A stretch of 64,000 nt of DNA. It comes from an uncultured Microthrixaceae bacterium. GTDB taxonomy: Bacteria; Actinomycetota; Acidimicrobiia; Acidimicrobiales; VFJN01. Under the pieces are notes generated by a model. The model was not told where the DNA came from and ran no database searches. It saw only the letters and a list, made by a program, of their open reading frames with translations. The DNA is taken from positions 1,804,836 through 1,868,835 of the forward strand of contig OY970242.1 in the NCBI GenBank assembly GCA_963715505.1, written 5' to 3'. Every line of letters starts with the position of its first letter. Position 1 is the stretch's first letter. The translations under genes were made by a program, and so were the position numbers. Positions 1 through 64,000 of the stretch are shown here, piece after piece.

Positions 1-509
1 CCCGACGCCAGGAAGCGCTCCGCGATCGCACTGGTCGCCCAGCCGTAGCCGGCCAGGATGCCGATGAACATTGCGGCGCTCACCCAGGGCGTGCCCAGCA
101 CGGTGAAGTCGACGCCATCGCCGTGCACCACCATCGAACCTCCCACGATGCCGGTGATGGCGGCGAACAGCGCGCCGCGGCGTCGCCGCGGCAGCAGCTC
201 GCGGACGACGAGGTACGTCAGCGCACCGATCACGCCGAGGAACGTCACGAACAGCCCCAAGCCCACCGAGCCCCCGAGGGTGATCGCTCCCGTCCGCGCG
301 CCGTCGTCGGTGGTCAGGCCCACGAGCGCCTCGTCGGTCTGCAGCGTCACGACCCGCATGGCGAGCCTGCCGCCGATGGCACCGAAGGCCAAGCCGGCCA
401 GCAGGCCGGCCAGGATGGCGGCGCTGGTGACGCGGAGCACGCGGCCGGCATGGATCCGCCAGCCGGTGGCGGCTGGCGAGGAGGGTGCGGGGGTCAGCGT
501 CGTCGCCAT
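1..509 (-). CDS. hypothetical integral membrane protein (3' end outside window)
   Basis: Manual translation of the minus strand from ATG (complement of 507-509) gives MATTLTPAPSSPAATGWRIHAGRVLRVTSAAILAGLLAGLAFGAIGG... with several hydrophobic helices and high GC3. Absent from the ORF track because the stop lies beyond the window edge. Confidence 0.45.
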   Translation of the reverse strand, partial: MATTLTPAPSSPAATGWRIHAGRVLRVTSAAILAGLLAGLAFGAIGGRLAMRVVTLQTDEALVGLTTDDGARTGAITLGGSVGLGLFVTFLGVIGALTYLVVRELLPRRRRGALFAAITGIVGGSMVVHGDGVDFTVLGTPWVSAAMFIGILAGYGWATSAIAERFLAS

Positions 510-567
510 GGCAGCTGCACCCTAGGGGTGCCGGCCAGCAGCGACCCGCACACGGCGCGGGCCCCGA

Positions 568-1134
568 TCAGGCGTCCTCGGTCTCCTTCACGGCGGAGAC
601 GTCGAACTCGAGGGTGATCTCGTCGCTGACGAGCAGCCCGCCGGCTTCGAGCGGAGCGTTCCAGCTCACGCCCCAGTCCTTGCGGTTGATCTTCGTGGTG
701 CCCTCGAGGCCGATGCGCTGGTTGCCGAACGTGTCCGTGACGGGACCCGTGAGCGTGAAGTCGACCGTGACCGGCTTGGTCACGCCCCTGATGGTGAGAT
801 CACCCGTCACACGGAAGCGGTCCTCGCCCACCGGCTCGACCTTCGTGCTCTTGAAGTGGATCGTCGGGTGCGAGTCCATGTCGAAGAAGTCGTTGCTGCG
901 CAGGTGGGAGTCCCGGTCGGCGTTGCCGGTGTCGATGCTCTTGGCGTCGATCGTGAGCTCGATGGTGGAGCGCGTCGGATCGTCTGCGTCGAAGAACCCG
1001 CTGCCGTCGAACTCGTGGAACGAGCCACGAACCTTGGTGACCATGGCGTGGCGGGCCACGAACCCGATCCGGGAGTGGATCGGATCGATCCTGTAGCGGC
1101 CGGTGAGCCGCTCGGTGGACGTGATGGTGCTCAT
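568..1134 (-). CDS. YceI family (polyisoprenoid-binding) protein
   Basis: The sequence YRIDPIHSRIGFVARHAMVTKVRGSF...DTGNADRDSHLRSNDFFD...HPTIHFKST...G(D)LTIRGVTKPV matches the YceI signature. Start chosen at MSTITS (cat 1132-1134) behind a GGAGG SD. Confidence 0.85.
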   Translation of the reverse strand: MSTITSTERLTGRYRIDPIHSRIGFVARHAMVTKVRGSFHEFDGSGFFDADDPTRSTIELTIDAKSIDTGNADRDSHLRSNDFFDMDSHPTIHFKSTKVEPVGEDRFRVTGDLTIRGVTKPVTVDFTLTGPVTDTFGNQRIGLEGTTKINRKDWGVSWNAPLEAGGLLVSDEITLEFDVSAVKETEDA

Positions 1135-1208
1135 GGGGAGCCTCCGGTGGTTCTCTGGGGGTGAGAGCACCTACCCCCGTCGGCACCTGCGCAACCGCCT
1201 CCCGGGTC

Positions 1209-1676
1209 TCAGCGCTGGTAGGTCCCCACGATGCGCGCCTGCTCGATGATGTGGTCGTCGATCCGCTCCAGCAGCTCCAGGCGGGTGAGCCCCGGCCCGG
1301 CCCCGAGCTCGCGGTCGAGGGCGTAGAGGTGGAAGTAGTAGTGGTGCGTGCCGTGGCCCGGAGGCGGCGCCGGGCCGCCGTAGCCCTGCGAGCCGAAGTC
1401 GGTGGCGCCTTCCACCTGCTGGCCGCTCGCACCCTCCGCCAGGCCCGACGCGTCGGGTGCGATCCCGTAGGCGACCCAATGGGTGAAGCCGTGGGTGAGC
1501 GGGGCGTCGGGATCGTGGCAGACGAGGGCGAGCTCCCGGGTGCCCTCCGGCACGTTCGCCCACTCGAGCGGGGGCGACACGTCCTCGCCCTCGGTGGTGT
1601 GGCGCGTGGGGATCGGCCCGCCGTGCTCGAACGCGGGGCTCGTGATCGTCAGGTCGCCGAGGTGCATGCCTGGCAT
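1209..1676 (-). CDS. YbhB/YbcL family PEBP (Raf kinase inhibitor-like) protein
   Basis: Shows LALVCHDPDAP...HWVAYGI...GYGGPAPPPGHGTHHYYFHLYALD, the characteristic bacterial PEBP motifs. Confidence 0.85.
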   Translation of the reverse strand: MPGMHLGDLTITSPAFEHGGPIPTRHTTEGEDVSPPLEWANVPEGTRELALVCHDPDAPLTHGFTHWVAYGIAPDASGLAEGASGQQVEGATDFGSQGYGGPAPPPGHGTHHYYFHLYALDRELGAGPGLTRLELLERIDDHIIEQARIVGTYQR

Positions 1677-1795
1677 GGGTGGCTCCTCATTCGAGTCGTC
1701 GGTCGGGCTCGCCGCCGAACCTACCCTCGCAACCGTCGCGTCGCCGTGCGACGTCCCGGCGTGGTGATGCCGCTGCGGGGGTAGGAGGCTCCACC

Positions 1796-2761
1796 GTGAC
1801 GACCCGGCACGAGACCGCGCACCACCCCGGGGCGACCGGGCGACTCGACCGGGGAGCGGTCCTGCTCCTCGCGGGCGGGATGGCGTGCTTCGGCAGCGCC
1901 ACCCCGGTCAGCGCCATCGTGGGACGGTCGTTCACGCCATGGCTGGCAAGCGCGCTGCGGCTCGCCGTTGCAGCCGCCGTCCTGATCCCCGTCTACGTCG
2001 TCGCGCAGCGGCGCGGTGACGAGCCGCCGCTGCGCGCCCGGCTCGGCTCGCTCACCGGGCGAGACTGGCTGCTGCTCATCGGCATCGCGGCCATCGGCAC
2101 CTTCGGCTTCAGCATCCTCATGCTGCTGGGCATGCGGCGCGCGCCTGGAGCGGTGGCGGCGGTGGTGATGGCCACGACCCCAGCGGTCACGGCCATCGGA
2201 GCGGTGGTGTTCCTCCGCGACCGCCTCGACCGGTGGCGGACGCTCGCCGTGGTGCTGGCGGTGATCGGCGTGGTGGTCGTCAACCTCGGTGCCGACGTCA
2301 CGCAGGGCAGCGGCGACCGCGTCGTGCTGGGGTCGGCGCTCGTGTTCGGGGCGGTCGTGTGCGAGGCGTGCTACACGCTGATGGGCAAGCGGCTCACCGC
2401 CGATCTCAGCCCGCTGGCGATCGTGACCGCCGCGGCGACGCTGGCGCTCGTGCTGTTCCTGCCGCTCGCGGCATGGGAGGCGCTGAGCTTCGACTGGTCC
2501 ACACCCACCCCGGGCCAGTGGCTGGCCGCGCTGTGGTGGGGCGCCGGGACGATGGCGCTCGGGTCGCTGCTCTGGTTCAGCGGCATGGCCCGCGTCCCGG
2601 CCGGGACCGCGGCGCCGTTCATGGGGGTGATGCCCACGAGCGCTCTGGTGCTCTCCTACGTGCTGCTGGGCGAGCCCTTCCAGTGGGTCCACCTCGTGGG
2701 CATGGCCATCGTGCTCGCGGGGGTCGGTCTCGTCGTCCGAGCCGGCGCGTCCGTGCACTGA
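1796..2761 (+). CDS. DMT/EamA family transporter
   Basis: About 10 hydrophobic helices in a two-EamA-repeat layout. Start set at GTG 1796, 7 nt after AGGAGG (1783-1788). The ORF track frame opens at 1679. Confidence 0.8.
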   Translation: MTTRHETAHHPGATGRLDRGAVLLLAGGMACFGSATPVSAIVGRSFTPWLASALRLAVAAAVLIPVYVVAQRRGDEPPLRARLGSLTGRDWLLLIGIAAIGTFGFSILMLLGMRRAPGAVAAVVMATTPAVTAIGAVVFLRDRLDRWRTLAVVLAVIGVVVVNLGADVTQGSGDRVVLGSALVFGAVVCEACYTLMGKRLTADLSPLAIVTAAATLALVLFLPLAAWEALSFDWSTPTPGQWLAALWWGAGTMALGSLLWFSGMARVPAGTAAPFMGVMPTSALVLSYVLLGEPFQWVHLVGMAIVLAGVGLVVRAGASVH

Positions 2762-2777
2762 CCGGCTCGGTCGCGGC

Positions 2778-3833
2778 CTACCGCCTGGCCGCGGCCCGCT
2801 TGGCGGTCGACGTCTTCTTCGCAGCGGCGCGCTTGGCGGGCGGCCTCGTGGCCGCAGATCTGCGCGCCGCCGTCTTGTCGGTACCCGCCTTCTTGGCCGT
2901 CGACCTCTTGGCGGTCGACCTCTTGGCCGTCGACTTCTTGGCCGGTGCCCGCTTCGTCGCCGTCGACGTCTTCGCCGCCGACTTCTTGGCGGGTGCCCGC
3001 TTGGTGGACGCTTTCTTGCCGGTCGACCTCTTGGCGGGTGCCCGCTTCGTCGGCGCCTTCTTGGCGGTCGACCTCTTGGTGGTCGACCTCTTGGTGGTCG
3101 ACCTCGAGGTCGTGGCGCCGGGGACGGACGAGCCGTTGCCGCTGAACCAGCGCTTGACGGTGGCGACGAGCTCCTCCGCCTTGGCCCCGGCCTTGGCGAC
3201 GAACGAGCTCGACGCCTGCAGCATCGTGAGCTGGGCACGGGTGTCGCGCGCCCAGCTGAGGTGCTCGTCCTCGTCGACCTCCACCTCGTCCACGGCCGCC
3301 CGCAGCTTCTCGCGCAGCGACCCCTCGGGCAGCTTGGGGACGAGCTGGCCGAGGGCCTCCCAGTTGGCGTGGTCGATGCTCTCGGCCATGAAGACCGCGT
3401 CGAGCATGGCCATCTCCTGCGCCATCGGGTCGAGCCCGCCGGCGGCGAGGAACGTCGCCTGCAGGGCATGCGCGTCGGCAGCCTCGACGGCACGGGCCAG
3501 CGGCGACACGTAGGCCGGGTTGCCGCCAGCGGAGCGGACGACGTCCTCGAGGATCTCGACGTGGCGGAGGGTCTCCTCGCCGAACTCCTCGTAGCGGGCT
3601 CTGAGCACGGGGTTGTTGGTGCGACCGGCCACCGAGCGGTAGAGGTGGGTGCCGCAGCGCTCGTGGGTCAGGTGCGCGCTGAGCAGATCGGCGACGAAGG
3701 CCGCGTTGAGCCCGTCGATGGCGAGCGCCTCGGCGAGCTCCTCGTCGGTCGTCGTGTGCGCTGGCTCGACGTAGATGACGTCGTTGGCCTTGGCGGTGGC
3801 CCCGTCGGCCTTGGTGGGCGTCAGCGTGGGCAT
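2778..3833 (-). CDS. ferritin-like domain protein with C-terminal Lys/Ala/Thr-rich histone-H1-like tail
   Basis: This is the C-terminal 351 aa of the 815-aa track ORF. Start is MPTLTPTK (cat 3831-3833) behind GAGAGGAG. The helical ferritin-like body contains LTHERCGTHLY, ETLRHVEILEDV and MAESIDHANWE. It is followed by about 110 aa of KRSTAKK/KRAPAKK repeats. Confidence 0.7.
   Translation of the reverse strand: MPTLTPTKADGATAKANDVIYVEPAHTTTDEELAEALAIDGLNAAFVADLLSAHLTHERCGTHLYRSVAGRTNNPVLRARYEEFGEETLRHVEILEDVVRSAGGNPAYVSPLARAVEAADAHALQATFLAAGGLDPMAQEMAMLDAVFMAESIDHANWEALGQLVPKLPEGSLREKLRAAVDEVEVDEDEHLSWARDTRAQLTMLQASSSFVAKAGAKAEELVATVKRWFSGNGSSVPGATTSRSTTKRSTTKRSTAKKAPTKRAPAKRSTGKKASTKRAPAKKSAAKTSTATKRAPAKKSTAKRSTAKRSTAKKAGTDKTAARRSAATRPPAKRAAAKKTSTAKRAAARR
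2785..3115 (-). repeat. coding tandem/low-complexity repeat (15-nt GTCGACCTCTTGGCG-type units) encoding the Lys-rich tail
   Basis: Repeated gtcgacctcttggc(g/c) units are visible at 2891-2940 and 3061-3110, with degenerate copies between them. Confidence 0.7.
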
Positions 3834-3844
3834 CGGTGCTCCTC

Positions 3845-5071
3845 TCAACGTGTCGCTTGCGCGCGCTCGCGCAGCCCGGCGATGGGATGCTCTCCCTCGG
3901 TCTCGTCGCGGAACTCGCGTCCCCGCTTGGAGCGGTTCTGGTCGATCACCTGCTCGCTCGACGCGCCGCCGGCGTTCACGGTGTCCTGGTAGGCGAAGTA
4001 CCGGTGGTCGTCGGGCAGCTCCTGGTAGGGCACGTACGCCAGGCCGTCGGTCCGGAGATCGATCTGCGTCGCGAGCACCTGGCGGACGTAGTCCTTGTTC
4101 GGCTCGAAGGTCACCGGCGTGTCGGGCAGCGCCGGGGGCAGGATCTCCTCGGGCTCGACGCCCTCGTAGCGACGCAGCAGGTCGCACGCAGCGTGCAGCT
4201 GGCCGATCTCCATGTCGAGGTGCAGCTCCCAGATGGCCTTGATGCGCCGGTCGGACTCCTGCTGGAGCATCGACCAGTAGAGGTACACCTCGTTGTACTC
4301 GTGGAAGACGAGCTGCTTGAGCCAGGTGTCGAGCGGGTCGAGCAGGGATTCGTAGTGGGTGACGTGCTGCTCCTCGATGAGCGCGATCTCGGCGTAGAGG
4401 CCACGCGCCACGGGCTCGATCCAGTCGGTGCCGTGGTTCATGTAGAAGTTCATCGTCTGCTGCTCGCCCGCCACGATCGTCATGACGTGCATCCGCGAGA
4501 GCGGATCGACGGTGTGGGTGTCGAAGTGCCCGCGCACGTCGTCGACCGGGTGCCGGTGCTCCACGATCGTGGGCCGCCCGGGCGTGATCTCGGTCAGGCT
4601 GCCCGTGAGCTCGGACGCGTCCTTGCCGTCGATCAGCTCGTAGAGGTTGGCGTAGCGATAGAGGTGGTCGAAGTCCTCGAGCAGCGCGAAGTCGAGCGCT
4701 TGCTTCAACATCGGGTCGGGTTCGTGGCGGGCCAGCCATGCGGTGAGGTCGACCGCCACCTGCTCGTAGCCGATCGTCGTCTCGAGCGGTGTCTGGTCCC
4801 CCGGGTTCAGGCCGTTCACGACCTTCTGCTGCTGCGCGTCGACACGGCGGCTCAGGGCGAGCGCCCGCTTGATCTCGAGGTGGTCGGTGTGCCTCGCGAA
4901 CTGGTGCGAGAACATGATCGACTCGACCTCGATCCCGTTCATCAAGATCACCCTGGTGCGCGTGTAGGGATCCACCTCGTGCTTGTCGAACGGCTCGACG
5001 TTGAGCTCCGACCAGCTGCGGAACTGCTCCTCCACCGGGATGCCACGTTGCTCCAAGGGGTTCATCCGCAC
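3845..5071 (-). CDS. ferritin-like / di-iron carboxylate superfamily protein
   Basis: 408-aa helical protein with ExxH-type motifs (LLEDFDHLY, IEEQHVTHYESL, ELHLDMEIGQLH). It lies 11 nt upstream of the ferritin-like gene at 2778-3833. Confidence 0.6.
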   Translation of the reverse strand: MRMNPLEQRGIPVEEQFRSWSELNVEPFDKHEVDPYTRTRVILMNGIEVESIMFSHQFARHTDHLEIKRALALSRRVDAQQQKVVNGLNPGDQTPLETTIGYEQVAVDLTAWLARHEPDPMLKQALDFALLEDFDHLYRYANLYELIDGKDASELTGSLTEITPGRPTIVEHRHPVDDVRGHFDTHTVDPLSRMHVMTIVAGEQQTMNFYMNHGTDWIEPVARGLYAEIALIEEQHVTHYESLLDPLDTWLKQLVFHEYNEVYLYWSMLQQESDRRIKAIWELHLDMEIGQLHAACDLLRRYEGVEPEEILPPALPDTPVTFEPNKDYVRQVLATQIDLRTDGLAYVPYQELPDDHRYFAYQDTVNAGGASSEQVIDQNRSKRGREFRDETEGEHPIAGLRERAQATR

Positions 5072-5199
5072 CTCCGATCACGTGCCGCCGCGGCATCGCC
5101 TGCCCAATCGCCCGCCGCGTCAAACCGCGCTGCACCCGTCGGCGACGCCCCCGCACCGCTAACCAGCCGCTCGCCGACCGCCGGCGGGAACCAGGCGCC

Positions 5200-5766
5200 G
5201 TGCGTGGTCGTCCAAGCGGGGGCATGCACCCCGAGCGCGAGGCCTCCTTCGACGCGGTCGTCGCCGTCGCGTACGTGCCGCTGCAGCGCTACCTGACTCG
5301 GCGCTGCAACCCCGATGACGTCGATGACGTGCTCAACGTGGTGCTCCTGGCGATCTGGCGCCGGCTCGACAACATCCCGCCGGGCACGACGCTGCCCTGG
5401 TGCTACGGCGTGGCGCGGCGGGCCCTCGCCAACCACCGTCGGGGCGCCGAGCGCCGCCTGCGCCTGCTGCGCCGGGTGGCGGCGACGGCGCCGCCGGTTG
5501 CATCGCACCATTGGGTCGAGGCGGCCGACGTCGAGCTGCAGGCGGCGCTCGACCGGCTCGGCGACGTCGACCGCGAGGTCGTGCGGCTGTGGGCCTGGGA
5601 GCGCCTCGAGCCGCGGGAGATCGCGGTCGTGCTCGACGCCACGCCGAACGCCGTCGCGGTGCGGCTCGCCCGGATCCGTCGACGGCTCGGAGAGGACCTC
5701 GCGCGACAGGATCAGGTCACGGCCGGACACAACGAGCTCGAGGACCGCCCGGGGATGGAGCCGTGA
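5200..5766 (+). CDS. ECF-type sigma-70 family RNA polymerase sigma factor
   Basis: Region 2 (FDAVVAVAYVPLQRYLTRR...DDVLNVVLLAIW) and region 4 (REVVRLWAWERLEPREIAVVLDATPNAVAVRLARIRRRL) are both recognisable. The start could be the internal ATG at 5224. Confidence 0.8.
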   Translation: MRGRPSGGMHPEREASFDAVVAVAYVPLQRYLTRRCNPDDVDDVLNVVLLAIWRRLDNIPPGTTLPWCYGVARRALANHRRGAERRLRLLRRVAATAPPVASHHWVEAADVELQAALDRLGDVDREVVRLWAWERLEPREIAVVLDATPNAVAVRLARIRRRLGEDLARQDQVTAGHNELEDRPGMEP

Positions 5767-6389
5767 ACGAGGACGAGCTGCGAGAACGCCTTCGGAGGAT
5801 CGACCCCGCCCCGGCCGACCTGCCCATGGAACCGGCGACGTCCGCGTCGTCCCGAGCCCGCTTGGAGCACATCATGACCACGAGCACCACCGACCGATCG
5901 ATCGTGCCCCTCGGGCCGCCGCGGAGGCCGCGCGGGAGGTGGCTGCTCGCCGGCGTGGCGGCCGCTGCCCTCGCAGCGGGCGCGCTCGTCGTGGGCTTCG
6001 CCGGCGACGGTGGCGAGGGCGCTCAGCACGACGTGGCCGCCGGGCCGCCGCTCGAGCTCTCGCTCGGTGCCGCGGATGTGATGGCGTCGTGCCTGCCCGT
6101 CGAGGCCGAGCACCTCGCCGCCATGCCGACGGCGTTCGCCGGGACGGCCACCGCCGTCGCCGACGGCGAGGTCGCCCTGGAGGTCGACCAGTGGTACCAG
6201 GGCGGCGACGCCGAGATCGTCGAGCTCCATGCCGCTCCCGGCCAGGCCGCGCTGATCGCCGGCTTCGACTTCGAGGTCGGCGAGGCGTACCTCATCTCCG
6301 CGTCGGAGGGCACCGTGAGCTTCTGCGGCTTCAGCGGCCCGGCCAGCGCCGAGCTGCGGGCGCTCTTCGACGAGGCCTTCGCCGGGTGA
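5763..6389 (+). CDS. putative membrane-anchored anti-sigma factor / hypothetical protein
   Basis: GTG 5763 overlaps the sigma gene stop (GTGA). One TM helix (WLLAGVAAAALAAGALVVGF). The position downstream of an ECF sigma gene suggests an anti-sigma role. Confidence 0.5.
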   Translation: MNEDELRERLRRIDPAPADLPMEPATSASSRARLEHIMTTSTTDRSIVPLGPPRRPRGRWLLAGVAAAALAAGALVVGFAGDGGEGAQHDVAAGPPLELSLGAADVMASCLPVEAEHLAAMPTAFAGTATAVADGEVALEVDQWYQGGDAEIVELHAAPGQAALIAGFDFEVGEAYLISASEGTVSFCGFSGPASAELRALFDEAFAG

Positions 6390-6486
6390 GCCGGGCAACC
6401 GCGCCAGCCAGCGCAGCGGTCGGCGCCGCTCGCTCCCCCGTGGCTCGCGGGGAGATCGGGGTGTAGGACTTCCGCGCTGCCGAGCG

Positions 6487-7017
6487 ATGGAGGAGATGGT
6501 GCATGAGCTTCCCGCCACCGATCCGGCCCGCGGCCTGCTGGCGCTGTACGACTCGGCGCTGCCCGAGGTCTACGGCTACCTGGCGTCACGCTGCGGCTCC
6601 GCAACGGTGGCGGAGGACCTGACCTCTGAGACGTTCCTGGCCACCGTCGACGCCGTGCACCGCGGGAGCGTGCCGGAGCTGAGCGTGGCGTGGCTGATCG
6701 GCGTGGCGCGCCACAAGCTCGTCGACCACTGGCGAAGGCGTGAGCGAGAGGAGCGCTCGCTCCGGGCCGTCGAGTCGGAGCGAGCGGACGCCGTCGACGA
6801 CTGGGACGTGCGGATCGACGCCGTGGTGGCGCACCGCACGCTCGAGGAGCTCAGCGCCTCGCACCGCAGCGCCCTGGCCCTGCGCTACCTCGACGGCCTG
6901 CCGGTCGGCGAGGTGGCGGCGTGCTTGGGCCGGACCGTCGGCGCCACCGAGGTGCTGCTGGTGCGGGCCCGCGCGGCGTTCCGCGACCGCTACGAGCGTG
7001 GCCAGGGGGACCGATGA
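6487..7017 (+). CDS. ECF-type sigma-70 family RNA polymerase sigma factor
   Basis: Shows LYDSALPEVYGYLASRCG...AEDLTSETFL and HRSALALRYLDGLPVGEVAACLGRTVGATEVLLVRARAAFR. Confidence 0.85.
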   Translation: MEEMVHELPATDPARGLLALYDSALPEVYGYLASRCGSATVAEDLTSETFLATVDAVHRGSVPELSVAWLIGVARHKLVDHWRRREREERSLRAVESERADAVDDWDVRIDAVVAHRTLEELSASHRSALALRYLDGLPVGEVAACLGRTVGATEVLLVRARAAFRDRYERGQGDR

Positions 7018-8057
7018 CCGACCACGAGCGCCACGATCCCTTCGACGCCCTGACCGCGCCGATCGAGGCGCGCCAGCCTCGGCCGAGCTTTCGCCGGGAC
7101 CTGCGCGCCCGACTGGTGACGGCGCTCGGCCTCGACGACGCCGCCGTCGCGACCATCGACCTTCCGAGGAGGAAGCCCATGACCACCACCCCCACGACCC
7201 AGGCGCCGGCCGCGACCGCCGTCACCCCGTACCTCACCGTCGAGCGGGCCCCAGAGGCCATCACCTGGTACGTCGAGGCGCTCGGCGCCGTGGAGGACTT
7301 CCGCGTCGTCGGCGACGACGGGCGCGTCGGCCACGCGGAGCTCACGATCGGCAGCGCCCGGTTCATGCTCTCCGACGAGCACCCCGAGATCGGCGTCAGC
7401 GGACCGAAGACCCTGGGCGGCACCTCCGTGGCCCTCTACGTCGAGGTGCCCGACGTCGACACGGCCTTCGCCCGGGCAGTCGCCGCCGGCGCCTCGTCGC
7501 AGCAGCAACCCGCCGACCAGCCCCACGGCGCCCGCCACGGCACGCTCGTCGACCCCTACGGGCACCGCTGGATGCTCTCCACGCCGTTCGAGGCGCTCGA
7601 CCTCGCCACCTACGCCGAGCGCTCCGAGGGCAGCGGCTACCGGGTGGAGCCCGCGCAGCGGCCGTACACCGACGGCATCTGGGCGCTGGTGTCCTACCGA
7701 GACGCCCTGGCGGGGATCCGCTTCCTCGTCGACGTCCTCGGCTTCGAGGAGGACCTCGTCGTCGTCGGCGACGACGGCACCACCGTCGAGCACAGCCAGA
7801 TCCGCTGGCCCGAGGGCGGCGTGGTGCAGGCCGACACCTACGTCGCGGACAACGAGTTCATGCTCGAGCCCGGCACGCAGTCGCTCTACGTCGTCACGCG
7901 CGACCCCCAGGCCGTGTGGGAGCGCTGCCAGGCCGCGGGTGTGGAGGTCGTGCGCCCGCCCGCGTCGCCCCACTACGACCCGGACGGGATGGGCTTCTCC
8001 ATCCGCGATCGCGAAGGCAACATCTTCAGCTTCGGCACCTACGCCGGCGGGGCCTGA
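7014..8057 (+). CDS. tandem VOC (glyoxalase/bleomycin-resistance fold) domain protein with N-terminal extension
   Basis: ATG 7014 overlaps the sigma gene stop (ATGA). Two VOC-like repeats are present (PYLTVERAPEAITWYVEALGA...DPYGHRWML and ...IRFLVDVLGFEE...FSIRDREGNIFSFG). Confidence 0.75.
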   Translation: MTDHERHDPFDALTAPIEARQPRPSFRRDLRARLVTALGLDDAAVATIDLPRRKPMTTTPTTQAPAATAVTPYLTVERAPEAITWYVEALGAVEDFRVVGDDGRVGHAELTIGSARFMLSDEHPEIGVSGPKTLGGTSVALYVEVPDVDTAFARAVAAGASSQQQPADQPHGARHGTLVDPYGHRWMLSTPFEALDLATYAERSEGSGYRVEPAQRPYTDGIWALVSYRDALAGIRFLVDVLGFEEDLVVVGDDGTTVEHSQIRWPEGGVVQADTYVADNEFMLEPGTQSLYVVTRDPQAVWERCQAAGVEVVRPPASPHYDPDGMGFSIRDREGNIFSFGTYAGGA

Positions 8058-9316
8058 GGGCGCCACCGCGGTGGATCGGTGCCGCCCGGAGGGTGGGGTG
8101 GACCGGTGTTCGCCGGGTGCCTCGGATCGTCGGGGGGCACCATCGGCTGCTTGCCGGAGCCTCGGATGCGCTCCCAGCCCTGGAGGCTGTGCAGGTCGTG
8201 GTGGCCGGGGCACTTTGGTTCGAGCTCGTCGAGCCGGGTGTGGCGGGTGTCCTTGAACTCCGCGCCGTGGACGTGGTCGTACTCCACGATGGTGCGGTTG
8301 CACCCCTCGACCGAGCAGGTGGGGCTGGTCCAGAGCAGCGCGTAGCGCATGGCCTGGGTCGGTCCACGGGTGAGGCTGGTGACGTTGGCGACGTCCACGC
8401 CCTTGGTGATGATCAGCTTCAGCACCGCGTCGCCCAGCAGGCGCCGAGCGGTGTTGACGGGGATGGGCCCGAGGCCGGTGATCTCACAGAGCTCGTCGCC
8501 CTCGGTGTGGCCGCGCCAGAGCGCGGCGACGTCGAGGCGCAGCAGCGCGAGGTGCCGCGGCCGCGACTGGTTGCCGGCCCGGTCGCTGCTGGTGCCCGCC
8601 GAGCGGCGCGCCATCTCCGCCAGCGCGTCGAACATGTAGGCCTGCCGCTCCTCGCGGTCACCGGCCCGGGAGCGGGCGCGGAAGATCTCGTCGGTGAGCC
8701 GGTCGAGCTCGGCCTTGATCGGCGAGCCCTCGTCGACGGTGCCGCGGGCGTGCAGGACGAACGCGCCCTCGGCGTCCGTGCTCGTGCCGGCTCGGCGCTC
8801 GCGATGGATCCGCGCCCGGGTGGCGTCAGCATCGGGGTCGGCGGCCGCCTTGGCTCGTGCGGCGTCGTCCTTGAGATCGCGCAGCGTCGCCGTGCGGGCC
8901 TTGCCGATCAGCCCGACCTCCGCGCCCGGGTTGGCCCTGGCGGCGCCGGCGATCACCGAGCCCTGCGCCGGGGAGAGCTTCCCGTCGATCAGCGCCGCAC
9001 GCGTCTTCGGGAGCGTCGGCAGCGCCCTGGACGTGTCGAGCTCCTCCCGGGCCGCGCCCACCGACGTGCCTGACGTGGCCGCCAGGTGCTCCGCGGCGGA
9101 CGCGAAGCCCTTGCGGCGCCACTCCATCGAGTCGTCCACCCGCCGCGCCAGCAGCGTCTTGGCCGCCGCGATGGCGCGGCCGGCGCGGTCGATCCGCTCG
9201 TAGATCCGCACCGCCTCCGACGCCGGCACGTCGTCGGGATCGGCAGCCGCAGCAGCCAGGCGGAACGCCTGGCGCTCCACCTCCAACGCCTGCAGCTCGA
9301 GCACCGACTGGAACAT
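8039..9316 (-). CDS. DUF222/HNH endonuclease (13E12-repeat-like) protein
   Basis: Typical actinobacterial DUF222 N-terminus. The HNH region reads CSVEGCNRTIVEYDHVHGAEFKDTRHTRLDELEPKCPGHHDLH. Start taken at MFQSV (cat 9314-9316). Its 3' end overlaps the convergent VOC gene by 19 nt. Confidence 0.8.
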   Translation of the reverse strand: MFQSVLELQALEVERQAFRLAAAAADPDDVPASEAVRIYERIDRAGRAIAAAKTLLARRVDDSMEWRRKGFASAAEHLAATSGTSVGAAREELDTSRALPTLPKTRAALIDGKLSPAQGSVIAGAARANPGAEVGLIGKARTATLRDLKDDAARAKAAADPDADATRARIHRERRAGTSTDAEGAFVLHARGTVDEGSPIKAELDRLTDEIFRARSRAGDREERQAYMFDALAEMARRSAGTSSDRAGNQSRPRHLALLRLDVAALWRGHTEGDELCEITGLGPIPVNTARRLLGDAVLKLIITKGVDVANVTSLTRGPTQAMRYALLWTSPTCSVEGCNRTIVEYDHVHGAEFKDTRHTRLDELEPKCPGHHDLHSLQGWERIRGSGKQPMVPPDDPRHPANTGPPHPPGGTDPPRWRPQAPPA

Positions 9317-9569
9317 GCACCCAACGTACTCACGGGGTGTGACAGCCACCGCCAGTGCCTGTCAGCAGATCGCATGCAATCCGATGCAAGACATGGTCGG
9401 GCAACGTGACACGAGGGTGGGCAACCAGCCCGCGATCGCGCGGCGGGATGGATCCTCACCGATCAGCTGGTCCACGACGACGACGGCGTCGCTCTCCGAC
9501 AGGCATGTCTCGTCAAGCGGCTGACCCCCTGGACGAGCCCGAGCCGGGCCGCGTTCACCTCGACCTGCG

Positions 9570-9602
9570 GGCGCCGCTGGGGGCTGGGTTCCCAGCGGCG
9601 CC
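9570..9602 (-). terminator. 12-bp perfect GC-rich hairpin, probable original nrdJ terminator now separated from nrdJ by the transposon
   Basis: GGCGCCGCTGGG (9570-9581) and CCCAGCGGCGCC (9591-9602) flank a 9-nt loop. There is no U-tract. Confidence 0.5.
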
Positions 9603-9618
9603 GCAACAGGCGATCAGC

Positions 9619-9623
9619 TCAGC
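9619..9623. repeat. target-site duplication TCAGC (left copy)
   Basis: Identical 5-mer immediately outside both transposon termini. Confidence 0.7.
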
Positions 9624-9658
9624 TGTGAACGGTCATCCAATGTCCATCCAACGGACAC
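9624..9658 (+). repeat. transposon end (few-site end): TGTGAACGGTCATCCAATGTCCATCCAACGGACAC
   Basis: The first 12 nt are identical to the other end read inward. CAATGTCCA lies at 9638-9646. Confidence 0.7.
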
Positions 9659-9674
9659 AGGATGAATGACCGAA

Positions 9675-11312
9675 CTACGAGTCGGGCCAAGCCAGGCATG
9701 CGAGGTCGGCAAGTTCACGAGTCCGCTCAACCACACTCTTCGGGCGCCAGGTCCGCTTCATTGCGAGTCGCTTCGTGAGCTCGAAGCCGGAGTCCCTGTA
9801 GATGGCACGCTTGTCACCGAACCCCTTGCCTCCTGCGAGATGGTTGAGCCGCTTCTCGAGAAGAGCCAGGTTCCCTAGCGTCTGAACGACTGCGGAGTCT
9901 TCCTTGCTCGACGCCGAGTGCGCCGCTGGGAGAATGTGCTCAACAGTCACCGATCGTGAGTGCCACTCGATCGGTTTCGTTGGCCGGTCGTGACGCAGGT
10001 CATCGGCCTTCTCCAACATCGCGAGCAGGTACTTAGCGCGTGAGGTCGAGACGTCTCCGTACGACGCGAAGGCGGCGCGGAAGTCCTCGTCCGTGGGCAT
10101 GAGACGGTCGAGCAGCTTGCGTACATCAGGTTGGTTCTTTGCCGTTCCATTCGAGATGGCCTGCGCCGTGTCGCCGAAGGTCTCGTCAGCGACGCCGCCT
10201 CCAAGGCGTCCTGCAAACAGCCCGCGCACAGACCATGCGGCGACCTTGTTGAGCAGGCGAGCCGCGTCACGTACATCCCATCTCGAGAAGGCAGCCAGGA
10301 GCACCGGCATGCTGGCTTCGAGCCCGAAGCGGCGGTACGCGTAAAGCGCGTCACGGACTTCGACGGTCACGTCGGCCCAGAACGAGTGCTCGGGATCTCG
10401 CAACGCGAGATACACCTCGTGGGCCCTGCTGAGGTTCTCCACGTACGCCTTTGCCGCACTCGCCTTGCCACCTACCTCGGACTGAATCGACCGGTAGAGC
10501 TTCCGGGCGGACACGGAGCCATGTCGAGACGCGAAGTCGTGACGGATGAACTTGACGAGATCCTCAGCTCGCTCGAAGTTCGCCTCGAGCTGCGCCCACC
10601 TCTCCTCGACGAAGCGGAAGTAGTCCTTCGATGAGCTGAACAGGTAGTTCTTGAGAAGATCGGCTGTCGTCAGGTCGGCGCCGCGATCGTTGAGCGTCTC
10701 GAAGATCACGTATGCCTCGGGCAGGTCCGATGCTTCGGCGACGAGAACCTGCACCCGTGTCTCCAACTGTTGCGAGAGCGCGATCAGTTGCTCGTAGTCG
10801 GCCGCGGTCGGAGCGAGGGACTCGAGGTGGTGCCTGCAGGTTCTGTAGCTCAGAATGATGCGGCTCGTGGCCGGGATCGAAGCCACGTCGCCGTCAAGGA
10901 GTGCCTGGTAGTTCGATAGGTCGTCGGGGCTCAGGATGAGGCGTTCGACCGTGTCGTCCATCGCCAACACGTAGCCGCGCAGAAAGCGCTTCTCCACTTC
11001 CTCGGCCTGACGGTCCCGACCGAGCGCCGCTAGGTGGTCGCGAATCGCGATGAAGAGCAATGCCGTCGTGGCCAGCCGTTGTTGCCCATCCACGATCTGG
11101 CGCCGACCGCCCTCCTTGTCGGGCCTGGCGAAGACCACCGTGCCCATGAAGTAGTCGACGTCCTTCGACCGCGCGGTTGCGAGGTCGGACAGGTACTCCT
11201 CGACGTTTCCCGTGTCCCACGCGTAGCTCCGCTGAAAGCGGGGTACCTCCAGCAGGTAGTCCGCCAGCAGGTGGCCGAGTTGATCGTGACCGAACTGAGT
11301 TTGATCTGCCAT
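9675..11312 (-). CDS. GmrSD-type DUF262/DUF1524 nuclease (type IV restriction / SspE/BrxU-like)
   Basis: The N-terminal ParB-like DUF262 domain shows FQRSYAW and the IVDGQQRLATTALL motif. The C-terminal His-Me/DUF1524-like region shows VTVEHILP...GNLALLEKRLN. Confidence 0.85.
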   Translation of the reverse strand: MADQTQFGHDQLGHLLADYLLEVPRFQRSYAWDTGNVEEYLSDLATARSKDVDYFMGTVVFARPDKEGGRRQIVDGQQRLATTALLFIAIRDHLAALGRDRQAEEVEKRFLRGYVLAMDDTVERLILSPDDLSNYQALLDGDVASIPATSRIILSYRTCRHHLESLAPTAADYEQLIALSQQLETRVQVLVAEASDLPEAYVIFETLNDRGADLTTADLLKNYLFSSSKDYFRFVEERWAQLEANFERAEDLVKFIRHDFASRHGSVSARKLYRSIQSEVGGKASAAKAYVENLSRAHEVYLALRDPEHSFWADVTVEVRDALYAYRRFGLEASMPVLLAAFSRWDVRDAARLLNKVAAWSVRGLFAGRLGGGVADETFGDTAQAISNGTAKNQPDVRKLLDRLMPTDEDFRAAFASYGDVSTSRAKYLLAMLEKADDLRHDRPTKPIEWHSRSVTVEHILPAAHSASSKEDSAVVQTLGNLALLEKRLNHLAGGKGFGDKRAIYRDSGFELTKRLAMKRTWRPKSVVERTRELADLACLAWPDS

Positions 11313-11609
11313 GGCTGTCCCAACCCGTTGTCCTCCGAGCGATCGTAGGGTCGTCGAAACCCCGCTCGGCGGACCCGCCGCAGACCCACCCGAACCGGTT
11401 CACCTTGAGTCCCCGCTCCGCGCAACCGCAACTCCGGACACGTCTACGCGATCGGTGACGCGCTCTCAGCGGCTGCCGGTACCGGCTAGTGATGGGACGG
11501 GAACACCCGCGTTGCGTAGGAGGTTGGATCCCGGCGACGAACAGCAACAGCCTGCACGACACACCGGTAACTTCGGCCCGACTCAAGTAGCGAGCATGAG
11601 GAGGATGAA

Positions 11610-12005
11610 GTGGAGACCGAGCCAGCACGGTTCGTCCTCGCCCTCGGGTCGGACGGCACCTCTCCGCCCAGAACGGTCGGTGCGATCATCGCTACGGGGT
11701 CCGGAGGGAGTGTCGTCGGTGAGCTGGCAATCGGTGAGGGTGATGACCTCAACCCGCTCGTGATCGACGCGGCGATCACTCTTCTTCGCTCCCTGCCCAG
11801 TCCGCACCTCGCGCCGGCAGAGGACTGGCTCGCTGGGCTTGACGGGCTCACCAACGGGCCCGTCCGACTCTCAGGCCCATGGTCATGGAACGTCGAGCCC
11901 CGCGAGGCTCTGCACTGGGTCATCAAGCGCCAAGGCCTCACCGCCCGCAACGTTGGGATCATCCGGGACAGCGAGGTCCGACTCCTCGACGGCCAGCAGC
12001 CTTGA
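11610..12005 (+). CDS. hypothetical protein (first gene of two-gene cassette)
   Basis: GTG 11610 lies 5 nt after GAGGAGG (11598-11604). 131 aa with no recognisable motif. Its stop overlaps the next start (TTGA). Confidence 0.5.
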   Translation: METEPARFVLALGSDGTSPPRTVGAIIATGSGGSVVGELAIGEGDDLNPLVIDAAITLLRSLPSPHLAPAEDWLAGLDGLTNGPVRLSGPWSWNVEPREALHWVIKRQGLTARNVGIIRDSEVRLLDGQQP

Positions 12006-12958
12006 GCGACCAGTCCGGGCCGACTATCGCGGAGCTCGACCTCCCACAGAACACGAGCCTCCCCCTGTTCGTCTATGGCGCGCTCAAACCGGGCGAACTG
12101 GGGTACAGCCAGATCGAGGCGCACGTTCGCGGCCCACTTCGGGGCTGGATTCCCGGTGCAATCCGACTGCGAGACGGCCTTCCGCTCCTCCACCCTCGGG
12201 GCCGGGGAACAGTCACAGGATTCGTCCTTGGGCTCCATGAACCCGAGGGCTACCAGGCGGTGTGCCGATTCGAGCCGGCGCGCTTCTACGAGTGGGGTCT
12301 CACGACTGTGACAACGGCCGAGGGCGAGGTCGCGGCGAACGTCCTCGTGTCGCGGACGACGGAAACCGGCGAGACGTGCGATTCGTGGTCCACCCCTGAC
12401 GATCCCCTCTTCGCCTTCGCCCTGGGCGCCGTTGCCGAGCAAGCGCTGAAGTACGGCGCGACGGAGTTCGGTTCATTCAGCCCCGACGACGGCTCGGAGT
12501 GGCGTCGCTTCTACAAGATCCAGTCGGCATACCTACTCGCAAGCTCAGTTCTGGAGCGGTTGGCGTACTTCACCAATGGGGCGACCGTCGGCCCGACAGC
12601 TCGGGTCAACACCCTCGGCAGAAGAGCAGGCTTCGTAGAAGCCGTGGCCGAGGTCGGAATGACCTTCAAGGGCCGCGCGGTGTATCGCAGCGATGATCCG
12701 AAGACGAAGAGCCCGATGAACCGGGAGGAGCAGTTCGCCCAAGCCGCCTACGCCGTGCGGTCCAACCTGATGCACCGGGGCAAGAGCGCATTTCATGAAG
12801 CATCGCTCGTCCGCGGCATGCTGCTCGATCTCCACGACGTGCTCCGCCTGTACCTGCTTCGGCAAGTGCCCGACCTCGACCGCGTGTGGTCGGCGATCGA
12901 GCCAGACCTCGCTCGACACCGATGGCGATTGAAGCACCGACTCGAAGCCTGCGCCTGA
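12002..12958 (+). CDS. GGCT/AIG2-like domain fused to a C-terminal HEPN-like (Rx4H) domain
   Basis: The N-terminus LFVYGALKPGELGY...VTGFVLGL...CRFEPARFYEW resembles the gamma-glutamylcyclotransferase-like fold. The C-terminus AAYAVRSNLMHRGKS contains an R-x4-H motif in a helical region. TTG start at 12002 is assumed. The track ORF opens at 11879. Confidence 0.55.
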   Translation: MSDQSGPTIAELDLPQNTSLPLFVYGALKPGELGYSQIEAHVRGPLRGWIPGAIRLRDGLPLLHPRGRGTVTGFVLGLHEPEGYQAVCRFEPARFYEWGLTTVTTAEGEVAANVLVSRTTETGETCDSWSTPDDPLFAFALGAVAEQALKYGATEFGSFSPDDGSEWRRFYKIQSAYLLASSVLERLAYFTNGATVGPTARVNTLGRRAGFVEAVAEVGMTFKGRAVYRSDDPKTKSPMNREEQFAQAAYAVRSNLMHRGKSAFHEASLVRGMLLDLHDVLRLYLLRQVPDLDRVWSAIEPDLARHRWRLKHRLEACA

Positions 12959-13176
12959 TCACATCCGGCCCGTGGGCTATTCAGGTGCGACAGCCCTGCG
13001 TGAAGCACAGCGCGTGGAAGTCAGCCTTTTTGAGGCACCTCCCGCTGCTCAACCTGTCCAACTGACGACCCCTTGGAGAGCCCAGGCGGACGCTGGTCAC
13101 CGTGCGCTCGCAGCAGGAGTTCACTCCTGGGCGCCTCCCTCGAACAACGGCGTAGCCGGTGCTCTAAGCGGCCGCC

Positions 13177-13697
13177 CTACCTCTCGGCTGGGGATCGATT
13201 GCAGATCGCGAGTGTGATGCCAGCAGCAGGAAGGCCGCTCAGCGATGTGCCCCGCGCGCTGCCCGGCTTCTTGAGCTCCTTGACGAGCTTGCTCATGCCG
13301 AGCGACTCCAACGCGGTGGTCCAGAGCGTGGTGATTGCGGCGATGCTGGATACGGCCTCGTAGTACTTCGACGGCGGGGAGTAGGCGCCAGGAATCCACT
13401 GCATCCAGATGGCGTCGGCATCGCGGTCGTCGCAGACTTGGCCCCCATCGTTCTGAAGGAGGGCCCAGCACGGTCACGAGGTAGCCCGCGTGCTCGACGA
13501 GTGCCTGGATCACGTCCGGGGGTGTACCTGCTCTCCGGGTCCTGCTTCGAGAGAACTCCGCCCAGGCGGGGGAACCACGTCGACACACGTCCCTGCCCGT
13601 TCAGCCCACCATGCGAGACATCGGCCTCCGTTGACGCGAACTGGCGGATACGCGCCAGGGCGCGCTGGCTGTTGGCGTGCTCTAGCCATAGCTCCAT
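13177..13697 (-). pseudogene. hypothetical about 173-aa gene downstream of JAB, readable only across two +1 frameshifts
   Basis: Three successive high-GC3 minus-strand frames: MELWLEHANSQRALARIRQF...ESRYTP, then DVIQALVEHAGYLVTVLGP, then LLQNDGGQVCDDRDADAIWMQWIPGAYSPPSKYYEAV...LVKELKKPG...ICNRSPAER. The shifts sit near homopolymer runs at about 13516-13523 and about 13458-13467. A GAAGGTGA SD precedes the ATG at 13697. Confidence 0.4.
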
Positions 13698-13776
13698 GTC
13701 ACCTTCGGGCCTACGCGAGCTCAGCGGCAGGTCCAGCACAGGGCGGTAGAAGCGGACACGGCGCGACAGTGGTCAG

Positions 13777-14316
13777 CTAGCCCCCACCGGACCAGAAGTC
13801 CTCATCGGCCCTCGGGTGCCACTCCTTCACGACAAGGGCCGTGATGCGGCCGGGCTGGAGCGGCAACCAGGTGGGATGCCAGGTCCAGATGCCGAACCGG
13901 TACGACCGGTCGCTGCCATCTCGGGCGAGGAGTCCCATGAGCGGGTTGGGACAGCGGGCCTCTCGCGTAGTCGCGGTGTGCTGCATCGTGCGGCGGTCGC
14001 GGCGGCTCATGCTGAAGCCGCCGGCCGGGTGCACATGCCAGTCTCCGAGGTAGGTGACCTTGCCGTGAGTTCGCCGGTAGGTGATGTCCAGGACCATCTG
14101 CTGCCACTCGCTGTCAGGGGCGAACCGGACTGGCTGATGCTGCGCGGATGGACCTGGGCCGACCGTGGTAGCGATGACGATCTCATTCCGTTCAGGGTTC
14201 GCCCAGCCGAGGAGCATGCCTCCGGTCTCGGTTGGATGTGTCCGCTCCGCCTCGGCCGTCATATCGGCCAGTGCGGATTCGTTCAGCCAGACGGTCGGAT
14301 ACCGCATCGCGTGCAC
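13777..14316 (-). CDS. JAB/MPN (JAMM) metallopeptidase, Cap3-like
   Basis: ETGGMLLG is followed by a perfect JAMM motif, HVHPAGGFSMSRRD (HxHx7Sx2D). Confidence 0.85.
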   Translation of the reverse strand: MHAMRYPTVWLNESALADMTAEAERTHPTETGGMLLGWANPERNEIVIATTVGPGPSAQHQPVRFAPDSEWQQMVLDITYRRTHGKVTYLGDWHVHPAGGFSMSRRDRRTMQHTATTREARCPNPLMGLLARDGSDRSYRFGIWTWHPTWLPLQPGRITALVVKEWHPRADEDFWSGGG

Positions 14317-14382
14317 GCGGGGTGCTGACTGAGGACGAATGGTTCACCTGATCCGGGAAGGGCTGCCACAGCGGTGCGGAAG

Positions 14383-14390
14383 CTGTATCG
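14383..14390. repeat. IS256 target-site duplication CTGTATCG(G), left copy
   Basis: The same 8-9 nt occur at 15807-15814(15). Confidence 0.8.
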
Positions 14391-15806
14391 GTTGGCGTCC
14401 CGTGACGTGGTGTAGATCGGCGTAGGGGTCCACCCGTGGGGTGGGCCACTGGCGTGAGGCTCGGTGTGTTCCTTAGCCGAGGTCCACATCAAGGAGATCA
14501 CGCCAGTGACCCATCACGAGTCTGACCTGTCCGACCTGCTCGACGCGCTCCGCGCCGGGGAGATGACCGACACGATCCGCACGAGCCTGGAATGGATCGT
14601 CCAGGAGCTCATCGAGGCGGAGGCCACCGCGCAGATCGGGGCGGGCCTGTTCGAGCGTTCCGACGAGCGCACGACCCAGCGCAACGGGCATCGCCCACGA
14701 CTGTGGGCGACCAAGGCCGGCGATCTCGAGCTCAAGATCCCCAAGCTCCGGACGGGCTCGTTCTTCCCGAGCTTGCTGGAACGACGCCGCCGGATCGACC
14801 GGGCTCTCTACGCGGTGGTGATGGAGGCGTGGGTGCACGGCGTGTCGACCCGCAAGGTCGACGACCTCGTCGCCGCCCTCGGCGTCGGATCTGGGATCTC
14901 GAAGTCCGAGGTGTCGAGGATCTGCGCCCAGCTCGACACCGACTTGGACGCGTTCCGGGCCCGGCCGCTGAACCACATCGAGTTCCCCTATGTGTTCGCC
15001 GACGCGACCTACCTCAAGGGCCGCGTCAACGGCCGAGTCGTCTCACGAGCCGTCGTGGTCGCCACGGGGGTGACCGCCACCGGGGACCGTGAGGTCTTGG
15101 GCGTGGAGGTCGGCGACAGCGAGGACGGCGCCTTTTGGACCGCGTTCTTGAAGGGCCTCCGGGCCCGGGGCCTGGGCGGAGTGCAGCTGGTGATCTCTGA
15201 CCACCACCTCGGTCTGAAGCAGGCCATCGAGTCGGTGTTCATCGGCTCCACCTGGCAGCGCTGCCGAGTCCACTTCATGCGCAACGTCCTCGCCCGCGTC
15301 CCCAAGGCCTCCACCGAGATGGTCGCCGCAGCGATCCGCACGATCTTCGCTCAGCCCGACGCAGACCACGTCCGCTCCCAGCTCACCGAAGTCACCACCA
15401 TGCTCCACGCCCAGTTCCCCGACGTCGCCGACATGCTCACCGACGCCGCAGACGACCTCCTCGCGTTCACCGGCTTCCCCCAGGCCCACTGGCGCAAGAT
15501 CTGGTCGACGAACCCGCTCGAGCGGCTCAACGGCGAGATCAAGCGCCGCACCAACGTCGTGGGCGTGTTCCCCAACGACGCCTCCGTCGCCCGGCTCGTC
15601 ACCGCCGTCGTGGTCGAGACCCACGACGAATGGGCCGTTGCCGAACGCCGCTACCTCTCCGAAGCATCCATGGCCAAGCTCTACGCGAAGCCCGACCCCG
15701 ACACCCTCCTCGAGGAGCCGCCCCTCGCCATCACCGCCTGAGCCAAACTGTCAACGACATCGAGCTCACGCCGGCGTCGAACTACACCACTCCGCGGGGC
15801 GTCATC
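14391..15806 (+). mobile_element. IS256-family insertion sequence (about 1.4 kb)
   Basis: Imperfect terminal inverted repeats: GTTGGCGTCCCGTGACGTGGTGTAGATCGGCG versus the reverse complement GATGACGCCCCGCGGAGTGGTGTAGTTCGACG, about three quarters identical with a GTGGTGTAG core. One mutator-type transposase gene and an 8-9 bp TSD. Confidence 0.85.
14464..15741 (+). CDS. IS256 family (mutator-type) transposase
   Basis: Shows RNGHRPRLWATKAGDLELKIPKLRTGSFFPSLLERRRR...VSTRKVDDLV...FPYVFADATYLK...LVISDHHLGLKQAI...WQRCRVHFMRN...IWSTNPLERLNGEIKRRTNVVGVFPN. The true start may be GTG at about 14506. Confidence 0.92.
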   Translation: MCSLAEVHIKEITPVTHHESDLSDLLDALRAGEMTDTIRTSLEWIVQELIEAEATAQIGAGLFERSDERTTQRNGHRPRLWATKAGDLELKIPKLRTGSFFPSLLERRRRIDRALYAVVMEAWVHGVSTRKVDDLVAALGVGSGISKSEVSRICAQLDTDLDAFRARPLNHIEFPYVFADATYLKGRVNGRVVSRAVVVATGVTATGDREVLGVEVGDSEDGAFWTAFLKGLRARGLGGVQLVISDHHLGLKQAIESVFIGSTWQRCRVHFMRNVLARVPKASTEMVAAAIRTIFAQPDADHVRSQLTEVTTMLHAQFPDVADMLTDAADDLLAFTGFPQAHWRKIWSTNPLERLNGEIKRRTNVVGVFPNDASVARLVTAVVVETHDEWAVAERRYLSEASMAKLYAKPDPDTLLEEPPLAITA

Positions 15807-17590
15807 CTGTATCGGGCGTAGTGCCACTCGGCGGAGGGGTAGCCACGCTCGGTCGTCTCGCAGAGAGTCGACGCGGCAAGGCGAACCCCGGCCAGCGCGA
15901 TTGTTGCGACGTCGAAGCCAGTGCCCGTGAAGGTTGGGTCTGTGCAACCCGCTGGCCAGGCGTTCCGCGTTGCGGGATCCGGGTCCGCGGGCGGCAGCAT
16001 GCCGGGGTCGTCCTCGAGGTGGTGCATGAGGCAGGTCCAGCACGGCTCATCGGGATCAGGTCGGAACCGTGCGACGTAACCTCCCCAGCCGCCCTCGGTC
16101 CCGGCGACGACGACGTACGGAACGTTGTGATCGCGGGCGAGCTCCGAGAGGAAGTAGTTGACGCCAGTCTCCGCTGTGGCGTCGTAGACGATGTCGGAGT
16201 CGGCGACGATGCGGCTGATGCTCTCCCACTGGGGCTCGCCCTCGCCGTGAACGCGCACGCCGCCGATAGACGTGCCGAGAAGCTCAAGCTCGGTGTACGG
16301 CCAGTGCTGTGCGAGGTGGCCGTGGAGTGCCTGGAGCTTGTGGTGTCCAGCGAAGGCGTACCCGAGCGGCCAGCGAGCGGCGTTGCCGGGATCGAGGTGG
16401 TCGCGGTCCACGAGGTGGAGCTTGCCCGTACCTGCTTTCGCGAACTCAACAGCACTTGGCGCGCCAAGTCCGCCCGTGCCGAAGATGGCGACGGTGCGGT
16501 CGGACATCGCGGCGAGCGTAGGGATCCGACTCGTCATGTCGAGCGGGCCGGCTCGCAAGCCGCGCACGAGGTAGGGGCCGACTGACGTCGCGGCCGGTGT
16601 TGTCCTTCCTCTACTCGCGCCCTTGCGACGGACCTGCCTGTTCGGCGCTTGGAGCTGGGAGCCGTCTCGGCCACGAACTACGAACACCCACGCGTCTCCC
16701 TGATACACCGCTCCGGTGGCCTGATCGGCATGGCTCTCGTCGGTGAACACGACGCCAACGACATCAACTGATCCCGTGCCGATCCGCTCAAACGCGGGTT
16801 TGGCGAGCGCCGGGTTCTCGGCGATGGCGGCATCGAGCACAGCCTGGCCGCCGTCGGCGTCCGGCGGACCGGGAAGCCGACACCATCGCCCGTGGATCGT
16901 TCCCGAGAACAGCCGCCTGACGGCCGGATCTGCCTGTCGGAGGACCGTCCCATCGTCGGCTAGGACCTGCAGGATGGCTGCGCGTAGCGCTCGAACGTCG
17001 CCGCTCCCCTCGACCCCGATCTCGAGTCTGCCTCCGTTGGCCTCGGCCAACTCGCTCCATGAACCGTCCACCCGGGCCACCGCGGCCTGCTCGTACCTGT
17101 AGTAGTTGGCGTACGGCTCGACGTGGGGAAGGGGTCGTTGGCCTGGGGCGCCAGTCCCTCCCTGAGGCTCGCGATCCTCCCCTCCTGTCGTCGAACTGCT
17201 CGGGTGGCTGGACGGCTCATCCGTCCGATCGGCCAGGAGCTTTGGCATCTGCTCGGCGATCATGTCAGCCGCCGTCTCGCCAACGTCCCACTCCGAGGCG
17301 CCTGACCGGAGCAGGCACAGGTTGCCAACGAACGGCTGCTGATGCGCTCCAAAGCGATGGTCGGTCATGACCTCGACGCGAAAGTACGGGTGGAGGTCCG
17401 AGTAGGTGACCGAGAGCTCGTAGCGCGCGCCGTTGTCGTCGGTGTAGGGGACCGTGTACTGGCGCACCGCAGCGGTCCGGAGAAGATCCTCGTTGAGGAT
17501 CGGGCGCTGCCCGCCGAAGCGCTCCAGTGCCTCTTCCTCAGCCTGGAGCACCTCGGGGAAGTCCTCCCACCATGGGCGAGGAAGGCTCAC
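15782..17590 (-). CDS. E2-like/E1-like (ThiF) fusion protein, Cap2-like, with the 3' end replaced by IS256 sequence
   Basis: The N-terminal UBC-like core reads HPYFRVEV...PFVGNLCLL. The C-terminal adenylation domain reads VAIFGTGGLGAPSAVEFAKAGTGKLHLVDRDHLDPGNAARW, followed by CWTC and AGCTDP. The last 7 codons (MTPRGVV) and the stop lie inside the IS. The pre-insertion reading frame continues at 14390 down to 14283 (...RYSFRTAVAALPGSGEPFVLSQHPACTRCGIRPSG). Confidence 0.8.
   Translation of the reverse strand: MSLPRPWWEDFPEVLQAEEEALERFGGQRPILNEDLLRTAAVRQYTVPYTDDNGARYELSVTYSDLHPYFRVEVMTDHRFGAHQQPFVGNLCLLRSGASEWDVGETAADMIAEQMPKLLADRTDEPSSHPSSSTTGGEDREPQGGTGAPGQRPLPHVEPYANYYRYEQAAVARVDGSWSELAEANGGRLEIGVEGSGDVRALRAAILQVLADDGTVLRQADPAVRRLFSGTIHGRWCRLPGPPDADGGQAVLDAAIAENPALAKPAFERIGTGSVDVVGVVFTDESHADQATGAVYQGDAWVFVVRGRDGSQLQAPNRQVRRKGASRGRTTPAATSVGPYLVRGLRAGPLDMTSRIPTLAAMSDRTVAIFGTGGLGAPSAVEFAKAGTGKLHLVDRDHLDPGNAARWPLGYAFAGHHKLQALHGHLAQHWPYTELELLGTSIGGVRVHGEGEPQWESISRIVADSDIVYDATAETGVNYFLSELARDHNVPYVVVAGTEGGWGGYVARFRPDPDEPCWTCLMHHLEDDPGMLPPADPDPATRNAWPAGCTDPTFTGTGFDVATIALAGVRLAASTLCETTERGYPSAEWHYARYRMTPRGVV
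15807..15814. repeat. IS256 target-site duplication CTGTATCG(G), right copy
   Basis: Direct repeat of 14383-14390. Confidence 0.8.
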
Positions 17591-17724
17591 CCGACGGGGC
17601 GGTGACCGGGCGGCTTTGGCGGACGGTCCGGGCGGGGACGATCCGGTGGGGGTCCCGGTCGGTCCGGCGGTGGGCCCTGGCCGGGCGTGTCGTCGGGCTT
17701 GCCGGGCTCATCTGGCTTCGGCAT
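17587..17724 (-). CDS. 45-aa proline-rich small ORF ending in Gly, translationally coupled to the E2-E1 gene
   Basis: ATG 17724 lies 5 nt after GGACAGGAGG. The product is MPKPDEPGKPDDTPGQGPPPDRPGPPPDRPRPDRPPKPPGHRPVG. Its stop TGA overlaps the GTG start of the E2-E1 gene (GTGA). Coding status is unproven. Confidence 0.35.
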   Translation of the reverse strand: MPKPDEPGKPDDTPGQGPPPDRPGPPPDRPRPDRPPKPPGHRPVG

Positions 17725-17898
17725 CACGGCCTCCTGTCCACAGCCGTCGCCCACGACCTGTGGACGAATGACACGGCTGTGATTCAGGATACCGGTGGGG
17801 TGTGACAAACGGCCCTTGGGTCAGCCGTGCGCAGGAGTCGGAGCTGCCCTATGAGAGCGCACCGGCACTCGCGCCGAGCGCCGATCTTGCTGGCGACG

Positions 17899-20337
17899 TC
17901 AGGTGACGTCGGCGAGGTTCAGCAGCGCCTGCCAGGAGCCGGCTGCGCCCTTGATCGCGGACTCCGTGGCGAACAAGTAGCGCCAGGTGTCGGGCGCGTC
18001 GCCGGAGTCGTTGACGTGGCGGACCCAGCGCTCGGCCGCCTGGCGCTTGACGATGACGTCGTCGTCGGTGGCCGCGGCGTCTGACTTGCCCTCGATCAGC
18101 CAGTGCACACCGTCGGTGTCGGCTGCGATGAAGTCGGCGTAGTACGTGCCGCCCTCGTAGGCGATGCGGGCCTCGTGGTGGGCTTCGATGCGGCACCACC
18201 ACGCGATCGCGTCGTCGGTGTCGAGGATCTCGGCGATGGCGAGCTCGGTGGACTTCGCGTCGAACCGGGCGACCGGCAGCACGTTGCGGTTCCAGCCGCC
18301 GTACCAGCGGTGCGCGACAAACGGGGTCGTGCGGTCGAACACCTCACCGGGGAGGGGCTCGCCCACGCGGGGGTAGTCGACCAGCTCGACGCGCTCGACG
18401 GTGCTCGATGGACGCCTGAGGTGCTTGACCCGGACCATGGCGAGGAACGCGTCGACCGCCGCCTGGACCCGCGCCTCCCCCCACGTGGTCGACGACTCGG
18501 CCGTCACACCAGCACCCTCGAGGAACGCTTGTGTCAGTCGGCTGACGGCCCTCGACTCCTTCTTGCTCCGCTCGACGTACCGGGAGTCGAGGATCTTGTG
18601 GCGCAGCCGCTCCCGGAGGTCGTCGAGCCCGAGCTCGAGCTGGGTCGCCTCCACCACGTCCTCCGCCGCCCGGGTCGACACACGTACGCCCTCGCCCGTG
18701 CCGTCCTCGACCCGTTCCATGTCGACCAGCTCACGCTGGAGGGTCGCCGCGATCTCGGTGGTGAAGCGCCGTCCCAGCTCCTCGGCCTCGCTGCTCTCGA
18801 CGTCGGAGAGCGTGAACGCGACCGGCCGCAGCGTCGCCGTCAGGACCGGGAAGCGGAACTGTGGTGCACCTTCGACGAGGTGCATGTCCTGAGCGAGCTG
18901 CTGCATCTGCTGCTGCGCCTCGTCGATCCGCGTCTCGGCGTCGATGATCTCGAGACCCAGCGCGAACCCCTCCTCGGACGCTTCAGCACCCGAGGGCCCA
19001 GCAGGCGAGACCACCGCGTCAGCGCGGCCCGCTCCATCGCCGGCCTCTTCCGCGCCGGCAGTCGCCGTCGAGACGTCGACGAGCTGCGCCTGGCGCTCGG
19101 TGAAGAACGCCTCGAGCATGACGCCGGCGTCCGCGAGCAGCTCGCGGAACCGGCGGTGCGAGAGCACCTCGACCGTGTCGAGCATCTGCTGGCCGGTGCG
19201 CCTCCCGAACGGCAGACGCAGCCCGCGGCCGAGGATCTGCTCCGACAGCGCCTTGGACTCCAGTGCCCGGGTCGTGGCTACGACGTAGATGTTCTTGACG
19301 TCCCAGCCCTCCTGCAGCATCTGGACCGAAACGACCGCCCGCACGGGCGACGCCTCGTCCTCGATACCGTCGAGAGCCACGAGAGCCTCCTCGGGCGCCT
19401 CGGAGGTGATGGTCAGCACGGCGTCGCTGGAGCCGAGGTACTCCGGCCGAGCGAGGAGCGCTGCGAGGTCGTTCGCCTCCTCGATCGTCTCGCACACCAG
19501 GAACATCACAGCGCGCACTGGGTCTCGACCGGTCGAGGCGGTCCAGGAGTCGATCGCCTGCTGCTTCGTGTCGAGCAGCCGGACACCGTCAGCCAGGATC
19601 CGGTTCAGATCACTGGTGCCGTCACGCCGTCCGACGAGCACGGGGATCTTCACGAACTCGTCCGCGATCGCCTCCGCGAGCGTGTACTTGAACACGATGC
19701 TCTCGGGGTCGGTCTTCTCGTTCGGCGTGGCGGTGAGCCCGATGAGCGCCAGCGGGTGCAGGTCGCGGATCGAGCGGGAGAACTGCGGACCGAAGTACAC
19801 GTGGTGCTCGTCGGCGATCACCACGAGGTCGTCGAGGCCGGCCAGGTGCTCGTAGAGGCTGGCGCCAAGGTTCTCGTCGTAGTCGCGGGTTCGGCGCCGC
19901 ATCTCGCCGCGCGGGCGGAGCAGCTGCTGCACGTTGAACAGGTACAGGAGGTTGCGCTGCCCCTCCCCCACTGCCTGCGCGACTCCACCCCGCTGGAAGG
20001 TGTCGACGGTGACGATCTCAGGCCGCGACTCCAAGCCCTCGACGTACTTGCTGTCGCCCGGCGTGAAGTTGCGCCGCGTCTTGGCGAGGATCGCCGTGCG
20101 ATGGCACACGACCAGCACGTTGTGGTGGCCGGACGCTGCCAGGTAGTCGACCAGCCCTGCAGCGATGTACGACTTGCCGGTCGCGGTTGCCAGGTCGCAG
20201 ACCAGCTCGATGCCCCTGTCCTCGGCCTTGCCGAGTTCCTTTGCCACGGCGTCCAACGCCCGCCGGTTCGGCTCGCGCAGATCGAGACGAGCCGCGATCT
20301 CCTCCACCAGCTCGGGCTGGTACTCGACGAGGCTCAC
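17899..20337 (-). CDS. res: type III restriction enzyme Res subunit (SF2 helicase plus PD-ExK nuclease)
   Basis: Walker A DLATATGKSY and DEHH box IADEHH are present. The C-terminal region reads YADFIAADTDGVHWLIEGK. The start overlaps the mod stop by 4 nt. Confidence 0.9.
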   Translation of the reverse strand: MSLVEYQPELVEEIAARLDLREPNRRALDAVAKELGKAEDRGIELVCDLATATGKSYIAAGLVDYLAASGHHNVLVVCHRTAILAKTRRNFTPGDSKYVEGLESRPEIVTVDTFQRGGVAQAVGEGQRNLLYLFNVQQLLRPRGEMRRRTRDYDENLGASLYEHLAGLDDLVVIADEHHVYFGPQFSRSIRDLHPLALIGLTATPNEKTDPESIVFKYTLAEAIADEFVKIPVLVGRRDGTSDLNRILADGVRLLDTKQQAIDSWTASTGRDPVRAVMFLVCETIEEANDLAALLARPEYLGSSDAVLTITSEAPEEALVALDGIEDEASPVRAVVSVQMLQEGWDVKNIYVVATTRALESKALSEQILGRGLRLPFGRRTGQQMLDTVEVLSHRRFRELLADAGVMLEAFFTERQAQLVDVSTATAGAEEAGDGAGRADAVVSPAGPSGAEASEEGFALGLEIIDAETRIDEAQQQMQQLAQDMHLVEGAPQFRFPVLTATLRPVAFTLSDVESSEAEELGRRFTTEIAATLQRELVDMERVEDGTGEGVRVSTRAAEDVVEATQLELGLDDLRERLRHKILDSRYVERSKKESRAVSRLTQAFLEGAGVTAESSTTWGEARVQAAVDAFLAMVRVKHLRRPSSTVERVELVDYPRVGEPLPGEVFDRTTPFVAHRWYGGWNRNVLPVARFDAKSTELAIAEILDTDDAIAWWCRIEAHHEARIAYEGGTYYADFIAADTDGVHWLIEGKSDAAATDDDVIVKRQAAERWVRHVNDSGDAPDTWRYLFATESAIKGAAGSWQALLNLADVT

Positions 20338-21923
20338 GGCAGCCGACCGCCCACGAGGTCGTTCGGAGCATGGCGCAGCTTCGACCCAGGAGACAGCTCC
20401 CGGAGTCGAGCCGTAGCGCCCTCGGCGAAGACCTTGGCGACGATCACCATCCGCTCGCCCTCATCGAGCAGGCCGGCCAGGTGCTCCACCTCCGGGGGCC
20501 CGACAACACCGTCGAGCGCAGCGAGCAGTGTCCGACCCTTGCGACCGACGAAAGGTCCCGAGCGCTCCTCCGGGAAGCCGAGGTGCGCGGCGCACGCGAG
20601 CGCGAAGCGACCGTTGCCGGCATCCGCCATGTACACGTCGCCCGTCTCAAGATCGAGATCGAACATCGACGGCCCCACCTCGGCCACGACGAAGCCGCCT
20701 CCGCCCTTCCACTCGACGTCCTCGCTGATGCCGCCGGGATCCTCGCCGTCGACGACCTTCGTAAGCCGCGGGCGCGCGTACTGCTCGATCGTGTCCGCCT
20801 CGCGCTCGACCGCCACCCACCGGCGACCCATCTTGTGTGCCACCGCCGCGGTGGTCCCGGACCCCACGAAGCAGTCGAGCACGAGGTCACCGGGGTCCGT
20901 CGCGATGTGGACGATCCGCTGCAGCAGCCGTTCTGGCTTGGGAGTAGCAAACACGTCGCCGAGCAGCGCCCGCACTTCCTCCTTGCCGTTTCTGACGAAG
21001 CCCACCTCCTCCGGCGGCCAAACCGATGCGACCACCCGGCCACCCCGGACCTCGCTCAGGTACCGCTTGACGTACGGGCGACTCCCACCGTCAGCCCCCC
21101 AGTAGATCCGGCCCTCTCGATCGAGCCTCGCCAGCTCCTCTTGAGATACCCGCCAGTAGCTACCCGACGGCGGTCCTTCGATCACGCGGCCGGAAGGCGT
21201 TGTGACGACGTACAGCCCCTTCGAGTAGTAGTTGCGTGCCGCGAGATCTCCTCGCCGCCACGGGCCTCGCGGATCATCGTCAGGGTTCGTGTAGGCGCTG
21301 TCCATCCCCTCGGTGCGCGGAAGCTCGTTCGTCCTGAGGCGGCCAAGGTCCATCGCATAGACGAGGATCGAGTCGTGGTCTCCGGACACGAATCGTGCGG
21401 TGTTTCGAGGATCGTTTCGACGACGCCAAACGATCGTGGCGACGTAGTTGGACGCGCCCAGGACCTCGTCCATGACGCACCGGCACCGATGGACCTCAGC
21501 ATCATCGAGGTGCACCCACACGGATCCATCCGGCGCGAGCAGTGGGCGGATCTGCTCGAGGCGATCGCGCAGCATCGAGAGCCAGACGGAGTGCTCGAGG
21601 TTGTCGTCGTAGTTGGCGAACGCCTGCCCCGTGTTGAACGGCGGATCGATGTACACCAACCGCACCTTGCCCGCGTACGCCTCGGCAAGTTCAGGGATGC
21701 GGTGAAGCGCCGTGAGCGCGTGCAGCGCGTCACCATGTATGAGCAGGTTCGGACGCTCGACATCGATCTCGCCGACGCGGTCGACCTCGTCGATCAGGCG
21801 GACCTCGGTCACGCGGGGATCGGCCGGGTCGACCCACTCGTAGCCGCCCTCAGCGGTCGTGTGGAGGCGCTTGTCCTTGTTGGTCCATGTGAGCTCGAGC
21901 CGTCCGCTGTGCGTCATCACCAT
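20334..21923 (-). CDS. mod: type III R-M Mod subunit (beta-class N6-A/N4-C DNA methyltransferase)
   Basis: Shows LELTWTNKDK and motif IV LVYIDPPFNTG, then motif I VLDCFVGSGTTAAVAHKMGRRW after the TRD. Start set at MVMTHSG (cat 21921-21923). The longer track ORF opens at 22301. Confidence 0.9.
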   Translation of the reverse strand: MVMTHSGRLELTWTNKDKRLHTTAEGGYEWVDPADPRVTEVRLIDEVDRVGEIDVERPNLLIHGDALHALTALHRIPELAEAYAGKVRLVYIDPPFNTGQAFANYDDNLEHSVWLSMLRDRLEQIRPLLAPDGSVWVHLDDAEVHRCRCVMDEVLGASNYVATIVWRRRNDPRNTARFVSGDHDSILVYAMDLGRLRTNELPRTEGMDSAYTNPDDDPRGPWRRGDLAARNYYSKGLYVVTTPSGRVIEGPPSGSYWRVSQEELARLDREGRIYWGADGGSRPYVKRYLSEVRGGRVVASVWPPEEVGFVRNGKEEVRALLGDVFATPKPERLLQRIVHIATDPGDLVLDCFVGSGTTAAVAHKMGRRWVAVEREADTIEQYARPRLTKVVDGEDPGGISEDVEWKGGGGFVVAEVGPSMFDLDLETGDVYMADAGNGRFALACAAHLGFPEERSGPFVGRKGRTLLAALDGVVGPPEVEHLAGLLDEGERMVIVAKVFAEGATARLRELSPGSKLRHAPNDLVGGRLP

Positions 21924-22241
21924 CTCGTCGTCGCCGCCGCACCGGGATGGTACGCCGCGTGCGGGGTGGCTTCGGGTGACGCAACACGAAGCCTGGCTGC
22001 CGGGGCGCCGCCACAACGGCGCCCCGGCGTGCGGGTGATCGATGAATGTCAAGGATCCAGGGGACCAGTTGCGGATGCAGTGCTGGCCGGTCCAACGCAT
22101 CGTCCAGCGTCTGCCCTGTTGTGCAACACGATCGTCCCAGCCATGGCTGGGACGATCCCCGCGATCGCTCGCTATCGCTGCTCGGCGGTGGTCACCCTCC
22201 CTCTCGGGCGGCACGGTGCCGTCACACGAAGGGAGGCTGAG

Positions 22242-22727
22242 ATGCCCGATCAGAACGATGAGCTCGAAGGTTCCGACAACCAGGCAGACCCGGGTGAGCA
22301 CGCAGCCGAAGGTCCGCAGGACGCGGAGGAGCCGGCGGGAGCCGACGACGCGGGCGAGAAGGCGGCGGAACGGGGATCAGCCGACAGCTCCGAAGAGGTG
22401 ACGCCGGAGCAGGGACCGACCGACGACGCCGACCTGATGCCGATGCCGCTGGAGAACCGGCAGGTGCTCGGCGAGCTGGTGGTTCACTACGCCAGCCGCG
22501 ATGTCACCCTGCTGCTCGACGGCGAGGCCGCCGTTCGGATGCTCACGATGTTCGCTCGGAGGAGGGAGGGCGGTCTGGGGGATCATCTTCATCCGCAGCT
22601 GTCCTCTGCTCGTGCAGGGTGGGTCGTACTCGATCTTGGAGAGCCGTTGGCGATGAGCTGGATGCCGGGTCTTCCGACTCGCCAGCCCCGTACGGTGATC
22701 GATCCGGCGATCCCGAACGCAGCCTGA
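22242..22727 (+). CDS. hypothetical protein with strongly acidic disordered N-terminal half
   Basis: ATG 22242 follows GGGAGG (22231-22236). The N-terminal about 70 aa are rich in D/E (MPDQNDELEGSDNQADPGEHAAEGPQDAEEPAGADDAGE...). Divergent from mod. Confidence 0.45.
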   Translation: MPDQNDELEGSDNQADPGEHAAEGPQDAEEPAGADDAGEKAAERGSADSSEEVTPEQGPTDDADLMPMPLENRQVLGELVVHYASRDVTLLLDGEAAVRMLTMFARRREGGLGDHLHPQLSSARAGWVVLDLGEPLAMSWMPGLPTRQPRTVIDPAIPNAA

Positions 22728-22817
22728 TCGGAGGGGGTCGTCGCTACTCGGGCGGCGGCCCCCTGCGCTTCGAGACAGTGAGTGCACTGAAGTGCAAGGC
22801 GCGCACCGTCCGGTGCG

Positions 22818-23156
22818 ATGCGACGCCCGGGCGCCAACCATCTCGATCGGCAGCGACGCGGCCTGCCACGGGACTACCTGGCTCGCCCGGAGGCGTTCGG
22901 GTTCGATCTCTCCTGTCCGCTCGTCATACGGAGGGGTGGGGACGAGACATCCGCGGAGGTTGCTCGCGTCCAACACGAGCTCATCGCTCGGTGGCGAGCG
23001 CAGGGCATGCGGCCGAGTGGCGCGCAGATCGCGCGGCGGTTTGCGTTCTCGAAGCAGACCTGGAGCCGAACGGCGCTCGGTCAGCGATGGATGGGCGAGA
23101 CGCTGCTAGTGGCGCTGATCCACGCAGTTCGCGCCGGCGAGCGAGCCTCGGCGTAG
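22818..23156 (+). CDS. small hypothetical protein, possible HTH DNA-binding
   Basis: The C-terminal RPSGAQIARRFAFSKQTWSRTALGQRW resembles a helix-turn-helix. It lies just upstream of the transposition operon. Confidence 0.35.
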   Translation: MRRPGANHLDRQRRGLPRDYLARPEAFGFDLSCPLVIRRGGDETSAEVARVQHELIARWRAQGMRPSGAQIARRFAFSKQTWSRTALGQRWMGETLLVALIHAVRAGERASA

Positions 23157-23265
23157 CCGAGCCCACCAGGCGATCCTCGCCCGGGAGGGCATCGTGAGCT
23201 GCCGCGAGCGGGATCGTGGTGTGCCGCGACTGCGCCACGGCCCACAGCCCGGACCGGTCCCGGGC

Positions 23266-23790
23266 ATGTTCGATCTCGACGAAGAGCTTGCCCGTTCATC
23301 AGACATGGGACGGATCGCCCATGCGGTGATCGCCGTCCTGGCCGCCACCACACGCTGTCCCACCCTCGGACAGGTTCAGCAGCTGGTCGATGAAGCGCTC
23401 AGTGGGTTCGCGCCCATCGAGATGAGAGCGCACCGACAGAACATCCGAGGTGTGGTGCACCGGTACTTCACCCGGTGTCTGCCACCTCCCGAGTTCATCT
23501 TCGGTGGCGCCGAAGTCGATCTCGGCATCGGCCGGGCCGACCTCATGTGGTTCGACATCGACGATCGCGTCCTGGCCGACGAGGTCAAGGCGGGCAGCCC
23601 TCGCCGCGTCGGGCTGGCCGCCACCACCGATCAGGTCGATCGGTACCGGCGCGCCTGCCTCAGCGTGTGGGGCGACCGCTTCGTCGGCATCCGGCTGCTG
23701 TGCCCGACCGACCCGGCGAGGTCGTTGTTCATCGACCCGGCCGGCACCACGTGCGGCCTCACCACCACCCCCTACTTCGAAGGGAACTGA
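23266..23790 (+). CDS. PD-(D/E)xK nuclease, TnsA-like position
   Basis: GGAEVDLGIGRADLMWFDIDDRVLADEVKAG gives a D...(D/E)xK pattern. Its stop lies 1 nt before the transposase ATG. The track ORF opens at 23194. Confidence 0.5.
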   Translation: MFDLDEELARSSDMGRIAHAVIAVLAATTRCPTLGQVQQLVDEALSGFAPIEMRAHRQNIRGVVHRYFTRCLPPPEFIFGGAEVDLGIGRADLMWFDIDDRVLADEVKAGSPRRVGLAATTDQVDRYRRACLSVWGDRFVGIRLLCPTDPARSLFIDPAGTTCGLTTTPYFEGN

Positions 23791-23791
23791 C

Positions 23792-25279
23792 ATGGCCAAC
23801 AAGCCCAAGTACCTCCGGGCGGCGGCGGAGCGCGCCGTCGACGCGCTGGTCGACCACCACAAGACCCACGATGGGATCCCACGCGAACTGCTACGGCGCA
23901 AGGCCAGGGAGTCCGGCTACTCCGAGCGCCACCTCCGCCGCCTGACAATCGCCCGCCTCGGCAGCTCAGCCGGGGACGGGGACGGGGAAGAGGAAGGGCC
24001 GTTCTCGGTCACCGAGGAGGTCATCACGGCGGTCTTCCTCGCATGCGGATGTCTTGCCCAGGCGCGACGCCTTCTCGAGCGTGGGGGCAAGAGGGCGCCG
24101 TCGGAGAGCACGTTCAAGCGCAAGGTCATCAGTGCGCTCGGGACGGACCAGCTCGCCTACGCACGCAAGGGCTCGGGAGGGTTCCGCGACGCGCAGGCCT
24201 ATCTGGCATCCGAGTACCCGCACCGGCTCCACACGGTGCAGCTGGACCACACCGAGCTGCCCATCTGGGTCGTGCCCCGCGGCAGCAAGACGGCGGTGAA
24301 GCCTTGGATGACAGTCGTGATGGACTCCAAGACCCGGTACCTGTTGTCCTGGACGATCACCTTTGGACGCCCGACCGCCGACGAGGTGCGCGCAGCGCTG
24401 ATGAGCGCCATGACCATCCGCACGGCACCCGACGGCGAGACGGTGGTGGGCGGCAGGCCGCTTCGTGCTGTGTGGGATCGCGGCCTGGAGTTCCTCGCCA
24501 ACCTCATCACCGAGTCGTGCCTTCGCCTCGACGTGCTTCCGGTGGCCCTCCCTGCCTACTCCCCGCATCTCAAGGGTCGCCTGGAACGGAGCTGGCGGTT
24601 CCTCAAGGAGGACTGCTTGTCGCCCCTGCCGGGCTACACCGAGGGGCCCAAGGATCTGCGTGGAAACAGCGCCATCGCCAAGGCGGCCCTCGGCGAAGAC
24701 GAGTTCCTCATCGCCCTCGCCGACTGGGTCGACTGGTACATCACCGAGCACCGGATCGACGGAGAGCTGACCCCGCTCGAGCGGTGGCAAGCAGACGGAC
24801 ACCCGATCGAGGAGGTGCCGCCCGAGCAGCTCTGGGTCGACATGCTCATCGCCAAGGACCGCTGCAAGGTCTCCAAGAACGGCATTCGCTTCGACCGCAT
24901 CGACTGGACGGCCCCCGAGATCACCGGCGTCGTCGGCCGCCGAGTCGAGATCCGGTACCTGCCACATGACCGGACGTTCATCGAGGTCTTCCTCGACGGC
25001 GACCACCTCTGCACTGCCTATCCGCAGCAGAGCCTGACGGCGGATCAACAGGAGGCGGTGATCGCACGCCGAAACGCGCAGCGCAACGCCGCGAAGCAGC
25101 GGTTCACGACTGCCAACCGCCAGCGCAAGAAGAACGCCAAGGGCCCGGTGCACCGGCTCGAGGTCGACAAGAACGGCAATCGGCTGGTCATCGACACCCC
25201 CGACGACCTGCTCGACGGCACGGACATCGACCTCGCTGAACTCCTTGGCGACAGCGACAGCCAGCCGAGGTTGTTCTGA
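23792..25279 (+). CDS. Mu/TnsB/TniA-type DDE transposase (rve core plus Mu-transposase C-terminal barrel)
   Basis: DDE context: VQLDHTELPIWV, VVMDSKTRYLLSW and YSPHLKGRLERSWRFLKE. It also shows SKNGIRFDRIDWTAPE...VEIRYLPHD. Confidence 0.85.
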   Translation: MANKPKYLRAAAERAVDALVDHHKTHDGIPRELLRRKARESGYSERHLRRLTIARLGSSAGDGDGEEEGPFSVTEEVITAVFLACGCLAQARRLLERGGKRAPSESTFKRKVISALGTDQLAYARKGSGGFRDAQAYLASEYPHRLHTVQLDHTELPIWVVPRGSKTAVKPWMTVVMDSKTRYLLSWTITFGRPTADEVRAALMSAMTIRTAPDGETVVGGRPLRAVWDRGLEFLANLITESCLRLDVLPVALPAYSPHLKGRLERSWRFLKEDCLSPLPGYTEGPKDLRGNSAIAKAALGEDEFLIALADWVDWYITEHRIDGELTPLERWQADGHPIEEVPPEQLWVDMLIAKDRCKVSKNGIRFDRIDWTAPEITGVVGRRVEIRYLPHDRTFIEVFLDGDHLCTAYPQQSLTADQQEAVIARRNAQRNAAKQRFTTANRQRKKNAKGPVHRLEVDKNGNRLVIDTPDDLLDGTDIDLAELLGDSDSQPRLF

Positions 25280-26046
25280 TGGCCGACCTCCACCAGGACC
25301 TGGAAGAAGCCCGCGTCGTGCGCACGAAGGCCTTCGACCGGCTCGACGAGGCCGGCGAGTTCGTCGTCCCTCGAGCCGAGATCCTCGTCGTCGACGGCGA
25401 TCCAGGCGTCGGCAAGACCACGCTCACCGACGATTGGGCGAACCGGCAGACGATGCCGGTCACGACCGTCTCACTCCCGCCCAAGCAGTCGTCCCGCGAC
25501 ATCGTCCGCATGCTCCACGCAGCCGTGATGGCTGGCACCGAGGCCGACGACCTGCCTGAACGAGACCTCCAGGACGACCTCACCCGGCTGCTTGGCACCC
25601 CACGCGTTGTCGTCGTGCGCAACGCCCACCGCCTCAGCACAGAAGCTGCAGGACAGCTCGAGTGGCTCCACAGCACCCCGAGCGCAGCCTGGGCGCTGGT
25701 CCTCGAGGGCGGACCCGGCACCGCAGCCGCCGTGGAGCGCGATGCCCTCCTCCGAGGACGCATCGCGAGGAGCCTCACCGTTCCGGCGCTCAAGGGTGAC
25801 GAGTTGCTGCGAACCCTCCAAGGCACTCACAGCCTGTTCCTGGGTGCCGACATCGATCTGCTAGTCGAGATCGACGTTCGCGTCTGCCGAGGGGTGCTAC
25901 GTCACTGGGCGCTCATCCTCCGGACCGCCCAGTTCCTGCAGCAGCGCGCCCTCCAAAACGGACGGGAGGCACCGGTCCTCGATCGCACCTTCGCCAAGGC
26001 GATCGTCGCTCAACTGCCCGACGCGCTGAAGCGAAAGCGAGCGTGA
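25279..26046 (+). CDS. TniB/TnsC-like AAA+ protein
   Basis: Walker A is VDGDPGVGKTT. The Walker B position reads VVVVRNAH (no acidic pair). The start overlaps the transposase stop (TGATG). Confidence 0.7.
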   Translation: MADLHQDLEEARVVRTKAFDRLDEAGEFVVPRAEILVVDGDPGVGKTTLTDDWANRQTMPVTTVSLPPKQSSRDIVRMLHAAVMAGTEADDLPERDLQDDLTRLLGTPRVVVVRNAHRLSTEAAGQLEWLHSTPSAAWALVLEGGPGTAAAVERDALLRGRIARSLTVPALKGDELLRTLQGTHSLFLGADIDLLVEIDVRVCRGVLRHWALILRTAQFLQQRALQNGREAPVLDRTFAKAIVAQLPDALKRKRA

Positions 26047-26047
26047 C

Positions 26048-27208
26048 ATGGCGGTCCGAAGCGTCGACATCACAGGTCACCGGGTCGATCCCCCCGCCTG
26101 GGGAGGTGACGGCACCCCAGTCTGGATCTCGACTCGCCCGAACCTGCGCCGCATCCATGTCCTGGCTGGCGACGTCCTCGCCTCGCTGGGCAAGCGGCGG
26201 GATGTTGGCGGCCGCGGGCGAAACGAGAGCGAGGATGTCCGCCTCGCGGCCGCCTGGCTCAGCGCGCACCGCGTGAGCGACCTCGTCGTGCTCGACGCTC
26301 AGCGGCTCATGCCGCGCATCCTCCACAGCCTCACCAAGCTCGCAGCATCCGCGGGTGTGGACCTCTGGCTGCTCCACCGCCCACCGGTCACCGACGACGT
26401 GCATCGCGCTCTCGCCCGGCGCAGCGACGAGCCCGCAACCGTGGACTCCGTGCCCCGGCCGGCCGCCATCGTCGCTGACGCAGCCACCGCTGATCCCGAC
26501 GGTCCAGAGGCTCCCGACCACGATCTTCACAGCTTCGTGGAGGCGGTCCGCACAACGCTCTCTGACGAGGACGCAGCGATCGTGCTCGACAACTACGACG
26601 CTGCCGCGGAGTCAGCGACGCGGCGAATGGAATCGGAGACGAACGCAAGTGACGCGGTGACGGATGAGATCGTTCGTCTGCTGCGAAGCGCACCGAGGGA
26701 CGGAGAGCTGGTCAGCCGGCTCCGCGGCATCCAGCTCGCCGCGTGGCACTGCGACCTCCATGTCAGCGTTGACCTCCCCCAGCTGCGCAACAGCGAGGAA
26801 CGACCCCGCGTCTCCATCAAGCAGGCCGCATCGGTCCTCCTCTCCTATCGCCAGCCCTACCGAGCCGTCACCTGGCAGCTCGCCGCGCACAACATCGGCC
26901 TCGCGGACGCAGCGACCATCCCGATCCACGCCGCGGCAGCCGACGGCTCCACGATCGCGACCTCGGCAGGGGACGTAACCGTGGAGCCGACACTGCGACC
27001 GGCGGTACGTGCTCAGCGAGCCCTACGAGCGGACGCGTCACCCGACGAACCGCTGCTCAACCTCAGCGAGAAGACGCTGGGATACGCCCTAACCGATGCT
27101 GCCCTCGACCTCGGAGTACCCGCCCACGGCCGACTCGCCGAACGCCGCAGCCTCGCCCCGCACACCTGGCTCCGCAAGCTCGGCATCACCATCCGACCAC
27201 TGCCATGA
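26048..27208 (+). CDS. hypothetical protein in the TniQ/TnsD position
   Basis: 386 aa, tightly packed in the transposition operon (starts 1 nt after the preceding stop). No zinc-finger cysteines and no recognisable motif. Confidence 0.5.
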   Translation: MAVRSVDITGHRVDPPAWGGDGTPVWISTRPNLRRIHVLAGDVLASLGKRRDVGGRGRNESEDVRLAAAWLSAHRVSDLVVLDAQRLMPRILHSLTKLAASAGVDLWLLHRPPVTDDVHRALARRSDEPATVDSVPRPAAIVADAATADPDGPEAPDHDLHSFVEAVRTTLSDEDAAIVLDNYDAAAESATRRMESETNASDAVTDEIVRLLRSAPRDGELVSRLRGIQLAAWHCDLHVSVDLPQLRNSEERPRVSIKQAASVLLSYRQPYRAVTWQLAAHNIGLADAATIPIHAAAADGSTIATSAGDVTVEPTLRPAVRAQRALRADASPDEPLLNLSEKTLGYALTDAALDLGVPAHGRLAERRSLAPHTWLRKLGITIRPLP

Positions 27209-27717
27209 TCGATCCCGACGTCCTGCTCCAGCGCCGCACGCTGTGCGGACTCTCGCAGCGCAAGCTCGCCAAGCTCGCGGGCGTTCACTCCATGACGATC
27301 AAGCGCCTCGAGGACCGCTGCGACGGAGGCGACCTCCCCCTGCGCGTGCTTGGCCGCCTCGCAGACGCACTCCACATCGAGCCACGCGACCTCCTTCAGC
27401 GCCGATCCGCGACCGCTCCTCAGGTGCCACCGCCCCCAGCACTAGCGCTGGACAACGAACCACTCGACCACAATGCCGCCAAGCTGCTCCGGCGCATCCA
27501 CCGAGGCGAGGACGTCCGGCGCACCATGACGAGAGCCGAGCGCGAGATCATCCTCCCATCACTGGTACGACGCGGTGCGGTGACGATGACCTCGAAGGGC
27601 TGCGCCCTCGGCGACAGCGTGGCGAGGTCACTCGCCCTACCGGACACGCTCGTAGATACGGACGCTCACGCCTCAGCCCAGCCCAATGTCGGAGAGAGGT
27701 CCGGGTCTTCGCGATGA
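27205..27717 (+). CDS. XRE-family helix-turn-helix protein
   Basis: Shows LQRRTLCGLSQRKLAKLAGVHSMTIKRLE. The ATGA overlaps the upstream gene. The 3' end overlaps the convergent RT gene by 52 nt. Confidence 0.7.
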   Translation: MIDPDVLLQRRTLCGLSQRKLAKLAGVHSMTIKRLEDRCDGGDLPLRVLGRLADALHIEPRDLLQRRSATAPQVPPPPALALDNEPLDHNAAKLLRRIHRGEDVRRTMTRAEREIILPSLVRRGAVTMTSKGCALGDSVARSLALPDTLVDTDAHASAQPNVGERSGSSR

Positions 27718-29189
27718 AGCCGCTTCCAGTGCGCCGCCTTCTTCTTGTGGTCTGCTCGATGCTTGAAGCCACCGACGAACGACCGCCGCAACGTCAGATG
27801 GCCGGCGTCGAGCGCCGCATCAACCGCCCGCGATGGGTTCCAGTGCTCGGAACTTGCCCACGCCTTTGCTGCCATGGCACGAAGCGGGACATGCGACATG
27901 TCATTCGATGTCGCCAACCCGTAGAAGGTCGCTCCCACCTTCCGGCCGAGGTGGAGCTGCGAGGCCACGCGAGCCGCGTGCAACCGCCCTGCAAGAGCAC
28001 CACGGTCCCCATCCTCGGCGGATGCGCTCGCTGCGAGCCACTCGGGATCGATCTTCCTCCGAACGACGGAATCGTTGGCCGCTCCCACGAGCAGATCACC
28101 GGTGGCCTTCGGCGCCAGTCGCCACAGCTCCGGGTGCTCCATGACGAGCTCAGGGACGTCTCCGGGCATCGAGCTCCGGAGGCATGACATGGCGAAGGAG
28201 ATGACCGTGTCATCTCGAAGGTCGTCGTCAACATCGAGCTCCCACAGCAGCAGTTCACGCGCCTCGTCGGGATCGACTGGACCGACGGCACTCGCCGTGA
28301 TCGAGTCGATCGTGCTGTTCGCCACCACGTCCTCGGGAAACCCGCCGCCCTTGCTGTGGAAGCCGCACTTCGCCTCGTTGACGACGAGATGGAGCTCAGC
28401 CAGCCGATCCCGGTACTCCGCCAGCGCAGGCTCCCAGTCGACCTCATCGCGGAGGAACAACCAGGAGTCGTCGGTCCAGCGGACGAACCCCACGCGTCGC
28501 GAATCGAACACCGAGTCGGCCGGCAAGAGGTAGGCGTTGCCCAAGATTCCAGATCCCTCGAATCCGATCGGCAAACCCTTCACGCCCCCAAGAACTGGGA
28601 GAGCAGTCAGCATCCGAACGAGAGCATCGAGCGCGCGGGTTGGGGCCCTTACCAGCTGCGTTGCGAGAGTGTCGATGTCGACCGAGCCGTAGTAACTCGC
28701 GACGTCCATCGTCCCGACCCCGACGCAAGCGTCGACCGCTAGGAGCTCCCGGCCTTTCGCCCTCCGGACGCGCGCCGCCTTCCGGTGCTCGACGTAGGTC
28801 CATCCTTGGCCCGCCCTGGCGATCGGGTAGCTGTACACGTCGCTGCCAGCCAGACGGCGCGTCAGGGCGGCAACGCAGCGGCCGACGAGCACACGCATGG
28901 TGAGATCGTCGTAAGGGTCGAGCGAGGTGACAGCTCGAAGCCCGTGACGCTTCGGTAGGGGATACACCTCGACGCGGCGAGGGCACCGGTCGTCCGCGAT
29001 CCGCCGAGCGATGACGGCACGCGTCAAGGACTCGTCGAACGCAAGGTCATCGAAGCCGAGCGGATCGGGGATGTCCCGATCACACGCGTATGCCCGCGAC
29101 GCTCCCGCGGCGAGCTTCAGCTCGTTACGGGTCGGCGGCAGGCCACCATCAGGCCGTCCTGGGGCGAGAAGCTTGTTCGATCGGAGCAC
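27666..29189 (-). CDS. stand-alone reverse transcriptase with helical C-terminal extension (Abi/UG defence-associated type)
   Basis: RT motifs present: LPKRHGLRAVTSL (1/2), MDVASYYGSVD (A), GLPIGFEGSGILGNAYL (B), VRWTDDSWLF (C, YxDD-like) and LVVNEAKC (D/E). An about 200-aa alpha-helical tail follows. GTG start at 29189. Confidence 0.8.
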   Translation of the reverse strand: MLRSNKLLAPGRPDGGLPPTRNELKLAAGASRAYACDRDIPDPLGFDDLAFDESLTRAVIARRIADDRCPRRVEVYPLPKRHGLRAVTSLDPYDDLTMRVLVGRCVAALTRRLAGSDVYSYPIARAGQGWTYVEHRKAARVRRAKGRELLAVDACVGVGTMDVASYYGSVDIDTLATQLVRAPTRALDALVRMLTALPVLGGVKGLPIGFEGSGILGNAYLLPADSVFDSRRVGFVRWTDDSWLFLRDEVDWEPALAEYRDRLAELHLVVNEAKCGFHSKGGGFPEDVVANSTIDSITASAVGPVDPDEARELLLWELDVDDDLRDDTVISFAMSCLRSSMPGDVPELVMEHPELWRLAPKATGDLLVGAANDSVVRRKIDPEWLAASASAEDGDRGALAGRLHAARVASQLHLGRKVGATFYGLATSNDMSHVPLRAMAAKAWASSEHWNPSRAVDAALDAGHLTLRRSFVGGFKHRADHKKKAAHWKRLHREDPDLSPTLGWAEA

Positions 29190-29298
29190 CTACCTACGCA
29201 ACTCGGCCGAGCTGCGCTGCGGCCGGGGCGCTCGGCTGTCGAGTCGAGCCCAGAATGGGTATCTCGCTCAACTGGGACGATCCGTGCCGAGCCGGTCG

Positions 29299-29386
29299 CA
29301 ATGTCCACTGACCGAATCCAGGACATTGCTGACCGAAGCTTGGACATTGGAGGTGGAATCCCGGTGACATTCCGTGACCGTTCACA
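29299..29386 (-). repeat. transposon end (multi-site end) with two abutting 21-bp repeats
   Basis: Reading inward from 29386: TGTGAACGGTCACGGAATGTCACC, then CAATGTCCAAGCTTCGGTCAG (29349-29329), then CAATGTCCTGGATTCGGTCAG (29328-29308), then inverted TGGACATTG (29307-29299). Confidence 0.7.
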
Positions 29387-29391
29387 TCAGC
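29387..29391. repeat. target-site duplication TCAGC (right copy, contains the nrdJ stop codon)
   Basis: TCA at 29387-29389 is the reverse complement of the nrdJ TGA stop. Confidence 0.7.
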
Positions 29392-32302
29392 TGCAGCCGC
29401 TCGTGCTGCCGCAGCTGGGGCAGGCGTGGCAGGAGCCGGCGCGCTGCATCTGGACGCCGCACTGCATGCAGTAGGGGGCGTCGGCGTGGGTGCCCTTGGC
29501 GGGCTGGATCGCCGCGCTGGGCTTGGGCTCGGCCACCTGGTCGGTGACGCCGGCGCGCTCGAGGAGGCTGAGCTCCTTCGGCGCGTCGGGATCGGACAGC
29601 AGCGGCGAGCTGGCGTCGATGCTCGGCGGGTCGGGCACGATCTCGCCACCCTGGCGGGTCTCGGTGATCGTCTCCTCGACGCCGGGCAGCGTGGGCTGGG
29701 TGCGCTCCCCCGTCGTGAGGATGTTCAGCTCGGCCCGCTCCTCGTAGGAGAGGTAGTCGACCGCCAGGCGCCGGAAGATGTAGTCGAGGATCGAGCTGGC
29801 GATCCGCAGGTCCGGATCGTCGGTCATGCCGGCCGGCTCGAAGCGCGTGTTGGTGAGCGTCTCGACGTAGACCCGCAGAGGCACGCCGTACTGGAGGCCG
29901 TAGCTCACCGAGATGGCGAAGGCGTCCATGATGCCGGCGAGGGTGGAGCCCTGCTTGGAGATGCGCAGGAAGATCTCGCCGGGCCGGCCGTCGGCGAACT
30001 CGCCGACCGTGACGAAGCCCTTGCAGTCCGCGACCCGGAACTCGAAGGTGCGCGACGTGCGCCGACGCGGCAGCTTCTCGCGCGTCGGCACCTTGATGAC
30101 CTTCTCGACCACGCGCTCGACGATCTTCTCGACGACCTCGGTGGCGGCACCGACCTCGGCGGCAACGGCCTCGAGCGGCACGTCGGCGACGGCGCGCTTG
30201 GCGGTGGAGAGCGGCTGGGCGACCTTGCAGTTGTCGCGGTAGATGGCGATCGCCTTGACGCCCATCTTCCAGGCGTCGATGTGGAGCTGCTCGACCTCCT
30301 CGACCGTGGCGTCCTCCGGCATGTTCACGGTCTTGGAGATGGCACCGGAGATGAACGGCTGCACCGCCGCCATCATCCGGACGTGGCCCGTGTAGTGGAT
30401 CGTGTTGTCGCCCATCGAGCAGGCGAACACCGCGACGTGCTCGGCGGCGAGGTGCGGGGCGCCGAGGATCGACTTGTGCTCGTCGATGTAGGCGATGATC
30501 TCCGCCGACTGCTCGGGCGTGTAGCCGAGCCGCGCCAGCGCACGCGGCACCGTCTGGTTGACGATCTGCATGGTGCCGCCGCCGACGAGCTTCTTGACCT
30601 TGCAGAGCCCGAGGTCGGGCTCGATGCCCGTGGTGTCGCAGTCCATCATCAGCCCGATGGTGCCGGTGGGCGCCAGGACCGAGGCCTGCGAGTTGCGCAC
30701 GCCGACCTGCTCGGCCAGCTCGCAGGCCTCGTCCCAGCACTCCTGGGCGGCGCTGAGGAGCCCGGCGGGGACCAGCTCCTCGTCGATCTCGGCCGCCGCT
30801 GCCTGGTGCTGGCCGAGGACGCGCAGCATGTGCTCGCGGTTCTCCTCGTAGCCGGCGAAGGGCCCCATGCGCCCGGCCGTGCGGGCCGAGGTGGCATAGG
30901 CGTGGCCCGTCATGAGCGAGGTGATCGCCGCCGCGTAGGCGCGGCCGTCGTCGCTGTCGTAGGGCAGGCCCAGCGCCATCAGCATGGCGCCGAGGTTGGC
31001 GTAGCCGAGGCCGAGCTGGCGGAAGCGCCGCGAGGTGTCGCCGATCGACTCCGTCGGGTAGTCGGCACGGCCGACGAGGATCTCCTGGCCCGTGAACATG
31101 ATCTCCACCGCGTGGCGGAAGCCCTCGACGTCGAAGGAGTCGGTGGTGCCGGCGCCGACGTCGTCGGAGAGGTCGAGGAACTTCAGCAGGTTGAGGCTGG
31201 CCAGGTTGCACGCCGAGTTGTCGAGGTGCATGTACTCCGAGCACGGGTTGGAGCCGTTGATGCGGCCCGTGCTGGCCGCCGTGTGCCAGCGGTTGATCGT
31301 GGTGTCGTACTGCATGCCGGGGTCGGCGCACTCCCACGCCGCCTGCGAGAGCTGGCGCATGAGGTCGCGGGCCCGCACGGTGCGCACCACCGAGCCGTCC
31401 GTGACCGCACGCAGGGCCCAGTCGGCATCGTCGACGACCGCCTGCATGAACTCGTCGGTGACCCGCACCGAGTTGTTGGCGTTCTGGTACTGGACCGACG
31501 CCATGTCCTTGCCGTCGAGGCTCATGTCGAAGCCGGCCTCCTCGAGGACGCGGATCTTCTTCTCCTCGCGGGCCTTGACCCAGATGAACTCCTCCACGTC
31601 GGGGTGGTCGACGTTGAGGATGACCATCTTGGCGGCGCGACGCGTCTTGCCGCCCGACTTGATCGTGCCGGCCGAGGCGTCGGCGCCGCGCATGAAGCTG
31701 ACCGGGCCCGAGGCGGTGCCACCGCCCTTGAGCAGCTCGACGGAGGACCGGATGCGGCTCAGGTTGATGCCCGACCCCGAGCCGCCCTTGAAGATCGTGC
31801 CCTCCTCGACGTACCAGTTGAGGATGGAGTCCATCTGGTCCTCGACGGAGAGGATGAAGCACGCCGACGCCTGCTGGGGCACGCCGGGCACGCCGATGTT
31901 GAACCAAACCGGGCTGTTGAACGCCGCCTTCTGGGTGACGAGGAGGTGCTTGAGCTCGGCGTTGTAGGTGTCGGCCTCGCGCTCGTCGAGGAAGTAGCCG
32001 CCGTCGAGGCCCCACTGGGTGATGGTGTCGGCCACGCGGTCGATCACCTGGCGCAGCGAGGTCTCACGCTCGGCGGTGCCCGGCGTGCCGCGGAAGTACT
32101 TCTGGGCGACGATGTTGGTGGCGTTGAGCGACCACGAGGTCGGGAACTCGACGCCGAGCTGCTCGAAGGCGACCGAGCCGTCCTGGAAGTTGGTGATCCG
32201 CGCGTCGCGCCGCTCCCAGGACAGCTCGTCGTAGGGGTGCACGCCTTCGGTGGTGAAGTGGCGGCGGATGCCGATTCCGGCCTGCTCGGGTGCGAGTGCC
32301 AT
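29387..32302 (-). CDS. nrdJ: adenosylcobalamin-dependent (class II) ribonucleoside-diphosphate reductase
   Basis: Long match to NrdJ hallmarks: GSGSGINLSRIR, NPCSEYMHLDNSACNLASLNL, TIGLMMDCDTTGIEPD, and the C-terminal CMQCG...CHACPSCGSTSGCS. Start set at MALAPE (cat 32300-32302), 8 nt after AGGAGG. Confidence 0.95.
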   Translation of the reverse strand: MALAPEQAGIGIRRHFTTEGVHPYDELSWERRDARITNFQDGSVAFEQLGVEFPTSWSLNATNIVAQKYFRGTPGTAERETSLRQVIDRVADTITQWGLDGGYFLDEREADTYNAELKHLLVTQKAAFNSPVWFNIGVPGVPQQASACFILSVEDQMDSILNWYVEEGTIFKGGSGSGINLSRIRSSVELLKGGGTASGPVSFMRGADASAGTIKSGGKTRRAAKMVILNVDHPDVEEFIWVKAREEKKIRVLEEAGFDMSLDGKDMASVQYQNANNSVRVTDEFMQAVVDDADWALRAVTDGSVVRTVRARDLMRQLSQAAWECADPGMQYDTTINRWHTAASTGRINGSNPCSEYMHLDNSACNLASLNLLKFLDLSDDVGAGTTDSFDVEGFRHAVEIMFTGQEILVGRADYPTESIGDTSRRFRQLGLGYANLGAMLMALGLPYDSDDGRAYAAAITSLMTGHAYATSARTAGRMGPFAGYEENREHMLRVLGQHQAAAAEIDEELVPAGLLSAAQECWDEACELAEQVGVRNSQASVLAPTGTIGLMMDCDTTGIEPDLGLCKVKKLVGGGTMQIVNQTVPRALARLGYTPEQSAEIIAYIDEHKSILGAPHLAAEHVAVFACSMGDNTIHYTGHVRMMAAVQPFISGAISKTVNMPEDATVEEVEQLHIDAWKMGVKAIAIYRDNCKVAQPLSTAKRAVADVPLEAVAAEVGAATEVVEKIVERVVEKVIKVPTREKLPRRRTSRTFEFRVADCKGFVTVGEFADGRPGEIFLRISKQGSTLAGIMDAFAISVSYGLQYGVPLRVYVETLTNTRFEPAGMTDDPDLRIASSILDYIFRRLAVDYLSYEERAELNILTTGERTQPTLPGVEETITETRQGGEIVPDPPSIDASSPLLSDPDAPKELSLLERAGVTDQVAEPKPSAAIQPAKGTHADAPYCMQCGVQMQRAGSCHACPSCGSTSGCS

Positions 32303-32412
32303 GAGCGAGGACCCTCCTGTCGGGTGTGGTTCGAGGTGCGTGCTGTGCGGTGCGAGGGAGGACGGGGATCGGGCCCCCGTGCAGAACCTGGCGACCGGCC
32401 CGGGGAGGCCTG

Positions 32413-32428
32413 CCACTAGGTCTTGTGG
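32413..32428 (-). promoter_or_regulatory. NrdR-box-like palindrome CCACTAGGTCTTGTGG
   Basis: 16-bp near-palindrome upstream of nrdJ. nrdR is encoded in the window. Confidence 0.5.
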
Positions 32429-32454
32429 CTGCTCCGTCCTCCGACGCCCCCGAG

Positions 32455-32470
32455 CCACAAGATGTAGGGA
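32455..32470 (-). promoter_or_regulatory. second NrdR-box-like site CCACAAGATGTAGGGA
   Basis: Related half-palindrome 42 bp centre-to-centre from the first (about four helical turns). Confidence 0.45.
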
Positions 32471-32787
32471 GAACTACAGCACTGTAACTACAGGTGTGTC
32501 AACGCCCTACGGGAGATTCTTTTTCGGTGCGGGACCGCGGCGCGCCCTCCCAGGTCAGAGAGCCCTCCGCCGGGGACGCCACGCGGCGCGCCCCCGGCTC
32601 TGATCCCCCAAGGAGTCGTCCAGCCCACCACAGACGTGAAGCGACTACCACCGTTCCGGTCAGCCCACGCCGCGGCCCCATGCACGGTTCCGCAACCTAC
32701 GAAGGCTCGCTTGTGGACCGCTAGAGGTACTTCCTGTGAATTGCAGGTGGATTTCTCGCTCCGCCCTCCACAGGGGTGGGGACGGCG

Positions 32788-33369
32788 CTACTGGGCGACG
32801 GCCTCGGCCTCGATGTCGATGCGGACCTGCTTGCCCACCAGGACGCCGCCCGCCTCGAGCGCCTGGTTCCAGGTGAGGCCGAACGCCTCGCGGTCGACCT
32901 CGGCGTGCGCGGTGAAGCCGATCCGCGCGCTGCCCCACGGGTCGGTGGCCCCGCCTTCGAAGCCCACCTCGAGGGGGACCGGCAGCGTGACGTCGCGCAC
33001 GGTGAGCTCGCCGTCGACCTGCCAGCGACCCTCCCCGAGCGGCCTGACGCCGGTCGAGCGGTAGGTGAGCGTCGGGTAGGCGTCGGCATCGAAGAAGTCC
33101 GCCGAGCGCAGATGAGCGTCGCGGGTCTCGTCGCGCGTGTCGACCGAGGCGGCCCGGATCTCCACGTCGACCCGCGAGTCGGTGGGGTCCTCGCCGATGA
33201 CGATGGTCGCGCTCACGTCGCCGAAGCGGCCCTTGGTCTTGGAGACCATGAGGTGCCGGACGCTGAACCCCACGCTGCTGTGGGACGGGTCCAGCACGTA
33301 CGTGCCGGCGAGGGGCACCGCCACGCCGTCGGCGGTGCGGGTGTGCTGTGCGTGCTCGGTCGTGCTCAT
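32788..33369 (-). CDS. YceI family protein
   Basis: Shows YVLDPSHSSVGFSVRHLMVSKTKGRF...DTRDETRDAHLRSADFFDADAYPTLTY...GELTVRDVTLPV. Start at MSTTEH (cat 33367-33369). Paralogue of the gene at 568-1134. Confidence 0.85.
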   Translation of the reverse strand: MSTTEHAQHTRTADGVAVPLAGTYVLDPSHSSVGFSVRHLMVSKTKGRFGDVSATIVIGEDPTDSRVDVEIRAASVDTRDETRDAHLRSADFFDADAYPTLTYRSTGVRPLGEGRWQVDGELTVRDVTLPVPLEVGFEGGATDPWGSARIGFTAHAEVDREAFGLTWNQALEAGGVLVGKQVRIDIEAEAVAQ

Positions 33370-33484
33370 GGGGGTCGCTCCTGGGTGGCTGCCCGCTGGG
33401 TGATTGCGAACAGAATGGTTTCGGATGCAACGAACTCTAGGGCAAGATCGTTGCACGCGCAACAGACGCGGGTACCATCCGCGC

Positions 33485-33985
33485 ATGGGCCGTCCCCCTG
33501 CCACCTCCGCGCTCGAGGACCTGGAACACCCCCTGCTCACCACCGGGGGCCTGCTCGTCGAGTCGCACGCGGGGCTGTCGCTGCGCGCCGAGCGCCGCCT
33601 CGGCGCCGAGACGGGCCTGACGGCGCAGTGGTTCGAGGTGCTGCTGCGCCTGGTGCGCTCGCCCGGGCGGCGACTTCGCATGAGCGACCTCGCCGCCCAG
33701 ACGACGCTCTCGGCCAGCGGGCTGACCCGAGTCGTCGACCGCCTCGAGGACGCCGGCCTGGTGCGGCGCGAGGCCTGCCCGTCGGACCGGCGCGGCGCCT
33801 TCGCCGCCCTCACCGAGGAGGGCGAGACCCGCATCCTCCAGGCGGTGCCGCTCCACGTCGCCCACCTCGTGGAGATCTTCCAGCCCGTCTTCACGCCGGC
33901 CGAGCTCGAGACGTTCGCCAGCCTCCTGCGACGGCTCCGTGACGCGCTCAACCCCGACGCAGCGCGCGTCAGCCAGCCCGACTGA
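33485..33985 (+). CDS. MarR family transcriptional regulator
   Basis: Winged-HTH region FEVLLRLVRSPGRRLRMSDLAAQTTLSASGLTRVVDRLEDAGLVRREACPSDRRG. Divergent from the YceI gene. Confidence 0.85.
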   Translation: MGRPPATSALEDLEHPLLTTGGLLVESHAGLSLRAERRLGAETGLTAQWFEVLLRLVRSPGRRLRMSDLAAQTTLSASGLTRVVDRLEDAGLVRREACPSDRRGAFAALTEEGETRILQAVPLHVAHLVEIFQPVFTPAELETFASLLRRLRDALNPDAARVSQPD

Positions 33986-34030
33986 GGGTCGCGCCGCACC
34001 CCGACGGCGCCGTGGTGGTGGCGCGCCGCG

Positions 34031-34771
34031 TCAGCCGAGGACGGCGCCGCTGAGCTCGCCGACGAGGAGGGTGACGGCCATGGCGGCGCCACCGCCGACG
34101 GCGACGCGCGCCGCGGCGCGCAGCCGCGGAGCCGCGCCCAGTGCCGCGCCGAGGGCGCCGAAGCCGGCCAGGGCCGACACGGCCACGGCGATGACCACGG
34201 CGGCGCGGCCGCCGTCGGGCGCCACGAGGAAGGCGACGAGCGGGATGAGCGCCCCCAGCGAGAAGGCCAGCGCCGAGGTCGCCGCCGCCTGCAGGGGCCG
34301 GGCCGTCGAGAGCTCGGTCAGGCCCAGCTCGTCGCGCGCGTGGGCGGCGAGGGCGTCGGTCTCGGTGAGCTGGCGCGCCACCTCCGCGGCGAGCTCGGCG
34401 TCGAGGCCCCGGCCCCGCCAGATCTCGGTGAGCTCGACCAGCTCCGCCTTGGGGTGCTGGCGCAGGGCGTCCTGCTCGAGTCGCAGGTCCGCCTCCGTGA
34501 GGTCGCGCTGCGAGGCCACCGAGACGTACTCGCCGACCGCCATCGACAGCGCCCCGGCCACGAGGCCGGCGATGCCCGCCACGCGCACGGCGAAGGTCGA
34601 CGCCCCGCTGCCCGCCACGCCCACGATGAGGCACGCCGTGGACACGAGGCCGTCGTTGGCGCCCAGCAGCGCGGCGCGCAGCCACCCGGCACGGTTCGAG
34701 CGGTGCGCCTGGCGGTGGTGGTGGTGATCGGGCGGCAGGCGCGGCTGCGAGGCGTCGGCACCGGTCGTCAT
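34031..34771 (-). CDS. VIT1/CCC1 family iron/manganese transporter
   Basis: GWLRAALLGANDGLVSTACLIVGVAG plus C-terminal TM helices. Start at MTTGADAS. Confidence 0.8.
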   Translation of the reverse strand: MTTGADASQPRLPPDHHHHRQAHRSNRAGWLRAALLGANDGLVSTACLIVGVAGSGASTFAVRVAGIAGLVAGALSMAVGEYVSVASQRDLTEADLRLEQDALRQHPKAELVELTEIWRGRGLDAELAAEVARQLTETDALAAHARDELGLTELSTARPLQAAATSALAFSLGALIPLVAFLVAPDGGRAAVVIAVAVSALAGFGALGAALGAAPRLRAAARVAVGGGAAMAVTLLVGELSGAVLG

Positions 34772-34827
34772 GACGCCCCAGCGTGGCCTGCTCGGCACCG
34801 CCATGCCATCCCGTAGCCTCCGTCACG

Positions 34828-35571
34828 ATGCGCTGCCTGTGGCCTGATCCCGTCGACGACGTCGACGCATTCGAGCTGGTCGCCGCCGAGCTGCGCCGGC
34901 CGCCGGGGGATCGCCCATGGGTCCTGGTGAACATGATCGCGTCCCTCGACGGCGCCATCACGGTGGAGGGGCGCTCGGGCGGGCTGGGGGCCCCGGCCGA
35001 CAAGGCGATGTTCGCGGCGCTGCGGGGCATCGGCGACGTCATCCTCGTGGGCGCCGGCACCGTGCGCGCCGAGGACTACGGCCCGGCCCGGCCCAGCGCG
35101 GCCACCCGCGCCGCGCGCGCGGCGCGGGGCCAGGCCGAGGTGCCCCGCATCGCCGTGGTGACCCGCTCGCTCGAGCTCGACCCGGACAGCCGCTTCTTCA
35201 CCGAGGCCGTGGTCCCGCCCCTCGTGATCACCTGCGAGTCCTCACCGGCGAAGCGCCGCCGGGCGCTCGAGGCGCACGCCGAGGTGGTCGTCGCCGGCGT
35301 GGCCACGGTCGACCTCGCGGTGGCGCTCCGCCGGCTGGGCGCGCTCGGCGCCGGGGTGGTGACCTGCGAGGGCGGTCCGCGCCTCAACGGCGAGCTCATC
35401 GCCGCCGACCTCGTCGACGAGTGGGACCTCTCCATCGCAGCGCTGCTCGTCGGCGAGGACTCCGACCGCGCCGCGGTGGGGCCGCGTCCGCCGGTTCCGC
35501 TGCCGATGCAGCTCGACCGCCTCGTCGAGGGCGACGGCCTCCTGCTCGGCCGCTGGCTCCGCACCCGCTGA
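34828..35571 (+). CDS. RibD C-terminal domain / dihydrofolate-reductase-like pyrimidine reductase family protein
   Basis: Shows VLVNMIASLDGAITVEGRSGGLG...DKAMFAALRGIGDVILVGAGTVRAEDY...VTCEGGPRLNGELIAADLVDEWDLSIAALLVG. Confidence 0.75.
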   Translation: MRCLWPDPVDDVDAFELVAAELRRPPGDRPWVLVNMIASLDGAITVEGRSGGLGAPADKAMFAALRGIGDVILVGAGTVRAEDYGPARPSAATRAARAARGQAEVPRIAVVTRSLELDPDSRFFTEAVVPPLVITCESSPAKRRRALEAHAEVVVAGVATVDLAVALRRLGALGAGVVTCEGGPRLNGELIAADLVDEWDLSIAALLVGEDSDRAAVGPRPPVPLPMQLDRLVEGDGLLLGRWLRTR

Positions 35572-35606
35572 GCGCGTGCAGCCGCGGCACCGCCGAGCTC
35601 GACGTC

Positions 35607-36086
35607 TCAGCGGCGCTTGGGCTCGGTGCGCTTGGCGAGCAGGGTGACCTCGCGCTCGAAGTCGGCGAGCTCGTCGAAGCCGAGGTAGACGCTGGCGAAG
35701 CGCACCGCGGACACGGCGTCGAACTCCCGAAGCTCCTCGAGCACGGCGCGGCCCACCTCCTCGGAGCTGACCTCGGTGCGGCCTTCCAGGCGCAGGGCGT
35801 CCTCGATGGCGCTGGCGAGCTCGTCGATCGACGCCGACAGCTGGGCCTCGGGGGCTCGCCCCTTGGTGGCGGCGCGGATGCCCGCACCGACCTTGGCGCG
35901 GTCGAAGGGCTGGCGGTCCCCCGAGCGCTTGACGACGGTGAGGGGCACCTCCTCGACGCGCTCGAAGGTCGTGAAGCGCCGACCGCAGGCGATGCACGCC
36001 CGCCGGCGACGGATCGACGAGCCGTCGTCGGCCTGCCGGGAGTCGACGACCTTGTCGTCGGGGGAACCGCAGGCGGGGCAGCGCAC
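35607..36086 (-). CDS. nrdR: transcriptional repressor NrdR
   Basis: MRCPACGSPDDKVVDSR zinc ribbon, CIACGRRFTTFE, and an ATP-cone. Confidence 0.95.
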   Translation of the reverse strand: MRCPACGSPDDKVVDSRQADDGSSIRRRRACIACGRRFTTFERVEEVPLTVVKRSGDRQPFDRAKVGAGIRAATKGRAPEAQLSASIDELASAIEDALRLEGRTEVSSEEVGRAVLEELREFDAVSAVRFASVYLGFDELADFEREVTLLAKRTEPKRR

Positions 36087-36104
36087 CCGCGCACGGTACT
36101 CCCC

Positions 36105-36599
36105 TCAGGGCAGGAGGAGCCGTTGCCCGACGACCAGCGGCGCGCCGCCGTTGAGGGCGGCGAGCCGATCGACGGTGATGCGCACGTCGGCGGCGGGCGC
36201 CACGGCGGCGGCGATCGTCCACAGCGTGTCACCGGGCTGGACGATGCGCGTGGCACCGCCGGCGCCCGCGGCCACCCCGGCCGCGCTCGAGGCGGCGGCC
36301 GAGGTGGGCGGGGGCCCGCCGGCGGCGGCGGAGGGGCTGCCGCCACCGGCGATCCTGGCCAGGACAGCGCTGGCCAGGAGGGTCGAGGCCACGAGCACCA
36401 CCAGCACGACCACCAGGGCGGCGAGCCGGCGGCGACGCAGCTGGGCGCGGCGGGCGAGCGAGCGCGGCGCGCGACCGCCCTCGACGAGGCGCAGCGCCGC
36501 ACGGGCCGGCGCCTGGGGGCCCGGCGGGACGGTGGTGGGCTGGAGCCGGAGGGCTGCGGTGGTGGCCATGGCGCTCATCCTCCTCTGGGGGTGTGACAA
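36105..36599 (-). CDS. LysM domain membrane protein (Rv2719c-like position between lexA and nrdR)
   Basis: A TM helix (LAALVVVLVVLVASTLLA) and a C-terminal LysM (VQPGDTLWTIAAAV...TVDRLAALNG...LVVGQRLLLP). Divergent from lexA. Confidence 0.7.
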   Translation of the reverse strand: MSHPQRRMSAMATTAALRLQPTTVPPGPQAPARAALRLVEGGRAPRSLARRAQLRRRRLAALVVVLVVLVASTLLASAVLARIAGGGSPSAAAGGPPPTSAAASSAAGVAAGAGGATRIVQPGDTLWTIAAAVAPAADVRITVDRLAALNGGAPLVVGQRLLLP

Positions 36600-36609
36600 C
36601 CGCTCGGAA

Positions 36610-36623
36610 GGAACGGGTGTTCG
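36610..36623. promoter_or_regulatory. SOS (Cheo) box GGAACGGGTGTTCG
   Basis: Matches CGAAC-N4-GTTCG in 13 of 14 positions. Confidence 0.6.
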
Positions 36624-36636
36624 CCCGCAGGATGTC

Positions 36637-36650
36637 CGAACGGGCGTTCG
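36637..36650. promoter_or_regulatory. SOS (Cheo) box CGAACGGGCGTTCG (perfect)
   Basis: Perfect CGAAC-N4-GTTCG palindrome in the lexA/LysM divergent intergenic region. Confidence 0.8.
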
Positions 36651-36665
36651 GAGTCAAGCCCTGAT

Positions 36666-36694
36666 CGAACGCCCGTGCGACGAACGGGTGTTTG
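36666..36694. promoter_or_regulatory. two degenerate SOS-box-like sites (CGAACGCCCGTGCG, CGAACGGGTGTTTG)
   Basis: The left half-sites are perfect and the right half-sites are degenerate. Confidence 0.4.
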
Positions 36695-36720
36695 CACGGG
36701 TGCACCCGTCGACGTAGGGT

Positions 36721-36735
36721 TCGAACACCCGTACG
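36721..36735. promoter_or_regulatory. SOS-box-like site TCGAACACCCGTACG just upstream of lexA
   Basis: GAAC-N4-GTAC, 16 nt before the lexA ATG. Confidence 0.5.
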
Positions 36736-36750
36736 GCACTGGAGGCCCAC

Positions 36751-37377
36751 ATGGCGGACATCACCCCCCGGCAACGGGAGATCCTCGAGGTCATCGAGCA
36801 GTACCAGCGCGACCACGGCTTCCCGCCGTCGGTGCGCGACATCGGCAAGGCCGTGGGGCTGACCTCCCCCTCGACGGTGCACGCCCACCTCGCCACCCTC
36901 GAAGGGCTCGGCTTCCTTCGCCGCGACGCCACCAAGCCGCGTGCCATCGAGGTGCGCTTCGACGCCATGTCGGGCGCCCAGGTGGAGCGCCGCCCCGTGC
37001 GCCACGTCCCCCTCGTCGGCGACGTCGCGGCCGGCACCGACGTGCTCGCCCAGGAGAACTTCGAGGAGACGCTGCCCCTGCCCGCCGACTTCACCGGCGA
37101 GGGCGACCTGTTCATGCTGCGGGTGCGCGGCGACTCCATGGTCGAGGCCGCCATCGTCGACGGGGACTACGTCGTGTGCCGCTCCCAGTCGACCGCCGAC
37201 AACGGCGACATCGTCGTGGCCGGCATCCCCGGCGACGAGGCGACCGTGAAGACCTTCCGCCGCAAGGGCTCGAAGATCTCGCTGGTCCCCTCCAACGCCC
37301 GGCTCTCCCCCATCGAGCTGGACCCCTCGGAGGTCACGATCTACGGCAAGGTCGTCACCGTGCTGCGCCGCGTCTGA
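36751..37377 (+). CDS. lexA: LexA repressor
   Basis: Shows LTPRQREILEVI...GFPPSVRDIG, the cleavage region PLVGDVAAG, and the S24 peptidase motifs GDSM and ATVK. Confidence 0.95.
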   Translation: MADITPRQREILEVIEQYQRDHGFPPSVRDIGKAVGLTSPSTVHAHLATLEGLGFLRRDATKPRAIEVRFDAMSGAQVERRPVRHVPLVGDVAAGTDVLAQENFEETLPLPADFTGEGDLFMLRVRGDSMVEAAIVDGDYVVCRSQSTADNGDIVVAGIPGDEATVKTFRRKGSKISLVPSNARLSPIELDPSEVTIYGKVVTVLRRV

Positions 37378-37477
37378 GCACCGCGCCAGGCCGACTACCG
37401 CGGCCGCAGGGGAATGGCGACAATGGGGACGATGCGCCGCTCGCCCCGCTCACCGCTCGTGAGCGGCGTCGCGCTCG

Positions 37478-38782
37478 GTGCTCCTCGCCGTGCTGGCCAC
37501 GCCGGCACCGGCAGCGGCGGGGGCGGCTCCCGACGACCCGGTGTTCGCGCAGGGGCTCCAGTGGGCGCTCGAGCGCATCGGGGCGCCCACGGCCTGGGAG
37601 CATGGCACCGGCGAGGGCATCACGATCGCCATCATCGACTCCGGCGTCGACCTGCGCCACGAGGACCTCGCCGACAAGGTGATCGGGCACACCAGCTGCA
37701 TCGGGGCCGCCGGCGATCCGCGCCGCTGCCAGGGACCCGGCCAGGACGACAACGGCCACGGCACCCACGTGGCGGGCATCGCGCTGGCGGCCACCGGCAA
37801 CGGGCGCGGCATCGCCGGGGTGGCGCCCTCCGCGGGGCTCTTCGCCGTGCGGGTGCTGGCCAACGACTGCTCCGGGGCCGACTGCACCGCCTCGGGCACG
37901 GCGAGCGACGTGGCGGCAGGCATCCGCTGGGCGACCGACCAGGGCGCCGACGTGATCAACCTCTCCCTCGGTGGCGGCGCGCTGCAGTCGACCCTGGGCT
38001 GCGCCTTCTGCGAGGCCATCGACTACGCCTGGGCACGAGGCTCGGTCCCGGTGATCGCTGCGGGCAACGACGCGGTCCTGCCCGCCGGCTTCGGCGACGA
38101 ACCGGCGATCATCGTCACCGCCACCACCCGCGACGACACCCGGGCGTCCTACTCCGCGGCGAGCGCCGGCGTGCTGCGCCGGGCACGCTGGCCCGTCGCC
38201 GCTCCCGGTGGCGAGAGCGAGGACGATGCCCGCGACTGCGGGACCGGAGGAGCGCCCCAGGGAGTCCTGTCGACCTACTGGAGCGCGGGACGGTCCGACC
38301 AGTACGCCTGCCTCGCCGGCACCTCGATGGCCGCGCCGCACGTGGCGGGGGCGATCGCCGTCCTGCTGGGGCAGGGGCTGAGCCCCCCGCAGGCGGTCGA
38401 CCGCCTGCTCAGCACCGCCACCGACCTCGGCCCACCGGGCCGAGACCCCGCCTTCGGCGTCGGCCGCATCGACCTCGCACGCGCGGTCGGGCCGGGCCCC
38501 CCGACGGTCCCGACGAGGCCCGCTCCCCCGCCGTCCACGGCGCCGACGCCCACCAGAGCGCCGGCAGCGCCGGCCCCGACCGACACCACGGCGCCGGCGC
38601 CTCCGCAGCGCAGCCCGTCGCCACCGGCGGGGCTGCCGGGCAGCGAGGAGGCGGCGCCGTTCCGTCCCGACGCCGCCCGCTCGCAGCGGCCGCCCCCGTG
38701 GCTGGTCGTCATCGCGGTCACCACGCTGCTCGGCAGCGGCGTCGCCACCGCATCGGCCGTGTGGCGCCGCTCGTCGGGCTGA
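37478..38782 (+). CDS. S8 family (subtilisin-like) serine peptidase, Pro-rich linker and C-terminal TM anchor
   Basis: D/H/S triad contexts are [19 protein letters not shown] and [11 protein letters not shown]. The likely true start is ATG 37432 (MRRSPRSPLVSGVAL...), in another frame, which implies a +1 shift near 37470-37480. Confidence 0.85.
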
Positions 38783-38798
38783 CGCTCAGCGCCGCGGC

Positions 38799-39875
38799 TC
38801 AGCGCCGCGGCTCGGCGCGCAGCACCGCGTCGAGCACGGCGTAGGTGCGCTCGAGCGAGGCGCGATCGACGCGCTCCTCGGCGCTGTGGGCCAGCGTGGC
38901 GTCACCCGGGCCGAGGTTGCACGCCGGCACCCCCGCCGCGGCGAAGCGCGCCACGTCGGTCCAGCCGAGCTTGGCGCGCACCGGCAGGTGGTGGTCCTCG
39001 ACGAGGGCGCGCAGCACGGGGTGGTCGAGGCCGGGTGCCGCCGCCGGCGCGACATCCACGAGGCGGACCTCGTCGCCGGGTTCGAGGTGGGGGGCGAGCA
39101 GGGCTCGCAGCCCCGCCTCGGCCTCCTGGGGCGTGCGGTCCGGCGCGAAGCGGTGGTTGAGCACCGCCGTCGCCCGGTCGGGCACGACGTTGGCGGCCAC
39201 GCCGCCGGACACGGCGACGGCCTGGAGCGCCTCGCGGTACGCACAGCCCTCGACGACCGGGCAGCGCTCCTCGAAGCCCGCCACCGCCTGCAGCACGGCG
39301 CCGAGGCGGTGGATGGCGTTGCGCCCCATCCACGGGCGCGCGGTGTGGGCACGGGCGCCGACCAGCTCCACCTCGAGGCGCATCGTGCCCTGGCAGCCGG
39401 CCTCGATCTCGCCACTGGTGGGCTCGCCGAGGATCGCCACGTCACCCGCGACGAGCTCGGGCCGGTCGCGCACGAGGTGCCCGAGCCCGTTGTGCTCCGC
39501 GGCGACCTCCTCGCCGGCGTAGAAGACCCACGTGAGGTCGACCGCGGGCTCGGGCACCTGCGCGGCGAGCGCCAGCATCACGGCAAGGCCGCCCTTCATG
39601 TCGGCGGCGCCGAGCCCCCAGAGGACGTCGCCCTCGATCCGCGAGCGCTCGTTGCCGTTCGGCGCCACGGTGTCGGTGTGACCCGCCAGCACGACGCGCG
39701 TGGGGCGTCCGAGCCGCGTGCGCGCAACGACGTTGGCGCCGACCCGCTCCACCTCGAGGTGGTCCAGGGCGCGCAGGTCGGACTCGATCCGGTCGGCGAG
39801 CGCGCTCTCGTCGTGGCTCACCGAGGGGATGTCGACGAGCGTGGCGGTCAGCTCGAGGAGGTCGACGCCCGGCAT
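38799..39875 (-). CDS. dapE: succinyl-diaminopimelate desuccinylase (M20 family)
   Basis: Shows [11 protein letters not shown]...[10 protein letters not shown]...[10 protein letters not shown]. Divergent from dapD. Confidence 0.8.
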
Positions 39876-39899
39876 CCGCTCAGCCTAGGAGGGCCGCCC

Positions 39900-40916
39900 G
39901 TGCCCGGTCGTACCGGTACCGTGACCGTCGTGACGCCTCCCTCAGCAGCTCCCTCGTCGGGCGCGGCGGCAGCCGGCCTCGCCACGCTGGCCCGCGACGG
40001 CCGCGTGCTCGACGCCTGGTTCCCCGCCCCCGCGCTCACCCCGACCGGGGGCGACAGCGAGACCTCCCGGCTCGACCCGGTCGCCGCGGGCGACGCCCTC
40101 GGTCCGGCCGCCAGCGCGACGCTGGGCAGCGACCCGCTCCGCGGCGTCGAGATCGTGGCGGTGCACACCACCATCGCCGACCTGGCGGACCCCCCGGTCG
40201 ACACCTACGACGGCTGGCTGCGGCTGCAGCTCCTCTCGAACCGCCTCATCCGGCCCAACAGCGCCAACCTCGACGGGCTCTTCGGGGTGCTCGTCAACGT
40301 GGCGTGGACCCAGCTCGGCCCCGTGGCCGCCGACGAGCTCGACGAGGCGCGGCTGCGGGCCCGAGCGGCCGGCACCCCCCTGGCGGTCCACGGCCTCGAC
40401 AAGTTCCCGCGGCTGACCGACTACGTCGTGCCCAGCGGGGTGCGCATCGCCCATGCCGACCGCGTGCGGCTCGGGGCGCACCTCGCCGAGGGCACGGTGG
40501 TCATGCACGAGGGCTTCGTGAACTTCAACGCCGGCACGCTCGGCGTGTCGATGGTCGAGGGCCGCATCAGCCAGGGCGTCGTCGTCGGCGACGGCTCCGA
40601 CGTGGGTGGAGGCGCGTCGATCCAGGGCACCCTCTCGGGCGGCGGCAAGGAGGTCATCCGCGTCGGCGAGCGCTGCCTCATCGGCGCCAACGCGGGCATC
40701 GGCATCTCCCTCGGCGACGACTGCGTGGTCGAGGCGGGGCTCTACGTCACCGCCGGCACGCGGGTCACCCTGCCCGACGGTGCGGTGGTGAAGGCTGCTG
40801 CGCTGAGCGGGCGCGACGGGCTGCTGTTCCGTCGCAACAGCACGTCGGGCGCGGTGGAGGCGCTCGCCCGCACCGGGCGCGGCATCGAGCTGAACGCCGC
40901 CCTGCACCAGAGCTGA
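39900..40916 (+). CDS. dapD: 2,3,4,5-tetrahydropyridine-2,6-dicarboxylate N-succinyltransferase
   Basis: Hexapeptide-repeat C-terminus ([55 protein letters not shown]). GTG 39900 lies 7 nt after AGGAGGG. Confidence 0.8.
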
Positions 40917-40955
40917 CCGGTACGCTCCGACGGTCCGGCGAGGCCCGAGGAGCAC

Positions 40956-42038
40956 ATGGCCGAACACCAACCGACCGACGAGTCCGCTCCGGGCCGGCCG
41001 ATGGACCTGGAGCGCAAGGTCGACGTCATCGCCGGCGCGGTGGCGGACCTGCAGGGCATGGTTGCGGACATGGCGACCGAGCTCTCGCGCCTGGGCCCCA
41101 GGGTCAACGAGCTCCTCGACCGCCACCCCGCCGGCCTCGGTGCTGCCACGCAGGTGACGGCGACGGTCGCCGGGGACGTGGCGACCGCTGCGCTCGAGCC
41201 GGTCCACGCCAGCCTCGCGGCCCTGACGGCATCGGCGGCGAGCCAGCGCGAGGAGCTGCTGCTCGCGCTCGAGGTCCTCACCCGCGTCGCCGAGGCCGTG
41301 GAGCGCCTCGACGACCGCACGGAGGACCGGCTGGCGGCGGTGCGCGACGCGGCCATGACGCCCGCAGCGGACCTGCAGGCCATGCTGGCGGCCCGCAGCG
41401 GGCGCATCGACGCACGCCTCGACGAGCTGGCGGCGGTGATCGAGGGCATCACGGCACGCGGCGGCGACGACGAGCCGAGCCGGCTGGTGGAGCGGGTCGA
41501 CGAGCTGGCCCGCGCCGTGGAGTCGTTGAGCTGGCAGCTGCCCGATCTCGTGCAGGAGGTGGCGGCGCTGCGCGCGGAGCCGCCCGGCACCGACCTGGTC
41601 GGTCCGCTCGACAGCGCAGCCGACGACCTCGCCGTGCGGCTCGCCGACCACACCGACCTGGCCCTCGCCGGGGTGCTGCGACTGCTCGACCAGCGGCTCG
41701 ACGTGCTGCGGGAGGCCCTGACCGAGTCGGCCGCGCCGACCCCGCCGAACGTGGGCGGCTTCGAGGCCGGGGCGGTGATGGGCGCTGCGCAAGCGGCGTG
41801 GAACCGGCTCGAGCACCGCCTCGACCAGGAGTTCGACGACCTGAGCCGCCAGCTGCAGACGATGGGCTCGCTCATCGAGCGGGCCACGGCCACCGCAGAG
41901 GCCGCCGCCAACCGCCCCGTCGTCACCGGCGAGCAGCTCCGCAGCGCGGCAGCCGCCGTGAAGGAGTCGGTGCTGAGGTCGCGGCGCGACCGCCGCGGCC
42001 GCGTCGACCGCCCGGGCCTCGACCCGCCCAGGACCTGA
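40956..42038 (+). CDS. hypothetical Ala/Leu/Asp-rich coiled-coil protein
   Basis: 360-aa ORF with good GC3 and a long helical repeat character. No catalytic motif. Confidence 0.5.
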   Translation: MAEHQPTDESAPGRPMDLERKVDVIAGAVADLQGMVADMATELSRLGPRVNELLDRHPAGLGAATQVTATVAGDVATAALEPVHASLAALTASAASQREELLLALEVLTRVAEAVERLDDRTEDRLAAVRDAAMTPAADLQAMLAARSGRIDARLDELAAVIEGITARGGDDEPSRLVERVDELARAVESLSWQLPDLVQEVAALRAEPPGTDLVGPLDSAADDLAVRLADHTDLALAGVLRLLDQRLDVLREALTESAAPTPPNVGGFEAGAVMGAAQAAWNRLEHRLDQEFDDLSRQLQTMGSLIERATATAEAAANRPVVTGEQLRSAAAAVKESVLRSRRDRRGRVDRPGLDPPRT

Positions 42039-42050
42039 GCCGGCGGCGCG

Positions 42051-43154
42051 TCAGGCAGCGAGGCGCTCGGCGAGCAGCGCGATGCGGTCGTCGGGCTGCA
42101 CCACCGCCACGCGCACGTGGTCCGAGCCGGCGGGGCCGTACAGCTCACCCGGCGACACGAGCGCGCCGGCCCGCTCCGCCAGGCGACGCGTGAGCCCCCA
42201 TGCGTCGCCGTCGGGTGCCGGTGCCCAGAGGTAGAAGGCGCCACCGGGCATGGGCGCCTCGACGCCGGACGCGGCGAGCGCTGCCCGGGCGGTCTCGAGA
42301 CGGCGCCGGTAGCGCTCGCGCTGCTCGTCGACGTGGGCGTCGTCGGACCAGGCCGCGACCGCGGCCGCCTGAACGGGGCCGGGCACCAGCAGACCGACGT
42401 GCTTGCGCACCTCCCGGAGGTAGCGCACGAGGTCGGGGTCGCCGGCGTAGAACCCCGCACGCACGCCCGCGAGGTTCGACCGCTTCGACAGCGAGTGGAC
42501 CGCCAGGACCCCCTCCAGGCCACCGTCGAGGATCGTCCGGGGCGGACCCTCCCACGTGAACTCGACGTAGCACTCGTCGGAGAGCACGGGGACCCCGTTG
42601 GCGCGGCCCCACGCCGCCGCTGCACCGAGGTCGACGAGTGCGCCGCTCGGGTTCGCCGGCGCGTTCACCCACAGGCACAGCGCGCGGGCGGCGTCGGTGG
42701 GATCGATCTCGTCGAGGCCGGCGTAGGGGACGGCTCGGCACCCGGCGAGCGTGGCGCCCATGGCGTAGGTCGGGTAGCTGATGGCCGGGTAGAGCACGGT
42801 GTCGCGGTCGGGTCGTCGCAGCCGCAGCCACTGCGGCAGGCCCGCCACGAGCTCCTTGGTGCCGACGCAGGCCGCCACGTGGTCGGGCGACACCTCCACG
42901 CCGAGTCGCCGGGCCATCCAGCCGGCGGCGGCCTCGCGGTAGGCGGTGGTGCCGATCGAGGGCGGGTAGGAGCGCTCGGCGCCGGAGCGGGCGAGCGCCT
43001 CGACCACCGCGGCAGGCGGCAGGTCGCAGGGCGTGCCGATCGACAGGTCGATGAGCCCGCCGGGCAGGGCGCTGGCGAGCTCCTTGAGCTCGTCGAGGCG
43101 GTCGTAGGGGTAGGGCGGCGGCACGAAGGGCGCCGCCACGGTGGCGTCGGCCAT
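42051..43154 (-). CDS. dapC: succinyldiaminopimelate transaminase (class I aminotransferase)
   Basis: Shows PYPYDRLDEL...DLSIGTP...NPANPSG...SLSKRSNLAGVRAGFY, including the PLP lysine context. Confidence 0.75.
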   Translation of the reverse strand: MADATVAAPFVPPPYPYDRLDELKELASALPGGLIDLSIGTPCDLPPAAVVEALARSGAERSYPPSIGTTAYREAAAGWMARRLGVEVSPDHVAACVGTKELVAGLPQWLRLRRPDRDTVLYPAISYPTYAMGATLAGCRAVPYAGLDEIDPTDAARALCLWVNAPANPSGALVDLGAAAAWGRANGVPVLSDECYVEFTWEGPPRTILDGGLEGVLAVHSLSKRSNLAGVRAGFYAGDPDLVRYLREVRKHVGLLVPGPVQAAAVAAWSDDAHVDEQRERYRRRLETARAALAASGVEAPMPGGAFYLWAPAPDGDAWGLTRRLAERAGALVSPGELYGPAGSDHVRVAVVQPDDRIALLAERLAA

Positions 43155-44437
43155 CAGGCGACCACGTACTCCACGAAGCGACCGAGCGCGGCGTCGTCGA
43201 GCCGCACGCGGACGCGCATGGCGTCGTCGTCGGCGAGCTCAACCAGCACCTCGCCCTCGCGGTGCACGGCGGCGAGGAGGTCGCCGCGCTCGTAGGGGAT
43301 GGCGAGCTCCACCACGTTGGTGAGGGCACGCAGGCGGTCGGAGACGGCGTGCAGCAGCGCCTCCACGCCCTCGCCCGTGCTGGCGCTGAAGGCGACCGCG
43401 CCCTCGTGCGTCTTGGCGAGCCGGCTGGCCTCGCTGGGCGCCACGTCGGCCTTGTTGAAGGCCAGCAGCTCGGGCACGTCGTCGGCGCCGATCTCGCGCA
43501 GCACGGTGCGCACGGCATGGATGTTGCCGTCCACGTCGAGCGCGGACGAGTCGACGACGTGGACGAGGAGGTCGGCGTCGCTCGCCACGGCAAGCGTCGA
43601 CTTGAAGGCCTCCACGAGGTCGTGCGGCAGCTTGCGGATGAAGCCGACGGTGTCGGTCAGCAGCACCGCCTCACCGCCGGGCAGCTCGAGCCGCCGGGTG
43701 GTGGCGTCGAGCGTGGCGAAGAGCCGGTCCTCGACGAGGACGCCCGCGTCGGTCAGCCGGTTGAGCAGCGTCGACTTGCCGGCGTTCGTGTAGCCCACGA
43801 TCGCCACGCGCTGCACGCGGCTGCGGCGCTGGGCCTTGCGCTGCGTCGAGCGGTGCTTGTCGATCTCGCGCAGCTCGGCCTCCAGCTTGTGGATGCGGCG
43901 CTGGATGCGGCGGCGGTCGACCTCGAGCTGGGTCTCACCGGGGCCGCGCGAGCCGATCCGGGCGCCGCCCGCGGACATGCCGCCGGCCTGCTGCGACAGC
44001 GCCGTGCCCTTGCCGCGGATCCGGGGCAGCCGGTACTTGAGCAGCGCCAGCTCGACCTGCGCCTTGCCCTCCTGGCTGTGCGCGTTCTGGGCGAAGATGT
44101 CGAGGATCACGGCGGTGCGGTCGATCGCCGTGCGGCCGAGCAGCTTCTCGAGGTTGCGCTGCTGGGCGGGCGAGAGCTCGTTGTCGAACACGACGGTGTC
44201 GCAGTCGGTCTCGAGGGCCACCTCGCGCAGCTCCTCGGCCTTGCCCTTGCCGAGGTAGGTCGGCGGGTCGGGGGCGCGGCGCCGCTGCACGACACGGGCG
44301 ACCTCGTCGGCCCCCGCCGTGTCGACGAGCAGCGACAGCTCGTCGAGGCCGGCCTCGGTGTCGTCGGGCGTGTCGGGCGGGAGGGTGACGCCCACCAGGA
44401 CGATCTTCTCCCGGATGTGGCGTTCGATCAGCGACAT
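43154..44437 (-). CDS. hflX: GTPase HflX
   Basis: N-terminal HflX domain (LDELSLLVDTAGA...NELSPAQQRNLE...RTAVILDIFAQNAHS) and G-domain (VAIVGYTNAGKSTL, DTVGFI, NKAD). Start at MSLIERH. Confidence 0.9.
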   Translation of the reverse strand: MSLIERHIREKIVLVGVTLPPDTPDDTEAGLDELSLLVDTAGADEVARVVQRRRAPDPPTYLGKGKAEELREVALETDCDTVVFDNELSPAQQRNLEKLLGRTAIDRTAVILDIFAQNAHSQEGKAQVELALLKYRLPRIRGKGTALSQQAGGMSAGGARIGSRGPGETQLEVDRRRIQRRIHKLEAELREIDKHRSTQRKAQRRSRVQRVAIVGYTNAGKSTLLNRLTDAGVLVEDRLFATLDATTRRLELPGGEAVLLTDTVGFIRKLPHDLVEAFKSTLAVASDADLLVHVVDSSALDVDGNIHAVRTVLREIGADDVPELLAFNKADVAPSEASRLAKTHEGAVAFSASTGEGVEALLHAVSDRLRALTNVVELAIPYERGDLLAAVHREGEVLVELADDDAMRVRVRLDDAALGRFVEYVVA

Positions 44438-44450
44438 GCGAGCGGGTACC

Positions 44451-45251
44451 TCACGGCCAGGGTGCGTCGAGGATGGCGATGGAGGTGACGTCGCCCGTGA
44501 GCAGCACCGGCTCGCCGAGGGTGACCTCCACCGGTCCGCCCGGCATGTGCACGGTGACCCGCTCCCCCGCCAGCTCCCAGTCGCGCGCGGCCGCGGCCGC
44601 CGCGCAGGCACCGGTGCCGCAGGCCTGGGTGGGGCCGACGCCGCGCTCGTAGACCACCATCGCCAGCTCGCCGGTGGCCGCAGCGGGCTGGATCACCTCG
44701 ACGTTGACGCCGCCGGGCGTGGCGTCGCCGATGCGCGCACCGAGGGCCACGAGCTCCTCGGTGCCGGGCAGGGCGGCGCCACCCCAGTGCAGCACGAGGT
44801 GCGGGTTGCCGACGTCGACGTGCACGGCGCGCAGCACGTCGCCCTCGACCCACTCGGGGCGGGCCTCGCCGACCTTGGCCTGGCCCATGTCCACGCTCAT
44901 GCGATGGGCGCGGGGCCCGCTGCGGGAGTGCACGCTGACCGTGCGCGGCCCGGCGTCGGTGGCCACGCGCAGCACCGGCGGGGTCGCCACGCCGGCCTGG
45001 AAGACCGCCTGCGCCAGGCAGCGGATGCCGTTGCCGCTCATCTCGGCGAGGGAGCCGTCGGCGTTGTGCAGCTGCATCGTGACGTCGTTGCCGCCGGTGC
45101 CGGCGGTGACGCGGATCAGCCCGTCGGCACCGATGCCCCGCCGCCGATCGCAGAGCGCCACCGCGACGTCGGCGGGCACGGGGTGGATGCCGTCGAGGTC
45201 GAGCAGGACGAGGAAGTCGTTGCCCAGGCCGTGGTGCTTGGTGAGCCGCAT
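44451..45251 (-). CDS. dapF: diaminopimelate epimerase
   Basis: Shows MRLTKHHGLGNDFLVLLD, SGNGIRC and CGTGACAAAAAA. Confidence 0.9.
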   Translation of the reverse strand: MRLTKHHGLGNDFLVLLDLDGIHPVPADVAVALCDRRRGIGADGLIRVTAGTGGNDVTMQLHNADGSLAEMSGNGIRCLAQAVFQAGVATPPVLRVATDAGPRTVSVHSRSGPRAHRMSVDMGQAKVGEARPEWVEGDVLRAVHVDVGNPHLVLHWGGAALPGTEELVALGARIGDATPGGVNVEVIQPAAATGELAMVVYERGVGPTQACGTGACAAAAAARDWELAGERVTVHMPGGPVEVTLGEPVLLTGDVTSIAILDAPWP

Positions 45252-45290
45252 GCGAGGGCCAGCCTACGGCGGTGGTCGTCCGCCGCCCGC

Positions 45291-45419
45291 CCCGGTTCTT
45301 GCGGCGTCAGGTGACGAGAACCGTCACGTCGCGCCGCAGGAAGTTCGGTTGCGCCGAGCAACCCGGTTCTTGCGGTATCAGGTGACGGGAATCGTCACGT
45401 CGCGCCGCAAGAAGTCGGG
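45291..45419. repeat. two copies of a 58-bp compound-hairpin element (period 71 bp) in the miaA-dapF intergenic region
   Basis: Copy 1 (45291-45348) is CCCGGTTCTTGCGGCGTCAGGTGACGAGAACCGTCACGTCGCGCCGCAGGAAGTTCGG. Copy 2 (45362-45419) is CCCGGTTCTTGCGGTATCAGGTGACGGGAATCGTCACGTCGCGCCGCAAGAAGTCGGG. Each has nested inverted repeats (CTTGCGGCG/CGCCGCAAG and GTGACG/CGTCAC). Confidence 0.75.
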
Positions 45420-45446
45420 TGACCCACGGCGCAATCTGTGGGTGGC

Positions 45447-46365
45447 TCAGCCGTGGGCGAGGTGGTTCGCCAGCTCGGCGGCGAGCTGGTGCACGGGGGT
45501 GGAGGCGTCGAGCCAGGTGATGCGCGGATCGCGCCGGAACCAGGCGCGCTGGCGGCGGGCGAAGCGGCGGGTGCGGCGCACAGCGAGGTCGAGGGCCGCA
45601 TCGAGGTCGAGCTCGCCGTCGAGGTGGGCGAGCAGCTCCTTGTAGCCGAGTGCCTGCGCTGCGGTGCGCGAGATGCCCTTCGGGTGCGCGCGCAGCGCGC
45701 CGACCTCGTCGAGGAAGCCGGCGGCCATCTGGGCGTCGTAGCGGGCCGCGATGCGCTGGTCGAGCTCTGCCGCCTCGCGTGCCAGCCCGACCAGGGCGAA
45801 CGGGCTCGGCGGGTGCACGTCGAGGCCGGGGCCGTAGCTGCTGAAGGGGCGACCGCTGCCGATGGTGACCTCGAGCGCTCGCAGCACCCGTCGCCGGTTG
45901 GCCGGGTCCATCCGGCCGGCGGCGATCGGGTCGACCTCGGCGAGTCGCGCGATGGAGCCCTGCGGTGTCGGGCTCGGCGTCGAGCGCCGCACGCTGCTCG
46001 GGGTAGCGGCCGGGGATGTCGAGGTCGTCGACGAGGGCCTGCACGTACAGCGCCGTGCCGCCGACCAGCAGCGCGCGCCGGCCGCGTCGCTCGACGTCGG
46101 CGAGCGTCGACCGGGCCTGTCGCTGGAACCAGGCGAGCGTGCCGTCCTCCCACGGATCGAGCAGGTCGATGAGGTGGTGCGGCACGTCGGCGCGCTCGGC
46201 GGCGGTCGGCTTCGCCGTGCCGATGTCCATGCCGCGGTACACCTGCATCGAGTCGACCGACACGAGCTCCCACGCCGGGTCCTGCCGTGCCAGCGCCAGC
46301 GCCAGCGCCGACTTGCCCGAGGCGGTCGCCCCCACCAAGGCGGCGTGGCGGCCCGGCGCGGTCAC
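45447..46365 (-). CDS. miaA: tRNA dimethylallyltransferase, apparent +1 frameshift near 45940-45960
   Basis: The N-terminal frame gives LVGATASGKSALAL...DSMQVYRGMDIGTAKP...HHLIDL. The C-terminal frame (track ORF 45447-45992) gives DPANRRRVLRALEV...RFARRQRAWFRRD. Total length is 919 nt (3n+1). The GTG start overlaps the upstream stop (GTGA). Confidence 0.85.
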
Positions 46366-46866
46366 TCGCCGGCCAGGTCCTTGGCGAAGCAGATGGAGCT
46401 GGGCGACTCCTTGTAGCGGCCGTAGGGCGTGATGCGGTGCCACCCGTGGGACTCGTAGAGCGCAACCGCCTCGGGCTGCTCCGTGCCGGTCTCGAGCTGG
46501 ATGCGCCGGTAGCCGAGCTCCGCAGCGATCTCCTCGAGCCGGCGCAGCAGTGCGCGGCTCACGCCGCGACGCCGCGCCGCGGGCGACGTGTACATCCGCT
46601 TGATCTCAGCCACCTGCGCGAGACCGTCGAAGGGCTTCAGCGCGCCGCACCCGATCGGCTCGCCGTCGACGAGGAACGTGCCGCGGGGTCGACGCACCAG
46701 GTCGGCCGTGACCTCGCCCAGGTAACCGGCAGCCTCGTCGGCGAGCTCGGCCTCGCTCCAATCGAGCGTCTCGCCGGCGTAGCGCACGTTGATCTCGTCG
46801 TGGAGGTCGGCCACGAGTCGCCAGCGCGGGGTCGCCGTCGTAGGGCTCCTCGGTGAGCTCGATCAC
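46362..46866 (-). CDS. GNAT family N-acetyltransferase, apparent +1 frameshift near 46810-46825
   Basis: Acetyl-CoA motif RRRGVSRALLRRLEEIAAELGY. The N-terminus VIELTEEPYDGDPALA lies in another frame, starting at GTG 46866 and overlapping the miaB stop. Length is 505 nt (3n+1). Confidence 0.7.
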
Positions 46867-48284
46867 CCGACGAGCAGCGGCAGGCGCGTCTTGTGCGCGG
46901 CCGCCCGGGTGACCTGCACGAGCTCGCCGCGCAGGTGGTGCGGCGCCGCCCCGGTGACGCGCACCGTCGCGTAGCTGCCCGGCTTGATCGGTGCCGAGGC
47001 GAAGTGCAGCAGCTTGTTCTGCCGCGTGCGCCCGGTGAGGACCGCCGGGTCCTTGCGGGAGGGACCCTCCACGAGCACCTCTTCCAGCCGGCCCACCCTC
47101 GCCTCGTGCTTGGCGAGGCCGGAGCGCTCGACGACGATCCGCAGCCGCTCGAAGCGCTCGGCCACGGTGTCGCGGTCGACGAAGTGCTCGACGCGCTCGG
47201 CCGCCTCGGTGCCCGGCCGCGGGCTGTAGATGAAGGTGTAGGCGCTGTCGAAGGCCGCCTCGGCCGCCACCTCGAGCGTCCGCTCGAAGTCGTCGTCGGT
47301 CTCGCCGGGGAACCCGACGATGATGTCGGTGGTGACGGCCAGGTCGTCGATCTCGGCCCGTGCTGCTTCCAGCCGCTCCAGGTAGCGCGCGGCGGTGTAG
47401 CCGCGGTGCATCGCGGCGAGCACCCGGTCGCTGCCGGACTGCAGCGGCAGGTGGAGGTGCTCGCAGACCGTCGGGGTGGCGGCCATGGCGGCGATCGTCT
47501 CGGGCCGCAGGTCCTTGGGGTGGGGGCTCGTGTAGCGGACCCGCTCGATGCCCGGCACCGAGCCGACCGCACCGAGCAGCTCGGCGAACATCGGTCGCAC
47601 CCGCCCCTCGCCGCCGGCCTGGCGGGCCGCGAGGGTGAGGTCACGGCCGTAGCTGTTGACGTTCTGGCCGAGCAGCGTCACCTCGGTGACGCCCTCGGCG
47701 GCCGCGCGCTCGACCTCGGCGACCACGTCGGCCAGCGGACGGCTGATCTCCTTGCCGCGCACCGACGGCACGATGCAGAAGGCGCACGAGTTGTCGCAAC
47801 CGATCTGGATCGTGACCCATCCCGCCCATGGCACCTCGCGCTTCACCGGCAGGGCGGAGGGGAAGGCGTCGAGGTCGTCGGCCACCGCCTCCTCGAGGAT
47901 CTCGACGACCGGACGACCGCCCTCGCGCGCCTCGTGCAACAGCTCGGCGGCACGGTGCACGTTGTGGGTGCCGAACACGACGTCGACGTGGCCCGCCCGC
48001 TCCACCACGCCGTCGCGGTCCTTCTGCGCCAGGCAGCCGCCCACCACGATCTGCAGGTCGGGACGCCGCTCCTTCAACGACTTCAGGTGGCCGAGCGTCC
48101 CGTAGAGCTTGTTGTCCGCGTTCTCCCGGATGCAGCACGTGTTGAGCACCACCACGTCGGCATCGTCGCTGCGGTCGGTCGCCACGAGCCCGTCCGCCTC
48201 GAGCAGGCCGGCGATGCGCTCGGAGTCGTGCTCGTTCATCTGGCACCCGAAGGTGCGCACGAAGAAGCGTCGGGGCGTGCTCAC
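46863..48284 (-). CDS. miaB: tRNA-i6A37 methylthiotransferase
   Basis: Shows FFVRTFGCQMNEHDSE, NTCCIRE, radical-SAM CDNSCAFCIVP and a TRAM C-terminus. GTG start at 48284. Confidence 0.9.
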   Translation of the reverse strand: MSTPRRFFVRTFGCQMNEHDSERIAGLLEADGLVATDRSDDADVVVLNTCCIRENADNKLYGTLGHLKSLKERRPDLQIVVGGCLAQKDRDGVVERAGHVDVVFGTHNVHRAAELLHEAREGGRPVVEILEEAVADDLDAFPSALPVKREVPWAGWVTIQIGCDNSCAFCIVPSVRGKEISRPLADVVAEVERAAAEGVTEVTLLGQNVNSYGRDLTLAARQAGGEGRVRPMFAELLGAVGSVPGIERVRYTSPHPKDLRPETIAAMAATPTVCEHLHLPLQSGSDRVLAAMHRGYTAARYLERLEAARAEIDDLAVTTDIIVGFPGETDDDFERTLEVAAEAAFDSAYTFIYSPRPGTEAAERVEHFVDRDTVAERFERLRIVVERSGLAKHEARVGRLEEVLVEGPSRKDPAVLTGRTRQNKLLHFASAPIKPGSYATVRVTGAAPHHLRGELVQVTRAAAHKTRLPLLVG

Positions 48285-48349
48285 GTCCCGCAGGCTAGAG
48301 CCGCCACGCCGACCTCCCCCAGCCCGGGCGCTCGCCGGCGGACGCGTGG

Positions 48350-48718
48350 TCAGTTCAGGCTGAGGCCGCTGCCGCGCGGGGCGACCGGCTCCTTCTCCAG
48401 CGCGGCGAGCTCGACGACCTCGTCGGGGAGCACCACCTCCCCGTCGGGGATCCGGCGGTGCCGGTCCTCGATCACGAGCCGGATGGCCGTGCGCCGCTCG
48501 CCGTCGATCTCGATGTCGGCGAAGGTGGGCACGCACACGAGGTCGAGCCCGCCGGAGGCCACGTAGCCGCGTGCGATGGCGACCGCCTTGATCGCCTGGT
48601 TGAGCGCACCTGCGCCGACCACCTGCACCTCGACGGCACCATCGTGGCGGAGCACGCCGGCCATCGCCCCGGCGACCGAGTTCGGGTTCGAGCGCGTCGA
48701 GACCTTGAGCTGCTCCAC
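48350..48718 (-). CDS. spoVS: SpoVS family protein with about 35-aa C-terminal extension
   Basis: MEQLKVSTRSNPNSVAGAMAGVLR...GAGALNQAIKAVAIARGYV...DLVCVPTFADIEIDGERRTAIRLVI is closely similar to Bacillus SpoVS as I recall it. Confidence 0.85.
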   Translation of the reverse strand: MEQLKVSTRSNPNSVAGAMAGVLRHDGAVEVQVVGAGALNQAIKAVAIARGYVASGGLDLVCVPTFADIEIDGERRTAIRLVIEDRHRRIPDGEVVLPDEVVELAALEKEPVAPRGSGLSLN

Positions 48719-48801
48719 AGCGGTTGTTTCGACGAGGTGCGAAGTGATCCCTTCCTGCCGGAACCGCCGATTCCGACAGGAAGGTCGGGGTGCGCGCGCG
48801 G

Positions 48802-49875
48802 CTAGTCGCTCAGCGTGATCGGCAGGTCGTCGGGATCGAGCGCGCCATCAGCGTCGGCGACCGCCGGCTGGTCGGGTTCCTCGCCGAGACCCATCTTCAT
48901 GCGGATCTTCTCGGAGATCTCGATCATGACCTCGGGGTTGTCCACGAGGAACTGCTTGGCGTTCTCGCGGCCCTGGCCCAGCTGCTCGCCCTCGTAGGTG
49001 TACCAGGCACCCGACTTCTTCACGATGTCGTTGTCGACCCCGATGTCGAGCACACCGCCCTCGCGGCTGATCCCGTGGCCGTACATGATGTCGAACTCCG
49101 CCTGGCGGAACGGCGAGGCGACCTTGTTCTTCACGACCTTCACCCGGGTGCGGTTGCCGACCACCTCCACGCCGTCCTTGATCGACTCGATGCGCCGGAT
49201 GTCGAGCCGCACCGAGCTGTAGAACTTCAGCGCCCGCCCGCCCGGGGTGGTCTCGGGCGAGCCGAACATGACGCCGATCTTCTCCCGGAGCTGGTTGATG
49301 AAGATGCAGATCGTGTTGGTCTTGTTGAGGTTGGCGGTCAGCTTGCGCAGGGCCTGGGACATGAGCCGCGCCTGGAGCCCGACGTGGCTGTCGCCCATGT
49401 CGCCCTCGATCTCGGCGCGAGGGGTGAGCGCGGCCACGGAGTCGATGACGACGACGTCGATGGCGCCCGAGCGGATCAGCATGTCGGTGATCTCGAGCGC
49501 CTGCTCGCCCGTGTCGGGCTGGGAGATGAGCAGCTCGTCGACGTCGACGCCGATGGCGCGGGCGTAGATCGGGTCCATGGCGTGCTCGGCGTCGACGTAG
49601 GCGCAGATGCCGCCCATGCGCTGCGCCTCGGCCACCACGTGCATGGCGAGCGTCGACTTGCCGGAGGACTCCGGGCCGTAGATCTCCGTGACGCGACCGC
49701 GAGGCAGGCCGCCGATGCCGAGGGCGAGGTCGAGCCCGAGCGCCCCGGTGGGCACGTAGCCGATGTCGAGGGTGGTCTTCTCGCCCATCTTCATCACGGC
49801 ACCCTTGCCGTGCGCCTTCTCGATGCCGGCCAGGGCCAGGTCCAGCGCCTTCTGCTTGTCCTTGTCACGCTCCAC
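48802..49875 (-). CDS. recA: recombinase RecA
   Basis: Shows [55 protein letters not shown]. Confidence 0.97.
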
Positions 49876-50013
49876 GGTGGCGTTCCTTTCACGTCGTGCT
49901 GCTCGATCCGGGGGATGCCACCGACCCTACGAAGGGGGTGTGACAGCCGATCCGCTGGCGTCGCCTCGCTCCAGCCGACCACCGGGGCAGCGGGAACGAC
50001 ACCACTGTAGTTA

Positions 50014-50027
50014 CGAACAGCCGTTCG
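50014..50027. promoter_or_regulatory. SOS (Cheo) box CGAACAGCCGTTCG upstream of recA
   Basis: Perfect CGAAC-N4-GTTCG, 139 nt upstream of the recA start. Confidence 0.75.
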
Positions 50028-50028
50028 C

Positions 50029-50319
50029 TCAAGCACCCTCGAGCCAGGCGCGCTCGGTCGACAGGACCTCCAGCTCCGGATGCGACCACACGAAGCGCTC
50101 GACCTCGTCCATGACCGCGTGCGCCTGGCCGACCGACGAGGCCACCACCGCGAACCCCAGCCCGGCCCGCTGCCAGGTGTCCTGGCCGGCTATCTCGGCA
50201 GCCGACACGCCGAAGCGCCGCCGAGCCCCGTCGAGCACCGCGCGCACCACCTGGCGTCGCTCCTTCAACGAGTGCGACGACGGGATGTGGACGTCGAGCT
50301 CGACCGCCAGCACGAACAC
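50029..50319 (-). CDS. DUF503 (YlxP-like) family protein
   Basis: Shows MFVLAVELDVHIPSSHSLKERRQVVRAVLDGARRRF...AAEIAGQDTWQRAGLGFAVV. Confidence 0.7.
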   Translation of the reverse strand: MFVLAVELDVHIPSSHSLKERRQVVRAVLDGARRRFGVSAAEIAGQDTWQRAGLGFAVVASSVGQAHAVMDEVERFVWSHPELEVLSTERAWLEGA

Positions 50320-50326
50320 GATCGCG

Positions 50327-50956
50327 TCAATCGAACTCGGGCCGGCCCCGGGTCGACCGCTTCAACTCGCTGAAGTGGGGGTTCGAGCCGAGCGCCCGCA
50401 CGGCATCCCACAGCTCCACCGCCTCCTTGCCCTTCGGGGCCCGGTTGATCACCGGGCCGAAGAAGCTCGGGCCGTCGGGCGGCTCGAAGGTGAGCACCGG
50501 CGTGCCGATGTTGCCGCCGCAGCGGTCCAGCGCCTCTTGGGTCTCGGCTGCGATCAGCTCGTCGTGGTGCGTGGAGGTGGCGGCGGCGCCCAGCGTGAGG
50601 GGGTAGCCGAGCTCGCCGAGGATCCGCTCGATGCCGGCGGGGTCGTCGAAGGCGGTCGCGTCGCGCTCGAGGTGGATGGTGCGGCCGAGCGCGGTGTAGA
50701 GGGGCAGCACCGCGCCAGGCCCCAGCTCCTCGCGCACGGCGGCCGCCACCCGCAGCAGCTCGAGCCCGCGCGTGTGGCCGCGCTCGTAGCCGGGGCGGAA
50801 GTCCGTCTCGTAGTCGCGCTCCTTGTTGACGATCCGCAGCGAGATGAAGCGCCAGTCGACGTCGAGGGGCTGCTCCTCGATCACGTTCACCACCCAGCGC
50901 GACGTCAGCCACGCCCAGGGGCACACCGGATCCCAGAAGAAGTCGAGGTCAGCCAT
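50327..50956 (-). CDS. DsbA-like thioredoxin-fold protein (CPWAW motif)
   Basis: Shows LDFFWDPVCPWAWLTSRWV...GTPVLTF...FFGPVI. Confidence 0.75.
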   Translation of the reverse strand: MADLDFFWDPVCPWAWLTSRWVVNVIEEQPLDVDWRFISLRIVNKERDYETDFRPGYERGHTRGLELLRVAAAVREELGPGAVLPLYTALGRTIHLERDATAFDDPAGIERILGELGYPLTLGAAATSTHHDELIAAETQEALDRCGGNIGTPVLTFEPPDGPSFFGPVINRAPKGKEAVELWDAVRALGSNPHFSELKRSTRGRPEFD

Positions 50957-51162
50957 GCGCCTGTGTCTAGCGGCATCGGTCCTGCGACGCGCCGCGGGGG
51001 CGGCCGCGCCTCAGAAGACGCGGGCTCGCCGTCGCGGCGCCGGAGCCGCTGGCCGCCCCCGATGCCACGCGACGGCACGGTGCGACGCCAGGAGATGAGA
51101 AACGCTGACACCGTTCGTCACAACCGGTGCGTACCCTCCACCAGGTGCAAGGACCACCCCCC

Positions 51163-52175
<1,013 letters not shown>

Positions 52176-52179
<4 letters not shown>

Positions 52180-52980
52180 CCCAGGCGCTCCGAGCGTTCG
52201 CCGACGGCGCCGTCGTCGCGCGGCGCAACGTCATCAAGATCAAGCGCGACCCCGAGGTGCTCGTCTTCACGCTGATCTCGCCGATCATGTTCGTGCTGCT
52301 CTTCGGCTACGTGTTCGGCGGCGCGATCGACGTGCCCGGCGTGAGCTACCGCGAGTTCCTCGTCGCCGGCATCTTCGCCCAGACGGTGATCTTCGGCGCC
52401 ACCTTCACCGGCGCCGGGCTGGCGCAGGACATGCAGAAGGGCATCATCGACCGGTTCCGGTCGCTGCCGATGGCGCGCTCTGCCGTGCTCGTCGGTCGAA
52501 CGGCGAGCGACGTCGTCTACAACCTGCTGTCGATCCTGGTGATGGGCAGCACCGGCCTGCTCGTGGGCTGGCGCATCCGCAACTCGCTCCTGGAGGCCCT
52601 CGCCGGGCTGCTCCTGCTGCTGCTGTTCGCCTACGCCTTCTCGTGGGTGATGGCGTTCGTGGGGTTGATCGTGCCCGCGCCCGAGGTCGTCAACAACGCG
52701 TCGTTCATCGTGATCTTCCCGCTCACGTTCGTGGCCAACACCTTCGTGCCCGCCAGCGACCTGCCCGGCCCCCTCAAGGCCTTCGCCGACTGGAACCCCG
52801 TGTCGTCGGTCACCCAGGCGTCGCCGCGAGCTGTTCGGCAACGTCGACGGTGCGGCCCCGGTGCCCGACGCGTGGTCGCTGCAGCACCCGGTGCTCTACA
52901 CGCTGCTGTGGGTCGCCCTGATCCTGGCGATCTTCGTGCCGCTCTCGGTCCGCCAGTACAAGCGCGCCGGCACCCGCTGA
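52176..52980 (+). CDS. ABC-2 type permease, apparent +1 frameshift near 52817-52830
   Basis: The first frame reads to ...FADWNPVSSVTQA. The conserved continuation RELFGNVDGAAPVPDAWSLQHPVLYTLLWVALILAIFVPLSVRQYKRAGTR lies in the next frame and ends at 52980. Length is 805 nt (3n+1). The ATGA overlaps the ATPase gene. Confidence 0.8.
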
Positions 52981-52986
52981 GCCGCG

Positions 52987-54225
52987 TCAGCGCCCGAGGC
53001 GCCGGCGGAGGCGGTCGACGCAGGTGATCACGCTCATCTGACGCACCGCCTCGCGGTCGCCGGGGAGCCGGACCAGCACGGCGTCGACCTCGTCGTCGAT
53101 GGCCAGGCCGAGCCAGACGGTGCCGGGCGGCTGGCCCTCCTGCTCGGCCGGACCGGCGACGCCGGTGGTGGACAGGCCGACGTCCGCCCCGAGCAGGCGG
53201 CGGACGTTGTCGGCCATGGCCTCGGCCGCCGCCTGGCAGATCACGGGCCCCTCCGGCACACCGAGGACGTCGAACTTCACCTGGCTGTCGTAGGCCACGA
53301 CCCCGCCACGGAACCACTCGCTCGAGCCCGGGACCGACACCATGCGCGACGCCGCCAGGCCGCCCGTCAGCGACTCCGCCACCGCCACGGTCAGGCCCCG
53401 CTCCTGCAGCATGGCCCCGACGGCGGCTTCGATCGGCTGGTCGTCGTTGGAGAACACGAGCTCCGCGAGCACCGCTCGCACCTCCGCCTCCTCCGCGTCG
53501 AGCAGGGCCAGCGCCGCCTCGGTGGTCTCGGCGCGCGCCGTGAGGCGCACCTTCAGGCCCTCGATGCCGCTGGCGAGGAAGGCGATGGTCGGGTTGCCGA
53601 GCCGGTCGAGCGCGTCGAGCCGTGGGGCGAGCAGCTCGGCGATGCGCGACTCGCTCTCGCCCCACGTGCGAAGGGTGCGGCTCACGATGGTCTGCCGAAC
53701 GCCCGCACGCCGCGCCAGGTCGGGCAGCACGGCCCGCTCGACCATCTCGCGGATCTCGTAGGGCACGCCGGGAACGGCGTAGACGACCTTGCTGCCTGGC
53801 TGCAGGGGGCAGATCAGGCCCGGCGCGGTGCCGACGCGCTGCTCTATGATCGCGGCACCCTCGGGCACGTCGGCCTGGCGCAGGTTGTTGTCGGGCATGG
53901 GCCGGCCCCGGGAGGTGAACATGGACCGGATCCGCTCCGCGACGCCGTCGTCGCGGACGAGCGGCACGCCCATCACCTCGGCGATGGCCTCGCGGGTGAT
54001 GTCGTCCTGGGTGGGCCCCAGCCCGCCGCAGAGGATCACGGCATCGCTGCGGTGCAGCGCCTCGCGGATCGCCTCGACGATGCGCGCCTGGTTGTCGCCG
54101 ACCTTGGTCTGGCGGAGGTGCTCGATGCCGGACAGGGCGAGCTGCTCGCCCATCCACGAGGAGTTGGTGTCGATGATCTGCCCGAGGAGCAGCTCCGTGC
54201 CGACAGCGATGATCTCGCAGCGCAC
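52987..54225 (-). CDS. cinA: CinA family (competence/damage-inducible; NMN amidohydrolase PncC domain) protein
   Basis: Shows EIIAVGTELLLGQIIDTNS...ILCGGLGPTQDDITREA and the C-terminal VAESLTGGL. GTG start at 54225. Confidence 0.85.
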   Translation of the reverse strand: MRCEIIAVGTELLLGQIIDTNSSWMGEQLALSGIEHLRQTKVGDNQARIVEAIREALHRSDAVILCGGLGPTQDDITREAIAEVMGVPLVRDDGVAERIRSMFTSRGRPMPDNNLRQADVPEGAAIIEQRVGTAPGLICPLQPGSKVVYAVPGVPYEIREMVERAVLPDLARRAGVRQTIVSRTLRTWGESESRIAELLAPRLDALDRLGNPTIAFLASGIEGLKVRLTARAETTEAALALLDAEEAEVRAVLAELVFSNDDQPIEAAVGAMLQERGLTVAVAESLTGGLAASRMVSVPGSSEWFRGGVVAYDSQVKFDVLGVPEGPVICQAAAEAMADNVRRLLGADVGLSTTGVAGPAEQEGQPPGTVWLGLAIDDEVDAVLVRLPGDREAVRQMSVITCVDRLRRRLGR

Positions 54226-54233
54226 AGCGGCTC

Positions 54234-54797
54234 CTAGAGGCTTCCGGCGGCGGTGACCGAACGGCTCCCGGCGATGACGTACTGGGCGCCGCTGACGAGC
54301 GTCAGCACGACGGCGACCCACAGCACCCCCGTGGCAACCCAGGTGGCGTCGGTGGCGGTGAGGGGCAGCAGGCCGAAGCCGACGGCCACCGCCTGCACGA
54401 CGGTCTTGGCCTTGGCGAGGCCGGTCGCCGGCACGGCGAGGCCCCGGCGCGCCCAGTAGGAGCGGAAGGCCTGGATGCCCAGCTCTCGCGCGGCCACCAG
54501 CGCCACCGGCAGCCACCAGAAGGTGCCGTTGGCCACGAGGGCCGCCATGGCACCGAGCACGAGGACCTTGTCGGCGAGCGGGTCGAGGAACGCCCCGGAG
54601 CGCGTCGTGCCCTGGCGGCGGGCCAGCACGCCGTCGATGCCATCGGTGACGCACAGCGCGATCCACAGCGTGACGGCGACCCAGCTCGCGCCCGTGTCGA
54701 CGATCATGGCCAGCAGCGGCACCGTGAGGATCAGCCGGCCGATCGTGACGAGGTTGGCCGGCGTCGCCAGCGCCGACGGCCCGAAGTGCGCCGTCAC
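54234..54797 (-). CDS. pgsA: CDP-diacylglycerol--glycerol-3-phosphate 3-phosphatidyltransferase
   Basis: CDP-alcohol phosphotransferase motif DGIDGVLARRQGTTRSGAFLDPLADK. The GTG start overlaps the rimO stop. Confidence 0.85.
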   Translation of the reverse strand: MTAHFGPSALATPANLVTIGRLILTVPLLAMIVDTGASWVAVTLWIALCVTDGIDGVLARRQGTTRSGAFLDPLADKVLVLGAMAALVANGTFWWLPVALVAARELGIQAFRSYWARRGLAVPATGLAKAKTVVQAVAVGFGLLPLTATDATWVATGVLWVAVVLTLVSGAQYVIAGSRSVTAAGSL

Positions 54798-56080
54798 GCC
54801 CCACCCCCGGCGACCGTCGTCGTCGGCTCGGCATCGCTGTCGGGGCCCGCGGCGCCCGTGATGCGCACCGGGACGATCGAGCCGACCTCGAGCCAGTCGG
54901 GCACGTTGACGATGCCGTCGATCTCCGGCGCCTCCCGGTGGCTCCGGGCGATGCCCGGCGCGTCGACGAGCACCTCGACCACCTCGCCCACCAGCGCATC
55001 GCGGCGCGCGGCGGTGATCTGGTCCTGCAGCTCGCGCAGCTCGGCCAGGCGCTCTGCGACGAGGCCGGCCGGCACCGCGGCGTCGAGACCGGCGGCGTAG
55101 GTGCCCTCCTCCCGGGAGTAGGCGAAGAAGCCGCACCAGTCCAGCTGGGCCTCGGCGACGAAGGCCAGCAGCTCGTCGTGGTCGGCCTCGGTCTCGCCGG
55201 GGTAGCCGACGATGAAGTTCGACCGGAACGCCGCCTCGGGCGCGCGCCGACGGATCCGCTCGATGCGCTCGAGGAAGCGGGCGCCATCACCCCAGCGCCG
55301 CATGCGCCGCACGAGCGGCGCCGACACGTGCTGGAGCGACAGGTCGTAGTACGGCACGCCGGTGGCGGCGATGGCGTCGATCAACCGGTCGGTGAGGTCG
55401 GACGGGTAGAGGTAGAGGAGCCGCACGCGCTCGACGCGCCCGGCGACGGCCTCCACCAGGGGGACGATCGACCGCTCGCCGACGCCCTGGTCGCGGCCGT
55501 AGCTGGCGAGGTCCTGGGCGACGAGCACGACCTCCCGGACGCCACCGGCCGCGAGGTCGTCGACCTCGGCGAGCACCTGGGCGGCCGAGCGCGACCGCTG
55601 CGGACCGCGGAAGCTCGGGATGGCGCAGAACCCGCAGGCCTTGTCGCAGCCCTCGGCGACCTTCACGTAGGCCCACGGCACGGCGCTCGGGGGCCGCGGG
55701 AGGTTGAGCAGGTCGAGGGCAGGCAGCGCCCCGGCGGCGGGCTTGCGCCCCAGCGCCACCGGCACACCGAAGCCGGCCACGCTGTCGACCTCCGGGAGCG
55801 CATCGGCGAGCTCCGGGCCGTAGCGCTCGGCCATGCACCCGGTGACCACCAGGCGTGCGTCGTGGGCCTTGCGATCGGCCAGCGCCAGCACCACGTCGAT
55901 CGACTCCTGGCGGGCGTCGTCGATGAAGGCGCACGTGTTGACGACGACGAGGTCGGCGACCTCGGCGGCGGTGGCGGGGGTCATCCCGTCGGCCAGCAGC
56001 GTGCCGACGAGCTTGTCGGAGTCGACCTGGTTCTTGGGGCAGCCCAGGGTCTCGACGTAGAAGGTGCGTGACCCGGACAT
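54794..56080 (-). CDS. rimO: ribosomal protein S12 methylthiotransferase
   Basis: Shows FYVETLGCPKNQVDSD, NTCAFI, radical-SAM CDKACGFCAIP and a TRAM domain. Start at MSGSRTF (cat 56078-56080). Confidence 0.9.
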   Translation of the reverse strand: MSGSRTFYVETLGCPKNQVDSDKLVGTLLADGMTPATAAEVADLVVVNTCAFIDDARQESIDVVLALADRKAHDARLVVTGCMAERYGPELADALPEVDSVAGFGVPVALGRKPAAGALPALDLLNLPRPPSAVPWAYVKVAEGCDKACGFCAIPSFRGPQRSRSAAQVLAEVDDLAAGGVREVVLVAQDLASYGRDQGVGERSIVPLVEAVAGRVERVRLLYLYPSDLTDRLIDAIAATGVPYYDLSLQHVSAPLVRRMRRWGDGARFLERIERIRRRAPEAAFRSNFIVGYPGETEADHDELLAFVAEAQLDWCGFFAYSREEGTYAAGLDAAVPAGLVAERLAELRELQDQITAARRDALVGEVVEVLVDAPGIARSHREAPEIDGIVNVPDWLEVGSIVPVRITGAAGPDSDAEPTTTVAGGGA

Positions 56081-56104
56081 GGCAGCGAAGGCTACCGGTC
56101 CCGG

Positions 56105-56311
56105 CCCGGAGCCCCGAAGAGGGGCGACCGGGCCCGACCGCGTGCGCAGCCGCCAGGCGGAGCAGCCCCGAGCACGGGAGCCAGATGGGCGGAGCCCGGA
56201 GCCCCGAAGAGGGGCGACCAGGCCCGACCGCGTGCGCAGCCGCCAGGCGGAGCAGCCCCGAGCACGGGAGCCAGATGGGCGGAGCCCGGAGCCCCGAAGA
56301 GGGGCGACCAA
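56105..56311. repeat. 90-bp tandem repeat, 2.3 copies, immediately upstream of rimO
   Basis: CCCGGAGCCCCGAAGAGGGGCGACC recurs at 56105, 56195 and 56285. The two full units are nearly identical and contain GCCCC-GAAGA-GGGGC and CCGCC-A-GGCGG hairpins. Confidence 0.85.
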
Positions 56312-56315
56312 CAGC

Positions 56316-57224
56316 TCAGCGCAGGGCCAGGCCGGGCCGGGGCCAGTCGAGGACGACCAGCTTGCCGGTCGCGGAGAGCGTGGCGTAGGCGCTGCGCAGG
56401 TCGGGGCCGCCGAAGCACACGTTGGTGACGAGCGGGTCGGGCAGCGGCGTGTGCTCGATCGACCCGCCGTCGGGGGATATCGCCGTGATGCCGCCGTTGA
56501 CGAGCGTCCCGACGCAGACCCACCCCTCGCCGTCGACCGCCAGGCTGTCGAGGAGCTGCAGTCCCGGGAGGCCGGCCAGCAGGTGCCCGCCGTGGCCGAC
56601 CGGGGTGCCCCGCTCCACCTCGCCGGGGCCGCTGACCTGCCACCAGAACACCCGCCCGGTGTGCGTCTCGGCCACGTAGAGGCGGCTCCCGTCGGGCGAG
56701 AGCCCCACGCCGTTGGGCGCGTCGAGCGGGAAGACGACCTCCCGGCAGGAGGAGCCGTCGGCGAGCGCGTAGTGCACGCCGGTGCGGTCGCTCGAGCGCT
56801 CCTGGCGCACGCCGTGGTCGGTGAACCAGAAGCCACCCTCGCCGTCGAAGACGAGATCGTTGGGGGCGCGCAGCGGTCCGCTGGAGCTCTCCGTGTACAG
56901 CGTCGTCACCGCGCCGGTGGCGAGGTCGACCCGCTGGATCGACCCGCCCCGCCAGCTGGGCGGCACCGCGCCGGGGAGCGTGAAGCCCATCACGTCGTCC
57001 CAGGTGAAGCAGCCGCCGTTGTTGCAGACGTAGACGCAGCCGTCGGGACCGAGCGCGGCGCCGTTCGGCCCGCCGCCGAGGTTGGCGACCACCGACAGCG
57101 ACCCGTCGGCCGCCACCTTCGTGAGGGTGCCGCGGGCGATCTCGACGAGGAGCACGTCGCCATCGGGGAGGGCGACGGGGCCCTCGGGGAACTTGAGGCC
57201 GCTGGCCAGCTCACGGATCTCCAT
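56316..57224 (-). CDS. SMP-30/gluconolactonase/LRE family protein
   Basis: Shows LKFPEGPVALPDGDVLLVE...GGPNGAALGPDG...PNDLVFD...PNGVGLSPDGSRLYVAET, with a beta-propeller repeat pattern. Confidence 0.8.
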   Translation of the reverse strand: MEIRELASGLKFPEGPVALPDGDVLLVEIARGTLTKVAADGSLSVVANLGGGPNGAALGPDGCVYVCNNGGCFTWDDVMGFTLPGAVPPSWRGGSIQRVDLATGAVTTLYTESSSGPLRAPNDLVFDGEGGFWFTDHGVRQERSSDRTGVHYALADGSSCREVVFPLDAPNGVGLSPDGSRLYVAETHTGRVFWWQVSGPGEVERGTPVGHGGHLLAGLPGLQLLDSLAVDGEGWVCVGTLVNGGITAISPDGGSIEHTPLPDPLVTNVCFGGPDLRSAYATLSATGKLVVLDWPRPGLALR

Positions 57225-57296
57225 GCCGCCTTGCTACCAGAGGTCGCGTGCGCAGCCGCCAGGTGGAGCATCCCCGCAGCGGGACCACCGCAGCGC

Positions 57297-58667
57297 TCAG
57301 CCTGCCGCGCTGCCGGTGAAGGCGAAGGAGCCCAGGCGCAGGCTCGGGACGTGCACCGGGCCGCCGTCGTTGCTCACGAGCTGGGCGTCGTCGCCGACAC
57401 CGAGGACGCGCCCGGGGCCCAGCGCGCCCACCACCGACTGCGTGTAGCGCAGGTCGCGCACGGCGGCGACCACCTCGCCGCCCTCGATGAGGAACAGCCC
57501 GTTGCGCGTGAGGCCGGTCACGACCTGGGTCTTCGGGTCGAGGATGCGGTTGTACCAGAGGTCGGTCACGAGCAGGCCGCGCTCGACGGAGGCGATCAGG
57601 CCCTCGACGGTGTCGGTGCCAGCGCCGAGGAACAGGTCGCTGGGGTACCCGCCGAGGGCGTCGTCGCCGACGGAGTGCCCGGTCGGCTCGACACCGGCCA
57701 GCAGCGCGCTGCGCCGATCGTGCACCAGAGCGACGGTGACGCCGTGCCGCACGAGCTCGACGCGCCTCTTGGGGGTGCCCTCGGCGTCGTAGGGTCGGCC
57801 CAGGGCGCGGGGATCGGTGGCGTCGTCCCACAGGTCGATGCGATCGTCGAACTGGGCCTCGCCGAGGTGGGCGAAGCTGGTGCCCTCGGCGTAGGCCTTG
57901 CCGTTGAAGCCCAGCCACGCCGGGAACAGCAGCAGGGCGCCCACGGCCTTGGGTTCGAGCACGACCTCGTAGCTGCCGGGCGGCAGGTCGATCGGTTCGA
58001 CGCCCGCTCTGGCCTTCGCCGCCGCAACCTCGCCGCAGCGCTGCCCGTCGAGGTCGGCGACGTGCGCCGAGGTGACCTGCGCGTAGCCGTCCGCCGGCGG
58101 GCCGCTCGACCTCGGCGCTCGGTGGATGGCATCGAGCTGCGCCATCGTCGTGCGGCTGGCGACGCGCTGACCCGTGGTCGAGCACAAGACGTTGATGTCG
58201 CCCTCGGTCGAGCAGTAGCCGGCCGCCTCCATGCCCTCGCCGGCCGCGACGAAGCCCCCGACGACCCCGGCGCGGAGGTCGGGCTCGGCGGCGAGCGTGT
58301 CGGCGTCGAAGTGCTCGACGGCCGCCACCGGCGACGGAGGGGCGAGGCCGGGATGGTCCGGGTCGGCGGGGCGCAGGGCGGCCGCGGCAACCAGGCGCTC
58401 CGCCAGCCGCTCGAGACCGTCGGCGTCGAGCCGGGTGGTCGTGCCCTGGGCGGTGCGGCCGCCGTCGACCGCGACCTTGAGGCGCACGTGGGCCTGGTCC
58501 TCCGCGACGTTCTGGTGGATGCGGCTGTTGGCGAAGCGGGTGAGCCCCGAGCTGCCGCTCGAGCAGCTCACCAGCGCCTCGGCGCGGCCGTCGACGAGGT
58601 CGAGCACCTGGTCGCACACGGCGAAGCCGGCGCGGGCGACGGCGTCGGTCGCCGGATCCCAGGCCAT
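57297..58667 (-). CDS. pmbA: TldE/PmbA family metallopeptidase component
   Basis: Start at MAWDPATD (cat 58665-58667). PmbA_TldD-family C-terminus ...GLLVTDLWYNRILDPKTQVVTGLTRNGLFLIEGGEV. Paired with tldD by an ATGA overlap. Confidence 0.8.
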   Translation of the reverse strand: MAWDPATDAVARAGFAVCDQVLDLVDGRAEALVSCSSGSSGLTRFANSRIHQNVAEDQAHVRLKVAVDGGRTAQGTTTRLDADGLERLAERLVAAAALRPADPDHPGLAPPSPVAAVEHFDADTLAAEPDLRAGVVGGFVAAGEGMEAAGYCSTEGDINVLCSTTGQRVASRTTMAQLDAIHRAPRSSGPPADGYAQVTSAHVADLDGQRCGEVAAAKARAGVEPIDLPPGSYEVVLEPKAVGALLLFPAWLGFNGKAYAEGTSFAHLGEAQFDDRIDLWDDATDPRALGRPYDAEGTPKRRVELVRHGVTVALVHDRRSALLAGVEPTGHSVGDDALGGYPSDLFLGAGTDTVEGLIASVERGLLVTDLWYNRILDPKTQVVTGLTRNGLFLIEGGEVVAAVRDLRYTQSVVGALGPGRVLGVGDDAQLVSNDGGPVHVPSLRLGSFAFTGSAAG

Positions 58668-60103
58668 CAGCGGACCCCGACCCGAACGCCGGTGAAGCGC
58701 GCCGGCACCGACGGGTGGCCCGTGTGGCCGACCTGCATCGGCTGACCCTTGCCGCAGTTCGGCACCCCCCAGAAGGTCCACTCCTCGGGCCCGCCGACCA
58801 TGTCCATCGACGCCCAGAACCGGGGACCGATCCCGGTGTAGGTGGGGTTGCGCAGCATGCGACCGCGGCGTCCGTCCTTGATCTCCCAGGCGATCTCGCA
58901 GCCGAACTGGAAGTTGAGGCGCTTGTCGTCGATCGACCAGGACCGGTTGGTGTCCATCAGGATGCCGTCGTCGGTGGCGGCGATCATCTCGTCGAGCGAG
59001 CTGTCGCCCGGCAGCAGCCCAACGTTGGTCATCCGCACCATGGGCAGGCGCGACGGACCGTCGGCGCGCACCATCCCGCCGGAGGGCAGGCCCACGAGCG
59101 GCGCGGAGTCGCGTCCGGAGAGGACGCCGACCCAGGTGCCGTCGCGCACGATGTCGACGGCCTGGGCGGGGACGCCCTCGTCGTCGTAGCCGAAGCTGCC
59201 GAGCGACCCGGGCAGCGTCGCGTCGGCGGTCACGTTCATGAGGTCCGATCCGTAGCGCAAGGCGCCCAGCTGCGCCGGGTCGAGCCAGGACGTGCCTGCG
59301 AAGGCAGCCTCCCAGCCGAGGATCCGGTCGAGCTCGATGGCGTGGCCGACCGACTCGTGGAGCTGCAGCGCCATCTGCTCGCTGCCGAGGATCAGCGTGG
59401 TGGTGGTCTCGGGGCACTGTGGGGCGCGCAGCAGCGCCTGGGCCTCCTCGGCGAGGCGCGGCGCGTGCGTCAGGAGGTCGAGCTCGCGGACCAGCTCCCA
59501 GCCGCGCGTGCCGTACTGGCCGCGCACGCCGGGGTGGCTGCGGCGCTGGGTCTCGCCGTCGCCGATGGCCGTGGCGTCCATGACGGCCCCGCACTCCACG
59601 AGGCGCTGGGTGATGCGGCCGCCCTCGCTCGACACGAACCACTTCTCGGTGTCCCAGATCTGGTGGCTCGCCTGGGCGAGCGGTGCGCCGGCCTCGGCGA
59701 TGGCGCGGGTGACCGCGACGAGGTGATCGGCGCGCTCGCCGACGGTCACGTCGTCGAGGGGGTGCTCGACCCATGCGCTCGACCAGCTGGCCTCGACGAC
59801 CGGCGCCGGCGCCAGCTCCAGCGGTGGTCCCGGCACGCGCGCGCTGGCCCGCGCCACGGCGGCTGCCAGCTCCCCGGCGCGGCGAGCGGCCACGACAGTG
59901 AGCTCGGGCGTCGCCTGGAACCCCCACGACGAGCCGATCAGCGCTCGCACCCCGACGCCGGCCGTCTCGGTCTGCGTGAACCCCTCGACGATGCCGTTCT
60001 TGGCGCTCATCGACTCGTAGCGCACGGTCATCGTGCGGGCGTCCGCGTAGCGCGCCCCCGCCGACAGCGCCCCCTCCACGGCTGCAGCCGCGAGATCGAA
60101 CAT
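58667..60103 (-). CDS. tldD: TldD family metallopeptidase
   Basis: Shows the HESVGHAIELD (HExxxH) motif and the C-terminal GMCGKG-like NCGKGQP. Confidence 0.85.
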   Translation of the reverse strand: MFDLAAAAVEGALSAGARYADARTMTVRYESMSAKNGIVEGFTQTETAGVGVRALIGSSWGFQATPELTVVAARRAGELAAAVARASARVPGPPLELAPAPVVEASWSSAWVEHPLDDVTVGERADHLVAVTRAIAEAGAPLAQASHQIWDTEKWFVSSEGGRITQRLVECGAVMDATAIGDGETQRRSHPGVRGQYGTRGWELVRELDLLTHAPRLAEEAQALLRAPQCPETTTTLILGSEQMALQLHESVGHAIELDRILGWEAAFAGTSWLDPAQLGALRYGSDLMNVTADATLPGSLGSFGYDDEGVPAQAVDIVRDGTWVGVLSGRDSAPLVGLPSGGMVRADGPSRLPMVRMTNVGLLPGDSSLDEMIAATDDGILMDTNRSWSIDDKRLNFQFGCEIAWEIKDGRRGRMLRNPTYTGIGPRFWASMDMVGGPEEWTFWGVPNCGKGQPMQVGHTGHPSVPARFTGVRVGVR

Positions 60104-60143
60104 GGTGCGGCACGGTACCGGACACGCGCCGGTCCCTGGCCTG

Positions 60144-61379
60144 CTACCGGCGCAGCAGCGTGAAGGGGTGCAGCTCCGCCCAGTGGGGCGCCTGGGTGGT
60201 GCGGTAGTCGTAGATGCTGCCGCCGATCGATCCCCGCTCGCTGGCGGCCGCCAGGAAGGCCTTCAGGTCCTCGACGGTGGTCTTGTCGCCGATGCCGCCG
60301 ATCGGGTGGACCGGCGCCTCGGGCTGGCCGATGTGGGCCCGGATCCGGTCGATGTTGGCTGCGGTGTAGGTGTGGGCGTTGCGCCACGGTGAGCTGGCCT
60401 GGCGGTTCGTCCAGTAGCCCATCGGGAGCCACACGTCGTAGCTCGGGGCCAGACCCGCCCAGGGGTAGGACGGCCAGTAGTGCGGGTTGACGTCTTCCAT
60501 CAGGACCGGCTCGAGCGGGATGGCGCCGAGCACCGCGCCCGGGAGGTCGTGGCGCATCGCCGAGGACAGCTCCACCATGCGCCGGTTCCGCTCGGCGAGG
60601 TCGCCGACGTTGCGCGCCTCGAGGTCGACGGCGAGGCCGTCGACGGGCATGGCGGCGATGGCGTTCATCCGGTCCCGGTCCAGTCCGGGATCCTCCAGCG
60701 TGGGCAGGTACCAGCCGACGACGGACATGCCGTGGTGATGGGCCCGGTCGATGAAGGCCTGCAGCCGCTCCGGCTCGAGGACCAGCGTCGGCGAGTTCCA
60801 CTTGCTCGCCTGGATGTAGAGGGTCTGCGTGCCGTGGGCGGCCAGGAGGTCGACGGCCTCGGGACCGATCGGCGATCCCGAGAACGTGGTCGACCAGTCG
60901 TAGACGTCGAGCCAGGCACCGAGGCCCGTGTAGGGCTCGAGCGTGAAGCGGCTGGGCGACAGCGGCGGGGGCGGCGCGGGTGGCGCGGTGGTCGTGGTGG
61001 GCGCCACCGTCGTGGTGGTGGTCGGTTCCGGATCAGGCGCGGCCACCTCGGCGCTGGAGGCCTCGTCGGCCTCGGCGAGCGCGGCCAGGCCGGCCCGGGC
61101 GAGCGGCCGGTCGGCACCGGCGCGGCCTGCCCAGGGCCCGATGGGGCCGAAGGCGGCGGCCAGCACGACGGCTGCCGCGAGGGCGCCGGGGCCCACGGCC
61201 AGGCGTCGCCGGGCGAGCCGGCCGGCGCGCTCGCGGGCGACGGCACGCAGGGGCTGCTTCCGGCGCCGCGCACCGCGAGGGCCCTCGGGAGGGTCGAGGA
61301 GGTCGAGTACGTCGTCAGGATCGGGGAGCATGACGGTGCGGGGCCTTCCGGGGCAGGAGATCGTGGGTGGCTCGGCCAC
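60144..61379 (-). CDS. hypothetical membrane-anchored protein, possible TIM-barrel glycoside-hydrolase-like domain
   Basis: A TM segment (ALAAAVVLAAAF), a Thr/Pro linker, then YTGLGAWLDVYDW...TLYIQASKW...HGMSVVGWYLP. The start may be the internal MLPDPDD. Confidence 0.5.
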   Translation of the reverse strand: MAEPPTISCPGRPRTVMLPDPDDVLDLLDPPEGPRGARRRKQPLRAVARERAGRLARRRLAVGPGALAAAVVLAAAFGPIGPWAGRAGADRPLARAGLAALAEADEASSAEVAAPDPEPTTTTTVAPTTTTAPPAPPPPLSPSRFTLEPYTGLGAWLDVYDWSTTFSGSPIGPEAVDLLAAHGTQTLYIQASKWNSPTLVLEPERLQAFIDRAHHHGMSVVGWYLPTLEDPGLDRDRMNAIAAMPVDGLAVDLEARNVGDLAERNRRMVELSSAMRHDLPGAVLGAIPLEPVLMEDVNPHYWPSYPWAGLAPSYDVWLPMGYWTNRQASSPWRNAHTYTAANIDRIRAHIGQPEAPVHPIGGIGDKTTVEDLKAFLAAASERGSIGGSIYDYRTTQAPHWAELHPFTLLRR

Positions 61380-61464
61380 CGTTGATCAACGACCGGACGC
61401 GCCGGGAGGTTGAGCCCTTCATCGCCCGCGACCCCATCGCGTCCGCTCGCTCCACCCCCAGGGA

Positions 61465-63903
61465 CTAGAGCTCGCCCGCTTGCATGTCGTTCTCGAGCTC
61501 CTCCACGGTCATCAGCACGGCCCGCGCCTTGGAACCCTCGGACGGACCGACCACACCGCGCTGCTCGAGAAGATCCATCACCCTACCGGCTCGGGCGAAG
61601 CCGATCTTGAGCTTGCGCTGCAGCATCGACGTCGAGCCCAGCTGCGACCGCACCACGAGGTCCATGGCCTGCACCAGCAGATCGTCGTCGTCGTCGCCCG
61701 AAGCGCCACCGGCGCCCGCGGCGGCGCCGGCGCGGGCGTCGTCGCTGCCTTGCACCTCGTCGTCATAGGTCAGCTCGGGGGCCTGGCGCTTCCAGACGGC
61801 GGCGACCTTGCGCACCTCCTCCTCGCTCACCCACGAGCCCTGGATGCGCGACGGCGCCGACGAGGCCGGGCCGAGGAGCAGCATGTCGCCCTTGCCGATG
61901 AGCCGCTCGGCGCCGGTCTGGTCGAGGATGACGCGGCTGTCGGTGGCCGAGGACACCGCGAAGGCCAGCCGGGCGGGCACGTTGGCCTTGATGACGCCTG
62001 TGATGACGTTCACCGACGGCCGCTGCGTGGCGATGACCAGGTGGATGCCGACCGCCCGGGCCATCTGGGCGATGCGGCAGATCGAGTCCTCGACGTCGCG
62101 GGCGGCGACCATCATCAGGTCGGCGAGCTCGTCGATGACGATGAGGATGAACGGCAGGCGCGGGAAGGCGCGCAGCACCTCGCCGGTGGGCGACACGTCG
62201 TCGGGCAGCTCGCCGCGGTCGAACGCCGCGTTGTAGCCGGTGATGTCGCGATAGCCGACCTCGGCGAGCAGGTCGTAGCGCCGCTCCATCTCGCGCACGG
62301 CCCAGGCGAGCGCGTTGGCGGCCTTCTTCGGGTTGGTGACCACCTGGGTGAGCAGGTGCGGCAGCCGGTCGTACTGGCCCATCTCGACGCGCTTGGGGTC
62401 GACGAGGATCATCCGCACCTGGTCGGGCGTCGAGCGCATCAGGACCGAGGTGATGAGCGAGTTGAGGCAGCTCGACTTGCCCGCGCCGGTGGCCCCCGCG
62501 ATGAGCAGGTGCGGCATCGTGGCGAGGTTCATCAGGACGGACTTGCCGTTGATGTCGCGACCGACCGCCACCTCGAGGGGGTGCGTGGCCCGCCTCGCCT
62601 CGGCGGACGCAAGGATGTCGCCGAGCGCGACGATCTGGCGGTCGACGTTGGGCACCTCGACCCCGATGGCCTGACGGCCCGGGATGGGCGCCAGGATGCG
62701 CACGTCGGGCGACGCCATGGCGTAGGCGATGTCCTTGTGGAGGCTGGTCACCCGGGCGACCTTGACGCCCGGCCCGAGCTCCAGCTCGAAGCGGGTGACC
62801 GACGGGCCCACCACCATGCCGACGAGCTTCGTCTCGACGCCGTGCTGGGCGAGCGCCTCCTCCAGCACCCGCCCGGCGGCCTGGACCGCCGCCTTGTCGA
62901 CCTCCTGGGAGCCGGTGCGGTGCAGCAGCGTGGAGGCGGGCAGCTTCCAGGACGAGCCCTGCACCGCCGGGCCCAGCTCGATCTCCAGCTGGGTCGGCTC
63001 GCCCGGCGGCTCGGGGTCGATGATCTTGGGCTGGGGCCTCGCCGCCCGGGGGCGTCGGGCAGCGGGCGGCTCCCCCTCGGTCGCCGCGTCGGCGTCCTGG
63101 TCGAAGACGCGCACGTCGCCGGGCGTCGCATCGGTCGCCCCCTCGCCGCTCAGCGAGAACAGGGAGCCCCTGGCCCGGCGCAGCGCGGCGGAGACGGCGC
63201 TGCCCGCCGGGCGCATGCTCGCGGCCGTGCTCTGCGCGGCGACGCGGACGGGCATCCGGGTGAGCACCACCAGCCCGGCGAGCCCGACGGTGCCCAGCAG
63301 GAGCCCGGCGCCCCACGGCGCCAGGCCCGAGGCGAGCGGGCCTGCTGCGGCCACGCCGAGCAGGCCGCCCGCGCCCACGAGGTCGTCGGTCGGAGCGTCG
63401 AGGCCGGGGCGGCCGCCGGCGAGGTGCAGCAGGCCGCACCCGGCGACCGCGACGGCGAGACCGCCCACCCACAGGTGGGCCCGGGGGTCCCCCGCCTCGG
63501 CGCTCTCGTCGTCGCGCCCGCGGACGAGCACCACCCCCGCGGCGAGGAGCGCCACGGGGACGAGCAGGCGGCCCCATCCGACCGCCGTGCCGATGCCGGT
63601 GTCGAGTGCCCGACCGGCCGGGCCGGCGGCATCGACGTAGACGCCGAGGCCCGCGACGAGGCCCACGCCGATGCAGAGCAGACCGGCGACGTCGGTCGAG
63701 TGGCCGCTGAGCGCGGCCGCCAGGGCGCGGAGCAGCCGGTCGCCGAGGGAGGCTCGCCGGGCGCTCGGGCGCCGGGCGGGGGCGCGGGTGGCCCCCGTCG
63801 CCCGCGGTCGCTGGGTCTTCGTCGCCACAGTGGCCACAACGCTATCAGGAGCCACAGGAGCCACACTGGGACCGCGGGCGGCGCCGGTGGCCGGACGCGG
63901 CAT
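61465..63903 (-). CDS. ftsK: DNA translocase FtsK/SpoIIIE
   Basis: N-terminal TM helices and a motor domain (LLIAGATGAGKSSCLNSLI, ILIVIDELADLMM, ATQRPSVNVITG). The gamma domain reads LVVRSQLGSTSMLQRKLKIGFARAGRVMDLLE. The start is uncertain: ATG 63903 leaves only 9 bp to the divergent gene, and GTGs at 63837 and 63828 are alternatives. Confidence 0.9.
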   Translation of the reverse strand: MPRPATGAARGPSVAPVAPDSVVATVATKTQRPRATGATRAPARRPSARRASLGDRLLRALAAALSGHSTDVAGLLCIGVGLVAGLGVYVDAAGPAGRALDTGIGTAVGWGRLLVPVALLAAGVVLVRGRDDESAEAGDPRAHLWVGGLAVAVAGCGLLHLAGGRPGLDAPTDDLVGAGGLLGVAAAGPLASGLAPWGAGLLLGTVGLAGLVVLTRMPVRVAAQSTAASMRPAGSAVSAALRRARGSLFSLSGEGATDATPGDVRVFDQDADAATEGEPPAARRPRAARPQPKIIDPEPPGEPTQLEIELGPAVQGSSWKLPASTLLHRTGSQEVDKAAVQAAGRVLEEALAQHGVETKLVGMVVGPSVTRFELELGPGVKVARVTSLHKDIAYAMASPDVRILAPIPGRQAIGVEVPNVDRQIVALGDILASAEARRATHPLEVAVGRDINGKSVLMNLATMPHLLIAGATGAGKSSCLNSLITSVLMRSTPDQVRMILVDPKRVEMGQYDRLPHLLTQVVTNPKKAANALAWAVREMERRYDLLAEVGYRDITGYNAAFDRGELPDDVSPTGEVLRAFPRLPFILIVIDELADLMMVAARDVEDSICRIAQMARAVGIHLVIATQRPSVNVITGVIKANVPARLAFAVSSATDSRVILDQTGAERLIGKGDMLLLGPASSAPSRIQGSWVSEEEVRKVAAVWKRQAPELTYDDEVQGSDDARAGAAAGAGGASGDDDDDLLVQAMDLVVRSQLGSTSMLQRKLKIGFARAGRVMDLLEQRGVVGPSEGSKARAVLMTVEELENDMQAGEL

Positions 63904-63912
63904 GCTCTGGGC

Positions 63913-64000
63913 ATGCCCGAGCTGCCCGAGGTGGAGACCGTGCGTCGGGAGCTGGCGCCGCTGGTGGCGGGCCGGCGGATCGTCGAGGCGTGGGGCCACC
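63913..64000 (+). CDS. Fpg/Nei family DNA glycosylase (N-terminal 29 codons only)
   Basis: Manual translation gives MPELPEVETVRRELAPLVAGRRIVEAWGH, the canonical PELPEVE N-terminus. Truncated by the window end. Confidence 0.7.
   Translation, partial: MPELPEVETVRRELAPLVAGRRIVEAWGH

Follow-up and report, generated by a model that had tools for sequence, protein, structure and literature searches.

The window, by which we mean the whole stretch of 64,000 nucleotides that was analyzed, carries on its minus strand a type III restriction–modification system followed by three further genes. The methyltransferase gene mod (20334–21923; MTase_III 3.7e-132 in PADLOC, and N6_N4_Mtase) and the restriction gene res (17899–20337; ResIII 2.7e-17 and REase_III 3.3e-49) overlap by 4 nt and are encoded in one operon, as is characteristic of type III systems. 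The longest open reading frame of mod spans 20334–22301; the ATG at 21923, which gives MVMTHSGRLELTWTNKD, is a reasonable start given that MTase_III homology begins at approximately residue 130 of the long frame. A gap of 174 nt (17725–17898) separates res from the first of the three genes, a small ORF (17587–17724) that encodes a proline-rich peptide of 45 aa, MPKPDEPGKPDDTPGQGPPPDRPGPPPDRPRPDRPPKPPGHRPVG, with a C-terminal Gly45. The ATG of this ORF has an AGGAGG sequence 5 nt upstream, and its TGA overlaps the GTG start of the second gene as GTGA. The second gene encodes an E2–E1 fusion and consists of a 5′ part comprising native codons 1–594 (15807–17590) and a 3′ remnant (14283–14390; ..SFRTAVAALPGSGEPFVLSQHPACTRCGIRPSG) that contains the severed last 34 codons and the stop. 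The third gene encodes a JAB/JAMM metallopeptidase (13777–14307, with a GTG at 14316 as an alternative start). The mod/res overlap, the 174-nt gap, the small ORF, and the E2–E1 gene are as described in the original prediction, and we confirmed all of their coordinates.

Both enzymes of the cassette are Cap2/Cap3-like, in agreement with that prediction. The E2–E1 protein matches ThiF in Pfam (6.5e-18) and the E1-E2 (Cap2) model in PADLOC (7.7e-38), and is composed, from N- to C-terminus, of a UBC-like domain (His83, Cys92), a β-rich linker, and a ThiF-type E1 domain containing a glycine loop (371–376), Arg406, Asp470, the zinc ligands Cys517/520, and a crossover-loop Cys549; these residues are invariant in an alignment of 46 full-length relatives. 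Searches with PDB profiles match the protein to ThiF/MoeB (7e-13) and Cap2 (9e-10) and its N-terminus to UBE2W/UBE2L3 (3e-5), which bears out the earlier assignment of this region as UBC-like. An AF2 model (pLDDT 82, pTM 0.81) predicts a single adenylation domain with a crossover-loop cysteine in a Cap2/Atg7-like fold; the best Foldseek match of the model is Cap2 (7TO3, 1.4e-19), with Atg7 next, and its identity to solved Cap2 is low (12–14%). Full-length matches to the E2–E1 profile with E<1e-147 number at least 150 among representatives at 50% identity. The JAB protein matches Prok-JAB in Pfam (1e-13) and JAB in PADLOC (4.4e-25); among NCBIfam models its best score is to the JAB part of the 6A-MBL cap2_3 model (5.6e-22), followed by Cap3 (9.4e-9), both under cutoff. 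As in Cap2/Cap3 modules, the JAB gene lies directly downstream of the E2–E1 gene and encodes an intact E...HxH...S..D site (E30, H94, H96, S102, and D107), of which E30, H94, H96, and D107 show no or almost no variation among 57 relatives. The operon-encoded substrate of such modules, with a disordered tail ending in glycine, has a predicted counterpart in the product of the 45-aa ORF.

The E2–E1 gene is interrupted by an IS256-family insertion sequence of 1416 bp on the plus strand (14391–15806; transposase at 14464–15741, Transposase_mut 2.6e-136), which is present as a single copy in the window. The element has all the attributes of its family, namely a Mutator-type DDE transposase, inverted repeats at its termini (here imperfect), and a target duplication of 8–9 bp, in this case a perfect 8-bp duplication, CTGTATCG, at 14383–14390 and 15807–15814. 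The current open frame of E2–E1 (15782–17590, 602 aa) has its 3′ end inside the element, and its last nine codons (RMTPRGVV and the stop) are non-native insertion sequence. Excising the element and one repeat copy in silico restores an E2–E1 protein of 627 aa that ends in ...YSFRTAVAALPGSGEPFVLSQHPACTRCGIRPSG, with a C-terminus that aligns with the family consensus HPxCxxC; the restored stop (14283–14285) overlaps the JAB ATG (14305–14307) by 25 nt, as in homologs and as had been predicted for the reading frame before the insertion. The insertion thus cuts off the final 34 residues of E2–E1 and parts the JAB gene from it. Given that these 34 residues include one of the two CxxC pairs of the E1 zinc site (the second, which lies in the 3′ remnant), the copy of the cassette in this genome is probably inactive, a likelihood that the original prediction understated.

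We compared the locus with a set of 67 related loci that spans at least eight phyla and in which only three elements recur: the E2–E1 gene, the JAB gene that overlaps it, and, upstream, an ORF ending in a shared motif. Clustering of all ORFs of 63 related loci identifies as conserved proteins only E2–E1 (63/63) and JAB (60/63), and the JAB gene overlaps the E2–E1 stop in nearly all related loci. The tail of the upstream ORF has the consensus P-G-P-x-x-P-P-x-P-P-x-x-R-x-V-G. A loose search finds a same-strand upstream ORF with this C-terminus, ending a few nt from the E2–E1 start, in 48 of 63 loci, and the strict pattern PP.PP..R.VG has 49 matches in a six-frame translation of 2.26 M residues, all of them upstream of E2–E1 and none elsewhere. 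The small ORF in the window ends in ..HRPVG, its conserved tail reading ...PPKPPGHRPVG; apart from it, R.VG occurs at the end of just one window ORF (32663–33436), which is unrelated. Approximately 33 loci encode the tail as a bare peptide of 38–59 aa (median 45 aa), which mostly has its own ATG and Shine–Dalgarno sequence and a conserved, hydrophilic N-terminal half. The peptides of about nine loci have residues past the glycine, one locus (L028) encodes a tandem two-unit precursor, and variant Gly-ended peptides are encoded in L055 and L058 and on plasmids of Arthrobacter sp. FB24 and S. fredii NGR234. Profile searches with the 45-aa peptide of the window yield no family match. The peptide is of low complexity, and a high-GC genome can easily yield a proline-rich frame by chance. 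A chance origin of the peptide is disfavored by its conservation across phyla, including the low-GC Bacteroidota and Patescibacteria.

The same tail is also borne by CD-NTase (SMODS), ThsB TIR, DUF1508, and DUF3892 proteins. A CD-NTase is found in only two related loci, L013 and L049, which are bona fide type II CBASS systems in which the CD-NTase has a proline-rich tail; the presence of a patatin gene in addition to the tailed CD-NTase identifies L013 as a classic type II CBASS. In L016 and L018 it is a ThsB_TIR protein that carries the proline-rich tail. In a tree of E2–E1 sequences, the CBASS and TIR loci group together in a single small clade, which is surrounded by tail-only lineages. The flanking genes vary between related loci and are often defense genes, including restriction systems, GmrSD, a DRT reverse transcriptase, Fic, and SIR2, and CapH/CapP-like regulators are encoded near cassettes of relatives. 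Relatives of the cassette were not found in phage collections, and we found no description of the tail-only form in the literature as far as searched.

The components expected of known Cap2/Cap3-containing systems were sought in the window with the family's own cargo proteins, Pfam, and PADLOC, and no CD-NTase/SMODS or TIR relative was identified in its whole length: phmmer with the cargo proteins against the 624 window ORFs of at least 50 aa yields nothing at E≤1, and the main island ORFs scanned with Pfam and PADLOC give no nucleotidyltransferase or SMODS match. Among the window ORFs scanned there is no cyclic-nucleotide-activated effector (patatin, SAVED, TM, or endonuclease) and no metallo-β-lactamase, and profile scans of window ORFs do not match DUF6527. 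There is no β-grasp gene, the sole upstream ORF being that of the 45-aa peptide, which is probably too short and proline-rich for a β-grasp fold. The claim that the island has no CD-NTase, effector, or β-grasp gene is thus upheld. In the related loci, no conserved effector neighbor is evident in the clustering of 63 loci or among the neighbor families listed, and there is no metallo-β-lactamase nearby among the 25 families listed of the 69 and 76 matched. We rejected for the window a complete type II CBASS, which would be without CD-NTase and, among the ORFs scanned, without effector; a Bil or Bub system, which would be without a β-grasp gene, a Bil-type tandem-adenylation/CYS E1, or, in the profile scans, DUF6527; and a 6A-MBL system, given separate genes, scores of 53.3 and 78 bits against the NF058523 cutoff of 320, and no MBL among the ORFs scanned.

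We posit, with a probability of roughly 70%, that the three genes make up a self-contained conjugation cassette of the Cap2/Cap3 type, with a dedicated, disordered, proline-rich peptide of 45 residues as its substrate. The sequences suggest a ubiquitin-like tagging system in which a disordered peptide, not a folded protein, serves as the tag. The original prediction had left open whether the genes form a conjugation module with a different substrate or a regulatory add-on to the restriction enzyme, and had named three candidate substrates; comparative genomics favors the former alternative and singles out the small Gly-ended peptide. By analogy to Cap2 and further E1/E2 enzymes, we infer adenylation, a thioester relay, and conjugation to a target: the E1 domain would bind the tail and adenylate Gly45, the acyl group would then move to the crossover-loop Cys549 and from there to Cys92 of the E2 domain, assisted by His83, and the final acceptor would be an amino group of a target protein. 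The JAB peptidase would take the tag off again and, in relatives whose peptides continue past the glycine by one to four residues or contain tandem units, may also trim these precursors. The overlapping stops and starts would couple translation of all three genes. Since the same tail is found on CD-NTase, ThsB TIR, DUF1508, and DUF3892 proteins, it appears to be a portable handle recognized by this clade of enzymes; the bare peptide is its smallest version and the one encountered most often. The genes found around the cassettes suggest a role in anti-phage defense or a related stress or mobile-element function. The broader proposal, that a disordered polyproline peptide of about 45 residues is a genuine modifier in an autonomous and widespread, probably anti-phage system whose first gene has been overlooked, is more tentative, and we place it somewhat below even odds; if true, bacterial E1/E2 chemistry does not depend on the ubiquitin fold, and CBASS CD-NTase and Thoeris TIR tails represent the same handle with a payload attached.

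Four other explanations were weighed against the peptide-tagging cassette. The occurrence of two complete type II CBASS systems and two TIR systems with the same tail among the relatives, the assignment of the window proteins to CBASS Cap2/Cap3 models by PADLOC, and the decay of the window copy already under way through the insertion are what one would expect of a degenerate type II CBASS, or a Thoeris with Cap2/Cap3, whose small ORF is the functionless 3′ leftover of a lost gene. We consider this unlikely given that the bare peptide is the majority form (about 33 of some 52 loci, spread over many phyla), is uniform in length, and has its own start signals and a conserved N-terminal half, that the catalytic residues of the enzymes are all still invariant in bare-peptide loci, and that the CBASS and TIR loci form a single small clade inside tail-only lineages. 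For the same reasons, the original caveat that a CD-NTase had simply been lost here does not apply, as the bare form surrounds the CBASS/TIR clade; the related expectation that CD-NTases would be consistently absent is correct for most relatives and fails for L013 and L049, whose CD-NTases carry the tail. Less probable still is a route similar to that of ribosomally synthesized peptides (RiPPs), in which the small ORF is a precursor that is adenylated as by MccB or PaaA and processed by JAB to a bioactive proline-rich product, secreted or intracellular, that does not act as a protein tag. A short precursor-like ORF does lie immediately upstream of a ThiF-family enzyme, MccB and PaaA do match the E1 domain (PDB profiles ~1e-7; Foldseek 7e-11 to 2e-10), and proline-rich peptides can have bioactivity. 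However, the E2 domain with its invariant His and Cys is retained and would be superfluous for simple adenylation or cyclization, Cap2 and Atg7 are the first overall fold matches, and an identical tail is found on folded enzymes (CD-NTase and TIR). In addition, the peptide terminates in glycine like ubiquitin-type substrates, whereas microcin C precursors end in asparagine, and no conserved exporter or immunity gene is encoded nearby in the 63-locus clustering or among the neighbor families listed.

An improbable explanation is that the small ORF is a regulatory leader peptide, a stall-prone, EF-P-dependent polyproline uORF that tunes the expression of E2–E1 and JAB and is itself functionless. 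The GTGA overlap, which couples translation of E2–E1 to that of the small ORF, is compatible with this idea, as is the abundance in the peptide of PPP, PPG, and PPD, which are strong ribosome-stalling motifs relieved by EF-P; however, a leader does not need a C-terminal R-x-V-G that is invariant across phyla, nor would its fusion behind folded cargo domains or the occurrence of tandem Gly-ended units and short trimmable extensions be expected. Control of this type could coexist with tagging as an added layer. The add-on to the restriction enzyme, in which E2–E1 and JAB would modify Res or Mod and so regulate restriction, draws on the co-directional position of the cassette 174 nt downstream of res and on the absence of a convincing terminator or promoter from the gap. 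We judge it very improbable and reject it because linkage to restriction–modification genes is not conserved: among 62 related loci, res has no homologs and mod has one (L044, 37% identity), which is convergent and located ~2.6 kb beyond the JAB gene, and the genes both upstream and downstream of the cassette change from locus to locus. The tail motif is absent from the C-termini of both Res and Mod, and we find no support for either as a substrate. On the evidence of these neighborhoods, the type III system is an independent neighbor in a defense island, outside the cassette. The third proposed substrate, a downstream protein of 173 aa, likewise has no support; its ORF has a flat codon-position GC, hence no coding signature, as well as no family match and no counterpart in any related locus, and is therefore probably not a gene. 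Of the co-occurrences suggested in the original prediction, that of the small ORF with E2–E1 is observed, and those with restriction–modification genes and the 173-aa ORF are not.

The closest known system is type II CBASS, in which the CD-NTase is adenylated at its disordered C-terminal tail and conjugated by Cap2, a modification that Cap3 reverses (10.1101/2022.03.31.486616; PMC10097602). The window enzyme has the same E2–linker–E1 architecture as Enterobacter cloacae Cap2 (Cap2–CdnD, 7TO3), both have a separate JAB gene directly downstream and a substrate (putative in the cassette) whose disordered tail ends in glycine, and the catalytic cysteines are at nearly the same positions (C109/C548 in Cap2 [10.1101/2022.03.31.486616] and C92/C549 in the window). 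The complete CBASS operons of L013 and L049 use a Cap2 from the window enzyme's own clade. In contrast to type II CBASS, there is no CD-NTase or effector here and in most relatives, the predicted substrate is a bare peptide of 45 aa, the tail has the long conserved polyproline motif PGPxxPPxPPxxRxVG, and the window E2 domain retains His-x-x-Pro...Cys, a motif that connects it by sequence to canonical E2s (UBE2W/UBE2L3), whereas E. cloacae Cap2 is described as being without the HPN motif (10.1101/2022.03.31.486616). Cap2/Cap3 are also encoded beside Pycsar, MBL, and Thoeris genes with tailed proteins (PMC11601596; 10.64898/2025.12.03.692087), again as a portable module; unlike the cassette, those operons have an enzyme as the conjugated protein and also encode an effector. 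L016 and L018 are the ThsB_TIR examples within the cassette family. The 6A-MBL systems consist of a single E2–E1–JAB polypeptide and a metallo-β-lactamase gene (PMC1779556), in contrast to the separate genes of the cassette. Bil, which tags a phage structural protein (PMC10557695, PMC11601596), and Bub resemble the proposed cassette in encoding a small Gly-ended modifier together with E1, E2, and a peptidase that matures the precursor; however, their modifiers have a β-grasp fold and the cassette enzyme is a Cap2-type fusion. Bub also differs in its Ser/Tyr chemistry and DUF6527 protease.

MccB (microcin C) and PaaA (pantocin A) are ThiF-family proteins encoded beside a short peptide whose C-terminus they activate, as proposed for the cassette enzyme, but they have no E2 domain or JAB partner. 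They also differ in the terminal residue of the peptide and in chemistry, and they make antibiotics that are exported and come with genes for transport and immunity, which the cassette does not have. The terminal glycine, the E2-like N-terminus, and the absence of a conserved transporter or immunity gene from the 63-locus clustering and the families listed speak against a RiPP pathway of this type. Pup, which is attached by PafA and removed or matured by Dop in actinobacteria, is a short, disordered, non-β-grasp covalent tag that has its own enzyme for removal and maturation; the pupylation ligases are glutamine-synthetase-like and act on the side chain of a C-terminal Glu, and Pup is not proline-rich. 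Pupylation and the proposed cassette therefore have in common a short disordered tag and a dedicated eraser, whereas their chemistry and enzymes are unrelated.

Known tags of bacterial E1/E2 systems are either a β-grasp protein (Bil, Bub) or a whole signaling enzyme (a CD-NTase, or TIR in some Thoeris systems). The cassette family points to a third and minimal possibility, the conserved tail on its own as a free-standing peptide. Provided that it is indeed conjugated, this peptide would represent a second disordered protein tag in the manner of Pup, made by ubiquitin-type chemistry, would account for hundreds of "orphan" Cap2/Cap3 pairs that defense-system finders score as incomplete CBASS, and would provide a very small, genetically encodable set of tag, ligase, and eraser. 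The 16-residue motif offers a clean handle on substrate recognition by Cap2-like E1 domains. For the window itself the significance is more modest, the cassette being an independent resident of a defense island, beside a type III restriction–modification system, that was probably knocked out by IS256. The key gene is one that gene callers and annotators miss, and the peptide gene is unannotated even on the long-known plasmids pNGR234a and Arthrobacter sp. FB24 plasmid 1.

The cassette lies entirely on the minus strand, and the ORF list and translations matched the gene layout of the original prediction. The methyltransferase gene mod (N6_N4_Mtase, 7e-43; PADLOC MTase_III, 3.7e-132) occupies an ORF of 20334–22301, for which an ATG at 21923 is a plausible start given that homology to type III methyltransferases begins there, and it overlaps res (17899–20337; ResIII, 2.7e-17; REase_III, 3.3e-49) by 4 nt. 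A gap of 174 nt follows, in which no convincing promoter or terminator was found with a sigma-70 consensus, a model of little use for a high-GC actinobacterium. The gap leads to a 45-codon ORF (17587–17724) that has an AGGAGG 5 nt before its ATG and a TGA stop sharing nucleotides with the GTG start of the E2–E1 gene as GTGA. The E2–E1 gene (15782–17590, 602 aa) matches ThiF (6.5e-18) and the PADLOC CBASS “E1-E2” (Cap2) models (best 7.7e-38), and the JAB gene (13777–14316) matches Prok-JAB (1e-13) and PADLOC JAB (4.4e-25).

Related loci, designated L001 onwards, came from a word-indexed homolog search (33 relatives), a scan limited to a single genome for each species (58 loci), and contig look-ups that added more; ORFs in them were called by a simple in-house procedure. 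All-against-all clustering of every ORF of at least 40 aa in 63 loci returned only E2–E1 and JAB as proteins conserved across the loci, with the remaining large clusters being their antisense shadows. The small same-strand ORF clusters just 5′ of E2–E1 all terminate in R-x-V-G, and the linkage of a small Gly-terminated ORF to E2–E1, anticipated from the window alone, held in homolog neighborhoods: where the upstream DNA could be read, virtually all loci have a same-strand ORF stopping a few nucleotides from the E2–E1 start. The last 16 residues of these ORFs form a tail, P-G-P-x-x-P-P-x-P-P-x-x-R-x-V-G. Among 45 distinct tails, Arg(−3) and Val(−1) are invariant, 44 end in glycine, and the prolines at −15, −13, −10, −9, −7, and −6 are found in 40–45. 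The loose search pattern permitted K, I, L, and A at three motif positions; only R, V, and G were seen, with one Ala. The strict pattern PP.PP..R.VG has 49 matches in the 2.26 million residues obtained by translating the window and all loci in six frames; each match lies on the E2–E1 strand directly upstream of E2–E1, with none elsewhere. Variant tails occur in L055 (..PPKPGKVG) and L058 (..GRNYG).

Unannotated peptides of this type are present on plasmids of Arthrobacter sp. FB24 (..PPVPPGPRPVG) and S. fredii NGR234 (..HPPSHRPVG) and also in Iamia sp. In the first two (L067, plasmid 1, ∼3.8–4.0 kb of the locus; L068, pNGR234a, ∼3.7–3.9 kb), the peptide ORFs lie 5′ of genes annotated as “E2/UBC family protein” and “ThiF family adenylyltransferase” and are absent from the gene tables examined. 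Intact cassettes include those of Iamia sp. SCSIO 61187 (chromosome CP050948.1, ∼3.849–3.851 Mb), Arthrobacter sp. FB24 (plasmid 1, ∼105.8–108.8 kb), and Blastococcus goldschmidtiae DSM 46792. In at least two loci (L063 and L064), the small ORF has been called as a gene in public metagenomes. We also considered natural peptide–E2–E1 fusions and rejected them, as the N-terminal extensions in 12 representative proteins and in P0026, the E2–E1 protein of L066, are out-of-frame proline-rich read-through or contig frameshifts. In L066, a proline-rich ORF is spread over three frames at 7800–8200 and the called E2–E1 begins inside it; this split probably reflects homopolymer errors in the assembly and not a real fusion.

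In 33 loci, the tail is carried by a bare hydrophilic peptide of 38–59 aa (median 45; the 95 aa of L021 were excluded from this range as a start-codon mis-pick) that is rich in (K/H/E/D)P repeats and mostly has an ATG and a Shine–Dalgarno sequence. The window’s peptide belongs to this class. Elsewhere, the tail follows a folded domain: SMODS/CD-NTase (L013 and L049), ThsB_TIR (L016 and L018, each with an adjoining small membrane protein), two DUF1508 repeats (L030), DUF3892 (L022, L027, and L029), or a small Cys-containing domain (five Bacteroidota loci). In L013, a patatin gene is directly upstream of the CD-NTase, which is the classic type II CBASS order, and the alignment of a solved CD-NTase (9SA4/9SA5) extends into the proline-rich tail region, a hint that other CBASS cyclases may carry such tails too. 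About nine tails continue past the glycine by 1–4 residues (L009, L014, L022, L027, L029, L038, L041, L057/L061, and L064); the additions are RL (L009), NE (L057), WSRA, WVR, SAR, CG, L, or LAK, with a longer one in L014. The ORF upstream of E2–E1 in L028 (368–676) contains two tandem tail units, each followed by Arg (..PQTPDRPVG-R-...-PRTPDREVG-R), in an arrangement similar to that of a polyubiquitin precursor. These extra residues imply that extended and tandem tails need a peptidase, presumably the JAB protein, to expose the glycine, as is likewise required by ubiquitin precursors and BilA/BubA (PMC10557695, PMC11601596).

A 31-member profile of the E2–E1 family matched ThiF/MoeB (7e-13) and Cap2 (9e-10) in the PDB, its first 120 positions matched the canonical E2s UBE2W and UBE2L3 (3e-5 to 7e-5, PDB), and Pfam Prok-E2_B was found on several homologs. 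A confident AlphaFold2 model built from the 31-member alignment (pLDDT 82, pTM 0.81) begins with an α/β domain, in which the Cys92 loop has lower confidence, continues with a β-rich domain, and closes with an E1 domain of Rossmann type. Foldseek ranked Enterobacter cloacae Cap2 (7TO3, 1.4e-19) first in the PDB and Atg7 second, followed by UBA5, ThiF, MoeB, BubCD, and MccB/PaaA. All 46 full-length relatives keep the E2 His83 and Cys92, the Gly-rich loop, Arg406, Lys418, the zinc cysteines Cys517/520, and the crossover-loop Cys549, and 45 of them keep Asp470; positions 92 and 549 parallel the catalytic cysteines C109 and C548 of Cap2 (10.1101/2022.03.31.486616). All of 57 JAB proteins have Glu30, His94, and His96, and 55 of them have Asp107.

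In type II CBASS, the CD-NTase has a disordered C-terminal tail that Cap2 adenylates and conjugates, a modification undone by Cap3 (10.1101/2022.03.31.486616; PMC10097602; PMC11153139), and Cap2/Cap3 pairs are also found beside Pycsar, MBL, and Thoeris genes with tail-bearing proteins (PMC11601596; 10.64898/2025.12.03.692087). The most economical interpretation of these data is that the polyproline–RxVG tail is what this E2–E1 clade recognizes and that the bare peptide would be the substrate in most systems, including that of the window. From sequence, structure prediction, and gene context, the basis of all functional statements made here, we infer that E2–E1 would adenylate the tail glycine, that a thioester would be relayed via Cys549 and Cys92, that the peptide would then be transferred to an amine of a target, and that the JAB protein would trim the precursor and remove the tag. 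The original prediction had offered two further possibilities, neither of which is supported. An accessory role for the adjacent type III restriction–modification system is contradicted by 62 loci in which the window’s res has no homolog and its mod a single one, convergent with the cassette (L044). As to a downstream ORF as the substrate, the two overlapping ORFs of 148–155 aa at 13121–13739 (minus strand) have flat codon-position GC, with no coding bias, no family match, and no homolog elsewhere, and are probably noncoding spacer.

Could the bare peptide instead be the remnant of a CBASS operon that has lost its cyclase? We consider this unlikely: the tail-only form is prevalent, its peptides are of uniform length, the catalytic sites are intact, and a neighbor-joining tree of E2–E1 groups the CBASS and TIR loci in a single small clade surrounded by tail-only lineages. 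A RiPP-like pathway is conceivable given the precedent of MccB/PaaA; however, it would leave the invariant E2 site, the terminal glycine, the folded cargo variants, and the lack of export genes unexplained. The translational coupling of the small ORF to E2–E1 is real, so a polyproline leader peptide may add a further layer of regulation, but such a role does not explain the invariant C-terminus.

The window copy of the cassette is interrupted by an IS256-family element (14391–15806, 1416 bp; transposase on the plus strand, Transposase_mut, 2.6e-136) located between E2–E1 and JAB. The element is present once within the window. Its terminal inverted repeats are imperfect, and the 8-bp target duplication, CTGTATCG (14383–15814 with the duplication included), matches exactly on both sides and, being intact, suggests that the insertion is recent. 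In silico excision of the element and one repeat copy produces a 627-aa E2–E1 with the C-terminus ...LSQHPACTRCGIRPSG, and the restored stop overlaps the JAB ATG (14307) by 25 nt, the same overlap as in almost every homolog. The C-terminus that was cut off holds a CxxC that is nearly invariant in the family alignment and that, with the invariant C517/C520, matches at the sequence level the four-cysteine site that binds zinc in ThiF/MoeB-type enzymes. The final nine codons of the present 602-aa ORF are IS sequence; with this end and the loss of the CxxC C-terminus, the window copy is probably inactive, and the translational coupling of JAB to E2–E1 is gone through the insertion. In the E2–E1 alignment, proteins of an actinobacterial subclade end in ..C..C.IR(R/P)SG (restored residues 621–627 in the window) and are thus Gly-terminated themselves, which may be a side effect of the overlapping JAB frame or could permit self-processing or self-conjugation.

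When 1.84 billion representatives were searched exhaustively with a family profile, 993 proteins scored E ≤ 1e-30, and the top 150 of these all match over the full length at E < 1e-147; the family therefore comprises at least 150 lineages at 50% identity clustering. Few genomes carry it (58 loci in 185,579 species representatives), IMG/VR and GenBank phages yielded no relatives, and many of the plasmid-borne copies are on conjugative plasmids. None of the five operon types (6a–6e) of Iyer et al. (2006), who placed Arthrobacter sp. and NGR234 in type 6b, consists of peptide, E2–E1, and JAB (PMC1779556), and searches of the openly accessible literature returned no description of a tail-only form of Cap2/Cap3. 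On these grounds, we rate the tail-only cassette as an apparently undescribed variation on Cap2/Cap3 conjugation, with a substantial probability of being a ubiquitin-like modifier that is independent of the fold.

All-against-all ORF clustering, together with a Pfam scan that took in two flanking genes per side, the closest ones, in ∼50 loci, revealed no conserved fourth gene that could be an effector, target, or regulator; what turned up was limited to scattered XRE HTH (6), Peptidase_M78 (3, plus 3 more in individual loci), type I restriction–modification, and transposase genes. The company of the cassette in relatives includes type I restriction–modification, REase-ARP, Fic, PIN, SIR2, and conjugation genes. 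The sole related locus with a homolog of the window’s mod (L044, 5283–9515, minus strand, 37% identity) has beside it an 868-aa ORF that could be res, both convergent with the cassette and starting ∼2.6 kb beyond JAB. In several loci, a divergent pair of XRE-HTH and Peptidase_M78 (IrrE/ImmA-like) genes is directly 5′ of the cassette (L063, 6504–7721; L065, 6833–7761; upstream in L022, L027, and L029; in L001, M78 only, 6083–7030, ∼2 kb away), an arrangement similar to CapH/CapP, which regulate CBASS and other immune operons (10.1101/2022.04.27.489752). No such pair adjoins the window cassette, whose companions are a GmrSD enzyme, the type III system, a TnsB-like transposition module, and a DRT-type reverse transcriptase. 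These lie in a stretch of lower GC (0.63–0.70, about 9 to 33 kb) within a window of 0.70–0.78. At its low-coordinate end is the gene for the GmrSD-type type IV restriction enzyme (9675–11312, minus strand; GmrSD_N, 3.2e-28; GmrSD_C, 1.5e-18; PADLOC HEC-06, 4.5e-127). A 359-aa ORF with coding-type codon bias (11879–12958, plus strand) contains an AIG2/GGACT (gamma-glutamyl cyclotransferase-like) domain (8.6e-6) and is without counterpart in the related loci; the substrates of AIG2/GGACT family enzymes are gamma-glutamyl-amine linkages. The Tn7/Tn5053-like module (23450–27717, plus strand) encodes, in order, a TnsB-like transposase (Mu-transpos_C, rve; PADLOC TnsB, 1.4e-12), an AAA_22 ATPase, a 386-aa protein, and an HTH_3 protein. 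The defense-associated reverse transcriptase (27666–29189, minus strand; PADLOC DRT RT_UG23, 8.5e-29) adjoins a class II ribonucleotide reductase (29387–32458), around which GC starts rising to the genome level.

What the first reader, a model, noticed from the sequence alone, without database searches (positions are those of the whole stretch)
17587..17724. Translationally coupled 45-aa polyproline ORF ending in Gly: candidate disordered (Pup-like) modifier, or an EF-P-dependent leader
Seen directly: the strong SD GGACAGGAGG lies 5 nt before ATG 17724. The product is MPKPDEPGKPDDTPGQGPPPDRPGPPPDRPRPDRPPKPPGHRPVG, with PDRP-type repeats and two PPP runs. The terminal Gly codon is followed by a TGA that overlaps the GTG start of the E2-E1 gene (GTGA). 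Established knowledge: E1 enzymes adenylate a C-terminal carboxylate that is usually Gly. Pup shows that a disordered, non-beta-grasp peptide can serve as a protein modifier in actinobacteria. PPP motifs stall ribosomes without EF-P. Inference A: the peptide is the conjugated tag of this system. Inference B: it is a leader whose polyproline stalling gates coupled translation of the E2-E1 gene. Caveat: Pro codons are GC-rich, so such an ORF could arise by chance in this genome.
Basis: partly seen in the sequence, partly recalled or inferred. Interest (0 to 1): 0.8.

Follow-up and report, generated by a model that had tools for sequence, protein, structure and literature searches.

The report
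Tail-only peptide substrate of Cap2/Cap3
The 45-residue proline-rich ORF is a real, conserved but almost never annotated gene that encodes only the C-terminal tail (…PPxPPxxRxVG) that Cap2-type E2-E1 enzymes activate on CBASS cyclases, so it is probably a minimal foldless protein tag, although in this genome an insertion sequence has broken the enzyme gene.

Summary
In detail: AGGAGG lies 5 nt before ATG 17724, the 45-aa product is as written, and its TGA overlaps the GTG of the next gene (GTGA).

The ORF is not a GC artefact. In 49 non-redundant homologous loci from at least 9 phyla (GC 31-73%), an ORF ending …PPxPPxxRxVG lies just upstream of the E2-E1 gene. Arg(-4), Val(-2) and Gly(-1) are near-invariant yet use all synonymous codons. 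Pairwise dN/dS is about 0.01-0.2 in nine of ten pairs.

The E2-E1 is a Cap2 homologue (top fold hit 7TO3) and is followed by a JAB/Cap3. In sister loci the same tail ends CD-NTases, ThsB-TIR, DUF3892 and DUF1508 proteins. In 36 of the 49 loci, including this window, the gene is the tail alone. Nine loci carry 1-4 residues after the Gly, and one has a tandem two-unit precursor.

Best reading (about 0.65): a disordered modifier without a beta-grasp fold, activated at Gly45 by Cap2 and removed or processed by the JAB. The EF-P leader idea is not supported as the function.

In this window an IS256-family element (14392-15806, 9-bp duplication) cuts off the last 33 codons of the E2-E1 gene, including its second CxxC, so the system is probably inactive here.

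I found no description of tail-only peptides. Novelty: new variant of a known kind.

The parts
17786..17808 (-). Promoter-like element: TTGTCA (17808-17803), 11 nt, TATCCT (17791-17786)
   Evidence: The TGTCA-N11-TAnnnT arrangement is shared by the window, L001 and L003 (CACACT in place of TAnnnT in L004). The simple sigma-70 scan found nothing here. This is inferred, not shown.
17739..17781 (-). 9-bp perfect inverted repeat (CACAGCCGT ... ACGGCTGTG) in the leader, ending 3 nt before the Shine-Dalgarno
   Evidence: Sequence. RNA fold -28.1 kcal/mol, z = -2.2. Stems predicted at the same place in L003, L004 and L005 have different sequences (z = -1.5, -0.6 and -5.5); L001 has no comparable hairpin. 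Function unknown.
17730..17735 (-). Shine-Dalgarno AGGAGG, 5 nt before the ATG
17587..17724 (-). 45-aa proline-rich tail-only peptide gene (stop codon included). The C-terminal PPKPPGHRPVG matches the family motif PPxPPxxRxVG.
   Evidence: for the sequence; for conservation. AF2 predicts no secondary structure, pTM 0.20.
15807..17590 (-). Cap2-like E2-E1 gene, 5' part (codons 1-594 and two bases of codon 595). Contains E2 Cys92, GxGxxG at 371-376, CWTC at 517-520 and E1 crossover-loop Cys549.
   Evidence: Pfam ThiF and PADLOC E1-E2; alignment A1; AF2 model and Foldseek top hit Cap2 7TO3_A, E = 1.4e-19.
15807..15815 (-). Target-site duplication, copy 1 (CCGATACAG)
14392..15806 (+). IS256-family insertion sequence, 1415 bp. 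Transposase at 14464-15741 on the + strand; imperfect terminal inverted repeats.
   Evidence: Pfam Transposase_mut 2.6e-136; NCBIfam transpos_IS256 5.6e-106; inverted repeat I1; ends shown.
14383..14391 (-). Target-site duplication, copy 2 (CCGATACAG)
14283..14382 (-). Displaced 3' end of the E2-E1 gene (last 33 codons and stop: ...SFRTAVAALPGSGEPFVLSQHPACTRCGIRPSG*). It carries the second CxxC that is conserved in homologues.
   Evidence: Joining 17590-15807 to 14382-14283 gives an open 627-aa protein that matches the homologues' C-termini.
13777..14316 (-). JAB/Cap3-like metallopeptidase (GTG 14316 or ATG 14307). It overlaps the original end of the E2-E1 gene. JAMM motif E...HVHP...S..D is intact.
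   Evidence: Pfam Prok-JAB 1e-13; PADLOC JAB 4.4e-25; sequence. A JAB follows the E2-E1 gene in 50 of 52 loci.

Best explanation
The ORF encodes a stand-alone version of the disordered C-terminal tail that Cap2-type E2-E1 enzymes recognise. It belongs to a three-gene operon: tail peptide, Cap2-like E2-E1, and Cap3-like JAB.

Proposed mechanism:
1. The peptide is made from its own Shine-Dalgarno and ATG and is translationally coupled to the enzyme gene. The GTGA overlap is shown; the coupling is inferred.
2. The E1 domain binds the extended PPxPPxxRxVG tail and adenylates the carboxylate of Gly45.
3. The peptide passes as a thioester to the E1 crossover-loop Cys (Cys549), then to the E2 Cys (Cys92), and finally to an amine on a target protein.
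4. The JAB peptidase cleaves after the Gly. This reverses conjugation and, in relatives with extra residues or tandem units, matures the precursor.
Steps 2-4 are inferred from homology with the E. cloacae Cap2-CdnD system.

The peptide would therefore be a minimal ubiquitin-like modifier with no beta-grasp fold. The genomic setting (restriction-modification, GmrSD, Fic, PIN and PycTM neighbours) suggests an anti-phage role. The target is unknown.

In this window the system is probably dead. An IS256-family element removed the last 33 codons of the E2-E1 gene (half of its Zn-binding Cys4 site) and separated the JAB gene from the operon promoter.
For: The ORF is a real gene:
- A homologous ORF sits directly upstream of the E2-E1 gene in L001 and L003-L005, in L002 and in almost all of the 58 loci from the genome collection.
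- It is also found on three plasmids, including pNGR234a.
- Over 49 non-redundant loci (GC 31-73%), Arg(-4) is present in 48/49 with 6 codons, Val(-2) in 49/49 with 4 codons and Gly(-1) in 48/49 with 4 codons. The two PP pairs are present in 44-49 of 49.
- On the last 24 codons, differences sit mostly at codon position 3 and dN/dS is about 0.01-0.2 in nine of ten pairs; the tenth, near-identical pair (3 differences) is uninformative.
- The peptide is 80% identical between the window and L001, while the E2-E1 proteins are 50% identical.

The enzyme is Cap2-like:
- PADLOC E1-E2 model, 7.7e-38.
- A profile of the family hits Cap2 7TO3.
- The AF2 model has pLDDT 82, and its top Foldseek hit is Cap2 7TO3_A over the full length, E = 1.4e-19, followed by Atg7.
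- Cys92 and the nucleotide-binding glycines are invariant, and Cys549 is present in at least 90% of sequences.
- The JAB has an intact JAMM motif.

The tail is the substrate element:
- In sister loci the same tail ends SMODS/CD-NTase proteins (L015, L051), ThsB-TIR proteins (L018, L020), DUF3892 proteins (L024, L029, L031) and a DUF1508 protein (L032).
- Cap2 adenylates the disordered CD-NTase C-terminus. A 12-residue tail tethered to the E1 domain is enough for adenylation in crystals. Cap3 cuts exactly after the last residue (10.1101/2022.03.31.486616).
- ThsB proteins linked to Cap2/Cap3 also carry the tail with a conserved Gly (10.64898/2025.12.03.692087).

Precursor-like features:
- Nine of 49 loci have 1-4 residues after the Gly.
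- L030 encodes two units in tandem (...DRPVG-R...DREVG-R).

Operon content:
- Only the E2-E1 and JAB genes are conserved neighbours.
- Tail-only loci are the majority (36/49) and are spread over the E2-E1 tree.
Against: - There is no biochemical or expression evidence. Adenylation, thioester formation and conjugation are all inferred by homology.
- No complex model could be made with the tools available.
- No target or effector gene is conserved, so it is not explained how tagging would protect the cell.
- A peptide that merely occupies or regulates Cap2 would show the same conservation.
- The sampling of loci was seeded from the window's own clade, so the 36/49 proportion is biased.
- In this window the enzyme gene is IS-disrupted, so the peptide may have no current function here.
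Confidence: 0.65

Rival explanations
1. Pseudo-substrate or regulator. The peptide binds the Cap2 adenylation site, and may even be adenylated, but is not transferred to targets. It would set the activity of the E2-E1/JAB pair, or prime it for another substrate encoded elsewhere in the genome.
For: The conserved tail and the tight linkage to the E2-E1 gene fit this reading equally well. No conserved target or effector gene is present.
Against: - Both catalytic cysteines and the JAB are conserved together with tail-only peptides in dozens of lineages.
- Residues after the Gly and the tandem precursor in L030 imply release of a free Gly C-terminus for chemistry.
- No second tail-bearing ORF lies within the flanks of any locus or elsewhere in the window.
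Confidence: 0.12
2. RiPP-like chemistry. The E1 domain adenylates the peptide C-terminus to make a small-molecule or peptide-nucleotide product, as MccB does with MccA or PaaA with its peptide, rather than a protein conjugate.
For: MccB and PaaA appear among the structural and sequence relatives of the E1 domain. A short ribosomal peptide encoded next to a ThiF-like enzyme is the hallmark of such clusters.
Against: - The full-length fold matches Cap2 with an N-terminal E2 domain and an invariant Cys, not an MccB peptide-clamp domain.
- A JAB isopeptidase is always linked.
- The same tail ends CD-NTases, which are known Cap2 conjugation substrates.
- No export or immunity genes are conserved nearby.
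Confidence: 0.06
3. EF-P-dependent leader. Polyproline stalling in the small ORF gates coupled translation of the E2-E1 gene, and the peptide itself has no function.
For: The ORF holds many XPPX motifs. Its stop overlaps the E2-E1 start codon in the window and in all four loci of its clade, and also in L014 and L033.
Against: - Conservation is at the amino-acid level of the last four residues through every synonymous codon, with low dN/dS.
- The same motif ends 115-340-aa CD-NTase, TIR, DUF3892 and DUF1508 proteins.
- In L002 the stop (TAA) is followed by a 5-nt gap before the ATG.
- Low-GC Bacteroidota versions have few consecutive prolines outside the core motif.
Confidence: 0.05
4. Non-functional remnant. 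The ORF is the leftover 3' end of a deleted CD-NTase or TIR gene, or a chance ORF in GC-rich DNA.
For: Proline-rich open frames of this composition occur by chance in this window. The local system is already decaying through the IS insertion.
Against: - The ORF has its own Shine-Dalgarno and ATG, and a conserved N-terminus MPKPD.PG.PD shared with L001 and P0039.
- 36 of 49 loci in many phyla keep a tail-only gene of 40-70 aa under purifying selection.
Confidence: 0.02

Closest known systems
Type II CBASS Cap2 (E2-E1 fusion) and Cap3 (JAB), which conjugate the CD-NTase C-terminus (Ledvina et al. 2023; Jenson et al. 2023)
   Same: - Same enzyme architecture and top structural match (7TO3).
- E2 and E1 catalytic cysteines and the adenylation motifs are present.
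- A JAB gene lies immediately downstream.
- The substrate is a disordered tail that ends in a small residue.
- Sister loci of this clade are true CBASS operons, with SMODS proteins that carry the same PPxPPxxRxVG tail.
   Different: - The operon has no CD-NTase and no effector.
- The gene in the substrate position encodes only the tail, preceded by a variable low-complexity Pro-rich N-terminal part.
- The outcome cannot be priming of a cyclase.
Thoeris operons with Cap2/Cap3, in which ThsB-TIR proteins carry the C-terminal tail (bioRxiv 10.64898/2025.12.03.692087)
   Same: They show that the Cap2/Cap3 module and its recognition tail are portable between cargo proteins. L018 and L020 in this analysis are of that type.
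   Different: The cargo there is a signalling enzyme that works with an effector. Here there is no cargo domain.
Ubiquitin and bacterial Ubl systems (Bil, Bub)
   Same: - Activation of a C-terminal Gly by an E1, transfer through an E2, and reversal by a dedicated peptidase.
- Precursors with extra C-terminal residues or tandem units.
- Location in defence islands.
   Different: The peptide has no beta-grasp fold: it is 42% Pro and AF2 predicts no secondary structure. The enzyme is of the Cap2/Atg7-like type, not a Bil or Bub E1.
Pup (prokaryotic ubiquitin-like protein) of actinobacteria
   Same: A small, intrinsically disordered modifier encoded by a short gene.
   Different: Pup ends in GGQ or GGE and is ligated through the Glu side chain by PafA, after deamidation by Dop. 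That pathway has no E1/E2 chemistry. No PafA or Dop gene is linked here, and the tail-peptide family extends far beyond actinobacteria.
MccA/MccB and PaaP/PaaA (E1-like enzymes acting on short ribosomal peptides)
   Same: A very short gene lies next to a ThiF-fold adenylating enzyme that acts on the peptide's C-terminus.
   Different: Those systems have no E2 domain and no JAB, use a different C-terminal residue, and yield an antibiotic rather than a protein conjugate.

Membership tests
Cap2 (CBASS-type E2-E1 fusion) | Three-part architecture: N-terminal E2-like domain, linker domain, C-terminal ThiF/Atg7-like adenylation domain | tested here: met
   AF2 model (pLDDT 82). The Foldseek top hit is Cap2 7TO3_A, E = 1.4e-19, over the whole length, followed by Atg7. 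PADLOC E1-E2 7.7e-38.
Cap2 (CBASS-type E2-E1 fusion) | Catalytic Cys in the E2 domain, catalytic Cys on the E1 crossover loop, and a GxGxxG/Arg/Asp adenylation site | tested here: met
   Cys92, G371/G373/G376, R406, K418 and D470 are invariant; Cys549 is present in at least 90% of 31 homologues. Residues 544-555 form a low-confidence loop, as expected for a crossover loop.
Cap2 (CBASS-type E2-E1 fusion) | Intact C-terminal part with the second CxxC of the Cys4 site | tested here: not met
   In the window the ORF ends at 15782 inside an IS256-family element. The last 33 codons, which hold the CxxC, lie 1.4 kb away at 14382-14283. The feature is met in the reconstructed pre-insertion gene.
Type II CBASS operon | CD-NTase and an effector gene in the same operon as Cap2 and Cap3 | tested here: not met
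   The upstream gene is the 45-aa peptide and then a type III restriction enzyme. Only the E2-E1 and JAB genes are conserved neighbours. CD-NTases occur only in sister loci L015 and L051.
Cap3 (JAB isopeptidase) | JAMM motif and a position directly after Cap2 | tested here: met
   Prok-JAB 1e-13; PADLOC JAB 4.4e-25; E...HVHP...S..D motif. The gene overlaps the original E2-E1 stop. NCBIfam Cap3 scores only 35.7 bits against a cut-off of 200, so this is a relative rather than an equivalog.
Cap2 substrate tail | Disordered C-terminal tail ending in a conserved small residue, encoded next to Cap2 | tested here: met
   The PPxPPxxRxVG motif is conserved in 49 loci, and the identical motif ends CD-NTase and ThsB proteins. 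Actual adenylation cannot be tested with these tools.
Ubiquitin-like (beta-grasp) modifiers | Beta-grasp fold | tested here: not met
   19 of 45 residues are Pro. AF2 gives no helix or strand and pTM 0.20. No Pfam, NCBIfam or PADLOC match.
Ubiquitin-like (beta-grasp) modifiers | C-terminal Gly exposed directly or after processing | tested here: met
   Gly is the last residue in 39 of 49 loci. Nine loci have 1-4 further residues, and L030 is a tandem precursor.
Pup | C-terminal GGQ/GGE and linked PafA/Dop genes | tested here: not met
   The C-terminus is RPVG. The neighbours are the E2-E1 and JAB genes. PafA and Dop elsewhere in the genome could not be examined.
MccA/MccB-type RiPP | E1-like enzyme with an N-terminal peptide-clamp domain, no E2 or JAB, and a peptide ending in Asn | tested here: not met
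   The N-terminal domain is E2-like: Cap2 is the top hit and the profile also hits UBC E2s. A JAB is present, and the peptide ends in Gly.
EF-P-dependent or arrest leader peptide | The function lies in ribosome stalling, so the constraint falls on the stalling motif and on coupling, not on the released product | tested here: not met
   The strongest constraint falls on the terminal RxVG at the protein level. The same motif ends long proteins. Stalling itself cannot be tested here.

The most novel reading that the evidence does not exclude
A widespread and almost wholly unannotated family of 40-70-residue, intrinsically disordered, proline-rich peptides acts as a genuine protein modifier. The peptides would be conjugated through E1-E2 thioester chemistry by Cap2-like enzymes and removed by a JAB peptidase. 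This would be a 'ubiquitination' system whose modifier has no fold at all, consisting only of the enzyme-recognition tail. It would work as a self-contained three-gene immune or regulatory module in at least nine bacterial phyla.
Probability: 0.5. Interest if true: 0.85.

Novelty: new variant of a known kind. Interest (0 to 1): 0.78.

Why it matters
- **A foldless modifier.** It would show that E1/E2-type conjugation does not need a beta-grasp modifier. A bare tail of about 11 conserved residues (PPxPPxxRxVG) on a disordered peptide would suffice. That bears on how ubiquitin-like signalling evolved and on what Cap2 actually recognises.
- **A hidden gene family.** Ten exact peptide sequences are absent from a collection of 15 billion proteins. 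A profile search finds only seven unnamed entries. The family occurs next to defence genes in many phyla and on well-studied replicons such as pNGR234a.
- **Modular cargo.** The Cap2/Cap3 module appears with swappable cargo: CD-NTase, ThsB-TIR, DUF3892, DUF1508, a Bacteroidota domain, or nothing.
- **A practical assay.** The invariant Arg at -4 means trypsin should leave a diagnostic xVG remnant on modified lysines, which makes the hypothesis directly testable by proteomics.
- **A possible tool.** A short genetically encoded tag with a dedicated ligase and protease could also be useful as a tool.

Tried and rejected
- **Single-sequence PDB search.** The E2-E1 sequence alone hit only ThiF and MoeB. 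A family profile and a fold search were needed to reach Cap2.
- **Apparent fusions of the peptide to the E2-E1.** The N-terminal extension of P0006 is the small ORF read in the wrong frame. In P0026/L065 the in-frame '...HRPVGAMLRSWW' lies in a contig where the peptide is split over three frames, which suggests indel errors. Neither counts as evidence for a fusion.
- **A conserved fourth gene.** All-against-all clustering of the flanking ORFs found only the E2-E1 gene, the JAB gene and their antisense shadow ORFs.
- **A second tail-bearing ORF.** None was found in the window or in the loci.
- **Viral contigs.** No relatives were found in IMG/VR.
- **Promoter scan.** The sigma-70 consensus scan found nothing upstream.
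- **NCBIfam.** Only sub-threshold hits to 6A-MBL cap2_3 and to Cap3. 6A-MBL is a different, known system.
- **Literature.** Ten full-text searches were run and two were badly framed. None returned a description of a proline-rich or tail-only peptide with Cap2/Cap3 or with E1-E2-JAB operons. Subscription-only papers are not covered.
Full report
**1. The observation**

On the minus strand, AGGAGG (17735-17730) lies 5 nt before ATG 17724. The ORF runs to Gly45 (GGG, 17592-17590) and TGA (17589-17587). The GTG at 17590-17588 opens the next ORF, which gives the GTGA overlap.

Composition alone does not make the ORF special. Two other stop-free 45-codon stretches in this 71%-GC window also hold 19 prolines.

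**2. The surroundings in the window**

- Upstream on the same strand lie a type III methyltransferase (20334-22301) and a type III restriction enzyme (17899-20337).
- The ORF at 15782-17590 has a ThiF domain and matches PADLOC 'E1-E2' models (7.7e-38).
- Next comes an IS256-family transposase on the opposite strand (14464-15741). It scores 2.6e-136 against Pfam Transposase_mut and 5.6e-106 against NCBIfam IS256.
- After that comes a JAB peptidase (13777-14316) with an intact E...HVHP...S..D motif.

An alignment with 30 homologues showed that the window's E2-E1 lacks the conserved C-terminus, which holds a CxxC. The missing 33 codons (...SFRTAVAALPGSGEPFVLSQHPACTRCGIRPSG*) lie at 14382-14283, on the far side of a 1415-bp element (14392-15806). 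That element has imperfect terminal inverted repeats and is flanked by a 9-bp direct repeat, CCGATACAG.

Removing the element and one repeat copy restores an open 627-aa gene whose end overlaps the JAB start, as in the homologues. The operon here was therefore peptide, E2-E1, JAB, and it has been broken by an insertion sequence.

**3. The small ORF is a conserved gene**

- A Gordonia MAG, whose E2-E1 is only 50% identical, carries MPKPDDPGRPDEHPGQGPPPDRPGPPPDRPRPPKPPRPPKDRPVG, again with a GTGA overlap.
- Iamia sp. SCSIO 61187 and two metagenomic actinobacterial contigs carry versions of 44-59 aa that end DRPVG or HRPVG, with GTGA or TTGA overlaps. The public gene calls leave this spot empty.
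- An Acidobacteriota MAG, whose E2-E1 is 33% identical, has a 55-aa version ending PRPVG. There the stop is TAA and the enzyme's ATG follows 5 nt later.
- A profile-seeded scan of one genome per species returned 58 loci. They come from Actinomycetota, Acidobacteriota, Pseudomonadota, Gemmatimonadota, Chloroflexota, Planctomycetota, Patescibacteria, Bacteroidota and Desulfuromonadales. Nearly every locus with sequence upstream has an ORF that ends ...PPxPPxxRxVG close to the E2-E1 start.

Over 49 non-redundant loci (GC 31-73%):
- Arg(-4) is present in 48, encoded by 6 different codons.
- Val(-2) is present in 49, encoded by all 4 codons.
- Gly(-1) is present in 48, encoded by all 4 codons.
- The two PP pairs are present in 44-49.

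In ten pairwise comparisons of the last 24 codons, differences fall mainly at codon position 3 (for example 15 of 18). dN/dS is about 0.01-0.2 in nine pairs. The near-identical Blastococcus pair has only 3 differences and is uninformative. This is selection on a translated protein.

The gene is also almost invisible to annotation. Ten exact peptide sequences, several from RefSeq genomes, are absent from a collection of 15 billion proteins. A profile search of 5.8 billion clusters found only seven members, all unnamed or 'hypothetical'.

Three annotated plasmids have the peptide in an unannotated gap: an Iamia plasmid, Arthrobacter sp. FB24 plasmid 1 and S. fredii pNGR234a.

**4. What the enzyme is**

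- A profile of the family hits Cap2 (7TO3) as well as ThiF, MoeB, UBA5, Atg7, MccB and several UBC E2s.
- The AlphaFold2 model (pLDDT 82) has E. cloacae Cap2 7TO3_A as its best Foldseek match over the whole length (E = 1.4e-19). Atg7 complexes come next.
- Cys92 in the E2 part, the GxGxxG motif, and Arg, Lys and Asp of the adenylation site are invariant. Cys549, on a low-confidence loop, is nearly invariant.
- These correspond to the features described for Cap2: an E2 Cys on a hairpin and an E1 Cys on the crossover loop (10.1101/2022.03.31.486616).

**5. The key link: the same tail on known substrates**

In 13 of the 49 loci the upstream gene is larger but ends in the same tail. The larger proteins are:
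- SMODS/CD-NTase (L015, L051), which makes those loci true type II CBASS;
- ThsB-type TIR (L018, L020);
- DUF3892 (L024, L029, L031);
- DUF1508 (L032);
- an unassigned Bacteroidota domain (L036, L041, L043, L059, L063).

Published work shows three relevant facts:
- Cap2 adenylates the disordered CD-NTase C-terminus and conjugates it to targets.
- A 12-residue tail tethered to the E1 domain is adenylated in crystals.
- Cap3 cuts exactly after the last residue.

A December 2025 preprint reports Thoeris operons with Cap2/Cap3 whose ThsB proteins carry the tail with its conserved Gly.

The window's peptide is therefore homologous to the enzyme-recognition tail of known Cap2 substrates, with nothing attached except a variable, repetitive Pro-rich N-terminal part.

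Tail-only genes are the majority in this sample (36 of 49). They are scattered over a neighbour-joining tree of the E2-E1 proteins, with the cargo-bearing types as nested clades. The sample was seeded from the window's own clade, so the proportion is biased.

Only the E2-E1 and JAB genes are conserved neighbours, and no effector is shared.

**6. Precursor-like features**

Nine loci have 1-4 residues after the Gly: RL, CG, WSRA, WVR, SAR, L, NE (in two loci) and R. L030 encodes two units in tandem, each followed by Arg. These resemble ubiquitin precursors and need a peptidase that cuts after the Gly, which is what the linked JAB should do.

**7. Mechanism proposed**

Shown:
- the gene, its conservation and its coupling geometry;
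- the enzyme's family and its catalytic residues;
- the shared tail on known substrates.

Inferred:
- the E1 domain adenylates Gly45;
- the peptide moves to Cys549, then to Cys92, then to an amine on a target;
- the JAB reverses conjugation or matures precursors;
- the role is in anti-phage defence. The neighbours are type III restriction-modification and GmrSD in the window, and type I restriction-modification, Fic, PIN and PycTM elsewhere.

What tagging achieves is unknown. Modification of phage or host proteins, as in Bil systems, is one possibility.

The peptide has no predicted secondary structure (AF2 pTM 0.20), so it is not a beta-grasp protein.

**8. Rivals**

- **Pseudo-substrate or regulator.** This reading fits the same conservation and cannot be excluded without experiments.
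- **RiPP-like chemistry (MccB/PaaA type).** The E2 domain, the JAB and the CD-NTase homology argue against it.
- **EF-P leader.** The constraint lies on the terminal residues at the protein level, and the motif also ends long proteins. EF-P is still probably needed to synthesise the peptide.
- **Remnant or chance ORF.** contradict this.

**9. Status in this window**

The IS removes half of the presumed Zn-binding Cys4 site from the E2-E1 and places 1.4 kb of foreign DNA, with a gene on the other strand, between it and the JAB gene. The system is likely inactive here. The peptide gene and its leader are intact.

**10. Novelty**

The machinery (Cap2/Cap3) and the principle of tail recognition are known, and TIR cargo was reported in late 2025. 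I found no description of a tail-only peptide substrate in ten full-text searches, nor in Pfam, NCBIfam or PADLOC.

I file it as a new variant of a known kind. Interest is high because it implies a foldless modifier for E1/E2 chemistry and a widespread unannotated gene family.

Noticed in passing
window 14392-15806 (duplications at 15807-15815 and 14383-14391): An IS256-family element is inserted in the 3' end of the E2-E1 gene, with a 9-bp target duplication CCGATACAG. It cuts off 33 codons, including a conserved CxxC, and separates the JAB gene from the operon.
   Followed up: yes
window 17899-22301 (-), 9675-11312 (-), 23450-25279 (+): The locus sits in a defence/mobile island. It holds a type III methyltransferase and restriction enzyme upstream (the Mod ORF as listed is probably over-extended by about 125 codons at its 5' end), a GmrSD-type type IV restriction enzyme downstream, and a Mu-like transposase (rve + Mu-transpos_C) beyond the R-M genes.
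   Followed up: partly
L030:371-676 (MAG Candidatus Cyclobacteriaceae): The upstream ORF encodes two tail units in tandem (...PQTPDRPVG-R-...PRTPDREVG-R*). This is a polyubiquitin-like precursor arrangement.
   Followed up: partly
L024, L029, L031, L032, L036, L041, L043, L059, L063 (the 95-192-codon open frame that ends just before the E2-E1 gene at 4001): Small proteins with DUF3892, DUF1508 or an unassigned Bacteroidota domain ('FSCEEEWEVDYL...') carry the same Cap2-type tail. They may be further unreported cargo classes for Cap2/Cap3 modules.
   Followed up: partly
L068:2240-2380 (S. fredii NGR234 pNGR234a, upstream of NGR_RS31045); L067 (Arthrobacter sp. FB24 plasmid 1); L066 (Iamia plasmid): Tail peptides lie in gaps with no listed gene on three plasmids. 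The gene table used is incomplete, so they may be annotated in the original records. The pNGR234a peptide is MSNTNKPGREGHPEHPDVPKGPPSHTPGRPDGPPVPSHPPSHRPVG. The Iamia plasmid copy has an identical peptide, but its E2-E1 is split into two annotated CDSs.
   Followed up: partly
window 17739-17781 (-); L003, L004, L005 leaders: Inverted repeats or hairpins lie just upstream of the Shine-Dalgarno, with different sequences in each locus (window z = -2.2; L005 z = -5.5). A shared TGTCA-N11-TAnnnT motif lies further upstream. These may be an operator or leader structure.
   Followed up: partly
L065:4990-5130 (contig of P0026): The peptide reading frame is split over three frames, and the last part reads through in frame into the E2-E1 (...HRPVGAMLRSWW). 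This is probably due to indel errors in the assembly. A natural fusion cannot be excluded.
   Followed up: partly
family motif, e.g. L008/L054 ...PPRPPHHRPVG: The tail superficially resembles proline-rich antimicrobial peptides such as apidaecin, whose C-terminus I recall as ...PRPPHPRL. This is probably only compositional and was not tested.
   Followed up: no
window 2778-5225 (-), 38492-38626 (+), 36260-36394 (-): An 815-aa ORF has a Lys/Ala-rich HC2-like C-terminal tail. Two other very proline-rich open stretches also occur elsewhere in the window. None was examined.
   Followed up: no
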